Shown here: in pieces, positions 1 through 64,000 of the stretch | How positions within the stretch are numbered: position 1 is the first letter of the stretch | Layout of the letters: the number at the start of each line of letters is the position of its first letter | From: an uncultured archaeon | Lineage (GTDB): Archaea; Thermoproteota; Bathyarchaeia; Bathyarchaeales; Bathycorpusculaceae | Assembly: GCA_963782915.1 (NCBI GenBank) | Contig: CAWALK010000001.1 | Location: forward strand, 64,001 to 128,000 | Direction of reading: 5' to 3' | Length of the DNA: 64,000 nt | Program-made: the position numbers and the translations under genes | The notes under the pieces: generated by a model | Database searches by the model: none | Told to the model about the DNA's origin: nothing | What the model saw: the letters and a program-made list of their open reading frames with translations, nothing else

Positions 1-111
1 AGTGTAGGTTTCCATAAACACTGCGTCTGCGGACCGTGTTTCTTCTAAGCCTTTGACAGTGATGCCTTTGTCGTCGTTTAACCCTAACCCTACGAATACA
101 AGTTCCTTCAA
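1..111 (-). CDS. dph5: Diphthine synthase, 5' part (runs off window)
   Basis: Manual translation from TTG at 111: [37 protein letters not shown], a typical Dph5 N-terminus (GLGL...ITxKGLE...D.V..E.YT). Confidence 0.85.
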
Positions 112-152
112 ACTAAGCCCTTGAAATGTAATCAGTATGCTGTGGCTTAAAG

Positions 153-341
153 TTATTTTTCTTTAATTTCACCCTTCTTAACTAACTCATCATAGAAACC
201 CCGGCATGTCTCCATCGGAAGACTATACCGTTGACAAAACGTAGCGAGCACTTCCTCCACAGGCTCACCCGGTTTTCTTTCTTCAATCATTTCTTTAAGC
301 GTTTCAATGGAATGTTTTTCATCAACAATTTTTTTACTCAT
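153..341 (-). CDS. Small hypothetical protein
   Basis: 62-aa ORF with natural composition, co-oriented with dph5. Confidence 0.6.
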
Positions 342-496
342 AAAACTTTCCTGCCCTAACCACTACATTACCGTTCTTGCGCCTGTTCTAAAAGGCTTTT
401 GATATAGGTACGTTTTGGATGGAACATCCAACCAAACCTTTATATGATTTACGTTTACAAGAAACATGGAATTCAGCGGCATAGGAAACAGAAGAC

Positions 497-1631
497 ATGA
501 AGCCTATTGAGAGTTTAGTTAGGGATAACGTTCGCAATCTCAAGCCCTGTGTGCATGGGGCAGAGGTTTATGGTGCCGCTGAAGAAAGTGGATTTAAGTC
601 TGAAGATATTTTGGATTTTAGCTCCAGCGTAAACCCATTGGGGCCTTCTCAGAAAGCTCTTGATGCAGTAACAGAGGCGTTTGGGCGAATCGAGGCTTAT
701 CCGGACTCGAACTCTAATGCGTTGCGGCAGGTTCTTGCTGAACATTTCGGCGGAATCACCAAAGATAACATTGTTGTCGGCAACGGTTCAACCGAACTCA
801 TGTACCTCTTCGCAGAGGCGTTTCTCAAAAAGGGCGAAAAAGCCTTGATGGCAGCGCCAACCTTTGGCGAATACGAAAGTGCCGTCCGCAAAACTGGGGA
901 ATCACCCAAATTCGTCAGGTTAAGCGGCAGTTTCCAGCTTGAAGCCGAAGCTTTCCGACGCGAAATGGCAGGCGTAAAACTTGTTTTCCTATGTAATCCT
1001 AATAATCCAACGAGCAAACTTATCCCCAAAGAGACCTTAACTGAAATCCTCGATAACGCATTAGCACAGAATATCTTAGTCTTCCTCGACGAAGACTTTT
1101 TAGAGTTCGTCGATGACGAAAAAAGCCGAACCATGATAGGCAAAATCGACAAGTATCCGAATTTGTTTATTCTGCGGTCTTTCACCAAACTTTTCGGTTT
1201 AACAGGATTGCGCTGCGGCTACGGCATTGCCAGTAAAGAAATCATAGATGTAATGTTGTGCGCTAAAATTCCCTGGAACGTTAACTGTTTAGCTCAGGCA
1301 GCGAGCGGTTGCAGCACTTAAAGACGAGCAACACCTCAAGTTGACCCATGAGTTAATCAAAAAAGAAAAGGCTTGGCTGCAGCAGGAACTGAGCCAATTC
1401 AGCGGCTTCAGCTTCACTGCCCCCGACGCAAACTTCTTTTTCATAGACATCCGCAACACCAACTTAACTGCCAATGCACTAAAGCATCGAATGCTAAAAC
1501 AAGGCATCTTAATCCGTGACTGCAGCAGCTTTGTCGGCTTAAACGAATTCTACATCCGAGTTGCAGTTAAAACCCATGAAGAAAACGTTCGGTTGATAGA
1601 TGCGTTTAAGAAGGCGCTAAAACCGGTTTGA
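497..1631 (+). CDS. cobD: Threonine-phosphate decarboxylase CobD / HisC-like PLP enzyme (split by an indel near 1300)
   Basis: Motifs HG, DFSSSVNPLG, YPD, GNGSTE, CNPNNPT, DEDF, RSFTKLFGLTGLRCGY; C-terminus ANFF..ILIRDC..YIRVAV is in ORF 1341-1631; adjacent to cbiB. Confidence 0.8.
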
Positions 1632-1638
1632 GTGAAAC

Positions 1639-2607
1639 ATGTTCGCTCTTGACGTGTCTTGGCTAATAGATTCAGTCTTTATCTTCACGTTAGCATTTTT
1701 AATCGACTTGGTTTTGGGCGAGTATCCGGATAGGATTCATCCCACTATTGGTATCGGTAAACTCATAATTTATCTTAAAAAGAAGGCAAAGTCGCCTAAT
1801 CCGCGGGTTGAGAAAGCCAACGGCGTCTTCATGGCGCTTATTATTATGGCGGTGTTTGCGGTGCCCATAGGTGTATTACTTTTCTGGCTAAGATGGTCCT
1901 TTGGCTCCATCCCATACATCATCGCAGGCGCAATATTATTCAAAGCAACGTTTGCCATCACAGGCATGGGGCAATACACAAAACCAATCGCAGCAGCACT
2001 CAAAAACAACGATTTAGCAGGCGCACGAAAATGGTTACCCTACATCGTGCGGCGTGACCCAAACTCACTTAATGAACGCCAAATTGTCTCTGCCGCGGTG
2101 GAATCCATCGCAGAAAGCACAACAGACGGCATTACAGCGCCATTCTTCTTTTTCGCATTATTCGGTGTCCCGGGAGCGTTTGCTTACAGAGTTATCAACA
2201 CTTTGGATTCTATGGTTGGCTACAAGAACGCCGAATACAAAAACATTGGCTGGTTCTCCGCTAAACTCGACACCATAACCAACTATGTCCCCGCAAGAAT
2301 CACTGCTTACCTCATGGTTGCCTCAGCTATGCTTTTGGGCATGAACTGGCGTGAATCATATCGCATACTGCAACGTGACAAACACAAGACTTCTAGTCCC
2401 AATGCAGGGTTTACCATTTCAGCTATGGCTGGTGCGCTCAACATTCAACTTGAGAAGCAGGGTTGCTATAAGTTGGGTGATGACCATGGGATTAACCATG
2501 AAGACATTGGCAAAGCGTTGCGGGTGATGACTTTGACGGCTGCGTTGTTTGGGTTGGTTGTGGTTTTGCCGGTTTTGGCGTTGCGAATCTATATTCTTGG
2601 GCTTTAA
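1639..2607 (+). CDS. cbiB: Adenosylcobinamide-phosphate synthase
   Basis: Motifs DLVLGE..HP, AVESIAES.TDG.TAP, YR.INTLDSMVGYKN, SPNAG. Confidence 0.92.
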   Translation: MFALDVSWLIDSVFIFTLAFLIDLVLGEYPDRIHPTIGIGKLIIYLKKKAKSPNPRVEKANGVFMALIIMAVFAVPIGVLLFWLRWSFGSIPYIIAGAILFKATFAITGMGQYTKPIAAALKNNDLAGARKWLPYIVRRDPNSLNERQIVSAAVESIAESTTDGITAPFFFFALFGVPGAFAYRVINTLDSMVGYKNAEYKNIGWFSAKLDTITNYVPARITAYLMVASAMLLGMNWRESYRILQRDKHKTSSPNAGFTISAMAGALNIQLEKQGCYKLGDDHGINHEDIGKALRVMTLTAALFGLVVVLPVLALRIYILGL

Positions 2608-2691
2608 GGCCTTTTTAGTTTCATAAATTGGTAAGTTGGGTTTAAAGAGTTGATTTAAGTTAAACAAAAAAAAGTTGAAAATGAAAATAGT

Positions 2692-2967
2692 TTAGGCTGT
2701 TTCTGGGGTGCTTTGCATTTCTGGTGGCGGCGCAGTTTCGTCTGTGTGACCTCTTGAGAGGGCTGCAACTACCAGCGAAAGAACAGCAATGAATAGGTAT
2801 GGCAGTATGGTTGATAAGACTAAGAATGCTGCATAATCTGCTGGTGGTGGAGTAGAGTAGGAGATTTGGAGCAGAAGATAAGTTATGACTGCCAAGATAA
2901 CGGTGAAGATTACTGATACAATGCCGAAGAAAAGCGCTATTTTACTTATGAGTTTCAAATTTACCAT
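2692..2967 (-). CDS. Small membrane protein (2 TM)
   Basis: Two hydrophobic segments in 91 aa. Confidence 0.6.
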   Translation of the reverse strand: MVNLKLISKIALFFGIVSVIFTVILAVITYLLLQISYSTPPPADYAAFLVLSTILPYLFIAVLSLVVAALSRGHTDETAPPPEMQSTPETA

Positions 2968-3050
2968 GATTCTGCACGACTGGTAATACTTTTGTTTTGT
3001 AGGTGCATTTTAAGTTATGCCCAAATTGATTGCTTGGATTGTAGTTGGCG

Positions 3051-3210
3051 GCTTTGTTGCTCTCACGAGGGACCCCCTCCCTTATTTATAGAATGACAAA
3101 TGCAACCTAACTCTTGTTGGGATAGAGTGCATTCATTGAATATGCGCTGTGCAAAAGCAATGCTTGTTGAGGTTGGTTTGCTCTAAATGCACATTTGCAG
3201 CGGTCTAGTC
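3051..3210 (+). repeat. Dispersed intergenic repeat family A, long copy
   Basis: GCTTTGTTGCTCTCACGAGGGACCCCCTCCCTTATTTATAG followed by blocks TGCATTCATTG and GCGGTCTAGTC that are colinear with copy 36466-36627; partial second core at about 3261-3281. Confidence 0.75.
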
Positions 3211-3426
3211 GGCGACTTCTCAGTAACTAACTTGAAAAACACGCGTCCTCTCGGATGCTAACGCCCCTCCCTTGTTTAAAGGATAAAATAGTCTTAATTT
3301 GCTCTGAGGAGATTGCCCATCTGCTATGTTAATGGGCAGGGACACCTTGAACTCGCCTATACGGTGTTTTGATAGCTCAATGTTAACAAGACTATTTAAG
3401 CCGGCATCAGTGTAACCACAGCGAAT

Positions 3427-3912
3427 GTGTTCTTCTTGAATGCCCTAATCATCCTCCACTCACAACATCACCAAAACACCCAAAAAGTGGCAGACGTAAT
3501 TGCAAAAGTATTAGATGCCAAAGTAAAATCACCCACCGAAGTAGACTCCGCCAGTCTTTCAAGCTACGGTTTAATCGGTTTCGGTTCAGGCATCTACTTT
3601 GGCAAACACCACAAAACCCTCCTCCAATTAGCAGACAAAATGCCGCAGGTAACCAACCAACAAGCCTTCATCTTTTCAACCAGCGGCCAAGAAGGCAAAG
3701 CAGAAAGTTTGCACAAGAAACTTCGGGAAAAACTCGAAAGCAAAGGCTACCACATCATCAGCGAATTCAACTGCCCCGGATATGACACCTATGCCCTCAC
3801 AAAACTCGTCGGCGGCATACAGAAGGGTCACCCAAACGAGGAAGACCTAAAATTAGCACAGACATATGCGGAAGACCTCAAACGGACATATAACGTTTTG
3901 TTGCTCTGCTGA
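3427..3912 (+). CDS. Flavodoxin family protein
   Basis: Motifs S.H.NT.KVA, IGFGSGIY, FIFSTSG, F.CPGYDT, GHPNEEDL. Confidence 0.85.
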   Translation: MFFLNALIILHSQHHQNTQKVADVIAKVLDAKVKSPTEVDSASLSSYGLIGFGSGIYFGKHHKTLLQLADKMPQVTNQQAFIFSTSGQEGKAESLHKKLREKLESKGYHIISEFNCPGYDTYALTKLVGGIQKGHPNEEDLKLAQTYAEDLKRTYNVLLLC

Positions 3913-3935
3913 TCCTCCCCTCCCCTTACATAAAG
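3895..3935 (+). repeat. Repeat family A core copy
   Basis: GTTTTGTTGCTCTGCTGATCCTCCCCTCCCCTTACATAAAG, overlapping the flavodoxin 3' end. Confidence 0.6.
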
Positions 3936-3952
3936 CGCTGATTAGGCACCCT

Positions 3953-4510
3953 TTAGGGGTTGCATAGCATCTTTTTGATTTTAGCAATCATTTTCTCAAC
4001 TTCAACAGGACTTAAACTATCAAGTACCTTTTCGATTTCTAAAACAAACCGTTTAGTTTTCTCAATCACTTCTTCTAAGTCTACCGTTAACTCTTCTGTA
4101 TAATATTGGGCTTCAACACGATCGTACTTTGAATTTCTCAAATCCTTAATGATATCCGGCGAGATTCTATCGCTAAAAAGGTGCTCAAAAACAGCTATTG
4201 TACAATCGTGTATTTCGCATTTGACCCCTATCTTGGAAAGCAGCGAATATACAGCGAAATATTTAGCGTAGTAGCTTGCCGAGACTGCCCATTCAGTAAG
4301 TCCGGCCTGTGAATTTACTTCCATGGCTTTCAAGGCGTTTCTTGATTTTTTGAGGTATGCCCTTACCAGATTCATAGAGGGGTCAATTAGTCGTATGCCC
4401 TTGCTTTTTTTGAGGCACCACTGCAATTGACGTTCTCTATCTTGTATAATAATCCCACAGGATACTGCATATGTTATCGATTCCTTTAAGAACAATGTGG
4501 TTTGCAACAA
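3953..4510 (-). CDS. HEPN domain protein, putative toxin (true start probably about 4430)
   Basis: Helical HEPN pattern W...ASYYA.Y...LL...G.KCEIH.C, plus RVEAQY; downstream of and overlapping the MNT gene. Confidence 0.75.
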   Translation of the reverse strand: MLQTTLFLKESITYAVSCGIIIQDRERQLQWCLKKSKGIRLIDPSMNLVRAYLKKSRNALKAMEVNSQAGLTEWAVSASYYAKYFAVYSLLSKIGVKCEIHDCTIAVFEHLFSDRISPDIIKDLRNSKYDRVEAQYYTEELTVDLEEVIEKTKRFVLEIEKVLDSLSPVEVEKMIAKIKKMLCNP

Positions 4511-5057
4511 CTTCGGCTATTAGCGGATCATTAGTTATCAAACCATCAACAAATTGTTCTTCAGCGATGCATTTGACGTTAATTTCACGATTTAAAAGAT
4601 TGCCAATCTCCCAAAAAGCCGTTTTCTCAATTCGTTTCCCATTAATGACAAGGATGTCTATGTCGCTATCCTGTGTCATGTTTCCCTTAGCAAAACTCCC
4701 AAATAACAAAGCGGTCTTTCCCAAATCGTGTGATATTTCGCTTAGCAGTTTTTTTACCTCAAAATTCGTCGCTAAGTATTCTGTAGTTTTTGACGCTTCA
4801 GCAACAATCAAGTACTGTGATGTGAGGTAATTGTCCTTGTTTAAGTTGTATTCTTTGTTTTTGCCTCTTTGTTTGCTGGTTAGGACGTTTTGTTTTTCTA
4901 GTCTGTCTAATTGGCGCTTGACTGCCTTTGGGTCAACTTGTATTTCGCGTGCGATTTCTCTTAGGTAGAGCTGGTTTTTGGGGTTGTGTTTGAAGAGCGC
5001 GAGTAATCTTAGGGTTGACTGGTTTACCTTATAGTCTTTGTAGTATTTATACGTCAT
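4437..5057 (-). CDS. wHTH-fused minimal nucleotidyltransferase (MNT antitoxin)
   Basis: N-terminal HTH YLREIAREI; motif LFGSFAKG..TQDSDIDIL (GSx10DxD). Confidence 0.85.
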   Translation of the reverse strand: MTYKYYKDYKVNQSTLRLLALFKHNPKNQLYLREIAREIQVDPKAVKRQLDRLEKQNVLTSKQRGKNKEYNLNKDNYLTSQYLIVAEASKTTEYLATNFEVKKLLSEISHDLGKTALLFGSFAKGNMTQDSDIDILVINGKRIEKTAFWEIGNLLNREINVKCIAEEQFVDGLITNDPLIAEVVANHIVLKGIDNICSILWDYYTR

Positions 5058-5218
5058 ATGTAGTAATAATACTACAATTTCTCTTTTAAACCTAACCACC
5101 CAACCAAAACAAACCACCGAAAAAAAATGGTGACGCTCCACAATCGCACCTTGCCAGTTATAATGGTTTTTATTCATGGTCGCCATCAATGTAGTGCTAC
5201 AAGAGAGGAACATCGGGT

Positions 5219-6396
5219 TTGAATGGGAAACCACTGGTCAGCATAATCGGTGCTGGCATGTCAAAATTCGGCAAACAAGAAGGCTTACTTGGAAGAGAAA
5301 TTTTTGGGCAAGCAGCAGCTGAAGCTTTTAGTCGCTGCCCCAAACTGGAGCCAAAACGTGACGTTAAAGCCATGTTCATCGGGCACATGGGTGAATCCTA
5401 TGAGCATCAGGGCCACATGGGTGCCACGATTGCTGACTGGATCGGCTTATCTGGCATAGCGGCGACCCGCGTCGAAGCAGCCTGTGGCTCATCAGGCGCA
5501 GCCCTGCGAACCGGCATCTATGCAGTCCTATCCGGGCTTATCCGACGTAGTTATCGTTGGCGGCGTCGAAAAAATGACGCATCGCACAACCGCAGAAGTC
5601 ACCGAATACCTTGCAATGGCCGCAGATTACCCCTTTGAACAATTCCACGGCATCACCTTTCCAGGATTATTTGCCATGATGGCAACCGCACACATGCATG
5701 ATTATGGCACAACAGAGCAGCAAATCGCCAAAATCGCAGTTAAAAACCATCACCACGGCAGCTTAAACCCCAAAGCACACATGCAAAAAGAAGTGCCCCT
5801 CGAAACCGTTATGGGGTCTAAGTATGTTGCGTGGCCACTCAAACTCTATGATTGCAGCCTAATCTCTGACGGCGCAAGCTGCATCATTTTAACCAAACCT
5901 GAACTCGCAAGCAAATACACCGACCAACCAGTCCATATTATCGGCAGCGGACAAGCAACCGACGCCATCGGACTCTACGAACGAGAAAGCCTAACTTCAC
6001 TAAAATCCACCAAATTAGCCTCCAAAGCAGCATATGAAATGGCAAACCTAAAACCCAGCCAAATCAACTTGGCAGAAGTCCATGACTGCTTCACCATCGC
6101 AGAACTCATCGCCTACGAGGACCTTGGATTCTGCAAAGTCGGCGAAGGCGGCAAACTCGTCGAAAGCGGCGCAACAACACTTGGGCGGATGCATCCCCGT
6201 TAACACCAGCGGCGGCTTAAAATCCAAAGGCCACCCAGTCGGCGCAACAGGAACCGCACAAGCATACGAAATGTACCTACAACTAACCGGCCAAGCCGAC
6301 AAACGCCAAGTAAAAGACGCCCAAATTGGCTTAACACATAACATCGGCGGCTCCGGCGCAACCGCGGCTGTGCATATTTACAGGAGAGACCAATAA
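5219..6396 (+). CDS. Thiolase (acetyl-CoA acetyltransferase family), split by 2 indels
   Basis: Motifs [55 protein letters not shown] across three overlapping ORFs. Confidence 0.9.
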
Positions 6397-6800
6397 TGAG
6401 TCAACCAGTTGAGTCTTTTACTATTGAGCAATTCTACAAGTTCATGGCGCAAGGCAAACTTATGGGTGGAATGTGCCAAAAATGCAAAAAAGTCCACTTG
6501 CCACCACGCCCCTTCTGCAACGAATGTGGCTCGCAGCAGTTCAGTTGGGTTAATATTTCAGGCAAAGGCAAACTCGTCACCTACACAGTCATCAACGTGG
6601 CACCGCAGCAATTCCAGAACTTGACGCCCTATGCAGTGGGCATCGTCGAGTTAGCTGGTGGCCTGAGAATCCCCGGCATGATACAAGGCGTAACGCAGGA
6701 ACAACTCAAAATCGGCATGGCCCTTACAGTTGATTTTGGCACTTGTAGCCAGCCTCAGCAGTGGCCTTCGTGGCAGCGTTACTGCTTCAAGCCAGTCTAA
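6396..6800 (+). CDS. DUF35 Zn-ribbon/OB-fold thiolase partner
   Basis: CxxC...PPR..CxxC, G.GKLVTYTVI, PYAVGIVEL; translationally coupled to the thiolase. Confidence 0.9.
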   Translation: MSQPVESFTIEQFYKFMAQGKLMGGMCQKCKKVHLPPRPFCNECGSQQFSWVNISGKGKLVTYTVINVAPQQFQNLTPYAVGIVELAGGLRIPGMIQGVTQEQLKIGMALTVDFGTCSQPQQWPSWQRYCFKPV

Positions 6801-6831
6801 TCTTAAAAAACATCTTTTTTATTATTAAAAC

Positions 6832-6920
6832 GGTGAGGGTACCCGCTGAACGGTTAGAGAAAGAATCCCCAATTTTCAGGAAGAGAGGAAAAACTCCAGC
6901 CATCCAGCAGATGCCTCACC
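6832..6920 (-). ncRNA. Putative long-hairpin small RNA
   Basis: GGUGAGG/CCUCACC closing stem plus an 11-bp stem with three G-U pairs that only form on the minus strand; TATA-like element near 6945-6952; U-run after the stem. Confidence 0.4.
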
Positions 6921-7056
6921 AACCGTGCTAATGTTGACTTGCTTGATTTAAGGCTTCACAAAACCCCATCTGCTCATGTCTTAAAAGCAATATTGAAACC
7001 TAAAATTAGGAAAAACCTATCTACAATCACCACTAACCCATACGTGAAGTGTCAAC

Positions 7057-7668
7057 ATGGCCGCCCAAAAACCCAAAATCTGCATCGTATCCTGCAGCGT
7101 ACTAAAAAGAGAACTCCAACAACTCAAAGCCCAAGGCAAACTCGACGCTGAACTGGTTTTTGTAAGCAAACTCTTCCACATCGACTACGCCCTAGTAGAG
7201 ACCAATCTACGCAAAGTTCTAGAACATACAAAACAACGATTCAACGGCAAAATCGTATTGGTCTACGGTGACTTGTGTTTGGGGCAAGATAACGAAATGA
7301 AAAAGCTCGCAAACGAATACGGCGTAACCAAAGTGGATGCGGTTAACTGTGTTGATTGCCAACTAGGCGGCAAAGGCATAGTGAACACTGTTGATCCTAA
7401 CCATAACTTGATGTTTATGGGTCCGGGCATGATAGAGTTTTTCGAAGAAATGAAACCCAGAATGCTCCAGGAAGGTATGGATGAAGCAGCCTTCGCGGGC
7501 ATGTTTAGCGGCATTAAGGGGTTTGTGGTTTTGGATACCTGCGGCGACGGCGACAAACTGCAGGCGGCGCTAAAGAAGGCGGGGTTGAATGTTGAGGTGT
7601 TGGAAACCCGCAAAATCGGCACAGACAACATCCTGCGCGTAGTCACAGATGCAATAGACCATGCATAA
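7057..7668 (+). CDS. DUF1638 domain protein
   Basis: Pattern SC.VL..E, LH, LVYG..C, NCVDC.LGG. Confidence 0.7.
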   Translation: MAAQKPKICIVSCSVLKRELQQLKAQGKLDAELVFVSKLFHIDYALVETNLRKVLEHTKQRFNGKIVLVYGDLCLGQDNEMKKLANEYGVTKVDAVNCVDCQLGGKGIVNTVDPNHNLMFMGPGMIEFFEEMKPRMLQEGMDEAAFAGMFSGIKGFVVLDTCGDGDKLQAALKKAGLNVEVLETRKIGTDNILRVVTDAIDHA

Positions 7669-7801
7669 CCGTATCAACTGAGTTACTATCCCCTCTAATC
7701 TTGTTATACTGATTGTTTGCCTGCTTTGGGGAACTACCGTAAGTATTAAAGAATGATCGTGACAATAAGCTAAACTGTATCTCAAGCGGATGTGCCCCTT
7801 A

Positions 7802-10800
7802 ATGACTGAACAATATGAACCCACTCCACCCTCTTCACCTATGAAGCGCGTGGAAGACTGGAAAGGCAGATTAATTGACTTATCCAAAAAGAACAATTTA
7901 CTCTACTTCAAAAAAGCTAAACGCGGAAACCTAACCATCACAGCACCTGATTCCCAGAAAATCTTTGATGGCTTAGTTGTTAAGAAGAATCGCATGGAAT
8001 TCTATCTACCCGCTGAAGCTGCGAAGGCACCAAAAAGCAGAGAAAGCAGCGTCCCCAAAAGGGAAAGAAAAAGCTAAAGCAAAAGGCAAAGGAAAAACTA
8101 AAGAAAAAGAAGCTAAACCCGAAGCTAAAGTGGCAAAAGAACCCACAAGAGCCGCCACCATAGAAGCCCCCCAAGCTCCTGACGTTCCAAAGCGCCCAGG
8201 CGCAAACCAACTCGTCTGCGGCAGCCTAACACGCCAAGAACTCGACCGCAACCTCAAAGCACTCGAACGCCGCTCCCTACTCGATTACCGCGAACGCGGC
8301 GTACGCATCCTACATGCAGCGTTTGGCACACTCAACTGGGTGGATGCAGAAACCAAAGAAACGGTTCAGTCACCGCTGATTTTGGTCCCGCTTGAACTCG
8401 GCAAAGAAACCATCAGGGCACCCTACAGCATCGCACTGCCCCCTGTTGAAGATGAAGCACTACTTAACCCCGCATTGCAGGTTAAACTCAAAAAAGATTA
8501 CCGAATTGATTTGCCCCCGTTGCCTGAAGAATGGGAAGAGGCAAAGCTGGCTGACTACTATGCCCAAGTCGAATTGGCTGTTAAGGAGATGGGCTGGAAA
8601 ACCGAAGCCTCAACAGACCTCGGGTTATTCTCGTTCCAAAAACTGGTAATCTACAAGGACCTTGAATCCAACGCCGCATTAGTAACTCAGCATCCGATTA
8701 TCCGCGCCATCGCCGGCATCAAAGAAGACAGCCTGATCCTAAGCGATTTGCCTGACGAAAAAGACGTGGACAAAGTAGAGTTGCCAGCCAAAACCTACCA
8801 GGTCCTTGACGCCGACAGTAGCCAACGCGTCAGCATCGAATATGCCCTGCGCGGTCAAAGCTTCGTCATGAAGGGACCACCAGGCACAGGCAAGAGCCAA
8901 ACCATCGCAAACATGATTGCGGAATGCATCGCCAACGGCAAATCTGTGCTATTTGTCAGCGACAAAATGGCGGCGCTCGAAGTCGTGTATAAACGGCTCA
9001 GTGATGTGGGGTTGGCGCATTTCTGTTTAGAAATGCACAGCAGCAAAGCCAACAAGCAACAAGTCGTCGCTGAACTCAAACGCAGCTTAGACGAAAACCT
9101 GATCCCGCGCAAGTTGCCTTCCACTCACGAATTCGATAGACTCGCAGAGTACCGTGACACCCTCAACGGCTACGTAACGGCACTCCATGACAAACGCGCT
9201 TACATGCAAAGAAGCGTCTACGAAGTCCTAAGCATGATTTCCAGCTTGGAACGGGTCCCATTTGTGCCCGTGGGCTTAACGGAACTCAGCACATTAACCC
9301 CTCAGAAGCTGCGTGAACTCGAAGAACTCGTCATGCAACTCAGCAAAGTCTGGCAAGTCGTAGAGGAACCGGATTTCCCCTGGCTCGGTTACAAAGCGGA
9401 TAAGTATAATCTTGAAATCCGAAGCGAACTCCTCACCTCACTCGAAGCCATCAACCAAACCCTGCGAGATTTAGAACTCGAAACCGAAGACTTCTCCGCC
9501 AAACTAGGCGTGTTTCCACCAGAAACCTTCGCCACGAATCCAGTGGCTACTTGACGTTAGCAACATGCTCTTCCAAAGCCCCAAACCGGAACAGTTCTGG
9601 ATGACAAACCCCGCCCTCGATAAACTGCTTGCGGAGGCGAAGGCGTATCTGGAAACCAGCCTATGGATAAAACAGACCCGCATCAGCCTAATGGAACGCT
9701 ACAACCCTGCGCTATTCGATTTGGTTCTTTCGCGGTCACAGGAAATCCAGCAGGCAGTAACAAACTGGGCAAAGCATCTGCAATCCCCAACATCAGCGAA
9801 GGCGACTTCCTATCTAAACGCGAAAAGTACCTCGTATTCATCAAAAACACAGAGTTAACCGTCAAGAAATGGCGTGAAGCCTCAACGGCGCTTGCTCCAA
9901 TGTTGGGCTTAGACACAGGCGACTTAACAATCACACAACTCAAACAACTCTCAAGGATGGCGCTACTCTGCTTCTCTGAGGATAAACCGGAGCCACAGTG
10001 GTTTGACGCCAAATACCTCGAACAGGTACAAGAAACAGTCGGCAAAGCCAAGCAACTCTACCAAGAACACAGCCTACTAAAAAGCCGCTTAGACCAAACC
10101 TACACAGACGACCTCTACACACTTGACCTCGACACCTTAATCGCCAACTACAGCGGACCATACCAAAGCGGCATGAAACTCTTCAACAGCGACTACCGCA
10201 ACGACCAGAAAACAATCGCCAAAGTCACCAACGACGGCAAAGTCCCCAAAGAAGTCCTCCAAGACTTAATCGACGCCCGCAAAGTCAACAAGTACGCTAA
10301 AAAAATCAGCGAATCCGCCCAAACCGTCCAAACACTGCTGGGTCACTATTACCACAAGAGCAGAACCGATTTCAACGGTGCAGAAAAAGCCTTAGCACTC
10401 ACCGAAGAAATCCGAAAGCTCTCATGGGCAACAACCGTTCCTGAACCACTGCTCAAACTACTCACCACATCCGCATCTCCTTCCCCGATGATTAAAAACT
10501 TGGGTCAAGAACTTCGCGATTCAGTCGAGAAATGGGAGCGCCAAATAAAAGATGTAGAAACCCTGCTTCCGCAAAACATGCCCAAATCCGAAAAGGCAAT
10601 CGCTGAAACCCCTTTGCCACTGATTGAGGAATGGGCAACAGAAACCGAGAAACTCCTCACACCGCTTTGCAGCGTAACCAAGGACACCCTGTCAGTAGCT
10701 AAGGTTGAACCGCAAAACTACAAGCAACTAATCCAAGACCTCAAAAACAGCGAGGACATCCGCAAAAAAGAAGCGCAGATAGTCGGCGAAAAAGTGCAGC

Positions 10801-13525
10801 TTCAAGAGAAATATGGCAGCCGCTTCCAAGAGTTAGAAACTAACTGGCAAGACATCGTGTCCGTGCTTGAATGGGTACAGACATGTGCAGGGCGCATTTC
10901 GGCGATATTCCTGTGCCTGAAGCTTACGCTGAAATTGCAGCAAAAGGACCCAGTGCAGCACCATCAAACACTGAGTTGGTTGCCAAACGTGACGCCTCAC
11001 TAAAGGTGCTGGCAGATTTCGCTAAGCGCTTTGACTCTGAGATGCGTTATCAAAACCAGAAGCTCACAGACTGTGAAGTCAAAGTAATCGAAGAACGCAT
11101 AAAAGCCCTACGCGACCGCGTGGACGACTTGCAAGTTTGGATTGACTACAAAGACGCCAAAAACCGCTTTGCACTACGAGGACTTAGACCCATTCTTCAG
11201 GCGCTTGGTAGAGCAGAAGATGCCGGCAGCCGATTTGGTGCCGGTTTTCCGCAAGAGCGTTTATCAGGAATGGATAAACAACCTTTACAACGAAGACCAA
11301 AAACTCGGCAGATTCCGCCGCGAAAACCATGAACAACTAATCACAGACTTCAAGAAGCTTGACCAAGAACTAATCCGCCTCACATCAGGCATGGTAATTG
11401 ACGCCGCCAACGGACAGAAAACCACAAGACATCCTCATCCAAGCCGCAGACACCGAAGCCAGCATACTCTCCAAAGAAGCAGCCAAAAAACGCCGCCTAA
11501 TGCCCATACGCACCTTAATGCAGAAAATCCCCAACTTACTGGTCAAACTAAAACCCTGCCTACTCATGAGCCCAATCTCCGTCAGCCAATTCCTGCCTCC
11601 AGAAATGAAGTTTGACTTAGTCCTCTTCGACGAAGCCTCACAACTGGTCCCAGAAGACGCCATAGGCGCCATCTACCGAGGAAAAACCATCGTAGTCGCA
11701 GGCGACAACAAACAGCTACCGCCAACCTCATTCTTCCAGAAGAACCTGCTTGACGACACCGACTGGGATGAACTCAACGACGAGGACATCGAAGTCTTCG
11801 ACAGCATCCTCGATGAATGCTTAGGCATTGGGTTACCAGTAAAAACGTTGAAGTGGCACTACCGAAGCAGGCATGAAGGCTTAATCGCCTTTTCGAATCA
11901 ACGCTTCTACGACGGCGCCATGATAACTTTCCCCGCAGCAAAGGCAGAAACCGAGAACTTAGGCGTTAAACTCGTCCATGTAGCCGACGGTGTCTATGAC
12001 CGCGGCGGCAAACGAGACAACCCCATCGAAGCCCAAAAAGTCGCCGACTTAGTCTTTGAACACTTCAAAAACTACCCCAAGAAAACCCTCGGAGTAGTCA
12101 CCTTTAGCATTGCACAGATGGATGCCGTACAAGAAGCAATCGACCAACGCCTCGAAACACAGCCAGAATTTGCCCCGTTCTTCAAGGAAGACCGCATCGA
12201 CGGCTTCTTCATCAAAAACCTCGAAAACGTGCAGGGAGACGAACGCGACGTCATATTCTTCAGCGTCGGCTACGGATACGACCAAAACAAACAAATCACC
12301 ATGAACTTTGGTCCACTCAACAAACCCGGCGGTGAACGCAGATTAAACGTGGCAGTTACCCGCGCCCGAGAAAAAGTCGCCCTAATCACCTCCATAAAGG
12401 GCTCAGATGTTGACCCAGACACCCAAGCACTCGGCGTCCAAACCCTACGGACATATCTTGACTATGCTGAACATGGCACAGATTACCTTAAAAGCGGTAA
12501 ATGCAAAGAAGGCACCTTCGACTCAGCGCTCGACGAAGACGTCGCCAACGAAATCAAAAAACTCGGCTACCAAATCATCCCCGAAGTCGGCTGCAGCGGC
12601 TACAAAATCGACATAGGCGTCGTAGACCCAGTTAACAAAGGCTGCTACATCTTGGGTGTAGAATGCGACGGCGCAACCTACCAATCAAGCAGTAGCGCAC
12701 GCGACCGGGATCGTCTGCGCGAACAAGTGCTTAAGCAGCTGGGTTGGCGTGTGCACCGCATCTGGGCACCCGCTTGGGTTGCAAGACGCGACAGCGAAAT
12801 CCGCCGCTTACAAGAAGCCCTCGAACAAGCCAGCAAACAGCAAATCGAAAAAGACTCCCAAAAACCCGCCACTGCACCCATCACTGATGTGCAAAAGAAC
12901 AACTTTGGCGGCATCGAAAAACTAGCCGTACCATACAAAATCTACCCCCTAAAAGCCACCTACAACCCCTACATCAAAGTAGCAAACGGCAAATCAACCG
13001 TTGACTCTAAAACCAAAAACGAATTCCATTTCCCAGAAAACCGCGAAAACCAAACCAAAATGCTTATCGGACCTCATAGCTAACGAAGGCCCCGTACACT
13101 TTGACTATGCCGTTGAACGCTTAGCCGCAACATGGAACATAAAACAGTCTACACCAAAAATTTCGCATGCAGTCAAAGAAGCCCTAAACAAACTCATCCG
13201 CGAACAAAAAGTAACCCTCAAAGGCAGCTTCCTATGGCCAACTGGACTCAAAGAAACCCCCATTCGCATCCCAATGCAAGGCATGCCTGAATCCAAACGC
13301 AAAGCACAATACATTGCACCCGAAGAAGTAGAATCTGCCATGAAACTAGTCGCGCAATATGCACTGGGCATAAGTGAAGAGTCAATGATTGCTGAAACCG
13401 CTAAAGTCTTCGGCATAAACCACTCCGGCGAAGATGCAAAAGTTGTGTTCTCTGAAGTGCTCAAGCGGCTGATAAGAGAGCGAAAACTCGTCTGTAGAGA
13501 CGACGGCGTAATCACCGCCGCCTAA
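7802..13525 (+). CDS. DUF4011 - SF1 helicase - Vsr-like nuclease - DUF3320 protein (Hhe-like defence), split by about 6 indels
   Basis: Motifs W...LIDLS.KN.LL (DUF4011), GPPGTGKSQTI, KPCLLMSP.SVS, FDEASQ, GDNKQLPP, HYRS, NVQGDERD, RRLNVAVTRA, IDIGV..LGVECDG..Y..RDR. Confidence 0.85.
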
Positions 13526-13532
13526 TTCTCTT

Positions 13533-14213
13533 TTAGTTTTTGTCTAATTTTTTTATTAAAACCGGCAAATCAACTAATGAAGTTATCAAGTAGTTTGCGC
13601 CGTGTACCGTGAGCTGTTTCTGTGTTGCGATGCCTGTTGGTAATCCGACTGCGATGGCTTTTAGGTCTTTGGCACTCTGCATATCCGCGATGCTGTCGCC
13701 GACGATGACGGTGGTGGCGGATGTTGCGCCTAAAGTTTTTAGCGCCAACTCATACTGCTCCGTATCCGGTTTAACATGTTTTACTTTGTCTCGGGGAACC
13801 ACAACTTGGAAGTAATCGAAAATTCTGAAGCGCTGCAGGATATAGCTGGCGGCTGTTTCGCTACTGGTAGTGCATAACCCCAGTTTTAACTTCATCCTTT
13901 TAAGTTCTTTGAGCGTCTCAACTGCGCCTGATTGAAGGCTTGTGACAACGGCTGCTTCCATCTCATATTTTTCTGCGATGGCTAAGCTATGCGAGCGGGC
14001 TTCGTTGAAGGCTTGGGCTGGTTTGCCGCTGTTCTGGAAGAAAATCTCTGTTTTCTGCATCATGTCAAAGATGCTTTCGTTAACGCTTAGAACGGATGCG
14101 GGAACGCCTATGTGTATTAGGTATTCTTTGACTTCGCCTCGTAGTGCCTTGTAGTCTAGGTTGAATGCTGCGAGTGTTCCGTCTAAATCGAATATAACTG
14201 CTTCAATCGGCAT
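13533..14213 (-). CDS. HAD-family hydrolase (phosphoglycolate phosphatase-like)
   Basis: Motifs FDLDGTL, KP, VGDS..D. Confidence 0.88.
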   Translation of the reverse strand: MPIEAVIFDLDGTLAAFNLDYKALRGEVKEYLIHIGVPASVLSVNESIFDMMQKTEIFFQNSGKPAQAFNEARSHSLAIAEKYEMEAAVVTSLQSGAVETLKELKRMKLKLGLCTTSSETAASYILQRFRIFDYFQVVVPRDKVKHVKPDTEQYELALKTLGATSATTVIVGDSIADMQSAKDLKAIAVGLPTGIATQKQLTVHGANYLITSLVDLPVLIKKLDKN

Positions 14214-14312
14214 AACCTCTATCTCTCCTTGGTCTATGGTTTTGCAGGTTGGGGTTTACACTTCTCATGCCAAGATATACTTTGCGGTTAAACCCTCAAT
14301 TCATCCAAGAAA

Positions 14313-15368
14313 TTATTTTGGAGGGTTGTGTTCCTCACTTTCGTTGTGTTTGAGTGTAAATTGGTATTTGGTGTTTCCCTCAATCACATAGAGGTTGTCT
14401 TCAGTTTGGTTTTTCACGTGCAGTATGGGTCTAACTAGGGTTTCTGCGGCTTTAGCCAATTCCGCTATATTTGTAACTTTGATGGTGGTGGTTGCGGTGT
14501 CGGTGTTTTCGGTTGCTTCAACGATTAGATGCCGATATGGCTGAAGAAGCTTCTCAGAAGACGGTGTAGCTGGGGTGACGAGTTTTTGTTTTTTAAAAGT
14601 TAAAGCCATATAACCTAAACCAACCAAAGAACCAGCGACGAGTACATAGCTTGCATATTGCTGGTTGATTACGTCTTGGTTAGCTACGGTTTGTTCTTGT
14701 GTTAAGCTGCCTCTGCTTGTCTGCGTGAGAGGTTCAATTTGGATTATGTCTCCTTGAGCTGTGTGGGTGGCGTTGACTATTAGGGTAGGCTGGAAAATTT
14801 GGTGGATGGCGCCCGTGGTTGTTTTAGCTTCAATTTGGATGGTCGGTGTAATTTCTAGGACATAGTATGGTTGTGAACTTGAAAAATAGTTGCCTGAGCT
14901 TACCCCTGTCTCAGTATCTATCTGTGATTTGGTCTGCTCGATTTCTTGCCGAATAAAACTGGGGATACTCACCTCAATAGTGGTGGAGTCGGTTGTTGTT
15001 GGTTGGGTTGAATATAAGGGATGTTGCCAAGCATCAGTCTTCAGTACACCTTCTAAATTGTAGGTAATGGTTGGTGAGGCAGATGTGGTTGAGTTGAAGC
15101 TGTACGTTAAGGCGAAATCTATTTTGTCCGTTAACTTCGTGTATACGGCACCATCCAGTGGCTTAAGCGTCTCTTTATCGCCATAAACAGTGCTTACTTT
15201 AACGTATGCAGTATAATCAAAACTGGCGGCGCTTGTGTAGGTGCCCACCGTTTTAGTTATTCTCTCTATAGATGGGGCTTGCTGGAGAGAAACAACCGTT
15301 ACCGCAGCAACAAGCGTTAACACTACAAAAAAGGTTGTTAACCAAAAGTTACGTTGTGGAAGCTTCAT
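14313..15368 (-). CDS. DUF5305-like membrane-anchored protein of the SipW/TasA-like operon
   Basis: N-terminal TM, Thr-rich extracellular part, second TM, C-terminal V....EL...AE....PILH...Y. Confidence 0.65.
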   Translation of the reverse strand: MKLPQRNFWLTTFFVVLTLVAAVTVVSLQQAPSIERITKTVGTYTSAASFDYTAYVKVSTVYGDKETLKPLDGAVYTKLTDKIDFALTYSFNSTTSASPTITYNLEGVLKTDAWQHPLYSTQPTTTDSTTIEVSIPSFIRQEIEQTKSQIDTETGVSSGNYFSSSQPYYVLEITPTIQIEAKTTTGAIHQIFQPTLIVNATHTAQGDIIQIEPLTQTSRGSLTQEQTVANQDVINQQYASYVLVAGSLVGLGYMALTFKKQKLVTPATPSSEKLLQPYRHLIVEATENTDTATTTIKVTNIAELAKAAETLVRPILHVKNQTEDNLYVIEGNTKYQFTLKHNESEEHNPPK

Positions 15369-15474
15369 TTTCTCCTTAACTCCACATAATATTTAGCGCT
15401 TTCTTCTGCCTTAATAGCTTTTTGCATAAAATTTCACCAGTTAATATAATCTTATTTTTGGGTTGCAATATTTT

Positions 15475-15921
15475 TTACTTCAAAACTGTATTGACGATTT
15501 TCTTGGGCAGCCACAAGAACATGCACTGTTGTTGTGCCCTGTATGGTGTTTCCCGGCTGCAGAACGTGCCTCTGTGGTTGGTAGAGGTGACTTCAAGAGC
15601 CCAAGGTGCGGGGTTACTTATTGTTGGCGCATAGAATTGGACAGCTCGGTTGCCCGTATTCTTTATAGTATATTTTATTGCGGCTTGATAGTTTGGGTAA
15701 GCGTTTGTGATTTTGACGTTTATTGTGTTGTGGTCGGGTGTTATCTGGGCTTTTATGGTGGCTGTGTTGTGTATTTGCTCATTATCTTGAACGGATACTG
15801 CGACGAATTCGATGTTGAGACATTGGGGCTGCGGGTTTATGGTTTGGCAGGCATAGGAAAAACTTGTTGTTAGAGAGGCAACAAAAAATATTGTTATGAG
15901 TGTTAAAATTTTTGTTTTCAT
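15475..15921 (-). CDS. Secreted TasA/CalY-like minor subunit (C-terminus probably frameshifted)
   Basis: Signal peptide MKTKI...SYA; NAYPNY...YTIKNTG motif paralogous to 17329-17853. Confidence 0.55.
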   Translation of the reverse strand: MKTKILTLITIFFVASLTTSFSYACQTINPQPQCLNIEFVAVSVQDNEQIHNTATIKAQITPDHNTINVKITNAYPNYQAAIKYTIKNTGNRAVQFYAPTISNPAPWALEVTSTNHRGTFCSRETPYRAQQQCMFLWLPKKIVNTVLK

Positions 15922-17231
15922 GGTTCACTTTTTCTCCAGCCTTTAATATTCAACGTAACCGCAACTGCGAGCACAACCAAAACTAACGGAGCAGTCAAAT
16001 AGACGCCGCTCGAAGTCAACCAACCAAATCCCGCCGATAAAGCCTGAGGTAACATCAACGTCACATTATACAGGATTGCACCAGCATTTTTTAGCCAAAT
16101 ACTCACCCAACCCAACATGGGAATATTGAAGGCCTCTTTACCAATCACTTGAGCTTCACCCACGGGGTTCGGATCAGCAGCGCCGTTGGCATCCCCTTTA
16201 GTAACAAAAAACGTTTGCCCCCCTTCACTGTACTTATCGATTACACGATGAATAACAGGTTCATTTGCCCCACGATACTGAACAATATCCCCAACCTGAA
16301 TGTCAGCGGGTTTGCAGTGCACAACAATCGCCATGTCACCAACGTTCAAGTTAGGCTGCATGCTTCCGCTGGCAACTACGCTGGGCTGAAAACCAAGTAA
16401 ACCACTACTACCCCACATCAAAACCAACGCCACCAAAGCAATGCCTATCCAGCCAAACGGAAACTTTTCTCTCTTTTGCCGTTTTTGAGTGGCTTCTTTT
16501 ACATTTAGCAAGCCATGATGCAGTAGCTGTGCCGGTTTTGTGGTTTGGTTTATCAACATAAAACCGCAGACGGGGACAAATATGCCGACTAAGGCTTGAA
16601 TAGTCCAATCCGGATTGGGCAAGATGGGGGAGAACCACTCGAAACCCTGCAAGGTCCCCGTGTATGTTAACGATGCAAATGGACCGCCCAACAGTGCAAG
16701 TAAGGTGGCGAGTAAGCTTGAGGCGATTGTAGGCAAGAAGCTGCCACCGAAAAACTTGACGGTTTCTGCTGGTTCACCCAATCTAAGATATTGTGCTGGC
16801 AAAAACGCTATAAAAGCGAAGAGTAAAGCGACGAGGATTAAACCTAAAAACTTTCTTTGCTTTGGAAATGCTCTTATGATTTGAGCACGCGCCAGTTCTG
16901 TGCCAAGCAGCGTCGAAGCAAAAAACAAAATATTTAATGCTGAAACCCCCGAAGTATAGGGGCTCCTTCCAAAAACGGTAAAGATCGCTATGAAAACAAG
17001 TAGCATAAGCTGAGTTGTTGCCAAAATTATGGCTAATAGGGTTGTATTTTTACTGAATGACCCTTTAATCTCGGATAGTGTGTATGTTTTGATGGAGATT
17101 ACTGCTAAAATTATCCAGCAAATCGATGGAACAACATATGCCCAAATACCTGCGAAGCTGGATAGACCCAGAAATAAGTAAACGATAATTAAAGTGAAAA
17201 AAGGCAATATTGCTTTTTGAGTTTCAAGCAA
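15918..17231 (-). CDS. sipW: Signal peptidase I (SipW/S26B) fused to an N-terminal multipass membrane domain
   Basis: Motifs VVASGSMQP.L.VGD, VIHRV, TKGDAN..AD; about 260-aa hydrophobic N-terminal region. Confidence 0.8.
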   Translation of the reverse strand: MLETQKAILPFFTLIIVYLFLGLSSFAGIWAYVVPSICWIILAVISIKTYTLSEIKGSFSKNTTLLAIILATTQLMLLVFIAIFTVFGRSPYTSGVSALNILFFASTLLGTELARAQIIRAFPKQRKFLGLILVALLFAFIAFLPAQYLRLGEPAETVKFFGGSFLPTIASSLLATLLALLGGPFASLTYTGTLQGFEWFSPILPNPDWTIQALVGIFVPVCGFMLINQTTKPAQLLHHGLLNVKEATQKRQKREKFPFGWIGIALVALVLMWGSSGLLGFQPSVVASGSMQPNLNVGDMAIVVHCKPADIQVGDIVQYRGANEPVIHRVIDKYSEGGQTFFVTKGDANGAADPNPVGEAQVIGKEAFNIPMLGWVSIWLKNAGAILYNVTLMLPQALSAGFGWLTSSGVYLTAPLVLVVLAVAVTLNIKGWRKSEP

Positions 17232-17328
17232 TCCATATCACTTGAGGGTTATTATTTTTAAAAAAGAAGAGGTGGTGGCGCATTTTCTTTGAGCGCCTGA
17301 CTTTTTAAACTATTTTGGGCTCACTATT

Positions 17329-17853
17329 TTATGGTGCAATGCCGAAGCTGTAGGTATCAACGATTTGGTAGACCTTGTTTACGTCATTTAATGTTGAGTC
17401 GCCAAAGGTTATGGTCAGCGTAAATGTCTGAGAACCGCCTGCGCTAATAACGTCACCAACAGTTGGGGGGTTGCTGCCGCCGTATGCAACAGTAACATCT
17501 GAAGCTGAACCACCAATCGGTGGACTAACAATTGTGTTTACGCTGTTGATTATGGCTGGTAGTGTTCCTTCATTGTGTAGGGTGACTGCTACGGTTAATG
17601 AGTATCCTCCGAAAACATTGTTAGCGATTACTGTTACAAAGTTGTTGTCTGAGGGATTAGAGCCTGGGCCAACAGTTGGGGTAACCCATTGGCTGTTGTC
17701 GCTTTGTAGAGTGCCGCTGACTGCCATATCAAATTTACCTGTCATAGCCACCGTTGCCACGGTGTTTTGATCTGTCCATGCTGCATATGCTGTTCCCGCT
17801 ACGGCGATTGCCATAACGAAAATTGCGAATAGAGCCATTATTTTTGTTTTCAT
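17329..17853 (-). CDS. TasA/CalY-like secreted fibre subunit with SipW-cognate signal peptide
   Basis: RBS AAGGAG, then MKTKIMALFAIFVMAIAVAGTAYAAWTDQ (AYA-xW/FxD cleavage pattern); N..GY...V.LHNEGTLP. Confidence 0.7.
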   Translation of the reverse strand: MKTKIMALFAIFVMAIAVAGTAYAAWTDQNTVATVAMTGKFDMAVSGTLQSDNSQWVTPTVGPGSNPSDNNFVTVIANNVFGGYSLTVAVTLHNEGTLPAIINSVNTIVSPPIGGSASDVTVAYGGSNPPTVGDVISAGGSQTFTLTITFGDSTLNDVNKVYQIVDTYSFGIAP

Positions 17854-17914
17854 AAAATTTTGTATCTCCTTTCTTATTGTTTGGGGTTGTTTAGCGTGCG
17901 CCTCACTCGGCACG

Positions 17915-17938
17915 AGGTAAGAAAACGTTTTCTTGCCT
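17915..17938. promoter_or_regulatory. 24-bp palindrome, candidate operator
   Basis: AGGTAAGAAAAC-GTTTTCTTGCCT (1 mismatch), about 25 bp downstream of a minus-strand TTTATTAA box. Confidence 0.55.
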
Positions 17939-18099
17939 AACTTTTCTCTATTTTTGTTATTAATAAATACCAAAGGACGAGGTAGTTTGTTAAAATTAAA
18001 TAATTATTGCCAAAATTGTGTATTTTTAATCAGGTTTTGTTTTTGCTAGCCATTAACCGCTAAAATCCCTAACTAAACCCTTGCTAAACAATCAATCGC

Positions 18100-18363
18100 T
18101 CAAGTACTGGGCGATCTCAAATCAACATCAGCATAATAACTCTTCAAAAACTTCAACCCCAAAGGTGTAGTACGGTAAATTACGTTCTTTCCCTTTTTCT
18201 CTTTCGCCAACAAACCCGTTTTTAGTAGCCATTCTAAGTAATCGTTTACCCGTAAACTATTCAAATTGGCGCGGTAAACAACTCGGGTCTTGTTTTCACT
18301 ATGCAAACAAACCCTCAAGATGTCCTTGGAGATTTCAAAACCGTTGCGGCGTTTAATACCCAA
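18100..18363 (-). CDS. Winged-HTH regulator (ArnR1-like)
   Basis: Pattern RR..FEI..DIL...KT..VY.ANLN...YL..L...GLL...Y.TT..G..FL. Confidence 0.8.
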   Translation of the reverse strand: MGIKRRNGFEISKDILRVCLHSENKTRVVYRANLNSLRVNDYLEWLLKTGLLAKEKKGKNVIYRTTPLGLKFLKSYYADVDLRSPST

Positions 18364-18552
18364 ACGGCTTCCTCCAAAAAAAACTAAACAAAAAACGGCC
18401 TCCTCTTGCCCTCTAAGGGCAAACTCCCCAGTAAAACTGCCTGTATAACCATTGGTTTAAGGCAGATAAATCTTTTCATGTACACGATAAATAGTCTAAA
18501 ATTGACTAAAACGCCACAGAACAAAGGAAGCATATTTGGGTACCACCCAAGG

Positions 18553-19524
18553 CTATTTTTTAATAACCACTTTGAGCGCTTTCTCAGCCGGATTATCCAT
18601 TGTTTCAAGGGCTTTCTCGAATTCTTCAAACTTAAATCGATGGGTTATAAGCTCCCGCACATCAACCAGACGCCTTGCAATCAACTCAACCGCAGCTGGA
18701 TACTCAACAGGTGAAATATACATCGTAAAAAATTGTGCTTCATCAGCATCTTCCAAATTCAAGTAGCCTTTGGATTCGCCGATGAGCGCTACTTTGCCGG
18801 CTTTGCGGACAAGAAACGGCGTCTGTTCCACTGTCTGGATGGTTCCAGCGGCTTCTATGACAAAGTCTGAGCCCATTTTGGTTAGTTTGCGGACAGTTTT
18901 TGGTACGTCCTCTTTTTTGGCGTTTATCACTGCATCTGCCCCATACTTCTCCGAAAGCTCCAACCTGTAATCTTCCACGTCTACAGCTATGACTCGGCAG
19001 CCCTTCATCAATGCAACCTGCGTCATCAGCAACCCAATAGCGCCCTGCCCAACAACCGTGACCCAATCGCCTAAATTAGGTTTCAAATGATTAAGCACCC
19101 GAAGCGCCAAAGCAACCGGCTCCACAACCGCCGCTTCCTCATCACTCACACTATCGGGTACAGGAATCAGGCTCCGGGGCAGCATCGCTTTGGATTCAGC
19201 AAAAAAGCCATCTCGCGTTAAACCATAAAATTTGCCCCTAATGCAGTAAGTCGGCAATCCCCGTAGGCAATAGTAGCAGTGCCCACAATTCACCACGGGA
19301 ACCATAACTACGCGTTCGCCGGTGTCTTCGCGGATTCCGCAGGCGTCATGTCCGATGATTCTGCCTTTTTTCATCCATTTCCAGTCGCCACGGTAAAGAT
19401 GCATGTCTGTGCCGCAGATGCTTCCAGCCTTAAAATTGACAGGCACCCTGTTTCCTTTGACTTCTGGTTCGGGGACTTCTTCGATTTTAATATGGTGTGC
19501 TCCTCGATAGATGGCGGCTTTCAA
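18553..19524 (-). CDS. Zn-dependent medium-chain dehydrogenase (threonine/sorbitol dehydrogenase-like)
   Basis: Motifs ICGTDMH, GHD, CGHCYYC...C, EP, VVGQGAIG. Confidence 0.88.
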   Translation of the reverse strand: MKAAIYRGAHHIKIEEVPEPEVKGNRVPVNFKAGSICGTDMHLYRGDWKWMKKGRIIGHDACGIREDTGERVVMVPVVNCGHCYYCLRGLPTYCIRGKFYGLTRDGFFAESKAMLPRSLIPVPDSVSDEEAAVVEPVALALRVLNHLKPNLGDWVTVVGQGAIGLLMTQVALMKGCRVIAVDVEDYRLELSEKYGADAVINAKKEDVPKTVRKLTKMGSDFVIEAAGTIQTVEQTPFLVRKAGKVALIGESKGYLNLEDADEAQFFTMYISPVEYPAAVELIARRLVDVRELITHRFKFEEFEKALETMDNPAEKALKVVIKK

Positions 19525-19619
19525 AAATATCCCTAATAGTTAGGCTGTGATGGGCGGATTTATGTTTACTGTTTTTATCCAAGTTCCACCCTAATAGGCA
19601 AGTTGCGGGATGAAGTGTT

Positions 19620-19857
19620 ATGAATTTAGATGACTACTCTAAAGAAAAACTCTACCAATTGCTGGTGGAAGCTGTTCATGCCTCCGTTATGTATCCAACC
19701 CATAAAGCTTACACCCGCGACACAATTTTACCCTCAAAAGGCGATGTTTCGGCGGTTGAGCTTGCAGAAAGGCTTGGGTATGCCGCTTGGGGAAGCATTG
19801 GTTATTCTCGAAGAGTTGGCAGAAGCAAAAAAAGCCCAAGCTGCTCAACCTAAATAA
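19620..19857 (+). CDS. Small hypothetical HTH-like protein (split by an indel)
   Basis: Joined frames read ...SAVELAERLGMPLGEALVILEEL. Confidence 0.55.
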
Positions 19858-19882
19858 TGCCTGCTGTTAGCAGAAAGTCTCA

Positions 19883-19997
19883 CAACCGGCATGCAACAAA
19901 AATCAGACGCAGCCACCAAAAAGTAAGCTTTAGCCGTTTCTGTTGGTTGTTGTTGTGTATAGGGTTTTTTCGGCAACAACACACTGTAGTAAAAACG
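19883..19997 (+). repeat. Dispersed repeat family B, copy 1
   Basis: CAACC..TGCAAC..CAGACG..CACCAAAA, then TTGGTTGTTGTTGTGTATAGGG (22/22 identical to 55714-55735), then CAACAAC. Confidence 0.75.
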
Positions 19998-20061
19998 CTC
20001 AAGCTAGATTAACAATTGATTTATAAAATAAAGTTAAATTAAGAAAAGAAGAAGTGATTGC

Positions 20062-20631
20062 TTATTCGACCACATAACGATATGTTATGTGTTCGCCTGC
20101 AGTCTGGCTTTTCCTCGTAATTTTAAGGACATCGCCGGGTTGTGCACCGATGGCTTTGACTGCTGGATCACCTGATTTAATCTGCGGCATCTGATATGGC
20201 TTAACTTTGAATTCCGATAGTAGAGTGTTCTTTTCTTTCTCGTTCAGAATTTCGTGGAATGGAACGAGTGCATGCTCGAATATGTCAAACACTGGGAACG
20301 ATTTTGGAAGCAACTCTACATTCTTCTTTTTTGCGCCCAATTTGACTGCGTGGGTATATCGTCCTTCTGTGACAACGATGGCGCGTTCCATCTCTTTTTC
20401 CTTCATAACCTTGTAGAGAGTGTTCATGGCTGCAATGCCGACGGTGGCTTCTCCAAGGATACACCAAACTATGGCTTGTTCCTTGTCTTGTGGAATGTCG
20501 ATGATGTAGGCATAGGCGCCTTCATACTTCTGTTTTTCTACAAGTTTATATTTTCTTAGTTTGATGAGGACTTCAGCTTTTCGTTCCTCAATTGTTAGTT
20601 TTATAGTAGTACTCAAACCACAAACCCTCAA
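20062..20631 (-). CDS. rpo5: RNA polymerase subunit Rpo5/H with an N-terminal extra domain
   Basis: C-terminal H.LVP.HEIL, PQIKSGDP, GDVLKITRKS.TAG..ITYRYVV, plus about 110 aa N-terminal domain. Confidence 0.92.
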   Translation of the reverse strand: MRVCGLSTTIKLTIEERKAEVLIKLRKYKLVEKQKYEGAYAYIIDIPQDKEQAIVWCILGEATVGIAAMNTLYKVMKEKEMERAIVVTEGRYTHAVKLGAKKKNVELLPKSFPVFDIFEHALVPFHEILNEKEKNTLLSEFKVKPYQMPQIKSGDPAVKAIGAQPGDVLKITRKSQTAGEHITYRYVVE

Positions 20632-20781
20632 AGATAGAATACTCGGAACCTAAAAGAAACATTTGCCCTTAAACTTTTCTCTTTAAAAAAGGGGTGAAGA
20701 TAAAGAAAACTGCCTAAACAGCGGTTTTTAGGCTAATCGCTATTGTTTACGGTTTTATGTAAGAGAATTTGGTTTGTGGCT

Positions 20782-20970
20782 TTAGATGTCTTCTTCGTCG
20801 GTTTCGTTTAGTTTATGCTTCATGTGACCAATCTTTTCTTCGGCTTTACCCTCGGTTTTCTCCAGCTTGCCCTTCGCTTGCATCTTTCGATTATCTGTTA
20901 ATATGCCTGCCGCTTCACGGAGTTCTCCTTTAACCTGTTTAGCTGCACCTTTTTCTTCTTCGTGAGACAT
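20782..20970 (-). CDS. CsbD-like stress protein
   Basis: KG..KQVKG.L.EA.G.LTDN..MQA.GK.EK..GK pattern. Confidence 0.8.
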   Translation of the reverse strand: MSHEEEKGAAKQVKGELREAAGILTDNRKMQAKGKLEKTEGKAEEKIGHMKHKLNETDEEDI

Positions 20971-21028
20971 ACCCAAGATATGTCCTTGCAGATATAGAAA
21001 AATAATGGCAACAAAGCCCGTCATGCAG

Positions 21029-21610
21029 TTAGGCTTTTACCAGCCTATAACCCATTTTAGTACCCCTGCCAAACTTGTAAGCCAAATTGATAATTAGTAT
21101 ACCCATAGCCTCCAGATACCGCGCAGACTTTAAAGGCCCACAATCCACTGGGTCAAAACCTATATCACGAGTTAGTTGTGCAACAATCTGTTTCGCGCCT
21201 GCATCGTCGCCTGCAAAAAACGCGGTTAACTGCTGATCAGCCACTTTGGCGGTGCTCTGGTTAGGCGCAAAAACCGTGTTAAAAGCTTTAACGACGTGTG
21301 CTTTAGGCAGTTTCTTCTGGGTTTCCTCGGCAGTGGAAGTGGTGCAGCTGATTCCCAAATCCATGCTTTCTCCGATGGCGTTCATGACGTCAATTACCGT
21401 TTTGCCGTCTGAGTAGGGTTTGATGTTTTCTCTGGCGTCGTCTGCGTTGTTATGTGGGACTGCGAGGATGATTACTTCGCCCCATTTTGCTGCGTCAGCT
21501 ACTGATTCGTTGGGGTCGCGGTGGCCAAACTTGGTTTCATGCCCACCTCTGCTTAAGCCTTGTTGGAGGGCGGTTCCAACGTTTCCTTTTCCGATTATTG
21601 CAATTTTCAA
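21029..21610 (-). CDS. NADPH-dependent F420 reductase-family oxidoreductase
   Basis: Motifs IIGKGNVG, ILAVP, IDVMN, VVKAFNT, AGDD, GF.PVDCGPL..AR.LE. Confidence 0.85.
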   Translation of the reverse strand: MKIAIIGKGNVGTALQQGLSRGGHETKFGHRDPNESVADAAKWGEVIILAVPHNNADDARENIKPYSDGKTVIDVMNAIGESMDLGISCTTSTAEETQKKLPKAHVVKAFNTVFAPNQSTAKVADQQLTAFFAGDDAGAKQIVAQLTRDIGFDPVDCGPLKSARYLEAMGILIINLAYKFGRGTKMGYRLVKA

Positions 21611-21799
21611 AATTTTCGCCTCAAATAGTGGTGTTCTATGGGGGCTTTTTAGTGGTTGTGACTTCATGTTGATACAACAAAGGCTTCTATGGGAAACAAA
21701 GGGGTCAAAAACTGGGGAATTCGATAGGATGGATTTGTCAAACGATTAATCACTTTATGGCTTTTTCTAATAAGGGCTATTATTTCTTTTCAGCAAGTG

Positions 21800-23246
21800 T
21801 CAATCGGTATGTGGGGCAACGTTCTTGTTTAAGAGTAAGTAAGCAGGATACGCTAAAGATGCCAGAATTAAACCTATAACAAGAAATTGCATATCCGTTG
21901 TTCCAATTGGTGTAGGCCAAATAAGCAAGCTTGAGCTGTTGACATTCCTTATGAATCCCACCATCAAGTCATGCCGGATTGAATAACTCAAATTCGCCAA
22001 AAAACTCACAGTTATCGCCAAGGAAATCAAGCCTGCCGCTACAAGGTTGTAGACTGAGGCTTTGATTTTTGTGAATGCGAACCCTAAAAAAATTACCAGC
22101 AGCGTGGAGGGAATGTACATGTATCTTGCGATGCTTGCCCAGCCGCCAACCCAGAAGTCCCGCTGAATGCTTCCCCCAAGGTTTGCCCACGACATAAACA
22201 CCCAAAAAACAATTATGACCGAAGCAAACAAGAACACCTCTTTTCTGTGGTTATTTTTGAATTCCTTGGCTGCCAAGAAAGCAACCAGCAAGATGGGTGA
22301 AACAAAAAATATACCTACAGGGGAGAAAAGTGAACCGATGATGCCTTCAAGGTTTAGCCATGTGCCATGTTGGAGCCGAAAAGAGAATTTCAAAAGCCAT
22401 CGATTGATGCTCGATTTGGCGGGGCGTAGTGAATAGGTTTCCTGTTGTCGAGAGGTTCCATGCAGAAAATAGTATGATGATTGGCAGTATTCCAAGCATC
22501 AGCGTATAGAAGCTTTTCTTTGCTTGAGGGAGGCCAATCTTGAAGAGGTAATAGAGGAAGAACGGTGCCGTGATGATTGAAGCGTTAAAGGAGAAAACCA
22601 TCAATGCATAGAAGAATCCAAAAAAGAACAGAGGCATCAGTTTGCGGCTTGATTTATAATTTAGCAGAAAAACTATCGCTGCAAGCATAAGCATTGCACT
22701 GACTGGTTGGGGATAGAGCAGTTTAGCGTAAGTAAAAGCCATGGTGGCGAAGGCAAAGATGAATGCCGCAACTGTTGCCAATGTTTCCCCCTGATTTAGG
22801 CTAAGGCAGATTTTACGAACCAACAAAGCACTTACTACCGTAAAAAACATCATACCCACCATGACTGAGCGTATGAGATAATTTGAGCCTAAAAGCAAAT
22901 TGCCCACCGTATAGAAGGGAACAAGCAACGCTGCGGTTACGGGTTCAGCTATCGTATAATATTTGTCGCCTACCACAACAAAGTCCCTTGAAAGATCAGG
23001 TGGTCCACCTTGCGAGATCCAGTTTCTGCCTTGAGCGAATGCGCCTGTTTCATAGTAGACTGCATAACATTCAGAGGTATGCAGATGCTCAACCCAGTCG
23101 GAGCTGAAAATGTAGCCTTTGTCGCTGGGTTCAGGCTGGCTGGGGTAATTGCAGACATCAAAAGAAGACGCCATATAGACAGCGAAGATAACTATGACTA
23201 TTAATGCGGCGCGTTTATCTTTGAACAAGCAAGAGAGGGTTTTCAT
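21800..23246 (-). CDS. Multipass membrane protein, GT-C (PMT/ArnT-like) glycosyltransferase candidate; split by an indel near 22360
   Basis: Many TM segments, SSD loop, G.LFSP.G.F..SP motif, WVGGW..ARY. Confidence 0.55.
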
Positions 23247-23344
23247 GCTTCATTCACTTGCTTTAGCCTTTATCTCTGGTTATGGCTTAAAAGTTTTAAG
23301 CTAAACCACCCTCTGTAGCGGGCACCTAATTTTTGAGTAAGGCC

Positions 23345-23386
23345 GCTTTTGTTGCTCTCAGAGACCTCCCCTCCCCTTATTTAAAG
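23345..23386 (+). repeat. Repeat family A core copy
   Basis: GCTTTTGTTGCTCTCAGAGACCTCCCCTCCCCTTATTTAAAG. Confidence 0.75.
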
Positions 23387-23420
23387 CCGAAAAAGTTGGT
23401 CTTGTCTCAATAAACTATGG

Positions 23421-23954
23421 CTAACTATACTTTTCGATGATTTCCCTGATTATGTTGAGGTTACGGGTGGTTGCTTTGGTTTTCAGTACTTTCTCCACAA
23501 ACGGATTAGGCAAAGCACCTTCCCCACCACCATGGGTTACACTGAATACTTCCGTGTCTTTTAGGGCGATTATTTGTGCAGTGGATTTGGGAATCGTTGT
23601 GGGCAGATTCAGTGGAAAAGTGATTATCGGGGCATTGAGAAAAGTGACTAAAAAGCTTGTGCCTTCGCTGTTTTGGTTTTTGAAGGGGTCATCGGTGAGG
23701 ATTTCTTTGAGTTGGGGGATTGTGCGCAGGAAAACTGGTACTTCAAAACCTAAAGTACTTTTGAGGCAGCTTTCGATTTTGGTTTTTATTTCTTGGGGGT
23801 TGGTGTCTTTGGTTTCGAAGATTACGTTGCCGCTCTGCTTGTAGGTAGCCACATTTTGGAAACCCAACGAGTTAAAGGCACTAGTCAACGTCTCTTTTTT
23901 GGCGATGTGACCTCCAACGTTGATTCCCCGCAGAAAAGCAACAAAACAGCCCAT
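23421..23954 (-). CDS. DUF1697 family protein
   Basis: Motifs AFLRGINVGG, V.TY.QSGNV.F, T.RN. Confidence 0.88.
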   Translation of the reverse strand: MGCFVAFLRGINVGGHIAKKETLTSAFNSLGFQNVATYKQSGNVIFETKDTNPQEIKTKIESCLKSTLGFEVPVFLRTIPQLKEILTDDPFKNQNSEGTSFLVTFLNAPIITFPLNLPTTIPKSTAQIIALKDTEVFSVTHGGGEGALPNPFVEKVLKTKATTRNLNIIREIIEKYS

Positions 23955-24072
23955 AACAACCTGTAAGTTTAAAGTACAATATAACCTCTAACATGAAACT
24001 CTGGGTATGTAACGATGTTTCGTGGCGCTTTATATCTAAAATCCATCGTAAGATGTTAAACGGGTCAAACAA

Positions 24073-24680
24073 ATGACAACAAACACAGCACAAAAACTCA
24101 AACGGGAATCAAACAGCCTTTTAGGGCTCTCAATAATCAACATAATCAGCAGCGCAATGGTCTTGGCTTTCGGCGCAAGCGCACTCTTCCCTAACATAAT
24201 TACAATGTTTAATGCCAAAAGCATACTTCTGCCAGAACTCATTTGGGCAATTCTGGGTGGTCTAGCATTTGCTATTGGAATGAGATGGTTAGTTGCCACC
24301 GCAGAGGTACTTGAAATACACGAGCAACTAAAAGAAGGCTCCAAAAAAGCGAACGAAAACGAAGACGCCTTAACGGGCGTAATTGTTGACGCTATGGCTA
24401 GTTACCGAGAGAAAAAAGGTACCATCAAACTGATGATGACGATTAGTCGAATTGCGGGAGTCTGCTTCCTCATAGCCGGAACCTACACAATAATAACCTC
24501 AGCTATTGCAGGTGGAGCCAACCTATGGTTAATTGCAGGTGCAATCCCAACTTCGCCATCGCCGCTGCAGCATTCATCATTCCCCACTTCTTTTCCAAAT
24601 ATCAACAAGTCTGGGATAGCCGCATAAAAGAAACCGAGAAAGCCGAAGCATTGCTGCAGAAACAGTTGGGGGCTATTTAA
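24073..24680 (+). CDS. Hypothetical membrane protein (indel near 24550)
   Basis: Several TM segments; corrected frame ends at TAA overlapping the next ATG. Confidence 0.55.
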
Positions 24681-24954
24681 TGCAGTTTAAGCGGACGCAT
24701 TACGAGATTTACTGGGAAATCCTGACTTACTGCAAGACCCCCGATCCTTCACTAGCATAATTAATCGCTGTAATCTCAACTCGAAAATTGGGCAGGTGCA
24801 TCTGGATTTCCTAAAAAGCCGCCGCTTCCTTGCAGAGGTACAAGACGAGGGCATGACACTACTGAAAGCAACTGACGCAGCCAAAGAGTACATCGCACTA
24901 TTCAACAAGACTTACCGCGAACTCTTCGATGACAGCCCCGAATTCAGAATATAG
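24680..24954 (+). CDS. Winged-HTH regulator (missing from the ORF track; C-homopolymer indel near 24740)
   Basis: Manual translation MQFKRTHYEIYWEILTYCKT / RSFTSIINRCNLNSKIGQVHLDFL... Confidence 0.7.
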
Positions 24955-25863
24955 CTAAGCTGGTTGTTCGAGCCAGTTGCGAGAGCCACAAATGCGTCGT
25001 CCAGCAATGCCTAAACTTAGACAGTCCTTTTCAGGGCACATCTCTACACACCGCAAACACAATATACACATCGATGTATCAATGGAGCCGCCTTTTTTCT
25101 CGTAGACCTCGGTAACTTGAACTGGACAAGCTCTTTGGCAGATGCCGCATTTGGTGCATTTTTCGCCGTTTTTATTTAGGCGTAGAAGCGGTGCCCACCA
25201 GAACGGCTTGAACCTGTTGAAGGCGGCGAGGGATATGCCTGTGGGGCAGAATCGACACCAGAAACGGCGCACCTTAAAGGACGCGGCTAAAACCGCAACC
25301 ACAAACAGGTAAGAAAGCGGTAACGCGAAGCCTGTATCTTTAAGGTACATGAGAAATTCGCCAACATAGGGAAAAGTCAAGTAAACCCCGCCTACTCCTG
25401 CGAGTGCTCCAAACGGCGGATGCCAAGGCAAAACAACTGGCTGAAGCGGCTCCAAAAGAAACGCAAACGGCGTAAAGGGTTGGCGCAACCAAACAAAGTT
25501 TCCAGCATCAAGCCATGAATAGGTGCCCAAAGGAAAACCAGATAGAACTATCAAAAGAATTGCCAATGCGATTAGGTACCGTGTTTTATGCAGGGTCTCG
25601 TTGAGTTTTCTCGGTAGTGACCAATGGCTAATTCTTAGTAGCCTTCGCAGTAGCGTCATTGTGTCCATGTATAAGCCAAGTGGGCAAACCCAACCGCAAA
25701 AGAATCTGCCTAGAAGCAGGGTTGCGCCGATTATTATTGCCAGAAGCAGTCCTTTCCAGACGGCAACAATCGACACGTAGAAGATCAAGAACAGAAACAG
25801 CAGTTGAATGATTGTCCGAACAATGCTGATTCGTTTAGTCTTATCTTTTATCCAGTTCAGCAA
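24955..25863 (-). CDS. Membrane 4Fe-4S protein (NapH/MauN-like)
   Basis: Motifs GRFFCGWVCPLG, RFWCRFCP.G, and two CxxCxxCxxxCP. Confidence 0.85.
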   Translation of the reverse strand: MLNWIKDKTKRISIVRTIIQLLFLFLIFYVSIVAVWKGLLLAIIIGATLLLGRFFCGWVCPLGLYMDTMTLLRRLLRISHWSLPRKLNETLHKTRYLIALAILLIVLSGFPLGTYSWLDAGNFVWLRQPFTPFAFLLEPLQPVVLPWHPPFGALAGVGGVYLTFPYVGEFLMYLKDTGFALPLSYLFVVAVLAASFKVRRFWCRFCPTGISLAAFNRFKPFWWAPLLRLNKNGEKCTKCGICQRACPVQVTEVYEKKGGSIDTSMCILCLRCVEMCPEKDCLSLGIAGRRICGSRNWLEQPA

Positions 25864-26040
25864 TACCCGACCCCCTCAACTGCTTCTATAGAATGAACAG
25901 TATTCTGTAAAGTGAGGCTTTTTCTGAGTTTAAGTAGATTTCTTCTTACGTGCACCATTTTAGCGAGCAATACTTTCAAGAAGAAACAATAGTTTTCTGA
26001 AAAGCTTAACTTCCCAAAAAACAATTCAATATGACCAAAC

Positions 26041-26808
26041 ATGGGAATGCTCGAAGTAAAAGACTTATCCGTCAAAGTTGAAGGCAAACTTATCCTAAAA
26101 GACCTGAACTTTGACTTAAAAGCAGGCGCCAGCCACATCCTTTTTGGACCCAACGGTTCAGGAAAAACCACCCTCATAAGCACACTAATGGGGTTACCTG
26201 GATACGAAGTGGTTTCGGGCAAGATACTCTTTGAAGGGGTCGATATTACCAATAAAGGCGTTGATGAACGCTCTAAAATGGGCATAATCGTTAGTTTCCA
26301 GAATCCTCCTGAAATCACAGGTGTAAAATTGGGTGATTTGCTAAAACTCTGTCTGGGCAAGACCACCTCTGACGAGTTCAGCCCAGAGGAGATGGCGCAG
26401 ATTGAAGCCTTCCGCCTAACCGACTTCCTTAATCGGGACGTTAACTTGGGTTTCAGCGGTGGGGAACGCAAACGCTCCGAGATTTTACAGTTAATTTTCC
26501 TTAGACCCAAACTGCTCCTTCTTGATGAACCCGATTCAGGCGTAGACGTCGAGAGCTTAAAGATGATATCTACGGAGATTCAGAAGTACCTTGAAGCCAC
26601 AGGCGCCTCCGCATTGATTATCACGCATAAAGGCGACATTTTAGAGTACATCAAAGCATCATATGGCTGCATATTGCTGGATGGTCAATTCCACTGCTTC
26701 AAAGACCCCCTGCGAATCTACGAGGACATCAAAGCGGTGGGTTATGAGGAATGTGTTGCTTGCAGAATAAGAACAAGTGAAGGCTGGAAAAATGGACAAA
26801 GAAAGTAG
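26041..26808 (+). CDS. sufC: Fe-S cluster assembly ATPase SufC (minimal SUF/SMS type)
   Basis: Motifs GPNGSGKT, GFSGGERKR.E, LLDEPDSGVD, C-terminal CxxC. Confidence 0.92.
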   Translation: MGMLEVKDLSVKVEGKLILKDLNFDLKAGASHILFGPNGSGKTTLISTLMGLPGYEVVSGKILFEGVDITNKGVDERSKMGIIVSFQNPPEITGVKLGDLLKLCLGKTTSDEFSPEEMAQIEAFRLTDFLNRDVNLGFSGGERKRSEILQLIFLRPKLLLLDEPDSGVDVESLKMISTEIQKYLEATGASALIITHKGDILEYIKASYGCILLDGQFHCFKDPLRIYEDIKAVGYEECVACRIRTSEGWKNGQRK

Positions 26809-27916
26809 CTTAACCAAACTTCCGCACGAAATCCTCATGGAAGCCCAAAAGGCTGGTTTCGAAGGCGAAGCTAAGAATCGTTCGGGCACATTCATGCACT
26901 TAAATCAGGAGACGGTTGCCTCCAAGGTGAACGAGTTATATGAGGGCAAACTGGAGCTCATGGACATAAAAGCGGCACTTAAAAAGTATCCGTGGCTCGA
27001 AGAGTACCGCTGGAAACTCGTAAACAAAGACAAAGATGAATACACCAAAAAAGTTGCGGAGGACTACAGCGGCGGCTACTTCATGCGTATCCTAAAAGGC
27101 GCCGAACTCGCGTTTCCACTGCAATCCTGTATGCTCATTACCCAGAATCATCTTGAACAGCGAGTACACAACATCATCATCGCCGAAGAAGATTCCAAAG
27201 CCCACATAATCACCAGTTGCCTACAACACTCAACAGTTCCAAATGCTTCGCACATGGGTATCTCCGAAATTTACGTCAAAAAAGGCGCCATGCTAAACTT
27301 TACGATGATTCATCAATGGAGCGAAAACACAATGGTACGCCCCCGAAGCGGTGCACAAGTAGACGACAACGCTACCTTCGTCTCAAACTACGTTTGCATG
27401 CGCCCAGTAAAAGACATCCAAATGTATCCCGTCGCCTACTGCAAAGGCGTCAATTCCCGAGTAAGCTTCAACAGCATACTCTACGGACACAGGAACAGCC
27501 AATTAGATACAGGGTCGAAAGCTGTTCTAACTGGGCAAGGCAGCAAAGCAGAAATGGTCAGCCGCGCTATCGCCCGTGAAGGCTCAAAAATGATTGTCCG
27601 AGGCATGATCGAGGGTCATACTCCTGATTGCAAAGGGCACTTAGAATGTAAGGGCTTAATCATGGATGACGAATCTTTCATGCAGTCGATTCCAGAGTTG
27701 ATTGCGACCAAGAAGGGTGTGGAAATTACCCATGAAGCCGCTGTTGGCAAGATAAGCGAGAAAGAGATTACGTATTTGATGACTAGGCGGCTGTCGCGTG
27801 AGCAGGCGGTTTCGTTGATTATCCGCGGGTTCATGGATGTGGGTATTCTGGGGTTGCCTGAAGCGCTCAATAAGGAAATCAAGGCGATTGTGGATTCTTC
27901 GGCTGCTGGAGAGTAA
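26792..27916 (+). CDS. sufB: Fe-S cluster scaffold SufB/SufD family
   Basis: Motifs PLQSC, Q.VHN.II, GHLECKGL, P.L...THEAAVGKI. Confidence 0.9.
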   Translation: MDKESSLTKLPHEILMEAQKAGFEGEAKNRSGTFMHLNQETVASKVNELYEGKLELMDIKAALKKYPWLEEYRWKLVNKDKDEYTKKVAEDYSGGYFMRILKGAELAFPLQSCMLITQNHLEQRVHNIIIAEEDSKAHIITSCLQHSTVPNASHMGISEIYVKKGAMLNFTMIHQWSENTMVRPRSGAQVDDNATFVSNYVCMRPVKDIQMYPVAYCKGVNSRVSFNSILYGHRNSQLDTGSKAVLTGQGSKAEMVSRAIAREGSKMIVRGMIEGHTPDCKGHLECKGLIMDDESFMQSIPELIATKKGVEITHEAAVGKISEKEITYLMTRRLSREQAVSLIIRGFMDVGILGLPEALNKEIKAIVDSSAAGE

Positions 27917-27986
27917 AGTATCACCTAATCTGCTTCCCAATTTTTTAGGGAATAAAACTGCGTCATTCTGCTTGCGGTTTGCTCCA

Positions 27987-28088
27987 CAACCAGACTGCAA
28001 CCCAACCGAAACGCTGAAGCCAAAACACATTGCATCTGCAAAGCCTGTTGGTTGTTGTTGAAATAAGAGGAGCCCACAGCAATAACCA
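27987..28088 (+). repeat. Dispersed repeat family B, copy 2 (more diverged)
   Basis: CAACCAGACTGCAAC...CCAAAACAC..., then TTGGTTGTTGTTG 61 nt later, then GCAATAAC. Confidence 0.6.
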
Positions 28089-28258
28089 AGACAAAAAAAC
28101 AGCCAAAAACCAGTAAGGGACAAACGCCAAAACAATTACTTAGCAAACGTTAAAATCCCAACGTTCCCTCTCAATTTTAGGGGACACCAACAGTTGTTCC
28201 TCAGAAACGCCTTTAAGCGAAACATGATTTTCTCTTAAGCTTCAAGGTTGCGGGCTTT

Positions 28259-31200
28259 ATGGCGAAACCAATGCACAAAAACAGCAACGATTCTAACGGT
28301 ACCTCAGCTGCCAACATAAAACCCGCCATAAGCACCGAAGACGTACTGAGCCTTTCAGCACAAGATATTCTACAGCGCCTAAATACTTCAACCCAGGGAC
28401 TCAGCTCGGGAGAAGCAGAAGAACGCATAGAAATTTACGGTCGCAACGAACTTGCCCGAAAAAAGAAAAGCGCAGCCATAATTAATTTTCTCTCACGCTT
28501 CAAAAGCCCCCTTGTAATCATCTTAATGATAGCAGGCGCCATATCCGCTGCCCTTGGATCATACCCAAGTGTAATCGTCATCTACACCATGGTTATCCTA
28601 AGTGTCACATTAGCATATTATCAGGAAACAAACGCTTCAAAAGCTGCAGAACTACTAAGAGAAAAAGTCGCCACTTCAGCAACAGTAATCAGAGACAAGA
28701 CAAAACAAGAAATTAAACTTCCCTTCATCGTACCTGGCGACATAATCTATCTTTCAGCTGGCGATATTACTCCCGCAGACGCCAGAATCATCGAAGCTAA
28801 AGACTTATTCGTAAACCAGTCAGCCCTAACAGGCGAATCTTTTCCAGTCGAAAAAACCGCTTCGCCGATTAAAACAAGAGGCGGATCCATCACTGAATGG
28901 ACTAACTACTCTTTCATGGGCACCTCCGTTGTAAGTGGAACAGCAACAGCCGTGGTAGTCAAGACTGGCGGCTTAACAGAATACGGAAAAATCGCTCAAA
29001 GACTCGTTGAAAAAGCTCCAGAGACAGAGTTTGAATTAGGCATTAAAAAATTCGGTTTTCTCATCATGCAGGTTACCCTGCTTTTGGTATTATTCGTTTT
29101 CATGATACAGGCGCTTCTTCACCCCGACCCAGAAGGCATATTGACTGCACTGCTATTCGCGGTTGCATTAGCGGTAGGTTTAACGCCTGAACTTCTGCCC
29201 ATGATTATCACCATTAACCTCTCTAAAGGCGCCATGGCGATGTCCAAGAAAGGGGTTATTGTAAAGCGTTTATCCGCTATCGAAACGTTTGGCAGCATGA
29301 ACGTTCTATGTACAGACAAGACCGGAACGCTTACAGAGAACCAAATCAAACTCTTACTACACATCGACATGGAGGGTAAAGAGGACGAAAAAGTACTACT
29401 CTATTCCTTCCTAAACAGCCGTCTTCAAACAGGACTAAAAAGTCCCCTCGACGAAGCTATCCTCAAACATCAAGAAATAGACATAACAGAATATCAAAAA
29501 ATCGATGAAGTACCCTTTGACTTTGTCAGAAGACGAGTCTCAGTCGTAGTGGAGCGCAATAGACAACGATTCTTCCTCGCTAAAGGCGCACCAGAAGAAA
29601 TACTCAAAGTATGCTCATACTATGAACTTGACGGATTAACCGCCGATATTTCCGAAGAGGTCCGACGAAAAATTGAGCAGAAATACTTTGACTTAAGCGC
29701 TGAAGGCTTAAGAGTATTAGGCGTCGCAAGCAAAAAACTCAAGGAAGAAAAAGCGGTTTACTCGATAAATGACGAAAGCAACATGACTTTCTTGGGGTTT
29801 GTTGCTTTCCTTGACCCGCCTAAAGAAACAGCAAAAGAATCACTTCGGTTGCTGGGCAAAGCTGGCGTTGAACTAAAAATCCTCACTGGCGACAATGAAT
29901 TAGTCACCAAGAAAGTATGCGCTGAACTAGGCTTCGAAGTTAAAAGCGTCATTTTGGGTAGCGAAATCCTAAACATGACAGACGAAGCTCTCTCAGCTGT
30001 TGTAGAAGAAGCAAACGTCTTCGCAAGAGTCACACCGGCACAAAAAGACCGAATAATCGAGCTCTTGAAAAAGAACGGCCATGTTGTAGGCTTCATGGGC
30101 GACGGAATTAACGATGCCCCTTCGCTTAAAACCTCAGATGTAGGAGTCTCCGTTAATAACGCGGTCGATGTCGCAAGAGAATCAGCCGACATTATCCTAT
30201 TGAAAAATGATTTGACAGTGCTAGCAGAGGGTGTGCTGGAGGGAAGAAAAACCTTCGGAAACACCATGAAATACATCATGATGGGAGTAAGCTCAAATTT
30301 CGGCAACATGTTTAGCGCCGCTGGCGGCTCATTATTCCTAAACTTTTTGCCAATGTTGCCCATCCAGATTCTGTTAAACAATCTGCTCTACGATACCTCT
30401 CAGACTGTCATGACAACCGACAACGTTGACCCCGAATACATTGAGCGACCCAAAAGATGGGACATTTCGTTCATTCGACGCTTCATGATTACGTTAGGTC
30501 CCGTAAGCTCATTATTTGATTTTGTGACGTTCTTTACAATGCTGTTTGTATTTAATGCTTGGAACAACCCCGCTTTATTCCAGACAGCTTGGTTTACAGA
30601 ATCTCTTTGTTCACAAACACTTGTGGTATTAATTATTCGAACTCGACGTATACCTTTCTATAAAAGCAAGCCCAGTAGATACCTAACTTTAATGCTTCTG
30701 GGTGTAATCGCTTTTGCACTATTAGTGCCCTATACGCCGGTAGGTGACTTCTTCGGGTTTATACCCCTTCCACCCGCGTTTTATTTGGCCTTGGTAGGGA
30801 TATTGGTAGCTTACGCATTGCTAGCTGAAACAGTGAAAAAATGGTTCTATAAACACAATGCCCAACGCTTAGAGCAGGTTCGCGTAGTCAAAGTTAAAAC
30901 TGTCTTTTCGGACCGATCAGTAAAGTTCATGCAGGAGATGATTGCAGTGATTAGCCTACGAAGTGAAGACGAATTCTCAATTGAATCTTTAACTGACGAT
31001 TTAAACAGCGCCATTAACTACCCACTAAACTCAAATGATTTAGCAAGAAACCTCCAATACCTCAGACGTTCAAACTTAATCAGTGTGGACTGGAACAAGC
31101 GAACCATAAAACGTCAAAAAGCACTAAAAGACTACGTTCAAAAAACTGTTATTGACACACCAACTTGGGCAGCGTCAAGTGAGAACTGGCGTAAAATCAA

Positions 31201-31267
31201 CGCTGTACTGCTAAACAAGTGGGGCAAAGTCAACACGGAATACCAGCAACTGCTCACTAAGCAATAA
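28259..31267 (+). CDS. mgtA: Magnesium-translocating P-type ATPase with a C-terminal extension
   Basis: Motifs LTGES, AVGLTPE.LP, DKTGTLT, PFDF.RRR.SV, GDGINDAP, SSNFGNMFS, FQT.WF.ES. Confidence 0.92.
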   Translation: MAKPMHKNSNDSNGTSAANIKPAISTEDVLSLSAQDILQRLNTSTQGLSSGEAEERIEIYGRNELARKKKSAAIINFLSRFKSPLVIILMIAGAISAALGSYPSVIVIYTMVILSVTLAYYQETNASKAAELLREKVATSATVIRDKTKQEIKLPFIVPGDIIYLSAGDITPADARIIEAKDLFVNQSALTGESFPVEKTASPIKTRGGSITEWTNYSFMGTSVVSGTATAVVVKTGGLTEYGKIAQRLVEKAPETEFELGIKKFGFLIMQVTLLLVLFVFMIQALLHPDPEGILTALLFAVALAVGLTPELLPMIITINLSKGAMAMSKKGVIVKRLSAIETFGSMNVLCTDKTGTLTENQIKLLLHIDMEGKEDEKVLLYSFLNSRLQTGLKSPLDEAILKHQEIDITEYQKIDEVPFDFVRRRVSVVVERNRQRFFLAKGAPEEILKVCSYYELDGLTADISEEVRRKIEQKYFDLSAEGLRVLGVASKKLKEEKAVYSINDESNMTFLGFVAFLDPPKETAKESLRLLGKAGVELKILTGDNELVTKKVCAELGFEVKSVILGSEILNMTDEALSAVVEEANVFARVTPAQKDRIIELLKKNGHVVGFMGDGINDAPSLKTSDVGVSVNNAVDVARESADIILLKNDLTVLAEGVLEGRKTFGNTMKYIMMGVSSNFGNMFSAAGGSLFLNFLPMLPIQILLNNLLYDTSQTVMTTDNVDPEYIERPKRWDISFIRRFMITLGPVSSLFDFVTFFTMLFVFNAWNNPALFQTAWFTESLCSQTLVVLIIRTRRIPFYKSKPSRYLTLMLLGVIAFALLVPYTPVGDFFGFIPLPPAFYLALVGILVAYALLAETVKKWFYKHNAQRLEQVRVVKVKTVFSDRSVKFMQEMIAVISLRSEDEFSIESLTDDLNSAINYPLNSNDLARNLQYLRRSNLISVDWNKRTIKRQKALKDYVQKTVIDTPTWAASSENWRKINAVLLNKWGKVNTEYQQLLTKQ

Positions 31268-31449
31268 AATCCTCTATGCGAAGTCTACTTCGCATGTTTG
31301 TTAAGTCCAGCAACGCTGTTTTGTGAAGCTGAATATGCAAGTTAGCGTCTCCTTGCCCCGACGGCTTGTCAAGCAGGCAAATTGGCGTTCTCAAAAACCG
31401 TTATTTCAAAAGAACCCAACAGGCAAGCTATAAGAGGGTTTGGAAACAA

Positions 31450-31812
31450 ATGCCAAATACATGTTGGGACTGCCAATATAACAGCTTAAAACTCAAGGTT
31501 CTCGTGCCCTACGACCGCACAATAAAAGAGTACATGCACCGTACAGGCAACTTTCAATCTGAAATAGTCGCCGTCGTTAAAGAAAAACATGGACAATACA
31601 CGGTATGGTACCGCTCGGAAGGCGAAATGAGAATTGTCACGTTCAAGATGCTGCACGTCTGCAGCCTAAAAATGGAGCAACCAAAAAAACAAGTCGCCTG
31701 CCCCAGCTACTGCCGCAAAGAAGAACAAAACGTAGTAAGCAACATTATCTACAGCAAACTGCCAATGCCTGAAGAAATCAAAACAGAGCTACTGCAGCAA
31801 GCAGAGCTTTAG
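31450..31812 (+). CDS. Hypothetical Cys-containing protein
   Basis: MPNTCWDCQY...C...CP.YC, possible Zn binding. Confidence 0.5.
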   Translation: MPNTCWDCQYNSLKLKVLVPYDRTIKEYMHRTGNFQSEIVAVVKEKHGQYTVWYRSEGEMRIVTFKMLHVCSLKMEQPKKQVACPSYCRKEEQNVVSNIIYSKLPMPEEIKTELLQQAEL

Positions 31813-32549
31813 ATTCTTTTTCCTTTTTCCCAATAATACAAAAACAAATCTTTAACCCAACCCATAAAAACTGGGTCTATGCCGTAGAAGGCTGAGTAAT
31901 CCATTTTTCCACCGTTTAGGCGCAGGCAAATCATCGCTTCTTTTTCGCTCAAAGCTATGACTATGGGTATTTCGGGTAACCCTCGGATTTCCATGTTCGC
32001 TATATTCGGAGCGCTCGGAGGTAGCTTGCTTTCGGGAATAAGGAACCTTAGTTTTATGCCCTTTGATACTTGTTGATCCATAACTGGACCCATAAGTTCA
32101 GGAACCACACCCTCCGCCAAACCCCAGCCGAACTGCTGCATCTCAATGAAAAGTCTTTGAGCTCTATTCAGGCTCTCCATCGTATCAGCGATAAAAGTGG
32201 CTGCGTCGAGTTCGCCTAAGCGGTTGATGAATTGGTAAGGCAAAGTTAGGGCATCGTGGGTGGAGAAGTATTCACGGTGTTTTAGCAGAAAATTCAGTGG
32301 AGACGAAAGCTGCAATACGAGCTTGCCGTAGGGTGTAATGGTGAAGGTGCCTTCAGGCTGCCGCGCAACCAGCGACGCCGCACTCAACCGCTCAAGTTGC
32401 CTAAACGCCTCCGTTGCCGTCACATCTAGCCGCCGTGCAATCTCCTGCATCTTAAGCGACTCCCTCTGCAACTCGTTTAGTATTGATAGTCTGCTGTCGC
32501 TTGCCAACTCAAAAAACAATTTCGCCAACTCAACTTGATTCTCCACCAC
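31809..32549 (-). CDS. ArsR-type wHTH regulator (DUF1724/FilR1-like)
   Basis: LFFELASD.RL.IL, HTH, YF.TH, C-terminal W..DLF.YYW. Confidence 0.75.
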   Translation of the reverse strand: MVENQVELAKLFFELASDSRLSILNELQRESLKMQEIARRLDVTATEAFRQLERLSAASLVARQPEGTFTITPYGKLVLQLSSPLNFLLKHREYFSTHDALTLPYQFINRLGELDAATFIADTMESLNRAQRLFIEMQQFGWGLAEGVVPELMGPVMDQQVSKGIKLRFLIPESKLPPSAPNIANMEIRGLPEIPIVIALSEKEAMICLRLNGGKMDYSAFYGIDPVFMGWVKDLFLYYWEKGKRI

Positions 32550-32642
32550 AATCGCCCCTACAGTTTAGCATCGATGCTTACTTCTAAGCATTCAACTCAA
32601 ATAAAACTAATCACAAAAAACACCCTCAACAATGTTGAGGCA

Positions 32643-32921
32643 ATGAAAATGGAAACAAACATCAAAGAACGGGTCTTCTCCGTCGAGCTCAAATCTAAAC
32701 GGAATCTCAAAAACCTCACATTAACCAACGGCGGCAGCGACACCGTGCTCCTTGAAGGATCAATCGGCGAACTAGTTCAAGCAACATTTACAGAAGGCAT
32801 AATTCTAGAAGTCATCGGCAAAAACGGCGTGCTTCGAGTCGACCTCAGAGAAGACGAAATCAAAAAGATACCCCAACAAACCGACCTATCTGCTCAGAAT
32901 GGAGGTGGTAACATTGAGTAA
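32643..32921 (+). CDS. Hypothetical protein
   Basis: ORF coupled to the downstream flavodoxin. Confidence 0.65.
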   Translation: MKMETNIKERVFSVELKSKRNLKNLTLTNGGSDTVLLEGSIGELVQATFTEGIILEVIGKNGVLRVDLREDEIKKIPQQTDLSAQNGGGNIE

Positions 32922-33462
32922 AGCATTAATCGCATATGGAACCCGTTACGGCGCGGCTGCAAGTACCTCTGAAGAAATCGCAAAAGTGCTTAGCCAACAA
33001 GGCATCGACACTAAAGTAGTCGACCTCAAGCAAGAAAAAATCAAAGACATAACCGCCTATGACCTCGTCATAGTTGGCAGCGGCATCCAAATCAACCGCT
33101 GGACAAGCGAACCAGAAGACTTCCTTAAAAAACACCAAAAAGCACTCGCCACCAAAAAACTGGCATTGTTTGTATGCTGTGGTTCAGCATCCCCAGACAA
33201 ACCAGAGGGATTAGCCGAGGCTAAACAGAAATACCTCACAGAAAAAGCAGCCAAATACAACCTCCAACCAATCGCATTAGGCTTATTCGGCGGAGTCTAC
33301 AACTACAACAAGACGCCTTGGTGGGCAAAAAAAGCCATGGACGCCGACCGCCCAAGAGTCGAATCCACCTACAAAGCAGTGGAGCCAGGGGTTTATGATA
33401 CCCGAGATTGGGTTGCCATCAAAAACTGGGCAACAGAGTTGGTGAAAACTGTTAGGTGCTAG
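32914..33462 (+). CDS. Flavodoxin domain protein (HemG-like)
   Basis: RBS GGAGGTG; motifs Y.TRYG, D.VIVGSGI, FGG, D.RDW..I..W. Confidence 0.85.
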   Translation: MSKALIAYGTRYGAAASTSEEIAKVLSQQGIDTKVVDLKQEKIKDITAYDLVIVGSGIQINRWTSEPEDFLKKHQKALATKKLALFVCCGSASPDKPEGLAEAKQKYLTEKAAKYNLQPIALGLFGGVYNYNKTPWWAKKAMDADRPRVESTYKAVEPGVYDTRDWVAIKNWATELVKTVRC

Positions 33463-33793
33463 CTACGAGTTCTTGGAGCTGCGCCTTGGTTAAATCCGAC
33501 CCGGGTGCGACATCCAACCTTTTCTCAACTTTACCGTTTTTAAAGCATAGAACCGTTGGGTAATACTCGATCGCGTACTTTTCACAGAGGTCCTCTTTGA
33601 AATCAATCATTATTGATAGGCTTTCGTCGGGATGGGATTTGGCGTATTCTTTGAAAATTGGCAGGAACCGCCTCGAATGTGGACACCATGAAGCATAGAA
33701 GAGAGCGTACACTTTGGGTTTAGACTCTAAAACCTCTTCAACATCTTGTTCTTGCTCTGGCGTTTCAGCTGTTGTTTTCTTCATTCTATTCAC
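33452..33793 (-). CDS. Thioredoxin-fold protein with a WCPHS motif
   Basis: FYASWCPHS, Y.IEYYPT. Confidence 0.8.
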   Translation of the reverse strand: MNRMKKTTAETPEQEQDVEEVLESKPKVYALFYASWCPHSRRFLPIFKEYAKSHPDESLSIMIDFKEDLCEKYAIEYYPTVLCFKNGKVEKRLDVAPGSDLTKAQLQELVAST

Positions 33794-34497
33794 CTCTCTT
33801 CCTGATCCTCTTCAGGGTAATGGCTGCTATCACAAAACGGCTTAATCGTGGATTTACCGCAACGGCACAATGTCACTCGGTTGCGTATTTCGTAGGGTTT
33901 TCCGTCTGCGGAGTAAACTGGGATTCCACCGCGTATCCAAAGAGGACCATTAATACCCATTGAGGGGTCCTCAACTACCCCAATCGCTTGATCCAGCGTA
34001 GGCTCAATTACCTTATCTGTCGCTTTATCTATGACTACAAGTCGCCCAGAAGGACAATCACACGCGTTTCGCACGCAATTCTCTTTGAGTTTGGGGTCGT
34101 CTGATTGCGGGATTTGGTCCCAGATATCGCCGCCTCGGTGGCAGAACCGTGCAGAAGCACACAGAATCTCTGCGTCTTTGAGTGTTAGTTGGGGTCCATC
34201 GATTTGTTTTGCCAATTGCTCATAGGAGACATTATCCATGTTTTCTGTGCCGTCAAAGTTAACTTTGAAATGGGTTCCGTCGCAGAAGGGTTTGTTGCTG
34301 GATTGTCCACATCGGCAAAGAAGATACTTTTCTTGTGTTTTAAATTTGCCCGCTATTAGCCATTCGGAGGGGATGTTTGTTTTTTGGTCGCATTTGATGA
34401 TCATGCGGTAGAGCGGTATGTTGCCTGAGGCCAGGTAGGGTCCGTTTTTAGTTACCTGTATATTGGCGTCTGGTTTTGCCTGATTTTGGTTATCCAC
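33790..34497 (-). CDS. CDGSH iron-sulfur domain protein
   Basis: Two LCRCG.S..KPFCD(G/S)xH motifs, NGP motifs, central C..ARFC...CPSG. Confidence 0.9.
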   Translation of the reverse strand: MDNQNQAKPDANIQVTKNGPYLASGNIPLYRMIIKCDQKTNIPSEWLIAGKFKTQEKYLLCRCGQSSNKPFCDGTHFKVNFDGTENMDNVSYEQLAKQIDGPQLTLKDAEILCASARFCHRGGDIWDQIPQSDDPKLKENCVRNACDCPSGRLVVIDKATDKVIEPTLDQAIGVVEDPSMGINGPLWIRGGIPVYSADGKPYEIRNRVTLCRCGKSTIKPFCDSSHYPEEDQEER

Positions 34498-34637
34498 AAC
34501 AAAGTCTCCTATAGTAACTGTGTGATTCTGTACAATTGAGCTTTTCTGTTATCTCTTTTTATTGTTTGTGACTGTGGGGCAGCTATCACAGAGGGTTATA
34601 GCTTCCAAACGCTAATTAAACCCATAAAAACAAGAAT

Positions 34638-34895
34638 GTGTGGAAGTGGCTATGGGTGGAAGAAACCAAGAAATTCACAGTGAGCGAATTGTCAAAGTTC
34701 GATGGGAAGAATGGGAACCCTGCGTACGTGGGGTACAAAGGCAAAGTCTACGATGTAACCGAGTCATCCCAATGGAGTGAAGGCGACCACCTCGGACACG
34801 AAGCAGGCAAGGACCTGACCGAGCAGATGGAGATTGCACCCCACGCCGATGAAGTCATGGAACGTTTTAAGACAGTCGGTATCCTGACTCCTTGA
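34638..34895 (+). CDS. Cytochrome b5-like heme/steroid-binding protein
   Basis: EL..FDG...AYV..KGKVYDVT...W..G.H..H.AG.DLT. Confidence 0.88.
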   Translation: MWKWLWVEETKKFTVSELSKFDGKNGNPAYVGYKGKVYDVTESSQWSEGDHLGHEAGKDLTEQMEIAPHADEVMERFKTVGILTP

Positions 34896-34958
34896 GCGGT
34901 AGCTTGTTTGGTAAAGCTCAAATAGGTCACAGTTTATTTGTTTGTTGAGGCTGTTTTT

Positions 34959-35702
34959 ATGGTTGATTTAAAAGGTAAAGTTGCACTTGTCACGGGTGCT
35001 GGACGCGGTATAGGCAAAGAAATTGCGCTGAATCTTGCACGGGCAGGCGCAGATGTTGTTGTTACTGATGTGGCTGATACGGTTTTTGAAACTGCCAAAG
35101 AAATAGAAGCCCTCAAAGTAGTGGCTTTAGCATTAAAATGCGATGTTTCCAATCTTGAAGAAGTTCAGAATACCCAAAAACAAGCCATAGAGAAATTCAA
35201 GAAAATAGACATACTAATCAACAACGCAGGCATCTATCCACAGAAGCCATTTCTCGAAATGACCGCTGCTGACTGGTGCATGGTAATGCGTGTCAACCTC
35301 TTTGGCACCTTCTACTTCACAAAGACCTTCGTGTCTGGCATGGTGGAGCGGAAATATGGCAAAATCGTCAATTTATCATCCATTTCAGGGCCAGTAGTTG
35401 CGTTCCCCAATCTTGTGCATTATTCTTCAACTAAAGCAGCGATAGCTGGCTTTACCAAAGCATTAGCCCTCGAGATGGCTCCGTATGGCATTAACATTAA
35501 CGCTGTTGCACCTGGCCCCGTAGATGTTAGCGGAATACAGACTGATGAGGCGATGCTTGCGCAGGTTTTGAGGGCAATTCCGTTGAAACGTATGGGTAAA
35601 CCAGCAGACGTCGCCAACCTCGTGGCTTTTCTTGTCAGCGACGAAGCCAGCTTCATCACGGGACAAACCATAGTTACCGATGGCGGATACACACTACAAT
35701 AA
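34959..35702 (+). CDS. SDR oxidoreductase (FabG-like)
   Basis: Motifs TGAGRGIG, NNAG, YSSTK. Confidence 0.9.
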   Translation: MVDLKGKVALVTGAGRGIGKEIALNLARAGADVVVTDVADTVFETAKEIEALKVVALALKCDVSNLEEVQNTQKQAIEKFKKIDILINNAGIYPQKPFLEMTAADWCMVMRVNLFGTFYFTKTFVSGMVERKYGKIVNLSSISGPVVAFPNLVHYSSTKAAIAGFTKALALEMAPYGININAVAPGPVDVSGIQTDEAMLAQVLRAIPLKRMGKPADVANLVAFLVSDEASFITGQTIVTDGGYTLQ

Positions 35703-35791
35703 AGTGAGTGTGTAAAAGTGGCTAGCGCGGCACAGCCACATAAGTTAATATGCAAAGGGTAACTCGCCATTAATCAAAGGAGACTCTATTT

Positions 35792-36355
35792 TTGTCAGAA
35801 GAAGAAAAGAAGAAAATTAATTATTACTATGGCGGCAAAGAGAAATCCGCTAAAGAAGTCAAAAAAGGCAGCCAAGACGAGATTGCGCCCTACACGGCAT
35901 TGGATGTGCAGCAGGATTTTAACAGGTTGATGAATAGGTTTCAGCGTGACTTTGAATATTTCTGGGATACTTCCTGGCGGATAGGTCGGGATATGTCACA
36001 TAAAGCCCGCTCGGTTACACCGTTTACTGGGGCAACGTTGCCATCGGTGGATATTGAGGATCAGGGAAAGAATTACCGTTTAATGGTTGATTTGCCTGGT
36101 TTCAAAAAAGAGGATGTGCAAGTGGAACTTGAAGACGATTCAGTGACAATTAACGCTAAACGTTCGCAGGTAGACGAGGAAAAAGGTAAAAACTATATTC
36201 GCCATGAACGTTCAGCCCAGACTTATTATCGCCAAATCAATCTGCCCGAAGCCATACGCTCGGATCAAGCTAATGCGAAGCTGAATAATGGTATACTTGA
36301 AATTACCCTGCCCAAGAAGGAGCCTAAAGAAACTAAGAAATTAGCCATAACCTAA
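35792..36355 (+). CDS. Hsp20/alpha-crystallin small heat shock protein
   Basis: Motifs DLPG.KKED, ERS, A.LNNG.L.I.LPK. Confidence 0.92.
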   Translation: MSEEEKKKINYYYGGKEKSAKEVKKGSQDEIAPYTALDVQQDFNRLMNRFQRDFEYFWDTSWRIGRDMSHKARSVTPFTGATLPSVDIEDQGKNYRLMVDLPGFKKEDVQVELEDDSVTINAKRSQVDEEKGKNYIRHERSAQTYYRQINLPEAIRSDQANAKLNNGILEITLPKKEPKETKKLAIT

Positions 36356-36465
36356 ACTCAGCAAAATCCTTTTTCATCCAACCCCAATAAGTTAATTTCT
36401 TAAAAAAAATAGCACGGTCGCTAAGAGCAACAGCGCCCATTCCCTATGCTTTGCCCATCTCTACA

Positions 36466-36627
36466 GACTAGACGGCGGCAAACGCACACAAAAAACATAC
36501 ACCCTCCAACAAACGCCCATACACAAAGGCGACACGTCAACGAATGCAAATTACTGTAACATCGATGACCCTGCAGACGTGGAGCCTATAAATAAGGGAG
36601 GGGGGTCTCTGTGAGAGCAACAAAAGC
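36466..36627 (-). repeat. Repeat family A, long copy
   Basis: Reverse complement GCTTTTGTTGCTCTCACAGAGACCCCCCTCCCTTATTTATAG..TGCATTCGTTG..GCCGTCTAGTC; second GCTGTTGCTCT at about 36423-36433. Confidence 0.75.
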
Positions 36628-36687
36628 TACCTCTTTATCTGTTTTAAAAGAAAGAAAGGGTGACAGCATGGAGATGTCTGTTGCAGG

Positions 36688-37515
36688 TTATGCTGGTTTA
36701 GAGAGGATTTCTTCTCTGCGGAAAATCTTTACGCCAACATAGAATACGGCGACATCAACGATTGCAAGCACGCCAATGAGTGCAGCCAGCACTAAAGGTC
36801 CAAGAACCAGAACGCCTGAGATTTGCGCAAACACTAAGCCTATCACTGGAAGCAGCAGTACGACGCTGATTTGTTGTGCCTCTTTGAAGCCTTTGACTTT
36901 AGCGGATATGATAACGGTTAAGCCTATGCTGCATAATGCGATGGTTGGGGCAACGCCGAAGATCATGATGAGGAAATTCACGTTTGGCAACAGCAGCATC
37001 CCATTGAACATTCCAAAGGTTAGTGCGTCTACTATCGTTGCGTAGACCCCGAATGAAACGAAGGTTACCAGCATGGCGGGGATGAAGCTGACTAAGATTT
37101 TGCCCAGCAACAATTCGCTGTCCGAGATGGGCGTAGCTAATAGCGCTTCGATGGTTTTGCGTTCTCTCTCGCCTGCAAAACTATCTGAACCCATAACGCT
37201 CGACGCCATTATGGGGATTATGAGGAAGAAGGGTGCAAAGAAGTATAGTACCATGATGTAGATCAGGACTTGGTTTGGGCTAAACTGTGCAATTTGCGCT
37301 TGGATATCTGCTGGCAGGTTGGGTATTAGCGATTGGAAATCGGATGTTGACATGTTTGTTGTGGGTGTAGGTGTGCTTGAGATTCCCAGAACTATTACCG
37401 GCAAAACTACTGAGAATATGATTGGTAAGATGATTATTGGCAGGAGTACTTGCCAGTTGCGTTTGATTTCTAACCAGTCTTTTTTGAAGACTAACCAGGC
37501 TTTGTGGATGTTCAT
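36688..37515 (-). CDS. ABC-2 type transporter permease
   Basis: DSFAGERERKTIEALLATP..ELLLGK motif; TM segments. Confidence 0.9.
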   Translation of the reverse strand: MNIHKAWLVFKKDWLEIKRNWQVLLPIIILPIIFSVVLPVIVLGISSTPTPTTNMSTSDFQSLIPNLPADIQAQIAQFSPNQVLIYIMVLYFFAPFFLIIPIMASSVMGSDSFAGERERKTIEALLATPISDSELLLGKILVSFIPAMLVTFVSFGVYATIVDALTFGMFNGMLLLPNVNFLIMIFGVAPTIALCSIGLTVIISAKVKGFKEAQQISVVLLLPVIGLVFAQISGVLVLGPLVLAALIGVLAIVDVAVFYVGVKIFRREEILSKPA

Positions 37516-38447
37516 TGTGTTTGGTCTCCTTTGATGAGTTTTAGGTATGCTTCTTCCAGTGATGGACGAAGTACGTTGACTGAGAGGATTTGGCCTTCTG
37601 CTTCTACGATGGAGCGCACAATCTCCGGAGTTGCCACACGACTATCATTGACGCTTACCTGCAGCGTGGTTTCCTGCTGCGTTACCTCTTTAGCCGCAGT
37701 ATTTGCTTTGACGGCAGCCAAAACTTTGGGCGTGACCCTTGTTAAGCCAACTTCGATGACTGGTTCACCGCTTATTTTTTGCCGCAATTCATCAGGTGAG
37801 CCAATTAGCAAAACTTTGCCTTTGTTCATAATCAACACTCTTTTGCATAGCTTCTCGGCATCTTCCAAATGATGCGTACTCAGCAGTATAGTGCATTTCT
37901 CACGCTGGCTCAACTCAGCCATTAAATCACGGATTTCCTTCGCAGACTCAGGGTCCAAACCTGCAGTGGGCTCATCCAGAAACATTACAGGCGGCCTATG
38001 TACAGTTGCGCGAACGATGGCTAGTTTCTGTTTCATACCCTTGCTAAACCCTGCGACTTTATCGTTTCTGCGATCCCAGAGGTGGAAAAACTCCAGCAAC
38101 TCCTGAATCCGCTTTTGTCTCTCTGCGGTGTCTGTGATTCCGTATGCTTGTGCGAAGAAGTCCATGTTTTCATAGGCTGTTAGCCGTTCGTAGAGGCTGG
38201 GGTTTTCGGTGAGTATTCCTACTGATTGGCGTACTTTGAGGGGTTCTTTGTGGATGTCGTATCCGGCGACGGTGGCTGTGCCTTTTGTGGGTGAGATGAG
38301 GCATGCGAGCATGCGGATGGTGGTGGTTTTGCCTGCTCCGTTTGGGCCTAGGAAACCGAAGACTTCGCCTTTTTCTATGTTTAGTGTGAGGTTGTTTACT
38401 GCGGTTAGGTTGCTGAATGTTCGCGTTAAGTTGTTGGTTTCAATCAT
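37512..38447 (-). CDS. ABC transporter ATP-binding protein
   Basis: Motifs GPNGAGKTT, FSKGMKQK, LDEPT.GLDP. Confidence 0.92.
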   Translation of the reverse strand: MIETNNLTRTFSNLTAVNNLTLNIEKGEVFGFLGPNGAGKTTTIRMLACLISPTKGTATVAGYDIHKEPLKVRQSVGILTENPSLYERLTAYENMDFFAQAYGITDTAERQKRIQELLEFFHLWDRRNDKVAGFSKGMKQKLAIVRATVHRPPVMFLDEPTAGLDPESAKEIRDLMAELSQREKCTILLSTHHLEDAEKLCKRVLIMNKGKVLLIGSPDELRQKISGEPVIEVGLTRVTPKVLAAVKANTAAKEVTQQETTLQVSVNDSRVATPEIVRSIVEAEGQILSVNVLRPSLEEAYLKLIKGDQTQ

Positions 38448-38527
38448 TGCTGTGCCGTCCTGTTTGTGTTGTTTGTTGTTGATATTGAGGAGTAAGTATT
38501 TAAGTTAGATGAAACCGTTTTCATGTT

Positions 38528-39043
38528 ATGAAACTGATGAAAGTGCTTGACCAAGAAGGCACAAACCTAACCTCCGACCCCACAAACATAACAATTCTAC
38601 GCGAACTAGTAACAGCCGAACAAGCAGTATCCGACATAGCAAAAAAACTAGACCTCCCCACCTTAAATGTCTGGCGCAGAATGCAAAAACTCGAAAAAGC
38701 CAAACTAATCGAATTAACAGGAACCCAAAAAGTAGGGAACCTCGAAAAGAAACTCTACCGCTCAACTGCAACCGTCTTCACCCCCCAACAGTACTTCAAT
38801 TTCACACCAAAAGATGCCAGCCTAACAGAAGCCTTTGAAATCTACAAGAGCATCCAACATAAGATGCTATCAAAAGCTGCAGCTTTCGGCGACATTCCTA
38901 AAGACGCTGACCCAATCGACTACTCATTCTTCGTCAACATGCTAGTATTCGCTGATGTATGCGGAAAACCAGAGGTCCACGCCAAAATAGTCGAGTTAAG
39001 AGAAAAACTCGCCAAATTTAAAACAGAATCCGCAGATGTGTAA
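38528..39043 (+). CDS. HTH transcriptional regulator (ArsR-like)
   Basis: DP..I.IL, HTH, L.KA.LI...GN.EK.Y; divergent from the ABC operon. Confidence 0.75.
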   Translation: MKLMKVLDQEGTNLTSDPTNITILRELVTAEQAVSDIAKKLDLPTLNVWRRMQKLEKAKLIELTGTQKVGNLEKKLYRSTATVFTPQQYFNFTPKDASLTEAFEIYKSIQHKMLSKAAAFGDIPKDADPIDYSFFVNMLVFADVCGKPEVHAKIVELREKLAKFKTESADV

Positions 39044-39075
39044 GCTTTTTTAGAGGCACCACTGCAATCATCTCT

Positions 39076-40332
39076 ATGTCAGCTAATCTGGTTTGGCACA
39101 GAAAAACACTCCCAAATGGCTTAACCGTCCTATTGTATCCGCGGCAATCAGCCAATACTGCCCAGTTGTCGGTGGGCGTTAAGTATGGGTCAAATCAGGA
39201 GCCCAAAGAGCAAGCCGGAATCGCCCATTTCCTAGAGCATATGCTAGCAGGAGGCTCAGACGAACGTATCAAGCTGTCACGAAGTATAGAAGACCACGGC
39301 GGCGTCTTGGATTTCTACACAGATCGTGAACAAGTTTTAGCTACCATGGATGTTTTGCCCGAAAAGCTTTCGGAAGCATCAGCGATTCTGTTCCAACTCT
39401 TTTTCGGCGAAAGTTTTTCTGTTGACAAATTTGAGATTGAACGAAAAATAATCTTAAATGAACTTGCTGAAGTTGCAGATGACCCCGCCGTGAAGGTCGA
39501 AGAAATCCTTCTAGAGAACCTTTTCAAAACCCATCCGATTAGGCGTCCCGTGGGTGGATACCCTAAAACAGTGAAGAAGATAACTTTTGACCAACTATTA
39601 CAGGTGCATAAAGCAAACTATGTTCCCCAAAACATGGTATTGGTACTATCTGGTGACGTCTCTGAAGAGGACCTTGATAAAACCCTTGATGGATTCAAAG
39701 ACAAAACTGCATTGTGTGGCCCCACAAAGAACACGCCGCCAGTTGAGGTTGGCAAACCCCAGTCCTTTGTTGTTGAAGAAAAAGCTGGAATGACCCAAAC
39801 CTACCTTAGTATGGGTGCACGAACCGTCTGCTCCACCCACAAAGACTCTCCCGCACTGGATTTACTTGGAACTCTGCTGGGCGGAGGCACAAGCTCTAGG
39901 CTTTTCATCGAATTGCGCGAGAAACATGCAGTTACCTACGATGTCGGTTCATCCCACTGTAAAGGGACCGATTTTGGCTACTTCAGCATCGACTGCGCAG
40001 TCAATAACAGCAAAGTCGACAAGGCGAGAGCATTAATTATGAAGGAATTGGCGAATCTGCGCTCGGAGACTATTTCGGGGGATGAGTTGGAGCGGGCTAA
40101 GCAGATTATGCTCGGCGGCGTCTTGAGGGGAATGGATAATCCGCATGACACCTACGAAATAATCACTTATATGGAGATGCAGTTTAGCAGTGAATTGGGC
40201 CTCAAAGATTATGTTTCTAAAATTAAGGCAGTCACTGCTGGTGACATTCGAGAAGCTGCGATTAAACACTTAAACGAAGATAGCCTCTGCACGGCTGTTA
40301 TTAACCCGATAAAGAACAAAAAAGTACCATGA
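39076..40332 (+). CDS. M16 (pitrilysin-family) metallopeptidase
   Basis: L.NGL, G.AHFLEHM (HxxEH), SSRLF.ELREK. Confidence 0.92.
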   Translation: MSANLVWHRKTLPNGLTVLLYPRQSANTAQLSVGVKYGSNQEPKEQAGIAHFLEHMLAGGSDERIKLSRSIEDHGGVLDFYTDREQVLATMDVLPEKLSEASAILFQLFFGESFSVDKFEIERKIILNELAEVADDPAVKVEEILLENLFKTHPIRRPVGGYPKTVKKITFDQLLQVHKANYVPQNMVLVLSGDVSEEDLDKTLDGFKDKTALCGPTKNTPPVEVGKPQSFVVEEKAGMTQTYLSMGARTVCSTHKDSPALDLLGTLLGGGTSSRLFIELREKHAVTYDVGSSHCKGTDFGYFSIDCAVNNSKVDKARALIMKELANLRSETISGDELERAKQIMLGGVLRGMDNPHDTYEIITYMEMQFSSELGLKDYVSKIKAVTAGDIREAAIKHLNEDSLCTAVINPIKNKKVP

Positions 40333-40389
40333 ATGAAAAAACTATAAAGCCTCATTTCTTCATAGAGGTATTTAGGCAGGGATTGCTTT

Positions 40390-40743
40390 TTGTGGGAGCA
40401 CCGTCATGACCCGCTTCTGTCAAGACGCCTATTCATACGGCGCCTAGCAAAGTATGCCTTGATTTCTCTTGGCATAGTTTTAGCATCACTAATCATCGGC
40501 ATGTTAGGCTACATTGCGTTCGAGGGTTACTCGTGGGTTGACTCCTTCCTCAACGCATCCATGCTTATGGGTGGAATGGGTCCAGTTGGGGAATTGCACA
40601 CATCCGCTGGAAAAGTGTTTGCTGGATTCTACGCCCTCTACTGTGGACTTGTAGAGTTGGTGGCTGTTGGGATTTTTGCTGCACCGATTGTACACCGATT
40701 TTTGCATCATTTCCATTTAGAGGGCCAACAGAAACAAAAATAA
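40390..40743 (+). CDS. Small potassium-channel-like protein (2 TM plus pore helix)
   Basis: EG.SWVDSFLNA.MLMGGMGP...T..GK.F. Confidence 0.65.
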   Translation: MWEHRHDPLLSRRLFIRRLAKYALISLGIVLASLIIGMLGYIAFEGYSWVDSFLNASMLMGGMGPVGELHTSAGKVFAGFYALYCGLVELVAVGIFAAPIVHRFLHHFHLEGQQKQK

Positions 40744-41040
40744 AATGCGAAAAACTGAGGAATAGGCTGTAGGTGCCGTTTGGCAAACTTCCCTCGCCGC
40801 CGTATAAGGATGTCCAAAAATACACCTCTGGGAGCCTAAGCCCCATAGTGCATAACTGGAACGGAGCCTTGTTCGGCTGCAGGTACATCTGCCAAACGAC
40901 TCGTTTTTGCTCGACAAATAACCTACTCAAAGAAAAGAAAATAAGAATATGTGGTAGCCCACAAACAGTCACAGAATGTATAGTCAGGGGTTGAGCAGTA
41001 CATTTTTAGGGGATAACACCCACGTCTTTATGGTGCAAAA

Positions 41041-41325
41041 ATGAGTAATTCCAACCAGAAGTACCTTGCATTTATCAAAATCAGCCCCAACATGGCTGCT
41101 AAACTCTATGAACCCCTCATGGAATTCAGCGAGCAACCCATCAACGGCGTAAAACTTGAAGAAGCCTACCAAGTATTCGGAGAATGGGACTTCGCAGTAT
41201 TATTCCAAGCAGACACTAACGCTGCCGCGCTGCATTTTGTTGGTGACAAAATCCGTTTAGTTGAGGGTGTGCTGGAGACTTTCACTGTTCCACTCACGCC
41301 TGTCAAAGACTACCGCAAACAATAA
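41041..41325 (+). CDS. Lrp/AsnC ligand-binding domain protein
   Basis: AY.VFGEWD, IR.VEGV.ET.T. Confidence 0.75.
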   Translation: MSNSNQKYLAFIKISPNMAAKLYEPLMEFSEQPINGVKLEEAYQVFGEWDFAVLFQADTNAAALHFVGDKIRLVEGVLETFTVPLTPVKDYRKQ

Positions 41326-41343
41326 ACAAAAAACGCGCCTGAA

Positions 41344-41937
41344 TTAGGCGCTTTTCTCACTCTTAATTTCCTTCTTAGCTGCCGTAATCGGTTTTTTGAG
41401 AACAGGCAATTCTGGTTGTGGCTTATTTTCCGCTTTAATCTGAACAGGATAGACACTGTAGCTTACGCTCAGCTTATGCGGCGAAGAAAGGGCGATCCAA
41501 AGTTTGCTTACATCATCCATTGACTGCGCATCCAATGTGACTCGCAATTCTTCTTTGCTGTCCTTTAAGTCGCCCTGCAGGTCGTCGCCTCGAAGAACAG
41601 GCCTCTCAGCGAATAACTGCATAATTTTTCCAAGAACAACCTGATCCATTAGAGGGTTCTGAGTCAGCGGCGTAATCAGGTAACGCAAATTCAGGTATAG
41701 CAGGGTTTTTGGTTCTTCTGGGTTTTGTGGCTGCGGCTGATTGCGCATGCTCGTATATTCGGTGACGCTGTAGAGGTATATGGAGACTTGCGCTGATTTC
41801 TGGGCATCATTTGGAGCCAGAAAACTGATTTGTTCCTCGCTGCGAATGATTTTGCGTAGTTGCTTGTCCTCTTTTATGCCAGTCCAGATTTTATCAGCCA
41901 ATGTTTGGGTGACGCTGCTTAGGTTGTTGCTGCTCAA
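41344..41937 (-). CDS. DUF4255 / Pvc16-N domain protein (eCIS cap/tail-terminator-like)
   Basis: VS.YLY.V.E...RN, L.LNLRYLIT, LG..MQ.F..RP, KLW.AL....KLSV.Y.V. Confidence 0.8.
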   Translation of the reverse strand: MSSNNLSSVTQTLADKIWTGIKEDKQLRKIIRSEEQISFLAPNDAQKSAQVSIYLYSVTEYTSMRNQPQPQNPEEPKTLLYLNLRYLITPLTQNPLMDQVVLGKIMQLFAERPVLRGDDLQGDLKDSKEELRVTLDAQSMDDVSKLWIALSSPHKLSVSYSVYPVQIKAENKPQPELPVLKKPITAAKKEIKSEKSA

Positions 41938-41950
41938 AGCTATCCCTAGC

Positions 41951-42406
41951 TTACTTTACCCGTTGCATAGATTCAAACACGATTTCGAGTGTTTCGATGG
42001 CTACTTCGTTGCCTTTGGCATTGAGATCGGGTGCTTTGTATTTGCTGGGCCACGCATTGGTGAAGTCCCATCGTGCAGCATCGTTGCCTTCCTCATCGAT
42101 TAGGACCACCGATAGGTTTCGGCGGCTCTGTGACATTTTGCCTTGCTCGACTAGTCTGCGCCAATTATAAAGTTCCATAGATGCCGTAAGACCCGACACC
42201 AGGATGAGGTTGCCAAAAGACGCCTGCCCCGCCTGCTTTTGAGTGCTGGCTGCGGTTCCTTCTCTGTGCTCGATAACTTCGCTTGCTGAATCAGGGAGTA
42301 TGATTTCTGAAAAGCTGGCTTGTACAATCCCGCTTATTTCAACTCTAAACCTGTAATTTCCATATGGATCTTTTCTTTGAGTGGTTGCATTTTTTTGTGC
42401 TGACAT
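41951..42406 (-). CDS. T4 gp19-like tail tube protein (eCIS Afp1/Afp5-like)
   Basis: R.DPY.NY.FRVEI.G, F.E, E.REG, LY.W, L.DE.G...ARW.F..AWP.KY..PDLNA..NEVAIETLE. Confidence 0.9.
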   Translation of the reverse strand: MSAQKNATTQRKDPYGNYRFRVEISGIVQASFSEIILPDSASEVIEHREGTAASTQKQAGQASFGNLILVSGLTASMELYNWRRLVEQGKMSQSRRNLSVVLIDEEGNDAARWDFTNAWPSKYKAPDLNAKGNEVAIETLEIVFESMQRVK

Positions 42407-42543
42407 GCCATAACCTCTTGCTGGTTATTCTATTTATGAATGTATTTATGTTTTCGTAAAAGTCAAGAAAAACTACTCTACTGCCTTTGTTGTTGGTTCT
42501 GTACAGTCACGTATGTTAATACGGCAAAATTCGCAGCTATTCC

Positions 42544-42765
42544 GTGATGATAAGTATGGAAACAATGAAAGTGGATGATAAACAAGCCATGGAAATCTGC
42601 GAAAACGTAGGCCGCACACTCGTAGACCAACTCGACAGTGACCAAGTCTGGGACAAAGTAGAACAAACCCTCTCCGAATACCTCAAATCCAACAATATCA
42701 AAGAGGACGCTTCGAATTTAACCGATAAACTCGAGTGGTCGGTTAAAGTAAAGCTTAAGAAATAA
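42544..42765 (+). CDS. Small acidic hypothetical protein
   Basis: 73-aa ORF with host-like codon usage. Confidence 0.6.
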   Translation: MMISMETMKVDDKQAMEICENVGRTLVDQLDSDQVWDKVEQTLSEYLKSNNIKEDASNLTDKLEWSVKVKLKK

Positions 42766-42816
42766 GCCTTTTTTGTTGGCTAATCCCTCGTTTTCTATCC
42801 TTTTTAAGTTTGGGAG

Positions 42817-42990
42817 GTGACTGTTTTCTCAGAAGAGAATACGCGTGGCGAGTTTACGGTTGAGCAGAAAAAGAAAAAGCGCGAAATTTTTGAAGAGCGA
42901 GGTAACAGGGTTGATGTTCCGCCTGATGTTAGCGAGGAAAAGAAGAAGGCTTTGGCACAGAAAGGTGAGGACGCAACAGGCAGTTGGTAG
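42817..42990 (+). CDS. Small charged hypothetical protein (57 aa, below the ORF track cutoff)
   Basis: Manual translation VTVFSEENTRGEFTVEQKKKKREIFEERG...TGSW; GGAGGTG at the start. Confidence 0.45.
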   Translation: MTVFSEENTRGEFTVEQKKKKREIFEERGNRVDVPPDVSEEKKKALAQKGEDATGSW

Positions 42991-43111
42991 CACACTTCTC
43001 TGGAAACAGCTTTTTTTCTTTTATATTAACAAATAACCCCAAGTGAGCAAAATGTTTTTTTACGCAAATCTTTTATCTGAATCAAAACAAAGATAACGCT
43101 CACCAGAGGCA

Positions 43112-43375
43112 ATGTGTTTGGAAGAAGCCGTAATAGAAATAGGGAACGTCATTCATTATTTCCAAAAAATCAACGTTGCCATAGTCGAATTATCTCTGCC
43201 CCTCTCTGTCGGAGACCGCATCCTAATCAAGGGACCCTCGACTGATTTCGAGCAGACTGTGGATTCTATTGAGGTTGACCGTAAACCTATTAAACGCGCT
43301 GAAGGCGGACAAAGCGTAGGTTTAAAGTTATCTCAGTTGACGCGGGTAAAAGACGTTGTTTTCAAAAAAATCTAA
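43112..43375 (+). CDS. Translation-factor-like beta-barrel protein
   Basis: IG.V.HYF.KI.VA, L.VGD.I.IKG..TDF.Q.V.S, GQSVGLK. Confidence 0.75.
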   Translation: MCLEEAVIEIGNVIHYFQKINVAIVELSLPLSVGDRILIKGPSTDFEQTVDSIEVDRKPIKRAEGGQSVGLKLSQLTRVKDVVFKKI

Positions 43376-44502
43376 GGGATTATTTCGGCGCCGTTAAACT
43401 TTATATAATCAAAATCTTCCAGCCTAATTCGTCCGCTTTGAATGAGTTGTTGTATTCTTGGCAGATTACGCTGCACCGATTCAATCAATTGCTCCACAGT
43501 AAAGCAGACTTTGCCATAAGCATCGTCAGGCCACCGCTTAACAATGTTAGTGTATAGGCATCGTCCCCCGCAAACACCCAAAATTTTGCATTCACTGCAT
43601 GGTTTCTGGCTAACAAAGAGTTTAGGCAATTTTAGCGGATCTGCGTCTTTTATGTGGCCCATATAGTAGGCTTTCATTCCCCACATGGTTGGGCAAGGTA
43701 TTATTTGGCCATCCATCTGGATAGAGTAGTTTATCCATCCGCTGCCACAACGCATCAACGCATTCTCTTCACCGTGCAAGAGTGAGTTTGTGATGCCCAG
43801 AATCGGGTAGAGCTTGAGCACCTTTCCCGTCTGCTCCATCTCGTCTACCCAGTAACGGACTAGAGAATCAACGCCTGGGATATAGCTGGATTTGGTCCAT
43901 TCCTCAAAGTTGCGGCGTTTAAAATCGTTGCCCCAGAAACCCGCGTTGAGTTGCCAATGAATTGAAGTGAACGAGAATTCATCATTATGCAGGAGCCATT
44001 TCACTTGTTTTTCTATATCGGTTTGCTCCATGATCGTCATTCTTGCTATTAACTCGCCTTTGAAACCGTTTTGTTTTATGAGTTTGAGGTTATCGATGAC
44101 TTTGCGGAAGGTGCCTTTTCCACGGTAATAGTCTGTGAGGGCTTCTTCGCCATCGATTGATACCAGCAGAGTATGGAAGCGGTTGACGTATTGGGGCTCA
44201 AGTTTATCGAGCAGTAAACCGTTTGTTTGCATCATGTACAGTTTAGGCGTGACTGTATCCATGATTTGGCGCAGTTTATCCATCTGCATTAAGGGTTCAC
44301 CGCCATAGAAAGTTAAAACACAGTCGGGGTCCTTTTTGACAAAGCCTTCCAGTTGGGCTATGTCGTAGTTGGCTTTGCGGGGCAAGTTATAATCGACTTC
44401 TATGTCGTCTCCGAATTCCTCGTCAAAGTCATCCATGCTTTCGCCGAAGCAGTATTTGCATTGCAGGTTGCAGTCGCTGGTGAGCAGTAGATGGAAGAAC
44501 AT
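43372..44502 (-). CDS. Radical SAM/SPASM protein (TIGR04084/AF0577-like)
   Basis: CNLQCKYC, FYGGEPL, QTNG.LL, SIDG; SPASM region CGSG...PCP...CxxC....CGGRC. Confidence 0.85.
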   Translation of the reverse strand: MFFHLLLTSDCNLQCKYCFGESMDDFDEEFGDDIEVDYNLPRKANYDIAQLEGFVKKDPDCVLTFYGGEPLMQMDKLRQIMDTVTPKLYMMQTNGLLLDKLEPQYVNRFHTLLVSIDGEEALTDYYRGKGTFRKVIDNLKLIKQNGFKGELIARMTIMEQTDIEKQVKWLLHNDEFSFTSIHWQLNAGFWGNDFKRRNFEEWTKSSYIPGVDSLVRYWVDEMEQTGKVLKLYPILGITNSLLHGEENALMRCGSGWINYSIQMDGQIIPCPTMWGMKAYYMGHIKDADPLKLPKLFVSQKPCSECKILGVCGGRCLYTNIVKRWPDDAYGKVCFTVEQLIESVQRNLPRIQQLIQSGRIRLEDFDYIKFNGAEIIP

Positions 44503-44528
44503 GACTTAACCTTAGATATTGGGGATGC

Positions 44529-45869
44529 TTAATAGTATTTTTCTGCTAATTTCTTGGCATCTTCATAATTCTTATCAGTTTCAGGTGTCGAATTAATTTG
44601 TTTCTTGTTTTTCTTCTTGAGTAGGTTTTTGTTTTTTACCTACTTTTTCTGCTTCTTTTGTAGCTTTCTTTTTGGCGTTTTCAATATAGCTTTTGAGGTC
44701 CCGGTCTTTCATAAGTTTTTCAGGCAAAGTTTCAGGAGCATAAATCAACGGCAAAACCGCGAGAAAGAGGAAGACACTAGCAAATGGGAAAATCGTACTG
44801 CCTCTGCATGAGAGAGAAATGGCGTAAACAGTAATTGCATGAAATAGGAGGATATGTAAGGCAATGCGCCTAAAACATAGAATTTGTCGCCTTTTCCATT
44901 TTGGGCCAGATCACCCCATAATGTAAAAACAAATAATACGAAAAATATTCCCCAAGCTATACCGTCAGCTACGAAATAAATTATGCTTCCCAATAATAGA
45001 TCTGCGCCATTGATGGAAAACATCCCTATTACGGCATATCCGATACCAAGCATAACGAAACCTAATATCGATAATCGTTTACGGCCCCACTTATCAGCAA
45101 CCAAACCACATATTACTGCTACAATGGCTGTTACAACATTCTCCATTGCAACCAGTAGAGTATATTGAGCGTTATTTGTCGCAAAAAGAGTACTTTGAAT
45201 TGGCATAGTCATAAAATTAATGAGAGTAAACATACACCAAGGGACAAAGTACAGAACAAAGGATTTATTGAAAATTATTTTTGTATAATTTTACCTTACT
45301 AGTCTGTTTAATCGGTTCCTCTTTGCCAATTAAGGAGATAGAAAAATACTAAACCTATCAACCGAATAAAAGCAAGAATCAAGCAACTATGCAATAAGCG
45401 AGTCGAATACTACTAAACCAAGGATAGCAAATGTAATTCCAATTATCAAAAATGAAATCCCACTAATTTTTGCTCTATTCTCAACAGTTGTAACGACAGC
45501 GTGATAGCCCATAGTAGCGGGCATGCCTATGCCGAAATATACCCCAAAGACAGCGGATATTATTACTAAACCACTAAAACTTGAAGCGTTATAGACCAAG
45601 GGGTATAACAGATAAAATAACACCGCTTGCTAACCAGACTAAAAGGAAATCTCCTCGCTTCTTGAATTTGTCGAATAAAAGTACCCAGCGAATGCTGAGA
45701 GTACTATTGCCAAGGTGTTAATTCCAATTATTTGAAGTGTCAATAATGTGGCATCTTGTTTTGGAAGTAGGTCCTTTATGGTATCAAATGCAAGTAAATA
45801 CCACACAAAAGCGTTCACTACTAGCATTATGTTTGCAGTGGCAAATCTTAGGCTTGTCCTATTTGGCAT
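44529..45869 (-). CDS. MFS-like multipass membrane protein (several indels)
   Basis: Fragments 45639-45887, 45387-45623 and 44745-45233 join into one gene; motif G.VADKWGRK; tail PETLP...YEDAKKLAEKYY. Confidence 0.7.
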
Positions 45870-46071
45870 GGGCCATGTGTGGAACATCTACACTTTAGTT
45901 ACAACTATTGTGTGCAGCAAGTTAAGGGTTGAGTATGAATAAACCAGATTAGTGGTAACTAAACTACCGAAAAAGCTTTAAAGTATATCTGTAGAACAGG
46001 AATACAGAGAGGAGACCTAAATTGAAAACAAACACACAAAATCATAAGATCAGTAGGTTGGTATTAGTTAA

Positions 46072-47070
46072 TTATTCAAAGTAGGTGAGAGGGACTAATA
46101 GGAGATCTCCCAGTTCTTCTCTTATTTTTCCATTAATTGAAGTTGGCAATTGTTGGACGACCGTTTTTGTGTCGGCTACCAAAGTTTTTTGAAGAAGTTT
46201 GACCTCGTTTGATTCAAGGACTATTTCAATAATTTTCTGATGGCGCTCATTCTGCAATGAATCTCCATTTAACAAGGGGAACAGCATACTCTTGATTTGT
46301 GGGTTTTCAAGAGCATATATAATCGGTAAAGGAGGGCATTCATTTTTCAACCTACTTTTAAGCTCCTCAAAATCTAAGAGATCAGCAAACTCCTCCACTA
46401 TGATAGAAGTAACCCCGTATGCTCTGCCAAATTGCCCAAGCCTTTCAACATCATCCGAATTACCCCCTCCAATGATGGCGCCGATTTTCATAGTTAACTC
46501 AGGAACAACCGCTTTTAACCGTATTATCTCATTGAATTTAGCTGGGTTGAAATCTTGTTGATTGTGAAGCTGGATTTCAAGGATTTCCGCATTACAGATT
46601 TCCAAAACTGCTTCGGTAACTAACTTCATGACTCTTCCGAATGCTTCAGGGTTTTGGTTGATTGCTTCACTTAACCTCTTGAAACCTTCCGCTAGTAAAA
46701 TATCCCCCGCAAGAATAGTTGTTGCCAAGCCATATTTTCCAAAAACTGTTTGTTTCATGTTTTTTCGAACCGACTGGTCAAGGACATCATCGTGTAAATC
46801 GGCTGAGGCAGTTATGAAAACTATTGCTTCAGCAAAAGGAGCAACTCTTTTGGTGTCGCCTTCAACTGCTTCACAAGACATAGTAATTAATGCTGGAAAA
46901 ACAGGTATGGGGCTATGGAGCGTAACATTAGCGAAGTATCGGAGTGCTTGTGAGATATAACTGTCATCGTTGAAGTTTACAATGATGCTGTTTTTAGTGT
47001 TATTCATGGCGGGTCCGCCTTTTTGCTTGAAACTTCTTTTAATGGCGCGTAACTTCGAATCGTTGGACAT
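46072..47070 (-). CDS. Polyprenyl-synthetase-fold protein with degenerate IPP-binding motifs (ComQ-like candidate prenyltransferase)
   Basis: First Asp-rich motif LHDDVLD and ILAGD.LL retained; GKxxRP replaced by PIPVFP, RRG by RKN, second DDxxD by EEFAD. Confidence 0.8.
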   Translation of the reverse strand: MSNDSKLRAIKRSFKQKGGPAMNNTKNSIIVNFNDDSYISQALRYFANVTLHSPIPVFPALITMSCEAVEGDTKRVAPFAEAIVFITASADLHDDVLDQSVRKNMKQTVFGKYGLATTILAGDILLAEGFKRLSEAINQNPEAFGRVMKLVTEAVLEICNAEILEIQLHNQQDFNPAKFNEIIRLKAVVPELTMKIGAIIGGGNSDDVERLGQFGRAYGVTSIIVEEFADLLDFEELKSRLKNECPPLPIIYALENPQIKSMLFPLLNGDSLQNERHQKIIEIVLESNEVKLLQKTLVADTKTVVQQLPTSINGKIREELGDLLLVPLTYFE

Positions 47071-47187
47071 TGATTTCAGCTCTTATCTTAGTTAACCAAA
47101 GTATTTTAAAATCAAATTAGGCTCTTTTTGCTTATTAATCAATGGGAAGATTAAGGGATAAAAAAAATTACCCCTTGTTTTTGTTAA

Positions 47188-47241
47188 TTAGTACCATCCG
47201 ACAGATGCTGGCGCGCGTGCTTTGATGATTTTTCTGTTCAT
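47188..47241 (-). CDS. 17-aa putative precursor peptide MNRKIIKARAPASVGWY
   Basis: RBS GAGGTGAA (47246-47253) just before the ATG; TAA stop; hairpin and T-run downstream; directly upstream of the ComQ-like gene. Confidence 0.7.
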   Translation of the reverse strand: MNRKIIKARAPASVGWY

Positions 47242-47280
47242 GTATTTCACCTCTTAGTGTAGCCCTGATTATTGTGATTT

Positions 47281-48120
47281 TTACTCCAAGTATCCATTGA
47301 TCCATGCGAGTACTTGAGGTGTGTCAAGTCTTGTGTGGTAGCTTACGCCGCCACAGTTGCTGCTTGAAACAAATGCGTTGACTGCCAATACGGTGTCTTT
47401 TCCGTCTTGGGTGTAGATTACAGGGCCGCCTGAATCGCCGAATACTATTGCGCCTTTGCCGCCGCCGTTGTTGGCGGTTAATTTTAGGTAGCAGCTGCTG
47501 CCTTCAAAGTTGGATGGTACCAGTTGTACTTGGGCGCTGTTGCGTGATAGGGTGCCAATCCAGGAATATTCTGGGCCATTGTTTCTTGGGTTGGTTTGGG
47601 TTTGCATGCCATATCCGATGATTGTCAAATCTGTTTTGGATGCTAAGGTTTCCGCTATACCTGCTTGGGGAAGTGCTGGAAACTCTGTTATGCCAGTGAC
47701 TGGTTGGTCCAGTATTATTAAGCCGATGTCGCTAGTAGAGAATTCTTGGTTGCCTGAAAATGCAGGAGCATATTCTGAATAGGTTACTCGTGTACCTGTG
47801 TAGATTGTGTCTGCACCATAATAGATGACTTGTCCGTCTTGGATGGCGTAGCTGATTGGACCCTGATCGAAGCAGACGCTGACTGCCTCTGCGCCGAGCA
47901 GGCTGTGTCCGGCTGTAACCATCACTGTTGGGGAAATGAGGAATCCGCTACAGTAGCCGAAGGGATGCTGTCGGGCGGCATCGCTGAAGAGTACGACGAC
48001 TCCAACGTATGGGGTTGCGTCTGGCCGGGAGTTGCCTGTTATTGCTGTAGCTGTGCCAAAGAATAATGGTGCAGAAAGTAAACATGATAGTGCAATTATT
48101 ATTGCCCAAGCTTTTTTCAT
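47281..48120 (-). CDS. Secreted S1 (trypsin-fold) serine protease
   Basis: Signal peptide; motifs CSGFLI, TAGH, DIGLI, GDSGGP. Confidence 0.9.
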   Translation of the reverse strand: MKKAWAIIIALSCLLSAPLFFGTATAITGNSRPDATPYVGVVVLFSDAARQHPFGYCSGFLISPTVMVTAGHSLLGAEAVSVCFDQGPISYAIQDGQVIYYGADTIYTGTRVTYSEYAPAFSGNQEFSTSDIGLIILDQPVTGITEFPALPQAGIAETLASKTDLTIIGYGMQTQTNPRNNGPEYSWIGTLSRNSAQVQLVPSNFEGSSCYLKLTANNGGGKGAIVFGDSGGPVIYTQDGKDTVLAVNAFVSSSNCGGVSYHTRLDTPQVLAWINGYLE

Positions 48121-48278
48121 ATTCTAAACCTGAATATACGATGTCGTGAGTAGCAATATATAAAGCGAGTGTATTGCAGCTACTGATTCAGCGCTTGTGC
48201 AACAAAACAACTGTACAACACAACTACATCACCAAAAAGCAAAACTCTTAATAGCCAAGCCTTTTATCACAAGGTTTT

Positions 48279-51164
48279 ATGAGCCAAACCAAGCAAATGG
48301 AGCAGAAATGGCAGCAAAAATGGGAAGCTGCGCATCTCTTCGAAGCCGACCCTGACCCCAAACGCGAAAAAAAGCTGGTAACTTTCCCGTTTCCATACAT
48401 GAATGGCCCATTGCATGTTGGCCACACCTTTACTGCCAGCCGCGTTGACGCTTATGCCCGTTTCAAGCGTATGCAGGGTTACAATGTGCTTTGGCCTTGG
48501 AGTTGGCACTGGACCGGTCAACCGCTGCTTGGTGCATCTCTGCGGGTGGCAAGGGGCGATGAAGCTTACATCAAAGTGCTGCGCGAAGTCGATGGCGTCC
48601 CTGAAGCGGAACTTCAAAAATTTGTTGACCCCTTCTATATGGCTCAATACTACACTAACGAGGGCCGTGCCGCTGTTAAGGGCGTTGGTTTCTCGGTTGA
48701 TTGGCGCCGCGAATTCACCACTGTTATGCCGACTTTCCAAAAGTTTGTGGAGTGGCAGTACAAGAACCTCAAAGAAAAAGGCTATGTCACCCGTGGCACT
48801 CATCCGGTGGTTTGGTGTCCTAAAGATCAATCTCCAACCGGTGACCATGACCGCCAAAGCGGCGAAGGCGTCACCCCCGAAGAATACACCCTAATCAAGT
48901 ACAAACTGCCCGACGGCACGGTTTTGCCTGCGGCGACTTTCCGCCCCGAAACCATCTACGGCATCACTAACATGTGGATTAACCCGGACGCCACCTACGT
49001 GGAAGCAGACGTCAACGGCGAAACCTGGATTATTAGCCAGGAAGCCGCTGAAAAACTCAAAGAACAAGAGAAAAAAGTCACAGTCAAACGCAGCTTCAAA
49101 GGCGCAGAACTCATAGGCAAAACCTTCGAAAACCCCGTTACAAAACTCAAGTTTCCGATTCTGCCCGGCTGGTTTGTTAACCCCAAAACCGCCACCGGCG
49201 TCGTCTACAGCGTCCCAGCCCATGCACCCTACGATTACCTCGCACTCACGAGACTTGCAGCAGAAGCCCGAAGTGCTCAGCCCAATTCGGCGTGGACCCC
49301 GCGATGGTGCAGGCGATTAAACCAATCTCAATCATTAAAGTCGAAGGCTTCGGCGAATACCCCGCAGTCGAAATCGTCGAAAAAATGGGCATCAAAAACC
49401 AAAATGATCCCAAAGCCGACGAAGCTACCAAAGAACTCTACAAAAAAGAGTTCCACGGAGGCAAACTAAAAGAAAACTGCGGACCCTACGCGGGCAAAAG
49501 CATCCGCGAAGCCAAAGACATCTTGATCGGTGACTTCAAAAAAATGGGCGTCGCCGACAGCATGTATGACCTCTCCGAACCAGTAGTTTGCCGATGCATG
49601 ACACAATGCATCGTAAAGATCCTCTCGGATCAATGGTTCCTTAACTACTCCGATCCGCAGTGGAAGGAGTTGGCGCATCAGGCGGTTGCGCAGATGAACA
49701 TTTACCCCGACTCAGCTAAACCATGGTTCAACACCGTGATCGATTGGCTACGCGAATGGGCTTGTGCACGCACAACTGGTTTTGGTACGCCGTTGCCGTG
49801 GGGTAAAGGCTGGATAATTGAGACGTTAAGCGACAGCACCGTTTACATGGCATTCTACACCATAAACAAACACATTAAACAGAACAGCATAAAACCTGAA
49901 TCACTAACAACCGATGTTTTCGACTATATCTACCTCGGCAAAGGCAATGCAGCGGAACTCTCACAATCCGTGGGAATCGACGTAACACTGTTGGATTCGA
50001 TGCGTAGCGAGTTCCTCTATTGGTACCCGCTTGACTTCCGCAACAGCGCCAAAGAACTGGTACCAAACCACCTTAGCTTCTGCATATTCCACCACGCCGC
50101 ATTATTCCCACCTGAGCATTGGCCCAGAGCCATCGGCGTCAACGGCATGCTAATGGTTGAAGGACAAGGCATGCATAAAAGCAAAGGCAACTTCATCACC
50201 ATGAAGGGCGCAGTCGAAAAGTACGGAGCAGATGCTACTCGCTGTGGGTTGCTGTTGGGTGCTGAAGGGATGGATGATCCCGATTGGCGAGCTGAAAACG
50301 TCAATGATCTCAAAACCAAATTTGAGAGTGTGATGGGTTTTGCAAGCAATATCCTTGCAACAGCCAAGAATGACGATAATACGGCTTTGGAGCGTTGGTT
50401 AGAGAGCCGTTTGCAGCAGCGCATAAAAGATGTTACAGCTGCGCTTGATGAGTTAAAGACTCGCACTGCACTGCAAACCGCGCTGTTTGAAACGTGGAAT
50501 GACCTGCGATGGTACATCCAACGTAAGGGCAACACCAACGCCAAGGTACTGGGCGATGCAGTTAAAGACTGGTTAAAGATGCTTGCGCCCTTTGCACCAT
50601 TCATGTGTGAGGAACTCTGGAGCCAAACAGGCGAAGAAGGCTTCATCAGCGTCGCCAAATGGCCAGTCTACGACCCAGCTAAAATAGATGCAGCCGCTGA
50701 GGAACAAGAAAACCTAGTCACTGCTGTCATGGGCGATACCAACAACATCTTGAAAGCCATGAAAATCGCGCCTGCCAAAATCGTTTACTACACCGCTGCT
50801 CCATGGAAATGGCAGGTTTACCTCAAAATCGTCGAGAAAACCTTAGCTGGCGAAGCAAAAATCAACGAGTTAATGAAGGAATTCGCCTCTGACCCCGCCT
50901 TGAAGCCGCATATGAAAGACATCGCCCCAATGGTACCCACGCATAATTAAAGCACTCACCAAAGTTTCAGGCGACCGCAAAGCAAACATAACCAAAATCC
51001 GCGAAGTAGACGAAAAAGCAATCCTCCAAGGCACAGCAGCATTCTATAAAGACCGCTTCAACGCAGAAATAGCAGTTTACGGCGAATCTGACGAGCAACG
51101 CTTCGACCCCAAAAGCCGCTCAGCAATGGCAATGCCCTATCAGCCAGCAATCTACATCGAATAA
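48279..51164 (+). CDS. leuS: Leucine-tRNA ligase (archaeal type), split by 2 indels
   Basis: PYMNG.LHVGH, DW.REF.T, T.RPET, IE.LSDST.Y, MHKSKGN, C-terminal P...AIYIE. Confidence 0.95.
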
Positions 51165-51205
51165 ACCCACCCTACAATCACCCTTTCATTTTCATTACAA
51201 GGAGA

Positions 51206-51320
51206 GCTGTTGCTCTGGCAGAGACCCCCCTCCCTTATTTATACTCACACAACTGCTGAGGCAATACTGTTTAGGGCTGGCTGCTTGTTGCGTTGCAACG
51301 CTTTTTTCTATGTGTATGTG
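51206..51320 (+). repeat. Repeat family A copy
   Basis: GCTGTTGCTCTGGCAGAGACCCCCCTCCCTTATTTATAC, then a TGCTTGTTG block at the same spacing as in the long copies. Confidence 0.7.
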
Positions 51321-51373
51321 TTAATGGCTGCGGAATTATTGGGCGGTTGTTTTCTCTTCCTGGCAATCCCAAA

Positions 51374-53104
51374 TTAATTGTGGTAGGTTATTCGGAAAGG
51401 CTTGAGTTTTTGAAGCACAAACGTTTTGCGTGTAACAATCGTTATGGCGGCGATTGTACCTAAACTGAGCATAACCCCGCTAGGAGGCGGTGTCGCCAAA
51501 GCGTTTTGCATAAAAAAGCCGCCATAATCTGGATACACTTTTACTCCATTCTGTAAACCACTGTTTAACTGAAGGCTATAATACAATATGCCCTGTTTGA
51601 AGTTACTTGCCGACAGCGAACCACCATAAGCGTAGTTTACTGAAAAAATCCTATAGGTACTCCAATTTTCCCCTTCGTCGGTGCTAAACCATATACCCGC
51701 TAACCACTCATTTGGGTGCTCACCGCCTGTGAAACTGGCAAATAAGTCCCCGTTTAAGTCGTTTCTTCGAATCCAATACCCATAGCATTGAGTGCCCGTA
51801 TCGAGAACAAGATTGAAGTTTTCGTCGTTTGTTGTTCGATAAATTTCTCCGTTATCATGATCCGTTGCTAGAAGCCTTGCTACTGGAATGAGTTTGCCGT
51901 TGGCATCTTTAGTGGTTACTGCTTCGATTGCGAGTATTTGTGGTAGCTTTAAGATTACCTCCCAGCTGCTATTGCTTATTGCTCCGTCGGTTGCGCGAAT
52001 GACGGATGAGTGCCATTGCGGCGTTATTCGTTCGTCACCGACTGAGGCGTAGATGTAATTGTTGCTTTTGTCAACCGTGATGCAGTGGATATGGCGGGCG
52101 TCTGAATCATTATATACGTTGATCCAGTGGGCACCGCCATCGATGCTTTTGTAGATGGATGCGCCACCTGTTGCTGGACCAGTAGTGTAGACACCTGCAA
52201 ACAAGTTGCCATAGACATCTTCAGTCATCGACAAAATACAGAAATCGGGGGGCAGAGGCAGGACTCTTGCCCAAGTTAGACCTCCGTTAATACTTCGCCA
52301 AATCCCCAACGTATTTGGTGTTGCAGTGGTGTCTGGTGAAGTAAAAATGAAATTTAGCCTGTTAACATACACGCATTTTATGGTTTGATTTGGGTCTCCG
52401 CTGAAGGTTAGCAGGGGCTGCCAATTTACTCCTTGGTTGGTGCTTTTGTAGAGTGTTTGGTATGTTCCAGCGTATAATGTGCCGTCGTTTGCAATCCAAC
52501 TTGCTCCTATTGGCTGGGTAAGGGACGTTTCTTGGTAGCCAGGTGGCGGCGGAGGTAATGGCGTTGGTGGAGGTGTTGGTGTTGGAGTTGGAATCGGTGT
52601 AGGTGTTGGCGTGGGTTTTGGTGTTGGGATTGCGGTTGGTGTTGGCGGATGTGTGGGTTTTGGTGTTATTGTCGGGGTTGACTTGGTGGTGGGATTAGGA
52701 GTTGGGGATGGTGCTGGAGTAGGGACGGGTGTTGGCGTTGGCGACTGGTCAGGTGTGGGATTTGGCGTTGGCGCGGCTGTAGGAGTCGCTGTGGGGGTGA
52801 GCGTAGGGCTAGAGGTCGTGTCAGGCGTTGGAGGTTGAGTCGGTAATGGTGAAGGTTTGAGATGTGGGGTTGGTGCTGGCGTAGGCGGCGCTTTTGTGTT
52901 TTGGGGGATTTGGGTTGGAGTCGGCGCTGGCGTTGTAGATGGTGGCTCAATAGAGTTGTTGTTTCTGGAATCTTGGTCGTACAGAGCGGAAGTCTGTGTT
53001 ACAATCCAAAGAGGCACCAATATTAATGCAAGAATACTCAGAATTACTATTGCCCTTTTGATGGGTTTTTTGGCTGTGAGGGTGCAGACAAGTCTATGAT
53101 ACAA
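51374..53104 (-). CDS. Surface protein: Pro/Thr stalk plus BNR/Asp-box beta-propeller
   Basis: N-terminal TM, long PT-rich tract, Asp-boxes YKSTNQG, WRSINGG, YKSIDGG, WFSTDEG, C-terminal hydrophobic segment. Confidence 0.75.
   Translation of the reverse strand: MYHRLVCTLTAKKPIKRAIVILSILALILVPLWIVTQTSALYDQDSRNNNSIEPPSTTPAPTPTQIPQNTKAPPTPAPTPHLKPSPLPTQPPTPDTTSSPTLTPTATPTAAPTPNPTPDQSPTPTPVPTPAPSPTPNPTTKSTPTITPKPTHPPTPTAIPTPKPTPTPTPIPTPTPTPPPTPLPPPPPGYQETSLTQPIGASWIANDGTLYAGTYQTLYKSTNQGVNWQPLLTFSGDPNQTIKCVYVNRLNFIFTSPDTTATPNTLGIWRSINGGLTWARVLPLPPDFCILSMTEDVYGNLFAGVYTTGPATGGASIYKSIDGGAHWINVYNDSDARHIHCITVDKSNNYIYASVGDERITPQWHSSVIRATDGAISNSSWEVILKLPQILAIEAVTTKDANGKLIPVARLLATDHDNGEIYRTTNDENFNLVLDTGTQCYGYWIRRNDLNGDLFASFTGGEHPNEWLAGIWFSTDEGENWSTYRIFSVNYAYGGSLSASNFKQGILYYSLQLNSGLQNGVKVYPDYGGFFMQNALATPPPSGVMLSLGTIAAITIVTRKTFVLQKLKPFRITYHN
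52540..52945 (-). repeat. Low-complexity (Pro-Thr)n coding repeat
   Basis: TPTP/TPAP iterations within the CDS. Confidence 0.8.
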
Positions 53105-53345
53105 GATTATTGAGTCTTCCTAAAAGGCGGTTGATTACTATAAGGCTAGAAAGGTATGCACTTAATAGATTTTACGGCAATGAACCATCCACTAACCTAG
53201 AGCTAAAATATCTCGCAAACCCCGCAGGCTATGGCTGACCCTATTAATCTACAAAAATTAGAGTAAGCCGCGGCTTCAAACCCTCTAAATATGGTTAATG
53301 TTTAAATCGCCAATCAACCTCCTCCTAAGAAAAAGCTGATAAACA

Positions 53346-53897
53346 ATGAACTTCTGGAAAGACATCCCATCAGGCGACAACCCACCCCAACTCCTAAACA
53401 TGGTCATAGAAGTCGTAAGCGGCTCACGAGACAAATACGAATACAGCATCAAATGGGAAGCCTTCGTACTAGACAGAATCATCCCCTCCTCGGTAGTGTT
53501 CCCCGTCGAATACGGCTTTGTTCCTCAAACATGGTTCGACGACGAAGACCCCTTAGACATCATGGTCCTAAGCTATGCCCCTCTGACTGCTGGGTGTATA
53601 GTTAAAGTCCGCGTTATAGGTGCCCTAATCATCGAAGACGAAGAAGGCTTAGACGCAAAAATCCTCTCCGTGCTAGTAAACGATGCCCGATTCGAAGGCT
53701 ACCACGACATAACCGACGTACATAAGCACCGATTAGTGGAGATTCAGGAATTCTTTGAAACCTACAAACGGCTTGAACCCCACAAATGGGTAAAAGTTAG
53801 GGATTGGAAAAATGCTGCGGAAGCTGGAGAAATCGTAAGGTACGCCATGGAGCAGTACCGCGAGTTAAGCGAGAAGCCCCCTGCAAACCACAAATAA
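53346..53897 (+). CDS. ppa: Inorganic pyrophosphatase (family I)
   Basis: KYE, LDR, P..YGF.PQT..DD.DPLD, FFETYK.LE. Confidence 0.95.
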   Translation: MNFWKDIPSGDNPPQLLNMVIEVVSGSRDKYEYSIKWEAFVLDRIIPSSVVFPVEYGFVPQTWFDDEDPLDIMVLSYAPLTAGCIVKVRVIGALIIEDEEGLDAKILSVLVNDARFEGYHDITDVHKHRLVEIQEFFETYKRLEPHKWVKVRDWKNAAEAGEIVRYAMEQYRELSEKPPANHK

Positions 53898-53985
53898 TCG
53901 CTATTTCTTTAAACCCGTTTCCTAGCGATCACTCCTAAAAAACGATAAATTTTACTACATCACGTTCTAGCTTGGGACGATTTGG

Positions 53986-54150
53986 ATGGCAGAAAATAGA
54001 TATGAACATAAAGACCGTCATAAACGGGAACGCCGTGAGCAGTTTAAGTTTGATGAGGATATGCGCTTAAACGATGAAATTGATCGGCGTGAGCGTGAGC
54101 AAAGACAACGCGAAGAGCTTCGGCATCGGCATGTGTTAGTGGCTCAGTAA
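53986..54150 (+). CDS. Small highly charged (R/E/H-rich) protein, 54 aa
   Basis: Manual translation MAENRYEHKDRHKRERREQFKFDEDMRLNDEIDRREREQRQREELRHRHVLVAQ. Confidence 0.5.
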   Translation: MAENRYEHKDRHKRERREQFKFDEDMRLNDEIDRREREQRQREELRHRHVLVAQ

Positions 54151-54256
54151 ATGGGTGTTGGCTTCGTTTGAGTGGGCGGAAAAATACGTAAGATGCTAAG
54201 GGAAAGTTATTTTAAAAAAATTGAAAACGGAAAAATCCGTACGTTTAATTGTAGTA

Positions 54257-55129
54257 TTATGGCAGAACATTTGTTATAATCAATCGCCATTCTTCGCCGT
54301 AAATCCCAGCAGTAACCCAGTAAGCTTGCTTGGTTACCGTTGTACCCGCATTATCGTAGTTGTAATATTCGTAGGTGCCATACCCCGCTGCTTCAGTAAC
54401 CATATGTCTTGAGAATGTTTGCAGCGTTGACCAGGTTGAGATGGTTGGGTCAGCGAATAGGTTTGTGCCCTCTTCGGCTTTGTTTACTTCGTAGATCATT
54501 GTGCCATCCGTATCAGATGCCCATATGACATAGGAGGTTCCCGCACTTACTTCTGTGGCGGTGGCGTTGATTAGGGCACTAGCATCGAAAGCTATGCTTA
54601 CTGAACCGATCATTGCGCCGTTAGAGTTGAAGATTGGTGCCATTATTACTGAACCGTTAACTCCTTCTTCAAGTTGATAGACAGGTGACATTATGGGGTA
54701 TATTGGGTCTTTTGAAGGTGCGAAAATGTCGTAGGGCATTGTTACCTTTGAGCCTTCAAGGTTGCTGTAGGTTGCTGGTTCTACGGTGACAAAGGTGCCC
54801 TGTAGGTCTAGGGTGCTTACATCAATTATGAAGGAATAGTTCTGGGCTATTGATTTCAAGAGGTTGCGTGCTTGTTCGCCGCCTAATCCTGTGCCTGAGA
54901 TCTGTTGGGAGGCGTATATGGCGCTGTTGCCTAAGGCTTGAAGCTCAGAGTTTATTTTTACTTGGGCTTGGGTTAAAATTGAGGTCATTTCTAGTTTGGT
55001 TGTTTGTTGGGTGTTTTGGTTGGATAGGGTGCTGTTTTGGGTGGCTTGGTAGGCGTTAAATCCTATGGAGGCTACTAAGGCGATGATTAATGTGCTTACT
55101 ATTAGTGTGGATTTGTTCATTTTTACCAA
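54257..55129 (-). CDS. Membrane-anchored dCache-like extracellular sensor domain without an output domain
   Basis: Single N-terminal TM; P.MS.VY..EG...APIF...G..IG.VS; D.DG..IY...G.NL; G..Y.Y...K...W; ends at WRL. Confidence 0.65.
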   Translation of the reverse strand: MVKMNKSTLIVSTLIIALVASIGFNAYQATQNSTLSNQNTQQTTKLEMTSILTQAQVKINSELQALGNSAIYASQQISGTGLGGEQARNLLKSIAQNYSFIIDVSTLDLQGTFVTVEPATYSNLEGSKVTMPYDIFAPSKDPIYPIMSPVYQLEEGVNGSVIMAPIFNSNGAMIGSVSIAFDASALINATATEVSAGTSYVIWASDTDGTMIYEVNKAEEGTNLFADPTISTWSTLQTFSRHMVTEAAGYGTYEYYNYDNAGTTVTKQAYWVTAGIYGEEWRLIITNVLP

Positions 55130-55262
55130 CTTATCGTTTGCTGATTAATGGAAATTTGTAGCTTATAAATCAGCAATTGAAGCGGTGTTGCACGGCTTTT
55201 TCCACATTTAGCGATGTCCCAAATGGTGCAAAGATGCCTCTTTTTGGTGCATTAAAGTCACA

Positions 55263-55272
55263 AAATATATAA
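55263..55272 (+). promoter_or_regulatory. BRE/TATA box for the putative ncRNA
   Basis: AAATATATAA about 25 nt upstream of the closing stem. Confidence 0.55.
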
Positions 55273-55293
55273 TTTACCTTGCGCCATATGATA

Positions 55294-55528
55294 TTTGCAG
55301 GTCAAGGAGCAAGCTTTAGAAGCAATGCACTGAGGCACAGATGCACCCTGATTAAAACAGCGAAAAATTGGGGTGCGATAAAGACTTCGCCTCATTGGGC
55401 TGAACCGTTGCTATGTTGAAGCATCTGAGCATTGAAGTCTCGGGTTCAAAGCGGCGAAGAATCCGTTGGCGAGTAAGCATCGCTTAGGTGGGCCGTATCA
55501 ACAATAGGGCTTAGGCTTGGCCTGCAAA
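55294..55528 (+). ncRNA. Putative novel multi-helix structured RNA
   Basis: 13-bp closing stem, five internal helices, 7-bp loop-loop complementarity; G-U pairs favour the + strand; no ORF. Confidence 0.65.
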
Positions 55529-55653
55529 AAAACTGTGGAAGACAAATTGAGTAGGATAAAACCGAAAATATTCTATTCCACCTTTTTTTGATTTAACCTG
55601 TCTTTAAATCGTGTGCCTTATGGAAATTAGACTATTTACTTGTGGATTTTGCC

Positions 55654-55770
55654 CAACCTGTCTGCAACGTAAAACAGACGTAGGCACCAAAACACAAAAA
55701 ACCCCCCAAACCATTGGTTGTTGTTGTGTATAGGGGCTCTGCGCCAACAACTACTATAGAAGAAACCGCA
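55654..55770 (+). repeat. Dispersed repeat family B, copy 3
   Basis: CAACC..TGCAAC..CAGACG..CACCAAAA, then TTGGTTGTTGTTGTGTATAGGG 60 nt later, then CAACAAC. Confidence 0.75.
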
Positions 55771-55844
55771 AGCGAACATACACCTGTTTTTAAGCTAAAG
55801 GTTTAAAGGCAACGCATTAACTTATTGTGCAAAAGGTGTAAAAT

Positions 55845-56009
55845 ATGCCAACTCACGGTTCACTCTCAAAAGCTGGAAAAGTGCGCACTCAAACTCCCAA
55901 AGTTGAGGCACGTGTAAGAACTGCTCCAAGCCCAAAAAACCGAAACAGACGCAACTACGAAAAACGTACGATTCTGCAACGGAAAGCGGGCCAAAACTGG
56001 ATGACTTAA
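55845..56009 (+). CDS. rps30e: Ribosomal protein eS30 (below the ORF track cutoff)
   Basis: Manual translation MPTHGSLSKAGKVRTQTPKV...RNRRNYEKR. Confidence 0.95.
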   Translation: MPTHGSLSKAGKVRTQTPKVEARVRTAPSPKNRNRRNYEKRTILQRKAGQNWMT

Positions 56010-56191
56010 GTCCAATACTTTTCCATTCTGCATTTTAAGCAGATACATTTTGTTTTATGCTTAACCTTTTTGCATAGTGCTAACTCTAATTTCGCTTTAA
56101 TTAAAAAAGATGTTATCGCTTCACTGTACCGTTGCCGCTTGTTGTTATTGGGTCTATGGTCGACAGATTCTTTGTTTTTCTCCGTAAACAT
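56006..56191 (-). CDS. Possible small Cys-rich protein
   Basis: 61 aa with C...H..KCICLKC. Confidence 0.35.
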   Translation of the reverse strand: MFTEKNKESVDHRPNNNKRQRYSEAITSFLIKAKLELALCKKVKHKTKCICLKCRMEKYWT

Positions 56192-56264
56192 TGCCTTTTT
56201 AAAACCATTTTTGGCTAGTGCACTTTATCTATCGGTAATCTAAACTCTATTTCGGTACCCAGAT

Positions 56265-57864
56265 TTGACTAACACAGTTGCCCTGCGCGAAATCATCACA
56301 AGACTGCTTTCTATGGATTCCCCCACAGGCGACGATGTCAACAAACTAAAAATTAAGGTCTCAGCCAAATACCACCTGGAAGCGGTACCATCCAACGCTG
56401 ACTTACTTACAGTTTTAACTGATTCAGAATCAAAAAAACTTCTGCCGATCATCAGAAGAAAAAACACCCGAGCCATCAGCGGCGTAACCGTCATCGCCGT
56501 CATGACCAAACCCTACCCGTGCCCGCAACCTGAACCCTGCGCTTACTGCCCCGGAGGACCAACCACAGGTTCGCCGCAAAGCTACACAGGATTTGAACCT
56601 GCCGCGTTGCGTGGAAGCCAAAACAGCTTCGACCCCTACGAGCAAGTGCAGAGCCGCATACGTCAACTCACGGCTATTGGGCATAAGGTGGATAAGGTTG
56701 AGTTGATTGTGATGGGCGGTACTTTTCCGGCGACGCCAATGGAGTACCAGACATGGTTCATCCAGCGTTGCCTTGATGCATTAACTGGCAAAACCTCCGC
56801 TAACTTGGAGGAGGCAGAGGCGAATGCGGAAGTCAGCGAAACCCGCAACGTCGGCATCACCGTCGAAACCCGACCGGACTGGGCAAAACAACCCCATATC
56901 GACGCCATGCTGAGCTATGGGTGTAACCCGCATCGAACTTGGCGTACAAAACCCAGATGATGAAATCTACAAACGCGTCGGCAGAACCCACACCGTCGCA
57001 GACGTAGTTGAAGCAACACAAATCGCCAAAGATTCAGGGCTAAAAATTGTTTATCACATGATGCCCGGAATGCCTGGGTCCAATCCGCAAAAAGATTTTG
57101 ATGCATTCAAACGCATCTTCACCGACTCCCAATTTAAGCCGGATATGATAAAAATTTATCCGTGCCTCGCCATCGCAGGCACCAAAGCCTACCAATGGTA
57201 CCAAGAAGGCACCTTTGAACCATACACAACCGAACAAGCAGCAAATCTAATCGCTGAAATCAAAAAAACCATCCCAAAATGGGTAAGAGTCATGCGTGTA
57301 CAGCGCGATATTCCTGCACGGCTGATTTTGGCTGGGGTAACTAAGAGTGATGTGCGGGAGTTGGCGCAGAAAAAACTCAAAGACCAAGGCATGCAATGCC
57401 AATGTATCCGCTGCCGCGAAGTTGGGCACCGTTTAGCAGTTGACCACGTTGTGCCTGATTTGGAAAAAGTCAAGATTTTAACCGAGCGTTATGAAGCTTC
57501 AGAAGGGCATGAAGTTTTTATTTCCGCCGAAGACCCACAAAACAACGTACTGCTGGGTTACCTGCGCATGCGTGTCCCATCCCCAAAAGCTCACAGACCA
57601 GAAATCACCGAAGTCCCCTCAGCCATCGTGCGGGAACTCCACGTTTACGGCCCCCTCGTCCCAGTCGGCAAACACTCAGCCACCGCATGGCAGCATAAAG
57701 GATATGGCAAAGAACTCTTGGCAGAGGCAGAACGGATTGCAAGCGCCGAGTTTGGGGTCAAAAAGCTTTTAGTTATTAGTGCGTTAGGAACAAGAAGGTA
57801 CTACATGCGTCTGGGTTACGGGCGTGATGGAGTTTACGTTTCAAAGAGGCTAAACACACAATGA
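56265..57864 (+). CDS. elp3: tRNA U34 carboxymethyltransferase Elp3 (indel near 56915)
   Basis: CP..PC.YCPGG...PQSYTG.EPA, MGGTF, ETRPD, ELGVQ, RVQRDIP, RELHVYG, QH.GYG. Confidence 0.95.
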
Positions 57865-59204
57865 GCGATTTACAAGATTCAGGGTACAAGGGCAAAGCGC
57901 TAGAACTGCTACAGCAAGCGGATTGCAGCGTCGGCGACATCCTCAAAATCACAAGCAAAGGCAAGACCTACGAGGGCATCTTGATTCCACGCTTCGGCGA
58001 AGGCACCGCCATAATTATCAAAATGAAGAGCGGCTACAACATCGGCATCGAAGCCACCGCCGACGTAACTGTGGAGAAAATCGGCAAAGGCACCAAACCC
58101 ACATTCGCCGCACCGCCACTACCAAAACAGAACCCTGCATTGCCCCACGTCGTTATCATGAGTACAGGCGGAACCATCGCTAGCCGCGTGGACTACCGCA
58201 CAGGCGCAGTCCGCTCAGCCATGTCCGCAAGCGACCTCTACGGCGTCGTACCCGAACTCGCAGACATCGCCAGAGTAGACACAGAAATCGTTTTTAGCAT
58301 TTACAGCGAAAACCTAACACCACAAAACTGGACGGAACTCGCCCAAACCGTTGCCAAACGCATTGAGCAAGGCGTGGACGGCATAGTCATCGCGCATGGC
58401 ACAGACACCATGGCGTACACTTCTGCTGCACTGAGTTTTGCGTTGCAGAACCTGCCAGTTCCAGTCATACTTGTTGGTGCCCAGCGTTCTTCTGACCGAC
58501 CCAGCAGCGACGCAGCAACCAACCTCATCGGCGCAGTCAAAGCCGCAGGCGAAGCACCATTCGCCGAAGTCGGATTAGCCATGCACGAAACCGTCTCCGA
58601 CACAGCAATCGCCATCCACCACGGCACCAAAGTACGCAAATGCCACACCAGCCGCCGAGACACATTCAAATCCATCAACGGCTTCCCAATCGCCAAAGTC
58701 CAAAACCTCCAAGTCACCATGGTAGCGGATGCTTACCAGAAAAGAGACCCCAAACGCAAACTCGTTGTAAAACCGAACTTCAGCGATAAAGTAGCGCTCG
58801 TCAAATTCTATCCTGGTCTTGACCCAGCAGTAATCGACTTCTATGTCGACCGGGGCTTCAAGGGCATCCTGCTTGAAGGCTCAGGATTGGGTCATGTGAG
58901 CAAGTTCTGTTTTGACGCAGTCAAACGTGCCACAGCTAAAGGTGTGGTGGTTGCGTTGGCTTCCCAGTGCATCTGGGGACGCGTGGACATGAACGTTTAC
59001 GACACAGGCCGAGACCTGCTATCGTTTGGCGTGGTTCCGCTGGATGATATGTTCCCAGAAACTGGCTTGGTGAAACTGATGTGGGCGCTCGGACAAACAG
59101 GTGATCCCAAAGAAGCCATCACACTATTGCAAACTAACATTGCAGGCGAATACTCGCCCCGCACCCTTCCACAAGACAAAATCATAGAAGGAGGACCACA
59201 ATAA
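57861..59204 (+). CDS. gatD: Glu-tRNA(Gln) amidotransferase subunit D
   Basis: STGGTIASRVDYRTGAV, HGTDT, GAQRSSDRPSSD. Confidence 0.96.
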   Translation: MSDLQDSGYKGKALELLQQADCSVGDILKITSKGKTYEGILIPRFGEGTAIIIKMKSGYNIGIEATADVTVEKIGKGTKPTFAAPPLPKQNPALPHVVIMSTGGTIASRVDYRTGAVRSAMSASDLYGVVPELADIARVDTEIVFSIYSENLTPQNWTELAQTVAKRIEQGVDGIVIAHGTDTMAYTSAALSFALQNLPVPVILVGAQRSSDRPSSDAATNLIGAVKAAGEAPFAEVGLAMHETVSDTAIAIHHGTKVRKCHTSRRDTFKSINGFPIAKVQNLQVTMVADAYQKRDPKRKLVVKPNFSDKVALVKFYPGLDPAVIDFYVDRGFKGILLEGSGLGHVSKFCFDAVKRATAKGVVVALASQCIWGRVDMNVYDTGRDLLSFGVVPLDDMFPETGLVKLMWALGQTGDPKEAITLLQTNIAGEYSPRTLPQDKIIEGGPQ

Positions 59205-61091
59205 TGCCCATCGACTACGCAAAAGTCGGCTTAAAAGTCGGCTTAGAAATCCACCAACAACTCAACGTCGGCAGCAAACTCTTCTGCAGTTGCCCGCCTG
59301 AACTATTTAAGGAAGAACCAGAAATCACATTCCTACGCCGATTGAGACCAACCCAGAGCGAACTGGGCCAAGTAGACCCTGCAGCCTTCTTCGAATTCCA
59401 GAAAGGCGTAAAAATCCTCTACGAAGCCAGCCATAAAAGCAGCTGCCTAGTCGAAATGGACGAGGAACCCCCACACCCAATCAACCTCGACGCAGTCAAA
59501 GTCGTCTTAACCGCTTCATTAATGATGAATATGCAGCCCGTTGACGAAGTCCATGTGATGCGCAAAACCGTCATCGACGGCTCAAACACCACAGGCTTCC
59601 AACGCACCACCATCATCGCCTTGGACGGCTGGATCAAAGTCGGCGACAAAATCATTCCCATGCAAGCCTCCAGCCTCGAAGAAGACGCAGCACGCAAAAC
59701 AGGCACGCAGGATGAGGGCAAAACCATCCGTTACCGCATCGACCGCTTAGGCATTCCACTAATCGAAGTCGCCACGGCACCTGTAATCTATTCGCCGCAG
59801 GAAGCCCAAGAAGTCGCCCTTGCCATCGGCAGAATACTCCGAGACACAGGCAAAGTCATGCGTGGACTTAGGCACCATCCGCCAAGACCTTAACGTTTCC
59901 TTGCCAAACGGCGCATTAATCGAAATAAAAGGTGTACAAGCACTCGACTTAATCGCCACCGTCGTTGACTATGAAGTTCAGCGCCAACTAAACTTGATTG
60001 CTATCAAAGAGGAACTCGCCAAACGAGGCATCACACCCGACTCGCTAAAAGCAGAGTTTGTTGATGTTACAGGACTCTTCAAAGCCACAAAGAGCAAAGT
60101 AATCCGCAAAGCAGTCGACAAAAACCAAAAAGTTCTCGCTGTCAAATTCTCAGGCTTCAACGGTTTAACTGGCCGCGAATTGATGCCCAACTTCCGCTTA
60201 GGCAGCGAACTATCTGATTACGCAAAATTCTGGGGCAGAGTCGGCGGCATATTCCACACTGACGAAGTCCTCGCCAATTATGGTATCACACCTGAAGAAG
60301 TCAAAGCCCTAAGAGACGCAGTTGGCGCAGCAGAAATAGACGCAGTAGTTTTTGTCGCTGACACCGCAGAGAATACCTATGACGCACTCAAGGCAGTTGT
60401 TGACCGCGCACAAGTAGCCTGCAATTGCATCCCGCAGGAAACCCGAACAGCAAAAGACGACGGCACCTCCCGCTACATGCGTCCACGACCAGGCGCAGCA
60501 AGAATGTACCCCGAAACCGACATTCCACCCCAACCAATAACCAACGAATTAGTCACGTTGGTCAGGGAAAATTTGCCTGAGTCAGCCGACAAAAAAACCG
60601 CACGCCTAATCAAACAATACGGCTTAAACGACAAATTAGCCAAGCAACTCTTAGACTCCGAATACCTCGAAGCCTTTGAAGAAGCAGCCCAAAAAAGCGG
60701 CACAGCAGCCTCCACAGTAGCGGCGTTTCTAACTGAAACCGTGAAATCACTAAAACGTGACGGTATCCAAACCGAAAACGTCTCAGATGACCAAATCCGT
60801 GGCATATTTGCAGCGGTCGGTTCAGGGGAACTTGCCAAAGAAGCTATCGCAGACGTGTTTAGTTGGCTAGCCAAGAACGAGGGCAAAACAGTGCAGGACG
60901 CAGTTACTGCTTTAGGGCTTAAAATGTTCACCGAAGCAGATTTGGCGCCAGTGATTGATCGCATCATCGCCGCCAACAAAGCCCAAATCGAAAAATTGGG
61001 CAAGAACGCGTTTGGTATGCTCATGGGCGCCGCCATGAAGGAAGTACGAGGCAAAGCCAACCCTGAACTCGTCGGCAAACTGCTTGCGTGA
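59204..61091 (+). CDS. gatE: Glu-tRNA(Gln) amidotransferase subunit E (indel near 59870, possibly another at the 3' end)
   Basis: GLEIHQQL, DEEPPH, IDGSNT.GFQRT, DRLGIPLIE, RPRPGAARMYPETD. Confidence 0.95.
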
Positions 61092-61186
61092 ACGGTTCAA
61101 GTAGCCACCAAATCTCCTTTCTTTTATTTGTTTTACTGCTAAGTGTTAAATACCTAAAAATTGAAACAGAATTTTGGTACCCGAAT

Positions 61187-61762
61187 TTGAAAACAGTCTT
61201 AAAAGCATTCGTCACAGCAATGATCCTCTTAGCGGCGTTTTTCGGAACCTATTATGCCACTGTCAACTTATATCATGTCGAGTTGGTTAACGTTCACTCT
61301 TTCCCAACGAGCCATATGCCTATTAACTCTGCAAGTGCATCGGACATGTGGTTTTCTCAGATGCTTTCGTTAGGACCTGCTGCGGGTTCGGTTAATGTTT
61401 CGCGAGATACAGTGTTGGTGATTAATGAGCCCAGACCTGTTAGAGTGGAAAACATCACATTCACCCCTCAGGTTGAGATAGCAGAGCGATTGGATGAACA
61501 TTTTCCAGTGGCATCTGCTAAAATCACTGTTTTCCCAGCGGGGTTACTGAAGCCTAACACAACTTACAATGTGACTGCAACGATTGGGGATAATCTGGTG
61601 TGGTGGAGTTTCACGACTGGAACAGAACCCCAACAACAACCGATCACAGCCAACACATCTATGCAAACCGCTATCTGGTACGCTTTTGGGGCTGCGGCTC
61701 TCATAACTCTATTGACGGCAGCATGCATAGTTCTGTTTCTTCGCAAACGCAAGCATGTCTAA
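61187..61762 (+). CDS. Membrane-anchored Ig-like (SbsA/Big_5-like) domain protein
   Basis: N- and C-terminal TM; P..GS.NV.RD, LKPNTTY.VT, WSFTT. Confidence 0.65.
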   Translation: MKTVLKAFVTAMILLAAFFGTYYATVNLYHVELVNVHSFPTSHMPINSASASDMWFSQMLSLGPAAGSVNVSRDTVLVINEPRPVRVENITFTPQVEIAERLDEHFPVASAKITVFPAGLLKPNTTYNVTATIGDNLVWWSFTTGTEPQQQPITANTSMQTAIWYAFGAAALITLLTAACIVLFLRKRKHV

Positions 61763-61832
61763 TTGTTTGCTGTAAAGTTGTCACAAATCCTAAAAAGCCA
61801 AGCAGTCCATATAGCCCTTTGAGGCACAGTCA

Positions 61833-62303
61833 TTGAAGCATATCGAAGCCCGCATAAAGACATCGTTTGGAGAAGTCGTCATCGAAGGGGAAACCCCGCA
61901 GGAAATCCTCGACATGCTAAGTAGTATGCCTGAAGATTTTACTGAGAAACTCGCCGATTTTGTATCTAATCGTTTAACGCCCTCTGGAGCGCAACTAAAA
62001 GGCATAGTCGAACCCACCACGGAGGGGCCAGTGATTGTTACTCGTGAAAACCTTACCCACTATGAGGCGGTTGGTTTGGTGTTGTATGCTTCTGATGATC
62101 GGAGGAATACGGCGGCGCAGGTGCAGAAGCTTCTTGAATCCAGCGGCATCAAAAGCATGGTGCCAGCGAGGCTTAATGAGATGACTAAGCGTGGGCAAGT
62201 TTTCAAGCCTGATCCGAGTAAGCCTGAGTTTAAGTTGACGATTCAGGGTGAGAAGTGGCTTGAGGATGAAGTGCTTAGTAAGCTTCGGGGCAAAATGAAT
62301 TAG
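61833..62303 (+). CDS. Hypothetical protein with a wHTH-like C-terminus
   Basis: ARLNEM.KRG.V...FKLT..GE.W. Confidence 0.65.
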   Translation: MKHIEARIKTSFGEVVIEGETPQEILDMLSSMPEDFTEKLADFVSNRLTPSGAQLKGIVEPTTEGPVIVTRENLTHYEAVGLVLYASDDRRNTAAQVQKLLESSGIKSMVPARLNEMTKRGQVFKPDPSKPEFKLTIQGEKWLEDEVLSKLRGKMN

Positions 62304-62404
62304 GCGAATCGATTTGCTCTAAGAACCCGCAAAATAGGGTCAAGCGCAGGCCTGTATGAAAAAATTTATTACTGACTTGATTCAAAGTTCTTAGTGGAGA
62401 TGCA

Positions 62405-62654
62405 ATGAATCTTCCTTTTTTAATGGCAATCGTCTACTCGATACTGGATAGCCTCGGACTCGGAAGCATTGATTGGGTTTTTCTGCATGATTTTAGTCAT
62501 CATTGGCTTAGTCATCATTGTCCTCATCAGACTTTTCTTGGTACTCATACCCGCGATACTCATAGCTATAGTTGTGTATTTCTTGACTGGCGGCGACTTG
62601 TTCTGGACAGGCATAGCTTTCTTGGTTGTTGCGGCGATTATCTATACTTGCTAA
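62405..62654 (+). CDS. Small hydrophobic membrane protein (indel)
   Basis: Overlapping frames give an I/L/V-rich multi-TM peptide. Confidence 0.5.
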
Positions 62655-62866
62655 GTTGTAGCAATAGCTGAAATCAACCCTTTTTTCTTATTTTGATTTT
62701 TAGCCTAAAATTTCTATAGCCCAAGTTTGAACGTTTTTTTCATTAATCAGCCCGTTTTTGCCTGATTTGCCCTTGTTTGCTTATTTTCTTATAGGCTGTT
62801 TTTCATAAGCCTTTTATATTCGGTAGGAGGTTCTTGCATATTAACAGGAATGGACAGGGACCAATA

Positions 62867-63115
62867 ATGTCAATGATGGAACCAAGTAAAAAACCATTAA
62901 ACGTTCTCATAAAACAGTTACACGGCAACATCGAAGTTGTTCTCAAGAACGGCTATGAATACAAGGGTAAAATGATAAAGGTCGATGGACACATGAACAT
63001 CCTTCTCGAGGGCGCAACCGAGTGTAAAGAAGAACAACTCATGACCAACTACGGTAACGTGCTACTTCGCGGAAACAACGTCCTATACATCGTTTTAAAT
63101 GCGAACATACACTAA
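62867..63115 (+). CDS. Sm/Lsm family protein
   Basis: KPL.VL, V.LKNG..Y.G....DGHMN..L, LRGNN. Confidence 0.92.
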   Translation: MSMMEPSKKPLNVLIKQLHGNIEVVLKNGYEYKGKMIKVDGHMNILLEGATECKEEQLMTNYGNVLLRGNNVLYIVLNANIH

Positions 63116-64000
63116 ACGGGTAAGCATTTAGCTTCCCCTATTACATATTCGCAGGCTTCTTTTACAGCCAATTCTACATCGAATTTTCGGCTAAAGTAAG
63201 TTAGCACATTCTTTAAATCACGTTCTAACATTTCGGATGCGTTTGCGTGATCGGTTTTTACTGCTTGGGGCCAATCGATAATTAAAATGTGGCCGTCAGG
63301 CTGCAATATGATGTTGTATTCGCTTAAGTCGCCGTGTATAAGATGCGCTTTGAGATAGGTTTTTTTTATGTTGCGCAGTATTTCGCGGAGTACTTTTTCT
63401 GGTTTGCCGATGTCTTTGTATTTAATTAATTGGGCTCCTTCAATCATGCCCATGGCTATGATGTGGCGGTTGTGGCTGATGGGTTCAGGTATGGAAACAC
63501 CGTTTGCGTAGGCTAGTTTCATGGCTTCGAATTCATGATCTGCCGCTATATGCGATTGGAAAAGCCAGCTTGAGTGTTCTCTGGCGTAGCCTCTTTTGCG
63601 TCTTGTTTGCCTAAAACTAATCCTGCCCAACCTGTGGAATTTGATGGCTATGCGTTTGCCGTCGGGGCTTAATGCGTCATAGACGTCGGCTTCTTTGCCT
63701 ACGCCTAAGCTTTGGCCGAACGAGGAGATTACTCCTTCTTTTACGAGGTTGTTTATGGCTAAGCAGTCGTATCCTGCATAGTTCAGGGTTTGGCCGCTGT
63801 AGGCGCCTCTGATTTGGTAGATTAAGCCCAGCTTGTTGAGTCTGCCAAGCGTGTATGTGATGCGTTCAAGAGGCACTTTTGCGTAGTCACGAATCTGCTC
63901 GGTTGGGACGTATTCATGTTTCGCCATTCCCACTTCGATAATATGGAGTACTCTGAAATCTTCGCTTTCTAATTCACGATATACCCCTACAGCAATATCA
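63112..64000 (-). CDS. rio2: RIO2-type kinase (5' end beyond window)
   Basis: N-terminal wHTH, GYD.LA, GVGKEAD, KFHRLGR.SF, HGDLSEYN, IDWPQ. Confidence 0.92.
   Translation of the reverse strand, partial: DIAVGVYRELESEDFRVLHIIEVGMAKHEYVPTEQIRDYAKVPLERITYTLGRLNKLGLIYQIRGAYSGQTLNYAGYDCLAINNLVKEGVISSFGQSLGVGKEADVYDALSPDGKRIAIKFHRLGRISFRQTRRKRGYAREHSSWLFQSHIAADHEFEAMKLAYANGVSIPEPISHNRHIIAMGMIEGAQLIKYKDIGKPEKVLREILRNIKKTYLKAHLIHGDLSEYNIILQPDGHILIIDWPQAVKTDHANASEMLERDLKNVLTYFSRKFDVELAVKEACEYVIGEAKCLPV

What the first reader, a model, noticed from the sequence alone, without database searches (positions are those of the whole stretch)
44529..48120. Candidate archaeal ComX/ComQ-like prenylated-peptide (RiPP or pheromone) system
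Seen: four co-oriented minus-strand genes in the order secreted S1 protease > 17-aa peptide MNRKIIKARAPASVGWY > polyprenyl-synthase-fold enzyme lacking IPP-binding motifs > MFS-like membrane protein. The enzyme and MFS part is visibly more AT-rich than the flanks. Known: Bacillus ComQ is an isoprenyl-diphosphate-synthase homolog that prenylates a Trp near the C-terminus of the small peptide ComX, encoded next to it, producing an exported quorum-sensing pheromone. Inference: this is an analogous archaeal pathway (prenylate Trp16, remove the basic leader, export or sense via the MFS protein). I know of no described archaeal equivalent.
Basis: partly seen in the sequence, partly recalled or inferred. 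Interest (0 to 1): 0.92.

Follow-up and report, generated by a model that had tools for sequence, protein, structure and literature searches.

The report
Archaeal tryptophan-peptide prenylation cassette candidate
A fast-evolving gene cassette in Bathyarchaeia pairs a modified isoprenoid-synthase-like enzyme and a membrane transporter with tiny genes for basic peptides ending in tryptophan, which looks like an archaeal counterpart of the bacterial ComQ/ComX and PalQ/PalX lipid-tagged peptide systems.

Summary
On the minus strand lie a secreted S1 protease (47281-48120), a 17-aa ORF (47188-47241), a polyprenyl-synthase-like gene (46072-47070) and an MFS gene (44532-45887), in an AT-rich stretch. 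In this assembly the MFS gene is broken by several frame changes.

The short ORF is not chance. The genome is a Bathyarchaeia MAG. I examined 96 non-identical homologues of the enzyme, and 82 have at least one tiny ORF beside them. These ORFs are a median 16 aa long and rich in K/R. Trp is last or next to last, and Gly usually precedes it.

It lies on the opposite strand, abutting the enzyme's stop codon (window 46022-46067, frameshifted here). Where a locus has both copies, their C-termini match, although they differ between genomes.

The enzyme keeps the DDxxD motif that binds the prenyl donor. It has lost residues that bind IPP in canonical synthases.

The cassette sits between conserved genes (LeuRS, a radical SAM gene) and has been swapped independently of them.

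Best reading (about 0.6): Trp prenylation of a ribosomal peptide, as by ComQ or PalQ, followed by MFS export. No biochemistry exists. My literature searches found no archaeal equivalent.

The parts
47281..48120 (-). Secreted S1 (chymotrypsin-fold) serine protease, an accessory part of the cassette
   Evidence: Pfam Trypsin 9e-11. The nearest solved structures are elastases, at E about 2e-4, and the S1-pocket position is not Asp in that alignment. It is present upstream of 20 of 83 enzyme homologues with enough upstream sequence. 16 of those 20 also have the same-strand peptide copy.
47188..47241 (-). Peptide gene A: MNRKIIKARAPASVGWY (17 aa), same strand as the enzyme, between protease and enzyme
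   Evidence: ORF with GAGGTG 7 nt upstream. Homologous ORFs sit at the same place in 6 further loci of the first 21 and in more of L033-L111. SD-like matches are 5-6 of 6.
47160..47167 (-). T8 run after peptide gene A. It may end a protease-plus-peptide-A transcript.
   Evidence: Read from the sequence. That oligo-T tracts terminate archaeal transcription is general knowledge and was not tested here.
46072..47070 (-). Trans-isoprenyl-diphosphate-synthase-like enzyme (332 aa), the candidate peptide Trp prenyltransferase
   Evidence: PF00348 at 80 bits, well below all synthase equivalog cut-offs. Across 88 homologues D94, D95, D98, K103, T108 and R240 are invariant. IPP-site residues are replaced. 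The AlphaFold model has pLDDT 95.3 and is all-helical. The best fold match is GGPP synthase 1wy0 at TM 0.81; the Trp farnesyltransferase Ord1 scores TM 0.71-0.78.
46022..46067 (+). Peptide gene B, convergent with the enzyme. It reads ...KIIRSVGWY, then stop TAG at 46065-46067. It is frameshifted in this assembly.
   Evidence: The stop-to-stop segment KQTHKIIRSVGWY ends at 46067. In a 12-sequence alignment the window has TTG where 10 others have ATG, and it has one extra base that no other sequence has. An equivalent ORF is found at 76 of 96 enzyme genes.
45970..46021 (+). Conserved promoter-like block (TTTAAAG about 45 nt before the start) and GGAG ribosome-binding site of peptide gene B
   Evidence: Invariant and near-invariant columns in alignment A3. 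Reading it as TATA/BRE plus SD is my inference.
44532..45887 (-). MFS transporter gene, disrupted here (at least three out-of-frame stretches). It is the candidate exporter of the peptide product.
   Evidence: tblastn against an intact homologue shows the frame changes. Fragments hit MFS_1 weakly, and 6 of 6 intact homologues pass the MFS_1 cut-off. An MFS gene lies co-oriented within 900 nt downstream of 80 of 90 enzyme genes.
43372..44502 (-). Radical SAM/SPASM protein of family TIGR04084. It is a conserved flank of the cassette and probably not part of it.
   Evidence: TIGR04084 1.4e-91, 307 bits against a cut-off of 225. One hit over the cut-off in each of 33 of 41 relatives, including genomes where no cassette enzyme was found. 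65-89% identical within the genus while the enzyme is 27-67%. Downstream of 49 of 79 enzyme genes.
48279..50950 (+). Leucyl-tRNA synthetase, the other conserved flank. It is split into two overlapping ORFs here.
   Evidence: ORFs 48279-49469 and 49292-50950. 72-92% identical to the neighbours of the cassette in relatives. The LeuRS name is my reading of the sequence and of its length in relatives; no family search was run on it.

Best explanation
This is one allele of a hypervariable cassette that is widespread in one order of Bathyarchaeia.

Core parts:
- a trans-isoprenyl-diphosphate-synthase-like enzyme;
- one or two tiny genes for precursor peptides of about 12-20 aa, with a Lys/Arg-rich N-terminal part and a genome-specific C-terminal core xxGW or xxGWx;
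- an MFS transporter.

About a quarter of the loci add a secreted S1 protease together with a second, same-strand peptide gene.

Proposed mechanism:
1. The enzyme binds an allylic prenyl diphosphate through its retained DDxxD motif. Small residues before that motif would allow a long chain such as GGPP.
2. Instead of condensing the donor with IPP, it transfers the prenyl group to the indole of the terminal or penultimate Trp of the peptide. The bacterial trans-IDS-like enzymes ComQ and PalQ do this.
3. The MFS protein exports the lipidated peptide.
4. Where the protease is present, it may trim the product outside the cell.

The product would act either as a strain-specific signal, like ComX pherotypes, or as a cationic lipopeptide weapon with the MFS as exporter and immunity. 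The data do not separate these two roles.

Shown here: the genes, their linkage, selection on the peptides, co-variation of peptide with enzyme, loss of IPP-site residues, and replacement of the cassette independently of its flanks.

Inferred: the chemistry, the donor, processing, export and biological role.

In this window the MFS gene and peptide gene B carry frame errors. The allele may therefore be decaying, or the assembly may be wrong.
For: **Linkage**
- 82 of 96 non-identical enzyme homologues have at least one tiny Trp-ended basic ORF beside them.
- For the strict opposite-strand position the count is 58 of 76, against 1-10 of 65-76 in the controls.

**Selection on the peptide**
- In 12 aligned B genes, Arg is kept 12 of 12 times through 5 different codons. 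Gly is kept through 3 codons, and Trp is kept 12 of 12 times.
- The window's A and B cores, SVGWY, differ at every synonymous site.
- SD-like sites and a conserved promoter-like block precede the ORFs.

**Features that were not used to pick the peptides**
- Gly precedes the last Trp in 54 of 97 peptides.
- That Trp is last or next to last in 92 of 97.
- The review PMC13290415 (section 2.4 and passages read) says PalQ needs a terminal Trp and favours GW and GGW.

**Co-variation**
- The peptide motif follows the enzyme clades.
- The A and B cores are identical in 12 of 20 auto-picked pairs. Permuted pairings gave a mean of 1.3 and a maximum of 5 in 2000 trials.

**Enzyme**
- The FARM motif and K103 are invariant.
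- Motif-I Arg is replaced by Phe or another hydrophobic residue. RRG becomes K plus a variable residue, KT becomes KA, and FQxxDD becomes t-i-r-[DE]-E-F.
- The genome holds two canonical PF00348 genes elsewhere.

**Cassette behaviour**
- The flanks can be 87-89% identical while the enzyme is only 35-38% identical. The converse also occurs: flanks 70%, enzyme 66%.

**Transporter**
- An MFS gene lies downstream of 80 of 90 enzyme genes.

**Complex prediction**
- I folded the L092 enzyme with its own natural 30-aa ORF. The verdict was weak support.
- The score was 0.40 and the best of 3 controls was 0.02.
- 58 of 80 solved complexes and 2 of 110 mismatched pairs reached that mark. At scores of 0.60 or under, only 7 of those 80 solved complexes and both mismatches did.
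- The runs agreed in at least 69% of contacts, and the partner's pLDDT was at least 45.
Against: - There is no biochemical or expression evidence.
- By alignment, the Gln just before the second Asp-rich motif is Ile here and mostly Thr in the family. The review describes that Gln as conserved in ComQ, PalQ and Ord1 and as part of Trp recognition.
- The second motif still carries acidic residues, so ordinary diphosphate chemistry on another acceptor is not excluded.
- The fold matches canonical synthases better than it matches Ord1.
- The peptides are much shorter than known ComX or PalX precursors and have no recognisable leader domain.
- No histidine kinase or other receptor was found among the neighbouring ORFs I scanned.
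- 14 of 96 enzyme genes had no peptide by my rules, including one whole clade (L077, L084, L085).
- My picking rules required Trp in the last 4 residues and at least 3 K/R, so those two features are partly circular.
- Some automatic picks were wrong: the L015 A pick, and the A picks for L022 and L086.
- The genomes are related, so the counts overstate independence.
- The complex score is in the weak band.
- In this window the MFS gene and peptide gene B are not intact.
Confidence: 0.6

Rival explanations
1. The tiny ORFs are real small proteins or regulators, but they are not the enzyme's substrate. The enzyme makes or modifies an isoprenoid lipid, or uses a non-peptide acceptor, and the MFS protein moves the product. 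The peptides would regulate or bind the pair.
For: The enzyme-MFS pair is the most constant feature: 80 of 90 loci. The second acidic motif is partly kept. The fold is closest to true synthases. 14 of 96 enzyme genes have no detected peptide.
Against: It does not explain why Trp, usually preceded by Gly, is fixed at the C-terminus. It does not explain why the peptide motif tracks the enzyme clade, or why two peptide genes in one locus share a core. Peptide gene B is on the opposite strand to both large genes, so it cannot be a leader peptide for either. Residues that bind IPP in canonical synthases are lost.
Confidence: 0.15
2. The neighbouring radical SAM/SPASM enzyme (TIGR04084) is the true maturase of the peptides, or a second one. 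It would, for example, cross-link Trp to a basic residue, as streptide-type enzymes do.
For: It lies downstream of the MFS gene in 49 of 79 loci. Its next-best family matches are peptide maturases, such as PapB at 1.5e-31.
Against: There is one hit over the cut-off in each of 33 of 41 relatives, including G034 and G009 where no cassette enzyme was found. It is far more conserved than the cassette. In 9 genomes where it is not next to the cassette, it has no MFS gene, enzyme or tiny peptide beside it. Cassettes also occur without it.
Confidence: 0.08
3. The enzyme is a catalytically altered subunit or paralogue of an ordinary prenyl diphosphate synthase (heteromeric or chain-length variant), and the short ORFs are incidental.
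For: Databases name it geranylgeranyl diphosphate synthase or polyprenyl synthetase. It matches the sequence of P. horikoshii GGPP synthase at 8e-42.
Against: It scores far below all synthase equivalog cut-offs. The genome already holds two canonical genes. The family evolves fast and is swapped between genomes, which is unlike a lipid housekeeping gene. The linked ORFs are far above chance.
Confidence: 0.07
4. The short ORFs are not translated. The conservation reflects a DNA or RNA element, such as a bidirectional terminator, an antisense RNA against the enzyme's 3' end, or an operator.
For: Peptide gene B abuts or overlaps the enzyme's stop codon, so its transcript must run antisense into the enzyme gene unless it terminates at once. 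No RNA data were available.
Against: Conservation is at the amino-acid level, with synonymous codon turnover, and it holds across clades that share little DNA similarity. SD-like sites precede the starts. The A copy sits in a different context yet encodes the same core.
Confidence: 0.05

Closest known systems
ComQ/ComX of Bacillus (with the ComP kinase): a trans-IDS-like enzyme that geranylates or farnesylates an internal Trp of a ribosomal pheromone precursor
   Same: The enzyme derives from a polyprenyl synthase. It keeps the first Asp-rich motif and has an altered second motif. A small Trp-containing precursor gene lies beside it. The locus is highly polymorphic and is exchanged independently of its flanks. 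The ComQ features come from PMC10853753 (part 1 read) and PMC13290415 (section 2.4 read); comQXP polymorphism is recalled, not taken from a call.
   Different: It is archaeal. The enzyme is closer in sequence to archaeal GGPP synthase. The Gln before the second motif is absent. Precursors are 9-30 aa rather than roughly 55 aa (the ComX length is recalled). Trp is at or next to the C-terminus. The membrane partner is an MFS transporter, not a histidine kinase. The usual peptide gene is on the opposite strand. I could not obtain a ComQ sequence, so there is no joint tree.
PalQ/PalX of Paenibacillus alvei (with the PalP kinase): a C-terminal Trp prenyltransferase for a RiPP
   Same: The acceptor Trp is at the peptide's C-terminus, and Gly before Trp is favoured (GW and GGW; PMC13290415 passages). 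Here 35 of 97 peptides end in Trp and 54 of 97 have Gly before the last Trp. Both enzymes have the trans-IDS fold.
   Different: PalX has a nitrile-hydratase-type leader and a core DNVRRFFW (PMC10853753, part 1). The peptides here have no such leader. 57 of 97 carry one residue after Trp, which abolishes PalQ activity according to the review. There is no kinase partner. The conserved Gln is absent.
Ord1: a trans-IDS-fold enzyme that farnesylates free tryptophan (PDB 9v4g and 9v4h)
   Same: The fold is the same (TM 0.71-0.78), and it matches the family profile in sequence at about 5e-28.
   Different: Ord1 acts on the free amino acid. Canonical synthases match this enzyme better, both in fold and in sequence. 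The Gln that was mutated in the Ord1 structures has no counterpart here.
Canonical archaeal short-chain trans-isoprenyl diphosphate synthases (for example P. horikoshii GGPP synthase, 1wy0)
   Same: This is the best match in sequence and in fold (8e-42, TM 0.81). The first Asp-rich motif and the overall helical bundle are shared.
   Different: The motif-I Arg, the second Arg of RRG, the following His, the KT Thr and the FQ before the second motif are replaced. The PF00348 score is 80 bits, against 197 and 172 for the genome's own canonical genes.

Membership tests
Trans-IDS-like peptide Trp prenyltransferases (ComQ, PalQ, ChrPC P domain) | Isoprenoid-synthase (trans-IDS) all-helical fold | tested here: met
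   PF00348 1.8e-22. AlphaFold model with pLDDT 95.3. TM 0.81 to 1wy0 and 0.71-0.78 to Ord1.
Trans-IDS-like peptide Trp prenyltransferases (ComQ, PalQ, ChrPC P domain) | First Asp-rich motif retained for the prenyl donor | tested here: met
   D94, D95 and D98 are invariant in 88 sequences.
Trans-IDS-like peptide Trp prenyltransferases (ComQ, PalQ, ChrPC P domain) | Second Asp-rich motif degenerate or repurposed, and the IPP site not conserved | tested here: met
   DDxxD becomes [D/E]E[F/I]xD. The motif-I Arg, the second Arg of RRG, the His and the KT Thr are replaced. Whether the motif now recognises Trp is not testable here.
Trans-IDS-like peptide Trp prenyltransferases (ComQ, PalQ, ChrPC P domain) | Conserved Gln immediately upstream of the second motif (per review PMC13290415) | tested here: not met
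   The Gln of the genome's canonical synthase aligns with Ile223 of the window enzyme and with a Thr-majority column of the family. It is not conserved in A2.
Trans-IDS-like peptide Trp prenyltransferases (ComQ, PalQ, ChrPC P domain) | Adjacent gene for a ribosomal precursor peptide with a conserved acceptor Trp | tested here: met
   82 of 96 enzyme genes have one, against controls. Selection on the peptide is shown.
Trans-IDS-like peptide Trp prenyltransferases (ComQ, PalQ, ChrPC P domain) | Demonstrated transfer of a prenyl group to the peptide's Trp | not testable with these tools
   Only a structure-based binding test was possible. It gave weak support: score 0.40, best control 0.02.
ComQXPA / PalPXQ quorum-sensing clusters | Adjacent membrane histidine kinase that senses the peptide | tested here: not met
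   Neighbours scanned with Pfam and NCBIfam are an MFS protein, a radical SAM protein, a protease and small ORFs. None is a kinase. The MFS gene is the constant partner.
ComQXPA / PalPXQ quorum-sensing clusters | Sequence membership of the ComQ family (IPR033965) | not tested
   No ComQ or PalQ sequence or model was available in the tools. The 14 NCBIfam hits listed for the enzyme are all synthase or polyprenyl-transferase families, and none is named ComQ.
Canonical trans-isoprenyl diphosphate synthases | Score above a curated synthase family cut-off, with an intact IPP-binding basic pocket | tested here: not met
   The best NCBIfam score is 93.7 bits against a cut-off of 468. Basic-pocket residues are replaced.
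Major facilitator superfamily | Pfam MFS_1 above the gathering score over most of the protein | tested here: met
   6 of 6 intact homologues score 38.9-59.2 bits against a cut-off of 33.4. The window copy is fragmented, and its largest fragment scores 26.1 bits.

The most novel reading that the evidence does not exclude
Bathyarchaeia carry a polymorphic peptide signalling or kin-discrimination system analogous to Bacillus ComX pherotypes. Each cassette allele would encode a matched set: a Trp prenyltransferase, one or two minimal precursors whose last 4-6 residues define the type, and an MFS exporter. Alleles would be exchanged between species at a fixed site between LeuRS and a radical SAM gene. 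If true, this would be the first peptide pheromone system, and the first prenylated ribosomal peptide, known in archaea.
Probability: 0.25. Interest if true: 0.95.

Novelty: new variant of a known kind. Interest (0 to 1): 0.85.

Why it matters
- Bathyarchaeia are among the most abundant uncultured archaea in sediments and soils (general knowledge, not from a call).
- Ribosomal natural products in archaea are barely charted, and no peptide-based cell-to-cell signal is known there.
- A Trp-prenylating enzyme recruited separately from an archaeal GGPP-synthase-like ancestor would show convergent invention of the ComQ/PalQ chemistry.
- It would give enzymologists a new set of peptide lipidation catalysts, with very short natural substrates and possibly a C20 donor.
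- It would provide a marker locus for strain-level social or antagonistic behaviour in this group.
- The hypothesis can be tested directly with synthetic 12-17-mer peptides and a recombinant enzyme.
- The family is currently annotated only as polyprenyl or GGPP synthase, and the peptide genes are too short for standard gene callers.

Tried and rejected
**Expression.** The look-up of sequencing runs for window 44500-48200, kind rna: no RNA holder was listed.

**Joint tree with ComQ or PalQ.** I could not make one. No tool gave me those sequences, and I did not type any from memory. The PF00348 genome search named control genomes but gave no handles for them.

**Fold comparison.** Canonical synthases and Ord1 both match, so the fold does not discriminate.

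**ESM Atlas.** It returned only 'polyprenyl synthetase' clusters.

**Extra peptide copies.** A narrow regex over the whole genome found only copy B and no convincing further copy; copy A does not fit that pattern.

**Radical SAM neighbour as maturase.** I considered this and think it unlikely.

**Protease cleaving after the basic leader.** Sequence does not support it. The nearest structures are elastases, and the S1-pocket position is not Asp. Its specificity is unknown.

**Is the MFS gene a pseudogene or an assembly error?** I cannot tell. Several other genes in the window are also split: LeuRS, and a helicase-like gene at 9663-13525 that is in 5 ORFs. Relatives' LeuRS genes are split too. 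Against that, the enzyme, protease and radical SAM genes are intact, while the MFS gene has at least three out-of-frame stretches.

**G005.** It seemed to have an MFS gene without the enzyme. A run of N lies where the enzyme gene would be, so this says nothing.

**Literature.** Searches found no archaeal ComQ- or PalQ-like system. The library lacks most subscription journals, and supplements are closed, so a description elsewhere is possible. I could not read the ChrPC paper or the Hubrich review cited by PMC13290415.

Full report
**What is in the window.**

- ORF 47281-48120 is an S1 protease (Pfam Trypsin 9e-11). By eye it has a signal-like N-terminus. Its nearest solved relatives are elastases, at only about 2e-4.
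- The 17-aa ORF MNRKIIKARAPASVGWY (47188-47241) has GAGGTG 7 nt before its ATG and is followed by a T8 run.
- ORF 46072-47070 matches PF00348 at 80 bits. Its best NCBIfam synthase score is 93.7 bits against a cut-off of 468.
- The MFS-like gene (44532-45887) is broken. Against an intact 466-aa homologue, at least three stretches are out of frame.

GC is 0.34-0.41 across 44400-47200 and 0.44-0.53 outside it. The flanks are a TIGR04084 radical SAM/SPASM gene (43372-44502; 307 bits against a cut-off of 225) and a leucyl-tRNA synthetase on the other strand. The synthetase is split into two ORFs.

**Organism and spread.**
- Related loci are titled almost entirely Candidatus Bathyarchaeota or Bathyarchaeia MAGs. 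In that scan 260 stretches matched the pattern, 244 encode a relative, and 79 loci were kept.
- I searched 401 genomes of the class with a profile of the family. 189 matched at E <= 1e-35.
- The best E-value per genome is bimodal, with a gap between 1e-44 and 1e-60.
- By my count of the listed rows, 118 genomes have a strong match: 33 in the window's genus, 51 more in its family, 26 more in its order, and 8 in other orders.
- Public names for these proteins are only 'polyprenyl synthetase family protein' or 'geranylgeranyl pyrophosphate synthase'.

**The short ORF is conserved, and there are two of them.**
- In the first 22 enzyme genes examined (the window plus relatives), the same-strand upstream ORF ('A') recurs in 7.
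- A second ORF of the same kind ('B') lies on the opposite strand in 20 of those 22. Its stop is at or within a few bases of the enzyme's stop codon, in the spacer before the MFS gene. The other two genes have only A.
- In the window, B is the plus-strand segment ...KIIRSVGWY ending at 46067.
- In a 12-sequence alignment the window has TTG where 10 others have ATG. It also has one extra base that no other sequence has, so B is frameshifted here.

**Counts over all loci.**
- There are 96 non-identical enzyme ORFs (103 hits, 7 of them duplicates).
- Automatic picking found 97 peptides (21 A and 76 B) at 82 of the 96 ORFs. Their median length is 16 aa (range 9-30). They hold 422 Lys+Arg against 32 Asp+Glu.
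- The picking rule required Trp in the last 4 residues and at least 3 K/R, so those two features are partly circular.
- Two features were not required by the rule. The last Trp is terminal (35) or penultimate (57) in 92 of 97. Gly precedes it in 54 of 97.
- At least one automatic A pick is a wrong frame (L015), and two A picks are false (L022, L086).
- Fourteen enzyme ORFs had none. These include three fragments or upstream tandem copies, and one whole clade (L077, L084, L085).

**Chance controls.** The test asked for an opposite-strand ORF whose stop lies within -30..+70 nt of the enzyme's stop. It was met in 58 of 76 loci. The other strand gave 2 of 76. Positions shifted by 1-2.5 kb gave 1-10 of 65-74. 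Fifty shuffles gave a mean of 3.9 and a maximum of 9 of 76.

**Selection acts on the peptide.**
- In 12 aligned B genes the Arg before the core is kept 12 of 12 times through AGA, CGA, AGG, CGG and CGT. Gly is kept through GGT, GGC and GGA. Trp is kept 12 of 12 times.
- In the window the A and B cores both read SVGWY, but they differ at every synonymous position and in the stop codon.
- SD-like sequences precede the starts: 5-6 of 6 matches for A and mostly 4-5 for B.
- A conserved TTTAAAG block lies about 45 nt upstream of B.

**Co-variation.**
- On a quick maximum-likelihood tree of 88 enzymes plus the genome's own canonical synthase, peptide types follow enzyme clades. The careful tree search did not finish, so this is the quick tree with SH-aLRT support only.
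- The clades include a KPIRPIR..WW clade, an FGGW clade, an A-only NWGGW clade, the window's xxGW[YFIHMVL] clade with both A and B, a KVLAW clade, and others.
- Where a locus has both genes, their cores (3 residues before the last Trp through to the end) are identical in 12 of 20 auto-picked pairs. Most of the rest differ at one residue.
- Permuting the partners gave a mean of 1.3 identical cores and a maximum of 5 in 2000 trials.
- The genomes are related, so these are not independent trials.

**The enzyme.**
- Across 88 sequences D94, D95, D98 (the first DDxxD), K103, T108 and R240 are invariant.
- I aligned the family to P. horikoshii GGPP synthase and to the genome's own canonical synthase.
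- The motif-I Arg is Phe or another hydrophobic residue. RRG is reduced to Lys plus a variable residue. The following His is Phe, Tyr or another residue. KT is KA.
- The FQxxDDxxD segment reads t-i-r-[D/E]-E-[F/I]-x-D (EEFAD in the window).
- The donor site therefore looks kept, while residues of the IPP pocket are lost. The assignment of these residues to the IPP pocket is general knowledge of FPP and GGPP synthases; the review PMC13290415 says FARM binds the donor and SARM positions IPP.
- The genome holds two canonical PF00348 genes elsewhere, at 197 and 172+27 bits, against 80.8 for this one.
- The AlphaFold model is confident (pLDDT 95.3, pTM 0.93). However, it matches canonical synthases (1wy0, TM 0.81) somewhat better than the Trp farnesyltransferase Ord1 (TM 0.71-0.78).

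**Partners.**
- A co-oriented MFS gene follows within 900 nt in 80 of 90 enzyme genes that have at least 1500 nt of downstream sequence. All 6 intact homologues tested pass the MFS_1 cut-off.
- The protease is accessory. Among 83 enzyme genes with at least 1200 nt upstream, the counts were: protease with A 16, protease without A 4, A without protease 5, neither 58. Three of the four 'protease without A' loci do have an A copy under a laxer start rule.
- The radical SAM gene lies downstream in 49 of 79 loci, and LeuRS lies upstream in 35 of 80.
- The radical SAM family has one hit over its cut-off in each of 33 of 41 relatives. These include G034 and G009, where no cassette enzyme was found.
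- In nine genomes where the radical SAM gene is not next to the cassette, nothing cassette-like lies beside it. I treat it as a flank.

**Cassette behaviour.**
- Among nine syntenic loci of the genus, pairwise identity is 27-67% (median 33) for the enzyme and 32-66% (median 38) for the MFS protein. It is 65-89% (median 73) for the radical SAM gene.
- Some pairs have 87-89% identical flanks but 35-38% identical enzymes. One pair has 70% flanks and a 66% enzyme.
- Tandem forms occur: enzyme-MFS-enzyme-MFS, enzyme-MFS-MFS, and enzyme-enzyme-MFS.
- Deeply diverged cassette types therefore occupy one site and have been replaced independently of it.

**Binding test.** The window peptide is too short for the complex tool. 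I used the one natural ORF of 30 aa (L092) with its own enzyme. The verdict was weak support. The score was 0.40 (runs 0.40, 0.44, 0.35), and the best of 3 controls was 0.02. 58 of 80 solved complexes and 2 of 110 mismatched pairs reached that mark. At scores of 0.60 or under, only 7 of those 80 solved complexes and both mismatches did. The runs agreed in at least 69% of contacts, and the partner's pLDDT was at least 45.

**Comparison with what is known.**
- The review PMC13290415 (section 2.4 and passages read) lists ComQ, the ChrPC P domain and PalQ as trans-IDS-like peptide prenyltransferases. It says all characterised members act on Trp and that SARM has been repurposed for Trp recognition. 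It describes a Gln before SARM as conserved, and says PalQ needs a terminal Trp and favours GW and GGW.
- The PalQ paper PMC10853753 (part 1 read) describes a cluster of kinase, NHLP-type precursor and PalQ. It notes that ComQ has FARM but lacks SARM.
- The Bathyarchaeia cassette shares the enzyme type, the altered second motif, the adjacent Trp peptide and the GW preference.
- It differs in lacking that Gln, in having minimal precursors without a leader domain, in often carrying one residue after Trp, in pairing with an MFS transporter instead of a kinase, and in the convergent peptide gene.
- I therefore file it as working like these systems, not as a member of the ComQ family.
- Searches found no archaeal case.

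**Verdict.** I put the probability that the enzyme prenylates these peptides at about 0.6. Whether the product is a signal or a weapon remains open.

Noticed in passing
window 48279-50950: The leucyl-tRNA synthetase is split into two overlapping ORFs in different frames (48279-49469 and 49292-50950). LeuRS is also split in several relatives' assemblies (L013, L014, L015, L020, L027). This suggests indel-prone long-read assemblies rather than biology.
   Followed up: partly
window 9663-13525: A large helicase/nuclease-like gene (AAA_11, AAA_12, MTES_1575 REase, DUF3320) is spread over five overlapping ORFs. That implies at least four frame changes in 3.9 kb, which is further evidence that the assembly is rich in indels or the genome in pseudogenes.
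   Followed up: partly
window 41344-42406: Two genes of a contractile injection system or phage-tail-like apparatus: Pvc16_N (7.6e-35) and a gp19/CIS1-type tail tube (2.3e-40). They lie about 1 kb beyond the radical SAM gene, in a Bathyarchaeia genome.
   Followed up: no
window 43372-44502: The TIGR04084 (AF0577-type) radical SAM/SPASM protein has one hit over the family cut-off in each of 33 of 41 related genomes. It lies next to the cassette in 49 of 79 loci. I know of no function for it.
   Followed up: partly
window 43112-43375: A conserved 87-aa ORF lies divergent from the radical SAM gene. It is 56-70% identical in L027, L031, L032 and L117, and has a weak EF-Tu domain-2-like hit (0.0037).
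   Followed up: no
window about 45915-45950 (columns 75-110 of alignment A3): A second conserved DNA block (consensus AAAGTTAAGCGTTGAGAATT.ATAAAC) lies in the divergent spacer between peptide gene B and the MFS gene. It could be the MFS promoter or an operator.
   Followed up: no
L014, L019, L022: Tandem forms of the cassette: enzyme-MFS-enzyme-MFS (L014), enzyme-MFS-MFS (L019), and enzyme-enzyme-MFS (L022). In L022 the upstream enzyme copy has no peptide gene of its own.
   Followed up: partly
G000 contig C12:281257-282028: The genome's second canonical polyprenyl synthase gene is split into two adjacent frames (172 and 27 bits to PF00348).
   Followed up: no
window 28259-31267 and 36688-40332: A P-type cation ATPase (1002 aa), an ABC-2 transporter pair and an M16 peptidase. 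These are ordinary neighbours, listed for context.
   Followed up: no

Follow-up and report, generated by a model that had tools for sequence, protein, structure and literature searches.

Trp-ending micro-genes beside a divergent prenyl synthase-like gene in Bathyarchaeia: probable precursors of a lipid-tagged peptide

Judged by its sequence, a 17-codon open reading frame in a bathyarchaeal genome, here called pepA, is a real gene and belongs to a conserved family of micro-genes. It probably encodes the precursor of a peptide that carries a lipid tag, a kind of product so far known only from bacteria, an assignment made because the peptide family sits beside a gene for a prenyltransferase-like enzyme. 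Our specific reading is that pepA encodes a ComX- or PalX-like precursor whose tryptophan is prenylated, and we put its probability at about 0.55. The gene lies in a 64,000-nucleotide stretch of contig CAWALK010000001.1 (assembly GCA_963782915.1), which was analysed as a whole and is referred to below as the window. The features of the locus are collected in Table 1.

Bathyarchaeia are among the most abundant uncultured archaea in soils and sediments, and to our knowledge Archaea have yielded very few RiPPs and not one described peptide pheromone. A full-text literature search turned up nothing published on Trp-ending micro-peptides or on the prenylation of peptides in Bathyarchaeia, and no text containing the term TIGR04084. 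According to PMC13290415, the characterised prenyl-synthase-like peptide prenyltransferases are all bacterial. If our reading is true, a whole archaeal class would be added to peptide prenylation chemistry, and its enzymes, recognising a peptide of ~14 residues, would be attractive for enzymatic lipidation. Gene callers would also be missing a conserved family of 12-20-codon genes, which is testable with synthetic peptides. Even without prenylation, so close and widespread a linkage to one enzyme family makes the micro-gene family an evident target for experiments.

Table 1. Features of the pepA locus, with positions in the window
Feature	Position	Strand	Remarks
Radical SAM/SPASM protein, TIGR04084	43372..44502	-	307 bits, cut-off 225
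MFS transporter gene fragments	44745..45887	-	MFS_1 match on 162-aa piece
pepB promoter region	45976..46014	+	CTTTAAAG 45976-45983; TGTAGAACAGGAATACA 45990-46006; AGGAG 46010-46014
pepB, second convergent micro-ORF	46022..46067	+	here split over two frames
Divergent trans-isoprenyl-diphosphate-synthase-like protein, 332 aa	46072..47070	-	PF00348; proposed peptide Trp prenyltransferase
TATA-like TTTTAAAATA	47102..47111	-	32-41 nt upstream of enzyme ATG
Hairpin and T8 run	47154..47175	-	directly 3′ of pepA
pepA, 17-codon micro-ORF, MNRKIIKARAPASVGWY + TAA	47188..47241	-	proposed RiPP precursor: basic N-terminal part, C-terminal core ending G-W-Y
Shine-Dalgarno-like GAGGTGA	47247..47253	-	5-nt spacer to pepA ATG
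Secreted trypsin-like serine protease, 279 aa	47281..48120	-	Pfam Trypsin 9e-11; signal-peptide-like N-terminus; GDSGG

Conservation and coding signature of pepA

A preliminary description of this DNA had singled out an unannotated 17-residue ORF with a strong ribosome-binding site and a terminal G-W-Y. The reading of the minus strand agrees exactly, with the ATG at 47241, the TAA at 47190-47188 and GAGGTGA ahead of the start. All 7 nt of this motif pair perfectly with the 3′ end of the genome's own 16S rRNA (...GGATCACCTCCT), and GAGGTG or GGAGGTG is conserved ahead of the pepA orthologues. Stop-delimited segments ending in G-W-Y number only 2 among the 304,431 obtained from six-frame translation of the whole 3.28-Mb genome, and these two stand 1.1 kb apart, on either side of the polyprenyl-synthetase homologue at 46072-47070.

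The description had also named loss of the start codon, frame or Trp in relatives as evidence against a peptide gene. All are conserved: in the 4/4 genomes reached by DNA search, the pepA orthologue keeps the same start, frame, Shine-Dalgarno sequence, Trp and intergenic place. Substitutions are in excess at the third position, with differences of 0.20, 0.16 and 0.39 at codon positions 1, 2 and 3 and about 0.6 in the flanks, and the codon differences comprise 53 synonymous and 70 non-synonymous changes. The TGG codon is invariant in the 16 ORFs compared, as are the positions of the start (ATG, GTG or TTG) and of the stop. Because start, frame, Shine-Dalgarno sequence and Trp are kept and GWY tails are so rare, pepA is on this evidence more than a chance ORF. 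Of the G-W-Y end described earlier, only part holds across relatives. G-W is kept, with the Trp and often the preceding Gly conserved, but the terminal Tyr is variable in relatives (GWY, GWH, GWI, GWL, GWV, GWM, GWW, GGW), where the last residue is Y, H, I, L, V, M, W, F, R or none.

The hairpin with a T-run that had been reported after the ORF is real, with an 8-bp stem (47175-47168 pairing with 47161-47154) and a T-rich loop belonging to the T8 run. Its stability is ordinary (MFE -12.6 kcal/mol, z = -1.13), and 33 of 200 shuffled sequences fold as well. T-runs lie 3′ of 5 of the 6 orthologous pepA ORFs compared. As suggested in the earlier description, hairpin and T-run may leave more mRNA for the peptide than for the enzyme, whose gene has a TATA-like box of its own. 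The protease gene ends 39 nt upstream of pepA, the two are probably co-transcribed, and the hairpin with T8 is a probable archaeal oligo-T terminator of their transcript. Among related loci with a protease upstream on the enzyme's strand, pepA lies between protease and enzyme in 16/16.

A second copy and the shared C-terminal core

A second micro-ORF, pepB, runs towards the enzyme gene from its other side, and in the window its stop is 4 nt from the enzyme stop. The window copy consists of a TTG and four codons (MKTNT), one surplus base near 46037, and KIIRSVGWY with TAG in the +1 frame. Orthologues elsewhere are intact, with 14 codons, and the window copy is either a pseudogene or the product of an assembly indel. 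The promoter architecture of pepB recurs in 17 pepB loci, and the TTTTAAA element of the TATA-like TTTTAAAATA upstream of the enzyme gene is found before pepB genes too. The 17-mer TGTAGAACAGGAATACA occurs exactly once in the genome; we do not claim it as a specific regulator site, because look-alikes with 1-2 mismatches precede unrelated genes.

Across Bathyarchaeia, the micro-ORFs of this family have 12-20 codons; their N-termini are basic, and 0-2 residues follow the Trp. The N-terminal part reads M-N/K-K-K-I-I-R-x-K-P or M-K-x-N-x-K-L-I-R and is followed by a short variable C-terminal core. Both N-terminal types, A and B, are conserved from genome to genome, and in the window's clade pepA is present as the second copy, after the secreted trypsin-like protease. 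The last five residues are common to pepA and pepB within a genome and differ between genomes, being identical in 16/29 automatic same-locus pairs versus 9/812 pairs taken across loci, a level of 16 that 20,000 permutations never attained. The RiPP-like leader/core layout proposed earlier thus gains independent support, since paralogous precursors with different N-termini end in the same five residues, and the family combines the conserved recognition part and variable core of a RiPP precursor.

The divergent prenyl synthase-like enzyme

The protein encoded between the two micro-ORFs matches PF00348 at 80.8 bits (1.8e-22), and its best NCBIfam matches (IdsA, GGPPS) fall far under every equivalog-type cut-off. 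It is a third, divergent paralogue, the two canonical ones standing elsewhere in the genome at 197 and 172 bits. A role as housekeeping GGPP synthase was rejected because of these two canonical paralogues. The TATA-like TTTTAAAATA may be the enzyme gene's own promoter.

The first Asp-rich motif (FARM) is kept as HDDVLD in the window enzyme, and H-D-D-x-x-D is invariant in 30/30 family members (H93, D94, D95 and D98 in alignment A1). The SARM is replaced by EEFAD in the window enzyme; in the family, this position reads [ED]-E-[FCM]-x-D for DDxxD, with E227 and D230 invariant, and is acidic, not N-D. Chain-elongating trans-IDS bind IPP through the elements G-G-K-x-x-R and R-R-G, and the family has lost both: GGK..R is absent (GGKGLRPAL in the canonical paralogue versus L-P-V-F-P-A-L in the family), RRG is replaced by K-x-x-K/R-x-T, and F-Q is lost as well. 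Also missing is the Gln just upstream of the SARM, the aligned position being I, L, M, V or T in 30/30 members. According to passages of PMC13290415, this Gln is common to trans-IDS-like Trp prenyltransferases and takes part in a hydrogen-bond network to the indole N-H.

An AlphaFold2 model of the enzyme has the all-alpha trans-IDS fold (pLDDT 92.7). Foldseek aligned it with a TM score of 0.82 to the GGPPS 1wy0 and of 0.72 to Ord1 (9v4g), the one solved indole prenyltransferase of the trans-IDS fold, and the sequence E-values are 7.5e-19 versus 2.5e-11. By sequence as well as by fold, the enzyme thus resembles chain-elongating synthases more than it does Ord1, which counts against the prenylation reading, as do the missing Gln and the still acidic SARM position. 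As a lead only, the nearest clusters in the ESM Atlas are unnamed 'polyprenyl synthetase' groups, mostly from Bathyarchaeota, with one Chloroflexota cluster at 0.97.

Linkage of the peptides and alternative explanations

Micro-ORFs and enzyme genes are found together throughout the loci compared. At least one micro-ORF ending in GW plus 0-2 residues stands beside the enzyme gene in 29 of the best 30 same-genus loci. In named Bathyarchaeia records, such a micro-ORF lies on the opposite strand within -40 to +100 nt of the enzyme stop in 65/74 loci, with an expectation of 0.06 per equal window elsewhere in the same loci; because the genomes are related, locus counts of this kind make independent observations look more numerous than they are. 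With ORFs chosen regardless of Trp, a basic micro-ORF led by a Shine-Dalgarno sequence occupied the convergent position in 70/94 loci, and no micro-ORF was found in 24/94. Trp is among the last four residues in 62 of these 70 ORFs. Within the 62, it is preceded by Gly in 29, is the last residue in 15 and is followed by one residue in 45. The few family members without Trp end in ...RFTI, ...RFNAF or ...LYGI. For the four listed loci of genus g7, L134 and L145 have two tandem enzyme genes each and no peptide was found there, L139 has none on the convergent side, and L137 has one candidate. Peptides without Trp and loci without a micro-ORF weigh against the prenylation reading.

The partner of the peptides is most likely this adjacent polyprenyl-synthetase-like gene, and not only the radical SAM/SPASM (rSAM) gene. 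We consider it improbable that the peptides are instead substrates of the TIGR04084 enzyme, which would install a Trp cross-link or another modification on the model of the streptide Lys-Trp link or of cyclophane formation, the synthase-like gene being unrelated or auxiliary. Beyond its strong TIGR04084 score, the rSAM does have peptide maturases as next-best matches (PapB ranthipeptide maturase at 1.5e-31, then nif11, DynA and YhhB), and the basic residues and G-W motif of the peptides are reminiscent of the streptide core. A TIGR04084 gene lies 1.5-3.3 kb from the enzyme-family gene in 27/54 genomes, one MFS gene away (9/10 genomes checked by hand), and in the window's family the MFS transporter and rSAM/SPASM genes belong to the cluster. 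This link is, however, confined to the window's family (f1), to which all 27 genomes belong. In family f7 the peptide-enzyme pair stands without the rSAM; in genus g7 there is a TIGR04084 match in 0/4 genomes, and g16 genomes carry the gene at a distance of 18-205 kb or on a separate contig. pepB is present although the TIGR04084 gene is at least 15 kb away in four genomes (G107, G052, G325, G290), and also in two where that gene was not found (G420, G331). Linkage of rSAM and precursor is thus not obligatory among the 54 genomes, the rSAM being absent or distant in others with enzyme and peptide. Many genomes that have no strong enzyme-family match contain TIGR04084 as well, and so does Sulfolobus acidocaldarius, used as a control. 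In the same genomes the rSAM is far more conserved than the enzyme (72-81% versus 50-61% identity), in contrast to the hypervariable peptide core. Presence of the peptide goes with that of the enzyme and not with that of the rSAM. The rSAM/SPASM protein is a possible second peptide-modifying enzyme, and its action and prenylation are compatible, not exclusive.

Little credence is given to a second alternative, that the micro-ORFs are translated and left unmodified, either as a mini-subunit or regulator of the synthase-like enzyme or as elements whose translation or convergent transcription tunes the enzyme gene. Their tight position would suit such a role, with the pepB stop 4 nt from, or overlapping, the enzyme stop on the opposite strand, and a pepB transcript with no clear T-run to end it would continue into the enzyme gene as antisense RNA. 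Small subunits are known from heteromeric prenyl synthases, and the fold matches include chains 3aqb and 9kp1, but such subunits have roughly 80 to 250 residues and are far larger than 14-residue peptides. A regulatory ORF would moreover leave unexplained the hypervariable last five residues that are identical between the two paralogues of a genome, the near-constant Trp (62/70), the transporter and the secreted protease. It is very improbable that the region is untranslated and its conservation that of a small RNA, terminator or promoter element in the protease 3′ UTR, for although the ORF is very short and placed between a gene stop and a T-run, third-position and synonymous changes are in excess, start, TGG and stop positions are invariant, the Shine-Dalgarno sequence is conserved at a fixed distance, peptides of the same family are also encoded on the opposite strand and in different surroundings, under a promoter of their own, nothing in Rfam matched 45800-47400 at E up to 1, and the hairpin is not unusually stable.

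Comparison with known systems

Four trans-IDS-like peptide Trp prenyltransferase systems served for comparison (ComQ, PalQ, StheQ and ChrPC-P), and the adjacent short ORF that marks them, with Trp (their acceptor residue) at the C-terminus or close to it, is also found in Bathyarchaeia (65/74 loci). ComQ/ComX of Bacillus produces a competence pheromone whose Trp is geranylated or farnesylated by an isoprenyl-diphosphate-synthase homologue. In both, a small ribosomal peptide carries a Trp close to its C-terminus and is encoded beside an enzyme of the trans-IDS fold with the FARM kept and the SARM altered. The core is likewise hypervariable between strains or species and the enzyme fast-diverging, which resembles pherotypes, and the mature part, predicted in the case of Bathyarchaeia, comprises a few C-terminal residues. 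ComX precursors have ~55 residues, in contrast to the 12-20 found here. The Bathyarchaeia loci further differ in having a precursor gene on either side of the enzyme gene, one of the two convergent, and in their archaeal host. ComX is tied to a histidine kinase and response regulator (comQXPA), whereas no kinase was seen in the Bathyarchaeia loci. ComQ keeps the FARM and lacks the SARM, as stated in part of PMC10853753; its pseudo-SARM reads N-D-x-x-x, unlike the [ED]-E-x-x-D of the Bathyarchaeia enzyme.

With PalQ/PalX of Paenibacillus alvei, the peptides share a Trp at the very C-terminus, the acceptor in PalX, many of them ending in ...GGW or ...GW. According to PMC13290415, characterised trans-IDS-like peptide prenyltransferases all act on a Trp that is C-terminal or nearly so, PalQ favours ends in G-W and G-G-W, and its activity is lost when the Trp is followed by further residues, whereas 45/62 peptides here have one such residue. 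PalQ is also an isoprenoid-synthase superfamily enzyme formerly annotated only as a terpene or polyprenyl synthase, and PalX, unlike the Bathyarchaeia peptides, has a long NHLP leader cleaved between T72 and D73 (both in passages of PMC10853753). A histidine kinase in the PalQ cluster is a further difference.

In StheQ/StheX of Sphaerobacter thermophilus, the Trp second from the C-terminus is prenylated, and the Trp of GWY has this position. StheX carries Trp at positions 2 and 3 from the end according to part of the preprint (bioRxiv 10.64898/2026.08.29.745113), and such a pair of Trp is like the ...YWW and ...GWW variants here. Its short ORF is likewise adjacent to the enzyme gene, although by the same partial account StheX has 69 residues and is encoded on the same strand, downstream of StheQ. 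StheQ has Q212 and N215-D216 at its pseudo-SARM (excerpts of bioRxiv 10.64898/2026.08.29.745113), both of which are lacking in the Bathyarchaeia family.

Two RiPP types with rSAM enzymes were compared as well. Streptide-type rSAM/SPASM RiPPs, with a Lys-Trp cross-link, likewise involve a short Lys/Arg and G-W peptide and an rSAM/SPASM enzyme in the cluster. The rSAM here differs from them in lacking an N-terminal extension that could recognise a leader, with the Cys motif beginning at residue 11, and in being dispensable for the peptide-enzyme pair in other families. In mycofactocin, the very short precursor MftA ends in G-V-Y and is acted on by the rSAM MftC; the likeness to pepA lies in the very short precursor, the C-terminal Gly-x-Tyr and an rSAM/SPASM gene nearby. 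A mycofactocin-like reading was rejected on the variation of the terminal Tyr in relatives, which makes Tyr decarboxylation chemistry unlikely.

Proposed pathway and the transporter and protease genes

In the proposed prenylation pathway, the enzyme would bind an allylic prenyl diphosphate through its intact FARM and Mg2+. The C-terminal Trp of the translated peptide would be accepted instead of IPP and its indole prenylated, as with the bacterial ComQ, PalQ and StheQ. In the window's family, the rSAM/SPASM enzyme may add a further modification. The secreted trypsin-like protease, likely to share a transcript with pepA, is a candidate maturation protease that may trim the basic N-terminal part, and the lipopeptide might act as a signal or as a cationic lipopeptide. 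A wider reading, tentative and as a whole rather doubtful, joins three statements: that Bathyarchaeia make ComX-like prenyl-Trp peptides from precursors shorter than any other known RiPP precursor (12-20 codons, essentially leaderless), that the enzyme is an independently evolved offshoot of archaeal prenyl synthases, and that the species-specific five-residue core, the same in both precursor genes of a genome, acts as a 'pherotype' in cell-cell signalling, making this the first archaeal peptide pheromone system.

The MFS transporter is the candidate exporter that would carry the lipopeptide out of the cell. Its gene is fragmented in the window. A search for sequencing runs containing 44500-49600 listed no RNA run and one DNA run, X1, whose soil contigs (share 0.18) extend over neither pepA nor pepB. 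X1 has one-base omissions at 45287 and 45328; with both applied, one MFS fragment lengthens from 181 to 220 aa and the gene is still fragmented. At the same place in 5 other genomes, the MFS gene is intact, at about 450 aa.

Paired micro-ORFs around the enzyme gene

The minus-strand micro-ORF described earlier as a possible RiPP precursor gene (pepA) is confirmed in the sequence with its ribosome-binding site, start and stop codons, and is intact in the window genome (see table). Its Shine-Dalgarno (SD) sequence, GAGGTGA, is a perfect 7-nt complement to the 3′ end of the 16S rRNA of the same genome. Between the stop codon of the gene for a secreted trypsin-like protease and the start of the ORF lie 39 nt, and 117 nt separate the end of the ORF from the gene for a divergent polyprenyl-synthetase-like (trans-IDS-like) protein of 332 aa, here called the enzyme. 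The hairpin and T-run described downstream of pepA are also present, though the stability of the hairpin is ordinary (-12.6 kcal/mol, z -1.13, with 33 of 200 shuffles equally stable); because a T-run is the usual archaeal termination signal, the T-run is the more telling of the two. A second micro-ORF, pepB, converges on the 3′ end of the enzyme gene from the opposite strand. Among 304,431 stop-bounded segments in six frames of the 3.28-Mb genome, only two end in G-W-Y, and these flank the synthetase-like gene on either side.

Coordinates of the features in the window, with one locus outside it
Feature	Position	Strand	Remarks
pepA	ATG 47241, sixteen further codons, TAA 47190-47188	minus	MNRKIIKARAPASVGWY; window sequence
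SD of pepA	47253-47247	minus	GAGGTGA, five bases before ATG
Hairpin	47175-47168 with 47161-47154	minus	8-bp stem, encloses part of T8 run; fold
Protease gene	47281-48120	minus	Pfam Trypsin, 9e-11
Enzyme gene	46072-47070	minus	PF00348, 80 bits
pepB	46022-46067	plus	ends KIIRSVGWY; stops of pepB and enzyme 4 nt apart
TGTA-N9-TACA element	45990-46006	plus	between TATA-like box and SD of pepB; conserved in 17 related loci
MFS transporter gene	44745-45887	minus	at least three or four frame fragments; intact ~450 aa in relatives
LeuRS (leucine-tRNA ligase) gene	48279-50950	plus	two overlapping frames, break near 49290
Canonical polyprenyl synthase, split	G000 contig C12:281257-282028		outside window; PF00348 positions 2-191 and 188-249 in two frames

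When 61 relatives were searched at the DNA level, four genomes, the window's own included, proved to hold the region. In all four, an ORF with the SD GAGGTGAAA and identical start position and frame lies between protease and enzyme, and every ending holds a Trp (...SVGWY, ...TGGWY, ...QAGWI and ...NWGGW). The start, frame and Trp on whose conservation the preliminary description had made its proposal depend are thus kept in these four genomes. Of 120 genomes from the genus, 88 have an enzyme homologue (E <= 1e-20), and in 29 of the top 30 loci the enzyme gene directly adjoins one or more micro-ORFs that end in G-W plus 0-2 residues; given the kinship among genomes, such counts describe spread and not independent events. 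The usual layout runs protease, pepA, enzyme, with pepB following on the other strand; the consensus sequences are M-N-K-K-I-I-R-G/A-K-P-x-x-x-G-W-x for pepA (about 16-17 codons) and M-K-V-N-x-K-L/I-I/T-R-x-x-G-W-x for pepB (14 codons).

A one-genome-per-species scan yielded 80 loci, labelled almost all Candidatus Bathyarchaeota or Bathyarchaeia, including Bathy-6 and Bathycorpusculum. A loose pattern placed an opposite-strand micro-ORF within -40 to +100 nt of the enzyme stop at 65 of 74 full-flank loci, against 0.06 expected per equal window elsewhere in those loci. To avoid circularity, ORFs at the convergent place were also picked blind to Trp, the criteria being a basic product, an SD and a length of 9-30 codons. 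Such an ORF is present in 70 of 94 distinct loci. Of these 70 ORFs, 62 carry a Trp within their four C-terminal residues; after the last Trp come one residue (45), none (15) or two (2), and a Gly stands before it in 29. Where enzyme identity is down to 30-35%, the peptides differ, their kind still being recognisable (M-K-x-K-P-I/V-R-P-I-R-x-Y/F/G-W-W/Y/x). Among 301 genomes drawn from the class, strong enzyme matches (E < 1e-35) cluster in the window's family and order, and weaker ones resemble ordinary synthases.

Several loci depart from the common pattern. Three probable family members are Trp-less, ending in ...RFNAF, ...LYGI (L136 and L139) and ...RFTI (L124); the last (L124:2830-3040) comes from a closed Bathy-6 genome, where it sits at the usual convergent place beside the second of the enzyme paralogues, with the basic part ...RKKPVR before F-T-I. 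In a subclade (L050, L052 and L055, equal to L019-L022), none of the last 24 codons for the peptide ...KITKKICTRAKPSGWY is ATG, GTG or TTG, and its start codon may be unusual or its ORF longer; there, a ~450-aa ORF before the enzyme and a 361-aa ORF after it replace the protease and MFS layout. L134 and L145, from a genus of the same order, carry a tandem pair of enzyme-family genes followed by a ~400-aa ORF, with no Trp-ended micro-ORF found at these loci by the pattern used and no TIGR04084 match in those genomes, possibly a variant form of the system. Three cassette-bearing records (L054, L058, L082) are labelled Sulfotelmatobacter, Limnocylindrales and Nanoarchaeia; the Limnocylindrales label looks wrong, as the record is the same contig stretch as one from a genome placed in the window's genus.

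The enzyme and the proposed mechanism

The genome encodes two canonical polyprenyl synthases (197 bits and 172 bits, the latter split), so the enzyme, at 80.8 bits, is a third and divergent paralogue. Its first Asp-rich motif (FARM), H-D-D-x-x-D, is invariant in 30 family members. Where the canonical paralogue has G-G-K-x-x-R, R-R-G and F-Q-x-x-D-D-x-x-D, the family has L-P-V-F-P-A-L, K-x-x-K/R-x-T and [ST]-I-[IV]-[ED]-E-F-x-D, respectively; the lost basic residues are those that hold IPP in trans-prenyl synthases. The confidently predicted model (pLDDT 92.7) has the trans-IDS fold. It resembles GGPP synthases (TM 0.82) more closely than Ord1, an indole prenyltransferase (TM 0.72, rank 25), and a sequence search gives the same order. 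When the same genomes are compared, identity is 50-61% for the enzyme and 72-81% for the radical SAM/SPASM protein encoded nearby (rSAM, TIGR04084), so the enzyme is fast-evolving, like the peptide core.

Known peptide prenyltransferases offer a comparison. ComQ, described as having FARM and lacking the second Asp-rich motif (SARM), prenylates a Trp of ComX, and the conserved C-terminal Trp of PalX is given as the PalQ site (PMC10853753). Trp is described as the target of all characterised trans-IDS-like peptide prenyltransferases, which have in common a Gln just upstream of SARM, and PalQ as aided by Gly before Trp, with GW and GGW as favoured ends (PMC13290415). StheX, of 69 residues, is reported to end in W-W-x, its Trp second from the end being prenylated by StheQ, which has a pseudo-SARM N-D-x-x-D with Q212 one turn before (bioRxiv 10.64898/2026.08.29.745113). 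The Bathyarchaeia family shares with ComQ, PalQ and StheQ the fold, FARM, an adjacent Trp-ended peptide, Gly before Trp and the Trp position. Unlike them, it has no Gln upstream of SARM, and its SARM, though altered, is still acidic. For these two reasons we do not file the enzyme in the ComQ family, and propose by analogy that it works like these enzymes. We found no description of such a peptide/prenyl-synthase-like system in Archaea in the literature searched.

The most likely mechanism, to which we give a probability of roughly 0.55, is that the adjacent trans-IDS-like enzyme would prenylate the Trp of a minimal RiPP precursor, and that the peptide would then be exported, possibly with proteolytic trimming. 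Eight other genomes show the gene order LeuRS, protease, pepA, enzyme, pepB, MFS transporter (~450 aa) and rSAM, or parts thereof. A rival reading is that the peptide would be a substrate of rSAM only. By hand count over 54 genomes with an enzyme-family match at E <= 1e-35, TIGR04084 lies 1.5-3.3 kb from the enzyme-family gene in 27, all in the window's family, on the same contig 15 kb or more away in 6, on another contig in 10, and is without a match at E <= 1e-40 in 11. pepB is nevertheless present in four genomes with a distant rSAM (G107, G052, G325, G290) and two in which none was found (G420, G331); the peptide therefore follows the enzyme, not rSAM, and the rSAM-only explanation is unlikely. 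rSAM may still add a step in the window's family. Similarly improbable is a regulatory or enzyme-binding peptide, considered beside the core-like ending described below.

Coding signature and core

That the micro-ORFs are non-coding elements is very improbable: no Rfam family matches 45800-47400, and six 16-codon pepA orthologues differ pairwise by 0.20, 0.16 and 0.39 at codon positions 1, 2 and 3 (ungapped flanks, 0.62-0.64; synonymous versus non-synonymous, 53 versus 70). The values for ten 14-codon pepB genes are 0.32, 0.23 and 0.39 (flanks, 0.55-0.59; 132 versus 234). TGG is invariant in both sets, while Arg, Gly and Ile codons vary freely. From these patterns, the micro-ORFs are very probably translated genes.

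pepA and pepB have unlike N-termini, and within either type the N-terminus is conserved from one genome to another. At the C-terminus, the pepA and pepB peptides encoded by the same genome have identical final pentapeptides, which vary from genome to genome (SVGWY, TGGWY, QAGWI, TAGWL, SSGWV, SAGWM, SMGWW, WSGWL, VVGWL, TFGGW and others). Automatic pairing found this identity at 16 of 29 loci, a count lowered by 8 of 29 pepA picks that were spurious by eye. Among pairs drawn from different loci, 9 of 812 had it, and in 20,000 permutations the count never rose to 16. The behaviour of the pentapeptide is therefore that of a core on which selection is concerted and species-specific. Orthologues, coding signature and shared ending together support the earlier proposal of a RiPP-precursor-like gene, which the link to the enzyme extends.

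Assembly state and promoter elements

The LeuRS pieces cover profile positions 5-335 and 339-873 of 946 in different frames, the second also without the C-terminal ~70 positions; the split of this essential gene suggests assembly indels. Relative to the window, soil run X1 has single-base omissions at 45287 and 45328 in the MFS region. The assembly thus probably carries indel errors, and for this reason the frameshift in pepB, which has one base too many near 46037, is not readable as that of a pseudogene. A 576-aa protein encoded at 51374-53104 on the minus strand has a long linker rich in Pro and Thr, gives weak BNR/Asp-box and sortilin-like matches, and is probably a secreted or surface protein.

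pepB has its own promoter architecture, conserved in 17 loci: ccgaaaa-TTTTAAAG, about 8 nt, TGTAGAACA-n-TAATACA, AGGAG and ATG. The TGTA-N9-TACA element is doubled in some loci as TGTTGTACA-n-AATAC. As similar words precede unrelated genes, for example at 48212-48228 between protease and LeuRS, it may be a general promoter-proximal element in these archaea.

Follow-up and report, generated by a model that had tools for sequence, protein, structure and literature searches.

The sequence at positions 55257-55589 of the forward (+) strand is very probably (roughly 85%) a gene in its own right, its product being a circular non-coding RNA of Bathyarchaeia. Positions are those of the window, by which we mean the whole stretch of archaeal DNA that was analysed, 64,000 nucleotides in length. 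The element proper, at 55294-55528 (+), is a member of a conserved Bathyarchaeia RNA family. Its parts, from 5′ to 3′, are the following.

55257-55264 (+): BRE-like motif GTCACAAA, directly 5′ of the TATA box
55265-55272 (+): TATA box ATATATAA, within an A/T box at 55262-55275
55297-55306 (+): 5′ strand of stem P1a, GCAGGTCAAG, which pairs with 55516-55525
55307-55315 (+): 5′ half of the BHB (bulge-helix-bulge) motif, with helix strand GAGC (55307-55310) and bulge AAG (55311-55313)
55313-55514 (+): mature circular RNA of 202 nt, back-joint 55514 to 55313
55313-55318 (+): 5′ strand GCTTTA of the junction hairpin Pj, which pairs with 55505-55510
55328-55402 (+): module 1, comprising P2, P3, loop L3, the strand GATAAAGACTT and PK1
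55328-55337/55388-55397 (+): helix P2, 6 of 9 pairs compensatory
55343-55353/55366-55376 (+): helix P3, GCACCCTGATT/AATTGGGGTGC, 9 of 11 pairs compensatory
55354-55365 (+): loop L3 of module 1
55358-55361/55399-55402 (+): pseudoknot PK1, CAGC with GCTG, 99% paired and invariant in the genus
55377-55387 (+): conserved strand GATAAAGACTT of module 1
55403-55421 (+): linker with the weakly supported hairpin P4 (84% of cells paired, one-sided changes only)
55422-55495 (+): module 2, comprising P5, P6, loop L6, a conserved strand ending in AGTAAGCAT, and PK2
55422-55429/55483-55490 (+): helix P5, 6 of 7 pairs compensatory
55441-55447/55459-55465 (+): helix P6, 5 of 6 pairs compensatory
55448-55458 (+): loop L6 of module 2
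55452-55455/55492-55495 (+): pseudoknot PK2, CGGC with GCCG, 3 of 4 pairs compensatory
55509-55515 (+): 3′ half of the BHB motif, with helix strand GCTT (55509-55512) and bulge AGG (55513-55515; consensus AGA)
55516-55525 (+): 3′ strand of P1a, CTTGGCCTGC, part of the 3′ trailer
55535-55589 (+): 3′ trailer, with a hairpin (GTGGAA 55535-55540 / TTCCAC 55576-55581) followed by a T7 run at 55583-55589

Searches with blastn found the element in 29 of 36 genomes of the same genus, and the genome of the window has three copies. We built two covariance models, one of the window's RNA family (R1) and one of a single-module form of about 138 nt found in relatives (R2). R1 matched 25 of 151 genomes of the class, in 13 of 79 genera, and R2 matched none of 131 genomes in other classes of the phylum. 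The RNA matches no described family. When the 4227 models of Rfam 15, which include RNase P, SRP, riboswitches, ribozymes, and C/D and H/ACA sRNAs, were run at the gathering score over the whole 64-kb window, there were no matches. A permissive scan of 55130-55850 returned only two chance matches (E about 5), and at E ≤ 1 the loci of 22 relatives (6 relatives, 7 single-module and 9 rod-type) gave no relevant match. No description of this circular RNA family, or of the protein d0 discussed below, was found in the open-access papers searched. An earlier note on this DNA had suspected an undescribed structured archaeal ncRNA without an RNase P, SRP or tRNA signature, and this view is borne out by the Rfam scans, by strong covariation and by the presence of a transcript. 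RNase P, SRP, 5S and tRNA identities were rejected, since canonical genes lie elsewhere and ARAGORN reported nothing in 54000-57000.

It might still be supposed that the element is a circularly permuted or highly divergent version of a known universal RNA, restored by circularisation like the SRP RNA of Thermoproteus, and the permuted SRP RNA genes described there, which are restored by BHB processing plus circularisation (PMC4731332), offer a precedent. However, the same genome carries canonical RNase P RNA (184.5 bits) and SRP RNA (154.2 bits) at other places, along with three 5S genes, and there is no partial Rfam match at E ≤ 1 in the unrotated window copy or in the 22 related loci. We consider this explanation extremely improbable.

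The circular form of the RNA is seen in metatranscriptomes. The data are assembled contigs rather than raw reads, and therefore give no reading of RNA ends, strand or level. Only near-identical contigs were counted, and absent flank cover in relatives, whose flanks are variable, was not. Contigs at least 99% identical to the window (5, 4, 1 and 30 in the four runs, which come from four studies of different habitats) cover 55313-55518 only. All pieces start at or after 55313 and end at 55514 plus four ambiguous letters, and G55514 is joined back to G55313 in all four runs. One contig, a circular unitig, has 233 nt, which is 202 + 31. In relatives, the loose ends ...GGCTCAG are joined to GCTTTAG, giving an unambiguous ...CUCAG|GCUUUAG junction. 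Summed contig depth reaches 42,492 over the element and is zero over 55100-55312 and 55532-55666 in the four runs. Since the back-joint is found in all four runs, the mature RNA is a 202-nt circle. By assembled-contig depth, this circle is abundant in environmental RNA, and the 5′ leader (55294-55312), including the 5′ strand of P1a, is removed from the mature RNA. It may also be that the circle is a transient stage and, like the circles of rRNA, is opened again afterwards.

The earlier note had envisaged a stand-alone RNA of about 235 nt. Its independence and its structured nature stand, but the linear 235-nt form gives way to the 202-nt circle in the RNA contigs. A linear ncRNA of this length in which the closing stem is retained, with the joints being a minor by-product or an assembly artefact, would agree with the strong, covarying stem and with the very stable single-sequence linear fold (minimum free energy -85.8 kcal/mol on the plus strand, z -3.78, with none of 200 shuffles as good; z -2.26 on the minus strand). 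This explanation is nevertheless very unlikely: no contig in the four runs enters 55294-55312 or passes 55518, the back-joint falls exactly at the bulges in 4/4 runs, and one contig is as long as a circular unitig would be.

The 13-bp closing stem, proposed in the earlier note as 55294-55306/55516-55528 and placed within the RNA, is a processing stem that ends in a BHB motif and lies outside the mature RNA; the pairing survives, as a 10-bp core (P1a), and the placement does not. In alignment A1 (34 sequences of the two-module form, made with MAFFT), 8 of the 10 P1a pairs are compensatory and 94% of cells are paired. The sequence of P1a changes freely, only pairing being kept, and no RNA contig covers either of its strands. 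The adjoining 4-bp central helix GAGC/GCTT has 100% of cells paired in the 34 sequences, with one compensatory A-U pair. Among 76 distinct sequences, the 5′ bulge reads A-N-G (74, 76 and 74 sequences for the three positions) and the 3′ bulge A, G, A/G (76, 75 and 75). The element thus has a 4-bp helix and two 3-nt bulges on opposite strands, both closed by outer helices, namely P1a (10 bp) on the exon side and Pj (6 bp here, 12 bp in relatives) on the intron side. In the register of the inner helix that covaries, the 5′ bulge has 4 nt, and a 3-nt bulge needs a register that the relatives do not support; the BHB motif is therefore slightly non-canonical. The cut in a BHB motif falls after the second bulge base. 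Here the cut positions are 55312/55313 (5′) and 55514/55515 (3′), both inside the bulges.

A BHB motif is described as a 4-bp helix with two 3-nt bulges that contain the splice sites, and the (αβ)2 EndA of TACK archaea is reported to tolerate varied bulges, introns being circularised (PMC7714728). Cleavage is described as leaving 5′-OH and 2′,3′-cyclic phosphate ends, suited to RtcB-type ligation (PMC4090602). The genome of the window encodes two EndA paralogues (PF01974 matches of 97 and 81 bits) and RtcB (one PF01139 match, 592 bits). We infer that its two-subunit EndA would cut at both bulges, and that RtcB would seal the cut ends into a circle. After ligation, the sequences flanking the junction form hairpin Pj with the junction in its UUAG loop.

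By covariation, the circle folds as this junction hairpin plus two tandem homologous modules, each locked by a pseudoknot from loop to tail. The model has 93.3% of cells paired in A1, with 38 of 62 pairs compensatory; none of 500 shuffles reaches this, and slid controls have at most 38% paired. The single-module form (alignment A6) behaves likewise, with 89.1% of cells paired, 37 of 46 pairs compensatory and 0/500 shuffles as good. Pj, whose loop TTAG (55511-55514) holds the ligation junction, is 100% paired and nearly invariant within the genus; in single-module relatives it has 12 bp, 8 of them compensatory, and the homologue of PK1 covaries there in two of four pairs. When module 2 was aligned to module 1, z was 6.8 for the window and 8.3 for the consensus, and R2 matches both halves of the window's RNA. 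Judged by these alignments, the RNA contains one module duplicated in tandem, and this module is found singly in other Bathyarchaeia. Folding of single sequences, as circle or as precursor, did not reproduce the covariation model and was set aside.

Within a module, the lower and upper helices are separated by a conserved purine-rich asymmetric internal loop (5′ ANGA / 3′ GNYAAAGACNU), and four bases of the 12-nt apical loop AAAA-NNNN-GAAA pair with the tetranucleotide immediately 3′ to the lower helix. We compared the internal loop with a K-turn, an L7Ae-binding motif in which a 3-nt bulge and then tandem sheared G·A / A·G pairs lie between two helices. On the 5′ strand A-N-G-A, the G is present in 19 of 19 sequences and the A in 18; on the 3′ strand, the first G is present in 19 of 19 and the next A in only 10, and nine further conserved bases interrupt the non-bulged strand.

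Some of the pairings proposed in the earlier note recur in this fold: TGAGGC/GCCTCA is part of P2, and the helix GCACCCTGATT/AATTGGGGTGC that was said to cap it is P3. The rest fail in A1. The loop-loop pseudoknot AGACTTC/GAAGTCT has 58% of cells paired and AGCGG/CCGTT 40%. TGAACC/GGTTCA (79%, one of six pairs compensatory) clashes with covarying pairs, GGCGA/TCGCT (77%) clashes with the covarying P5, and GGGCCgTAT/ATAgGGCTT reaches 72% with one of nine pairs compensatory. Jointly, the pseudoknot and these four helices have 63.9% of cells paired, against 63.6% in shuffles, and the suggested alternative pairing CAGATGC/GCATCTG is no better (67.1% against 66.4%).

The ligated flanks could instead be the functional product and the circle a discarded intron. 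An 18-nt leader would then be joined to a trailer of about 75 nt, giving a hairpin with a 10-bp stem and a 7-nt loop, GAGCAA|G, followed by the trailer hairpin GUGGAA...UUCCAC. The GAGC and the bulge A/G of this proposed loop are nearly invariant, one clade keeps the trailer motif GUGGAA...UCCAC, and in tRNA splicing, as described in PMC4090602, the exons are the product. However, conservation is concentrated within the circle (two modules, 38 of 62 pairs covarying, invariant loops), the stem keeps its pairing only, and the trailer motif is missing in a second clade. Contig depth is high on the circle and absent from the flanks, though short variable flanks would map poorly. We regard a function of the ligated flanks as unlikely, and the circle as the product of the gene.

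The TATA box that the earlier note had pointed out, within the A/T box at 55262-55275, holds up across the family: an A/T run of at least 6 nt starts between -36 and -22 from the RNA start in 58/58 loci, and GTYNMAR occurs at -38 to -36 in 39 of them, in unrelated genomic contexts. From its position, GTCACAAA may act as a BRE. The TATA box is centred about 27 nt before the base that opens the processing stem, and transcription is predicted to start at about 55294-55297. A palindromic operator 5′ of the BRE was rejected as a candidate, being found in 17 of 58 loci against a shuffle mean of 15.3. On the 3′ side, the T7 run at 55583-55589, also noted earlier, is present and is probably the terminator. 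The first run of at least five T's lies 40-59 nt past the element in 25 of 58 loci. The trailer pattern, (A)GTGGAA, a variable inner hairpin, then TCCAC and T5-8, recurs in one clade of the family, and the motif GTGGAA...TCCAC is absent from the second. Since promoter and terminator are kept across unrelated genomic contexts, the gene is an independent one.

Clustering of the ORFs around the 58 loci revealed no general conserved neighbour but only small synteny groups (rps30e/ELP3/GatD; MFS/radical-SAM; tgtA/PHP), and the largest neighbour cluster comprises 8 loci. These contexts bear on whether the RNA is a cis-acting leader or riboswitch for the gene downstream of it (in the window, rps30e). 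Of the 58 loci, about 6 do lie upstream of rps30e/ELP3, four lie 57-110 nt before a PHP-domain gene on the same strand, and tandem homologous modules are reminiscent of tandem riboswitch aptamers. Linkage to rps30e, upstream of which the earlier note had proposed to collect homologs, thus holds at those few loci and is not general. Neighbours vary widely, the next mechanically called ORF is on the opposite strand in 29 of 56 loci, and across the 58 loci the RNA has no constant position 5′ of one functional class on the same strand. In the window, rps30e lies about 255 nt from the element, with the T7 run in between. Furthermore, the RNA is excised and circularised, and matches no Rfam riboswitch. 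A role as a cis-acting leader is therefore exceedingly improbable.

The varied contexts could also indicate that the element is carried on mobile DNA such as a virus or plasmid, or that it is a viroid-like replicon which also exists as DNA. Genomes carry one to four copies in varied contexts, with partial or tandem copies in some cases (G013, G015, L129); integrase fragments occur at 3 of 58 loci, and several copies lie near contig ends. On the other hand, 2.9 million viral contigs contained three pattern matches, none of which fits the model, the flanks are ordinary housekeeping genes, and each copy comes with a promoter of cellular type and a BHB stem of its own. A viroid-like or ribozyme-bearing replicon was rejected, as no self-cleaving ribozyme family in Rfam is matched and genomic DNA copies with a promoter exist in many genomes. 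Overall, we judge a mobile origin to be most unlikely, and retain the reading of a cellular gene for a circular RNA.

A possible partner of the circle is a conserved uncharacterised protein of about 210 aa, which we call d0. In many lineages the d0 gene and a cassette RNA of single-module, two-module or rod-shaped form stand side by side in divergent orientation. The gene is the divergent neighbour at 9 of 20 single- or two-module loci of other families, the remaining neighbours being different, and 23 of 25 RNA-positive genomes encode it. A divergently adjacent cassette RNA was present in 25 of 51 examined d0-positive genomes of the class, and in a family outside the class (f42) a conserved cassette RNA accompanies all five aligned d0 loci. 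In the genus of the window, d0 adjoins none of the three RNA copies, and the genome encodes it on a contig (C20) separate from that of the window. In family f24, coding sequence lies 5′ of d0 and none of seven d0 loci has an adjacent RNA. The protein also occurs much more widely than the RNA does, in 74 of 151 genomes of the class and 59 of 151 of the phylum. We searched the 151 class genomes with a loose cassette pattern, which matched 96 of them mostly within coding sequence and is therefore too unspecific for a co-occurrence table; a strict regular expression missed known positives and served only as a supplement.

Sequence searches of Pfam and the PDB with d0 gave no match. An AF2 model from 79 sequences (pLDDT 88.9), which superseded a first model from 9 sequences (pLDDT 62, weak Foldseek matches), has an N-terminal helical hairpin and a domain with a predicted PD-(D/E)xK nuclease fold. 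In this model, residues 54-210 align with the restriction-endonuclease-like proteins 3dnx (Z 9.6, rmsd 2.4, 104 aligned), XisH (2okf, Z 9.5), AF1548 (Z 8.4) and NucS (Z 7.3). Foldseek ranked a CdiA-CT first (probability 0.99), and the nearest named clusters in the ESM Atlas, which are leads only, were PDDEXK_14 (0.85) and RE_AccI (0.84). The modelled domain contains the αβββαβ core of the PD-(D/E)xK superfamily. E61, D88, E101, E103 and K126 are invariant in the 79 sequences; the third element of the signature D ... (D/E)xK reads ExE in place of (D/E)xK, and a lysine comes from the next helix.

Given these associations, we tentatively suggest that the circle may be a stable, exonuclease-resistant partner or regulator of d0. 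The BHB cassette with its junction hairpin is the sole part common to all of these RNAs, and is thus the likeliest protein-recognition site. A broader proposal, which we consider doubtful, would make this RNA a single branch of an undescribed ribonucleoprotein system spanning the phylum Thermoproteota, in which d0 and a BHB-excised circular RNA form an RNA-guided or RNA-gated nuclease. The constant junction hairpin would then dock d0, and the lineage-variable body (a rod, or one or two pseudoknot modules) would set specificity or regulate the nuclease.

Archaeal RNAs known to be circularised through BHB motifs are introns of tRNAs, precursors of rRNAs, a single 5′ UTR and an SRP RNA in rearranged form. 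Here this processing serves a dedicated gene family whose sole conserved product is a compact pseudoknotted circle, and this circle has very high contig depth in RNA of four different habitats. It represents a new class of structured RNA with clear covariation, fit for an Rfam entry, for structure determination and for in vitro processing tests, and is a natural case of tandem module duplication within a circular RNA. It also provides a testable link to d0, a widespread uncharacterised Thermoproteota protein with a nuclease fold. Most members of the abundant Bathyarchaeia are uncultured, and an abundant RNA such as this one offers a direct way into their biology. Furthermore, the family calls for caution where metatranscriptome surveys interpret small circular RNAs as viroid-like.

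Several known systems share individual properties with this RNA. The glycine riboswitch consists of tandem aptamers, and ToxI is the RNA of a type III toxin-antitoxin system, encoded beside a nuclease. The circle resembles the former in having two homologous pseudoknotted modules in one RNA, and its family resembles the latter in that a structured RNA is encoded beside a protein with a nuclease fold. Unlike these, the RNA is not cis-acting and is not known to have a ligand or a toxin phenotype; nor is d0 a mobile defence gene, being single-copy and conserved vertically. Circular C/D box sRNAs and the circular isoforms of IS200/IS605 omega RNAs are likewise small circular archaeal ncRNAs (PMC9014305, PMC12558985), and omega RNAs are also encoded beside a nuclease gene. 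However, our RNA has no C/D boxes and no TnpB neighbour, and the C/D circles are described as needing an ATP-dependent ligase, not BHB splicing (PMC9014305).

The BHB-flanked introns of tRNAs and of the HVO_1309 5′ UTR in Haloferax are also circles made by the splicing endonuclease from a BHB motif outside rRNA (PMC7714728). Those introns sit within a host gene that has the spliced RNA as its product, whereas here conservation lies nearly all in the excised part and the flanks span a few dozen bases. The permuted SRP RNA of Thermoproteus is closer in gene design, being a stand-alone gene with a BHB-bearing end stem and a circular, functional, structured product of excision and ligation (PMC4731332). 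The Thermoproteus RNA is a universal one in rearranged form, and its protein partners are known, whereas the circle matches no family and is not known to come from a permuted gene, and the present genome has a normal SRP RNA. Finally, circular 23S rRNA and pre-rRNA intermediates are reported from archaea (PMC7038931, PMC7758197), and the circular pre-16S and pre-23S rRNAs share with our RNA a long processing stem of leader and trailer, a BHB motif beside the circularisation site and the route through EndA and RtcB (PMC12918454). The rRNA circles measure 1.5-3 kb, whereas ours has 202 nt, is not rRNA by its lack of an Rfam match, and has its own promoter and terminator.

The element at 55294-55528 (+ strand), described in the earlier note as a stand-alone RNA of about 235 nt, has sharp edges of conservation that coincide with the ends of its terminal stem. 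The outline of the locus drawn in that note proved correct: the A/T box lies at 55262-55275, the 13-bp terminal stem pairs 55294-55306 with 55516-55528, and the T7 run is at 55583-55589. The + strand reaches an MFE of -85.8 kcal/mol (z -3.78, with none of 200 shuffles equally good), and the - strand gives z -2.26. The absence of any RNase P, SRP or tRNA signature also holds: a scan of the whole window with Rfam 15 returns no family at threshold, a scan of 55130-55850 at E<=10 returns two chance matches only, and ARAGORN finds no tRNA at the locus. RNase P, SRP and 5S identities were rejected, since the same genome carries canonical genes elsewhere (RNase P RNA, 184.5 bits; SRP RNA, 154.2 bits; three 5S genes). 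This genome also contains a second, weak RNaseP_arch match (C25:81043-81180, locus L002; 33.7 bits versus a cut-off of 84); the canonical gene is on contig C15.

Genes around the RNA gene in the window
Farther upstream: inorganic pyrophosphatase gene
Upstream, opposite strand: sensor-domain protein gene
320 nt downstream: ribosomal protein S30e gene (rps30e)
Downstream of the S30e gene: ELP3-like gene

The ELP3-like radical-SAM/GNAT gene (56265-57864) consists of two overlapping ORFs, 56265-56960 and 56917-57864. It is intact in relatives L080 and L123 (530-533 aa) and split also in L066 and L122; a frameshift, a pseudogene or an error of assembly might explain the split.

The RNA gene is conserved and independently promoted. 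Its promoter features hold whatever the genomic context: an A/T run starts -36 to -22 from the RNA start in all 58 distinct loci, and GTYNMAR occurs at -38 to -36 in 39 of them. The first T-run falls at +40 to +59 in 25 of the 58 loci, and one clade has a conserved trailer hairpin, GUGGAA ... UCCAC, followed by T5-8. Neighbours vary, with the biggest neighbour cluster present in 8 of 58 loci, and the downstream ORF call is on the opposite strand in 29 of 56, these calls being mechanical ones of at least 60 aa (the window's own downstream call is spurious). A cis-regulator, which should have a constant neighbour, is therefore ruled out.

The mature product is most probably a circle. We compared four metatranscriptome runs, each from a different study (mine drainage, sediment, peat and groundwater), with 55100-55900 at a likeness of at least 80%; this evidence consists of assembled contigs, not reads, and level, strand and exact ends are beyond its reach. 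In all four runs contigs cover only 55313-55518, with a summed word depth of up to 42,492, and there is no contig on 55100-55312 or 55532-55666. Near-identical organisms were nevertheless present in the samples, because every run has contigs that match the window at 99% identity or more (5, 4, 1 and 30 in the four runs). A back-joint from 55514 to 55313 appears in every run, and one 233-nt contig reads 55313-55514 and then 55313-55340, i.e. 202 + 31, which is the output expected of a 31-mer assembler for a circle. Four letters at the joint (GCTT) are ambiguous in the window copy; the letters preceding 55313 in relatives, ...CAACAATAAGGCTCAG, fix the junction as ...CUCAG followed directly by GCUUUAG. 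We put the probability that the window gene yields a circular ncRNA, with the circle as its mature form, at roughly 85%. A smaller probability goes to the ligated flanks as the product, and another to later re-opening of the circle.

The junction of the circle lies in a motif of the bulge-helix-bulge (BHB) type. Next to a 10-bp covarying stem (55297-55306/55516-55525), a 4-bp central helix (GAGC 55307-55310 with GCUU 55509-55512) is always paired, with one compensated A-U replacement, and leads into a 3-nt bulge on either strand (AAG 55311-55313 and AGG 55513-55515), whose consensus A-N-G / A-G-A is near-invariant among 76 distinct sequences. BHB motifs are cut after the second base of the bulge, and the ends observed here lie at that point in both bulges. 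One irregularity is that the inner-helix register supported by relatives gives a 5′ bulge of 4 nt. PMC7714728 describes the motif as a 4-bp helix between two 3-nt bulges with splice sites within them, states that the excised RNA becomes circular, and notes that in TACK archaea the (alpha-beta)2 enzyme accepts other bulge lengths; cutting leaves 5′-OH and 2′,3′-cyclic phosphate ends, according to PMC4090602. Genes for two EndA paralogues and for RtcB are present in the genome, and we infer that EndA would excise the RNA and RtcB ligate its ends.

Joining would also create a junction hairpin, GCUUUA (55313-55318) with UAGGGC (55505-55510), whose loop UUAG contains the junction. This hairpin should form only after ligation, because the BHB central helix of the precursor holds two of its bases. 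It is 100% paired and almost invariant within the genus, and in single-module relatives it has 12 bp, of which 8 are compensatory.

Comparative analysis shows that the predicted fold covaries and comprises two pseudoknotted modules.

Modules of the circle body
55328-55402, + strand: module 1, lower helix P2 and upper helix P3
55422-55495, + strand: module 2, lower helix P5 and upper helix P6

In a MAFFT alignment of 34 sequences, unfitted to any structure, this two-module model pairs 93.3% of cells versus 85.5% in shuffles and has both-sided changes in 38 of 62 pairs versus 23.8; none of 500 shuffles reaches any of five measures, and slid controls pair at most 38%. Covariation, which the earlier note proposed to examine, is strong. 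Part of the pairing drawn in that note fared differently: the loop-loop pseudoknot and four further helices are shuffle-like (63.9% versus 63.6% paired), and so is the alternative pairing CAGATGC/GCATCTG. Each predicted module has a lower helix, an asymmetric conserved internal loop (5′ ANGA, 3′ GNYAAAGACNU), an upper helix and a loop of about 12 nt. Set against the pattern of a K-turn, which the internal loop may or may not be, its 5′ strand has G in 19 of 19 and A in 18 of 19 sequences; its 3′ strand opens with G in 19 of 19, but A comes next in only 10 of 19, and 9 more conserved bases break up the non-bulged strand. In the apical loop, AAAA-NNNN-GAAA, the central four bases pair with the four that immediately follow the lower helix on its 3′ side; this loop-to-tail pseudoknot covaries at 3 of 4 pairs in module 2 and 2 of 4 in the single-module family, and is invariant in module 1. 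Judged by their sequences, the two modules are homologous: they align with z 6.8 in the window and 8.3 in the consensus, and a model built from single-module relatives matches both halves. In the single-module form itself, 89.1% of cells pair and 37 of 46 pairs show compensatory changes, a result that none of 500 shuffles reaches.

Using blastn, the element was found in 29 of 36 same-genus genomes, and 24 genomes from other families of the order gave one weak 41-nt match. Of 151 genomes across the class, 25 contain the RNA according to a covariance model, and these represent 13 of 79 genera; many matches are 129-142 nt long with one module. The single-module model has no match in 131 genomes from other classes of the phylum, and viral contigs yielded no family member. 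When one genome per species was scanned with a pattern, 80 loci came up, of which 47 fit the covariance model; the other 33 fail it and were discarded as chance matches. Record titles of the 47 are Bathyarchaeia/Bathyarchaeota or unclassified archaea, plus one bacterial-labelled bin. L073, a full-length member (202 bits) on a contig in a bin titled Limnocylindrales bacterium, probably lies on a misbinned archaeal contig.

Several genomes hold multiple copies. The window's genome has three (identity 100%, 80% and 79%), two of them inside a stretch of 3.2 kb or more that occurs at two contig ends with 97% identity (C3:1-7140 and C19:178135-182459; L034, L035). Besides the RNA copy, this stretch includes a PHP-domain gene, a small membrane protein and a Kelch/beta-helix secreted protein; upstream of the C3 copy, tgtA is fragmented into three ORFs. 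Genome G052, a single contig (C1), has one two-module and three single-module members (275499, 729944, 740152 and 1993898; L182, L196, L197, L199), two near-identical single-module copies being inverted about 10 kb apart; none adjoins d0, a protein discussed below. Extra partial or tandem copies lie near full ones at L025/L045 (G013:C12:34746-35064), L016 and L129:4466-4649: there is a tandem partial copy, a pair of copies separated by 850 nt, and a partial copy in inverted orientation at a distance of 1.2 kb. Fragments of phage integrase occur in 3 of 58 loci.

One protein of about 210 aa, d0, recurs as the divergent upstream neighbour (gap 78-516 nt) at 9 of 20 loci that belong to three other families; the other neighbours differ. 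Sequence searches of Pfam and PDB give no match for d0, and its more than 5,505 homologues, where named, are all labelled hypothetical. Of 151 class genomes 74 carry it, as do 59 of 151 phylum genomes, and all but two of the 25 RNA-positive genomes encode it (23; the genomes lacking it are 85% and 68% complete). An RNA with the cassette of terminal stem, BHB and junction hairpin is divergently adjacent to d0 in 25 of 51 d0-positive class genomes examined (12 recognised by their coordinates, 8 of 20 by a model search without filter combined with the motif, and 5 of 19 by one more search). In several families the d0-adjacent RNAs share only this cassette (GGGAGCAnGCU ... GGGCUUAGAC) and have rod-like interiors. 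Rod-type RNAs beside d0 (L223, L221, L222, L050, L051, L253-L257), which come from two different classes, have a common apical motif, GAGAYAACAUCAAAC(G/A)G, whose conservation hints at a second functional site besides the junction hairpin. Outside the class, all 5 aligned d0 loci of one family have a cassette RNA bearing its own T-run, and one locus of another family has a cassette RNA beside d0 too.

In an AlphaFold model of d0 (79 sequences; pLDDT 88.9, pTM 0.85), a helical hairpin at the N-terminus (residues 1-52) is combined with an alpha/beta domain. This domain aligns with restriction-endonuclease-like proteins: 3dnx (Z 9.6), XisH 2okf (Z 9.5), AF1548 (Z 8.4), AF2093 (Z 7.8), NucS (Z 7.3) and the nuclease domains of Can2/Cdn1 (Z 6.6-6.7). 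Top Foldseek matches are a CdiA-CT domain and XisH/SfsA, at probabilities of 0.87-1.0 but E >0.001, and the nearest named ESM Atlas clusters, PDDEXK_14 and RE_AccI, are leads only. Because of these fold matches and the invariant residues E61, D88, E101, E103 and K126, d0 is probably a PD-(D/E)xK-type nuclease, either still active or active in the past.

Tentatively, the circle might persist in the cell to assist or regulate d0 as its partner, with the constant junction hairpin as the recognised part. In family f24, none of 7 d0 loci has an adjacent RNA, and in the window's genus d0 (contig C20) adjoins none of the three RNA copies, which are the only cassettes in that genome. The remaining probability is shared by partners different from d0 and roles of another kind. 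In the window's genome, the d0 gene and the ORF after it lie at L206:2028-2992; this ORF, of 88 aa with a GIY-YIG nuclease domain, overlaps the stop codon of d0, and upstream the other strand carries a DUF498-like gene.

The suggestion of an undescribed structured archaeal ncRNA agrees with the lack of an Rfam 15 model and with our search of a library of open-access full texts, which returned no description of the RNA or of d0. Circle formation by the BHB route is a known mechanism; new here are its use for a dedicated, abundant ncRNA family with a predicted pseudoknotted fold, and the link between this circular RNA family and d0, a protein with a predicted nuclease fold.
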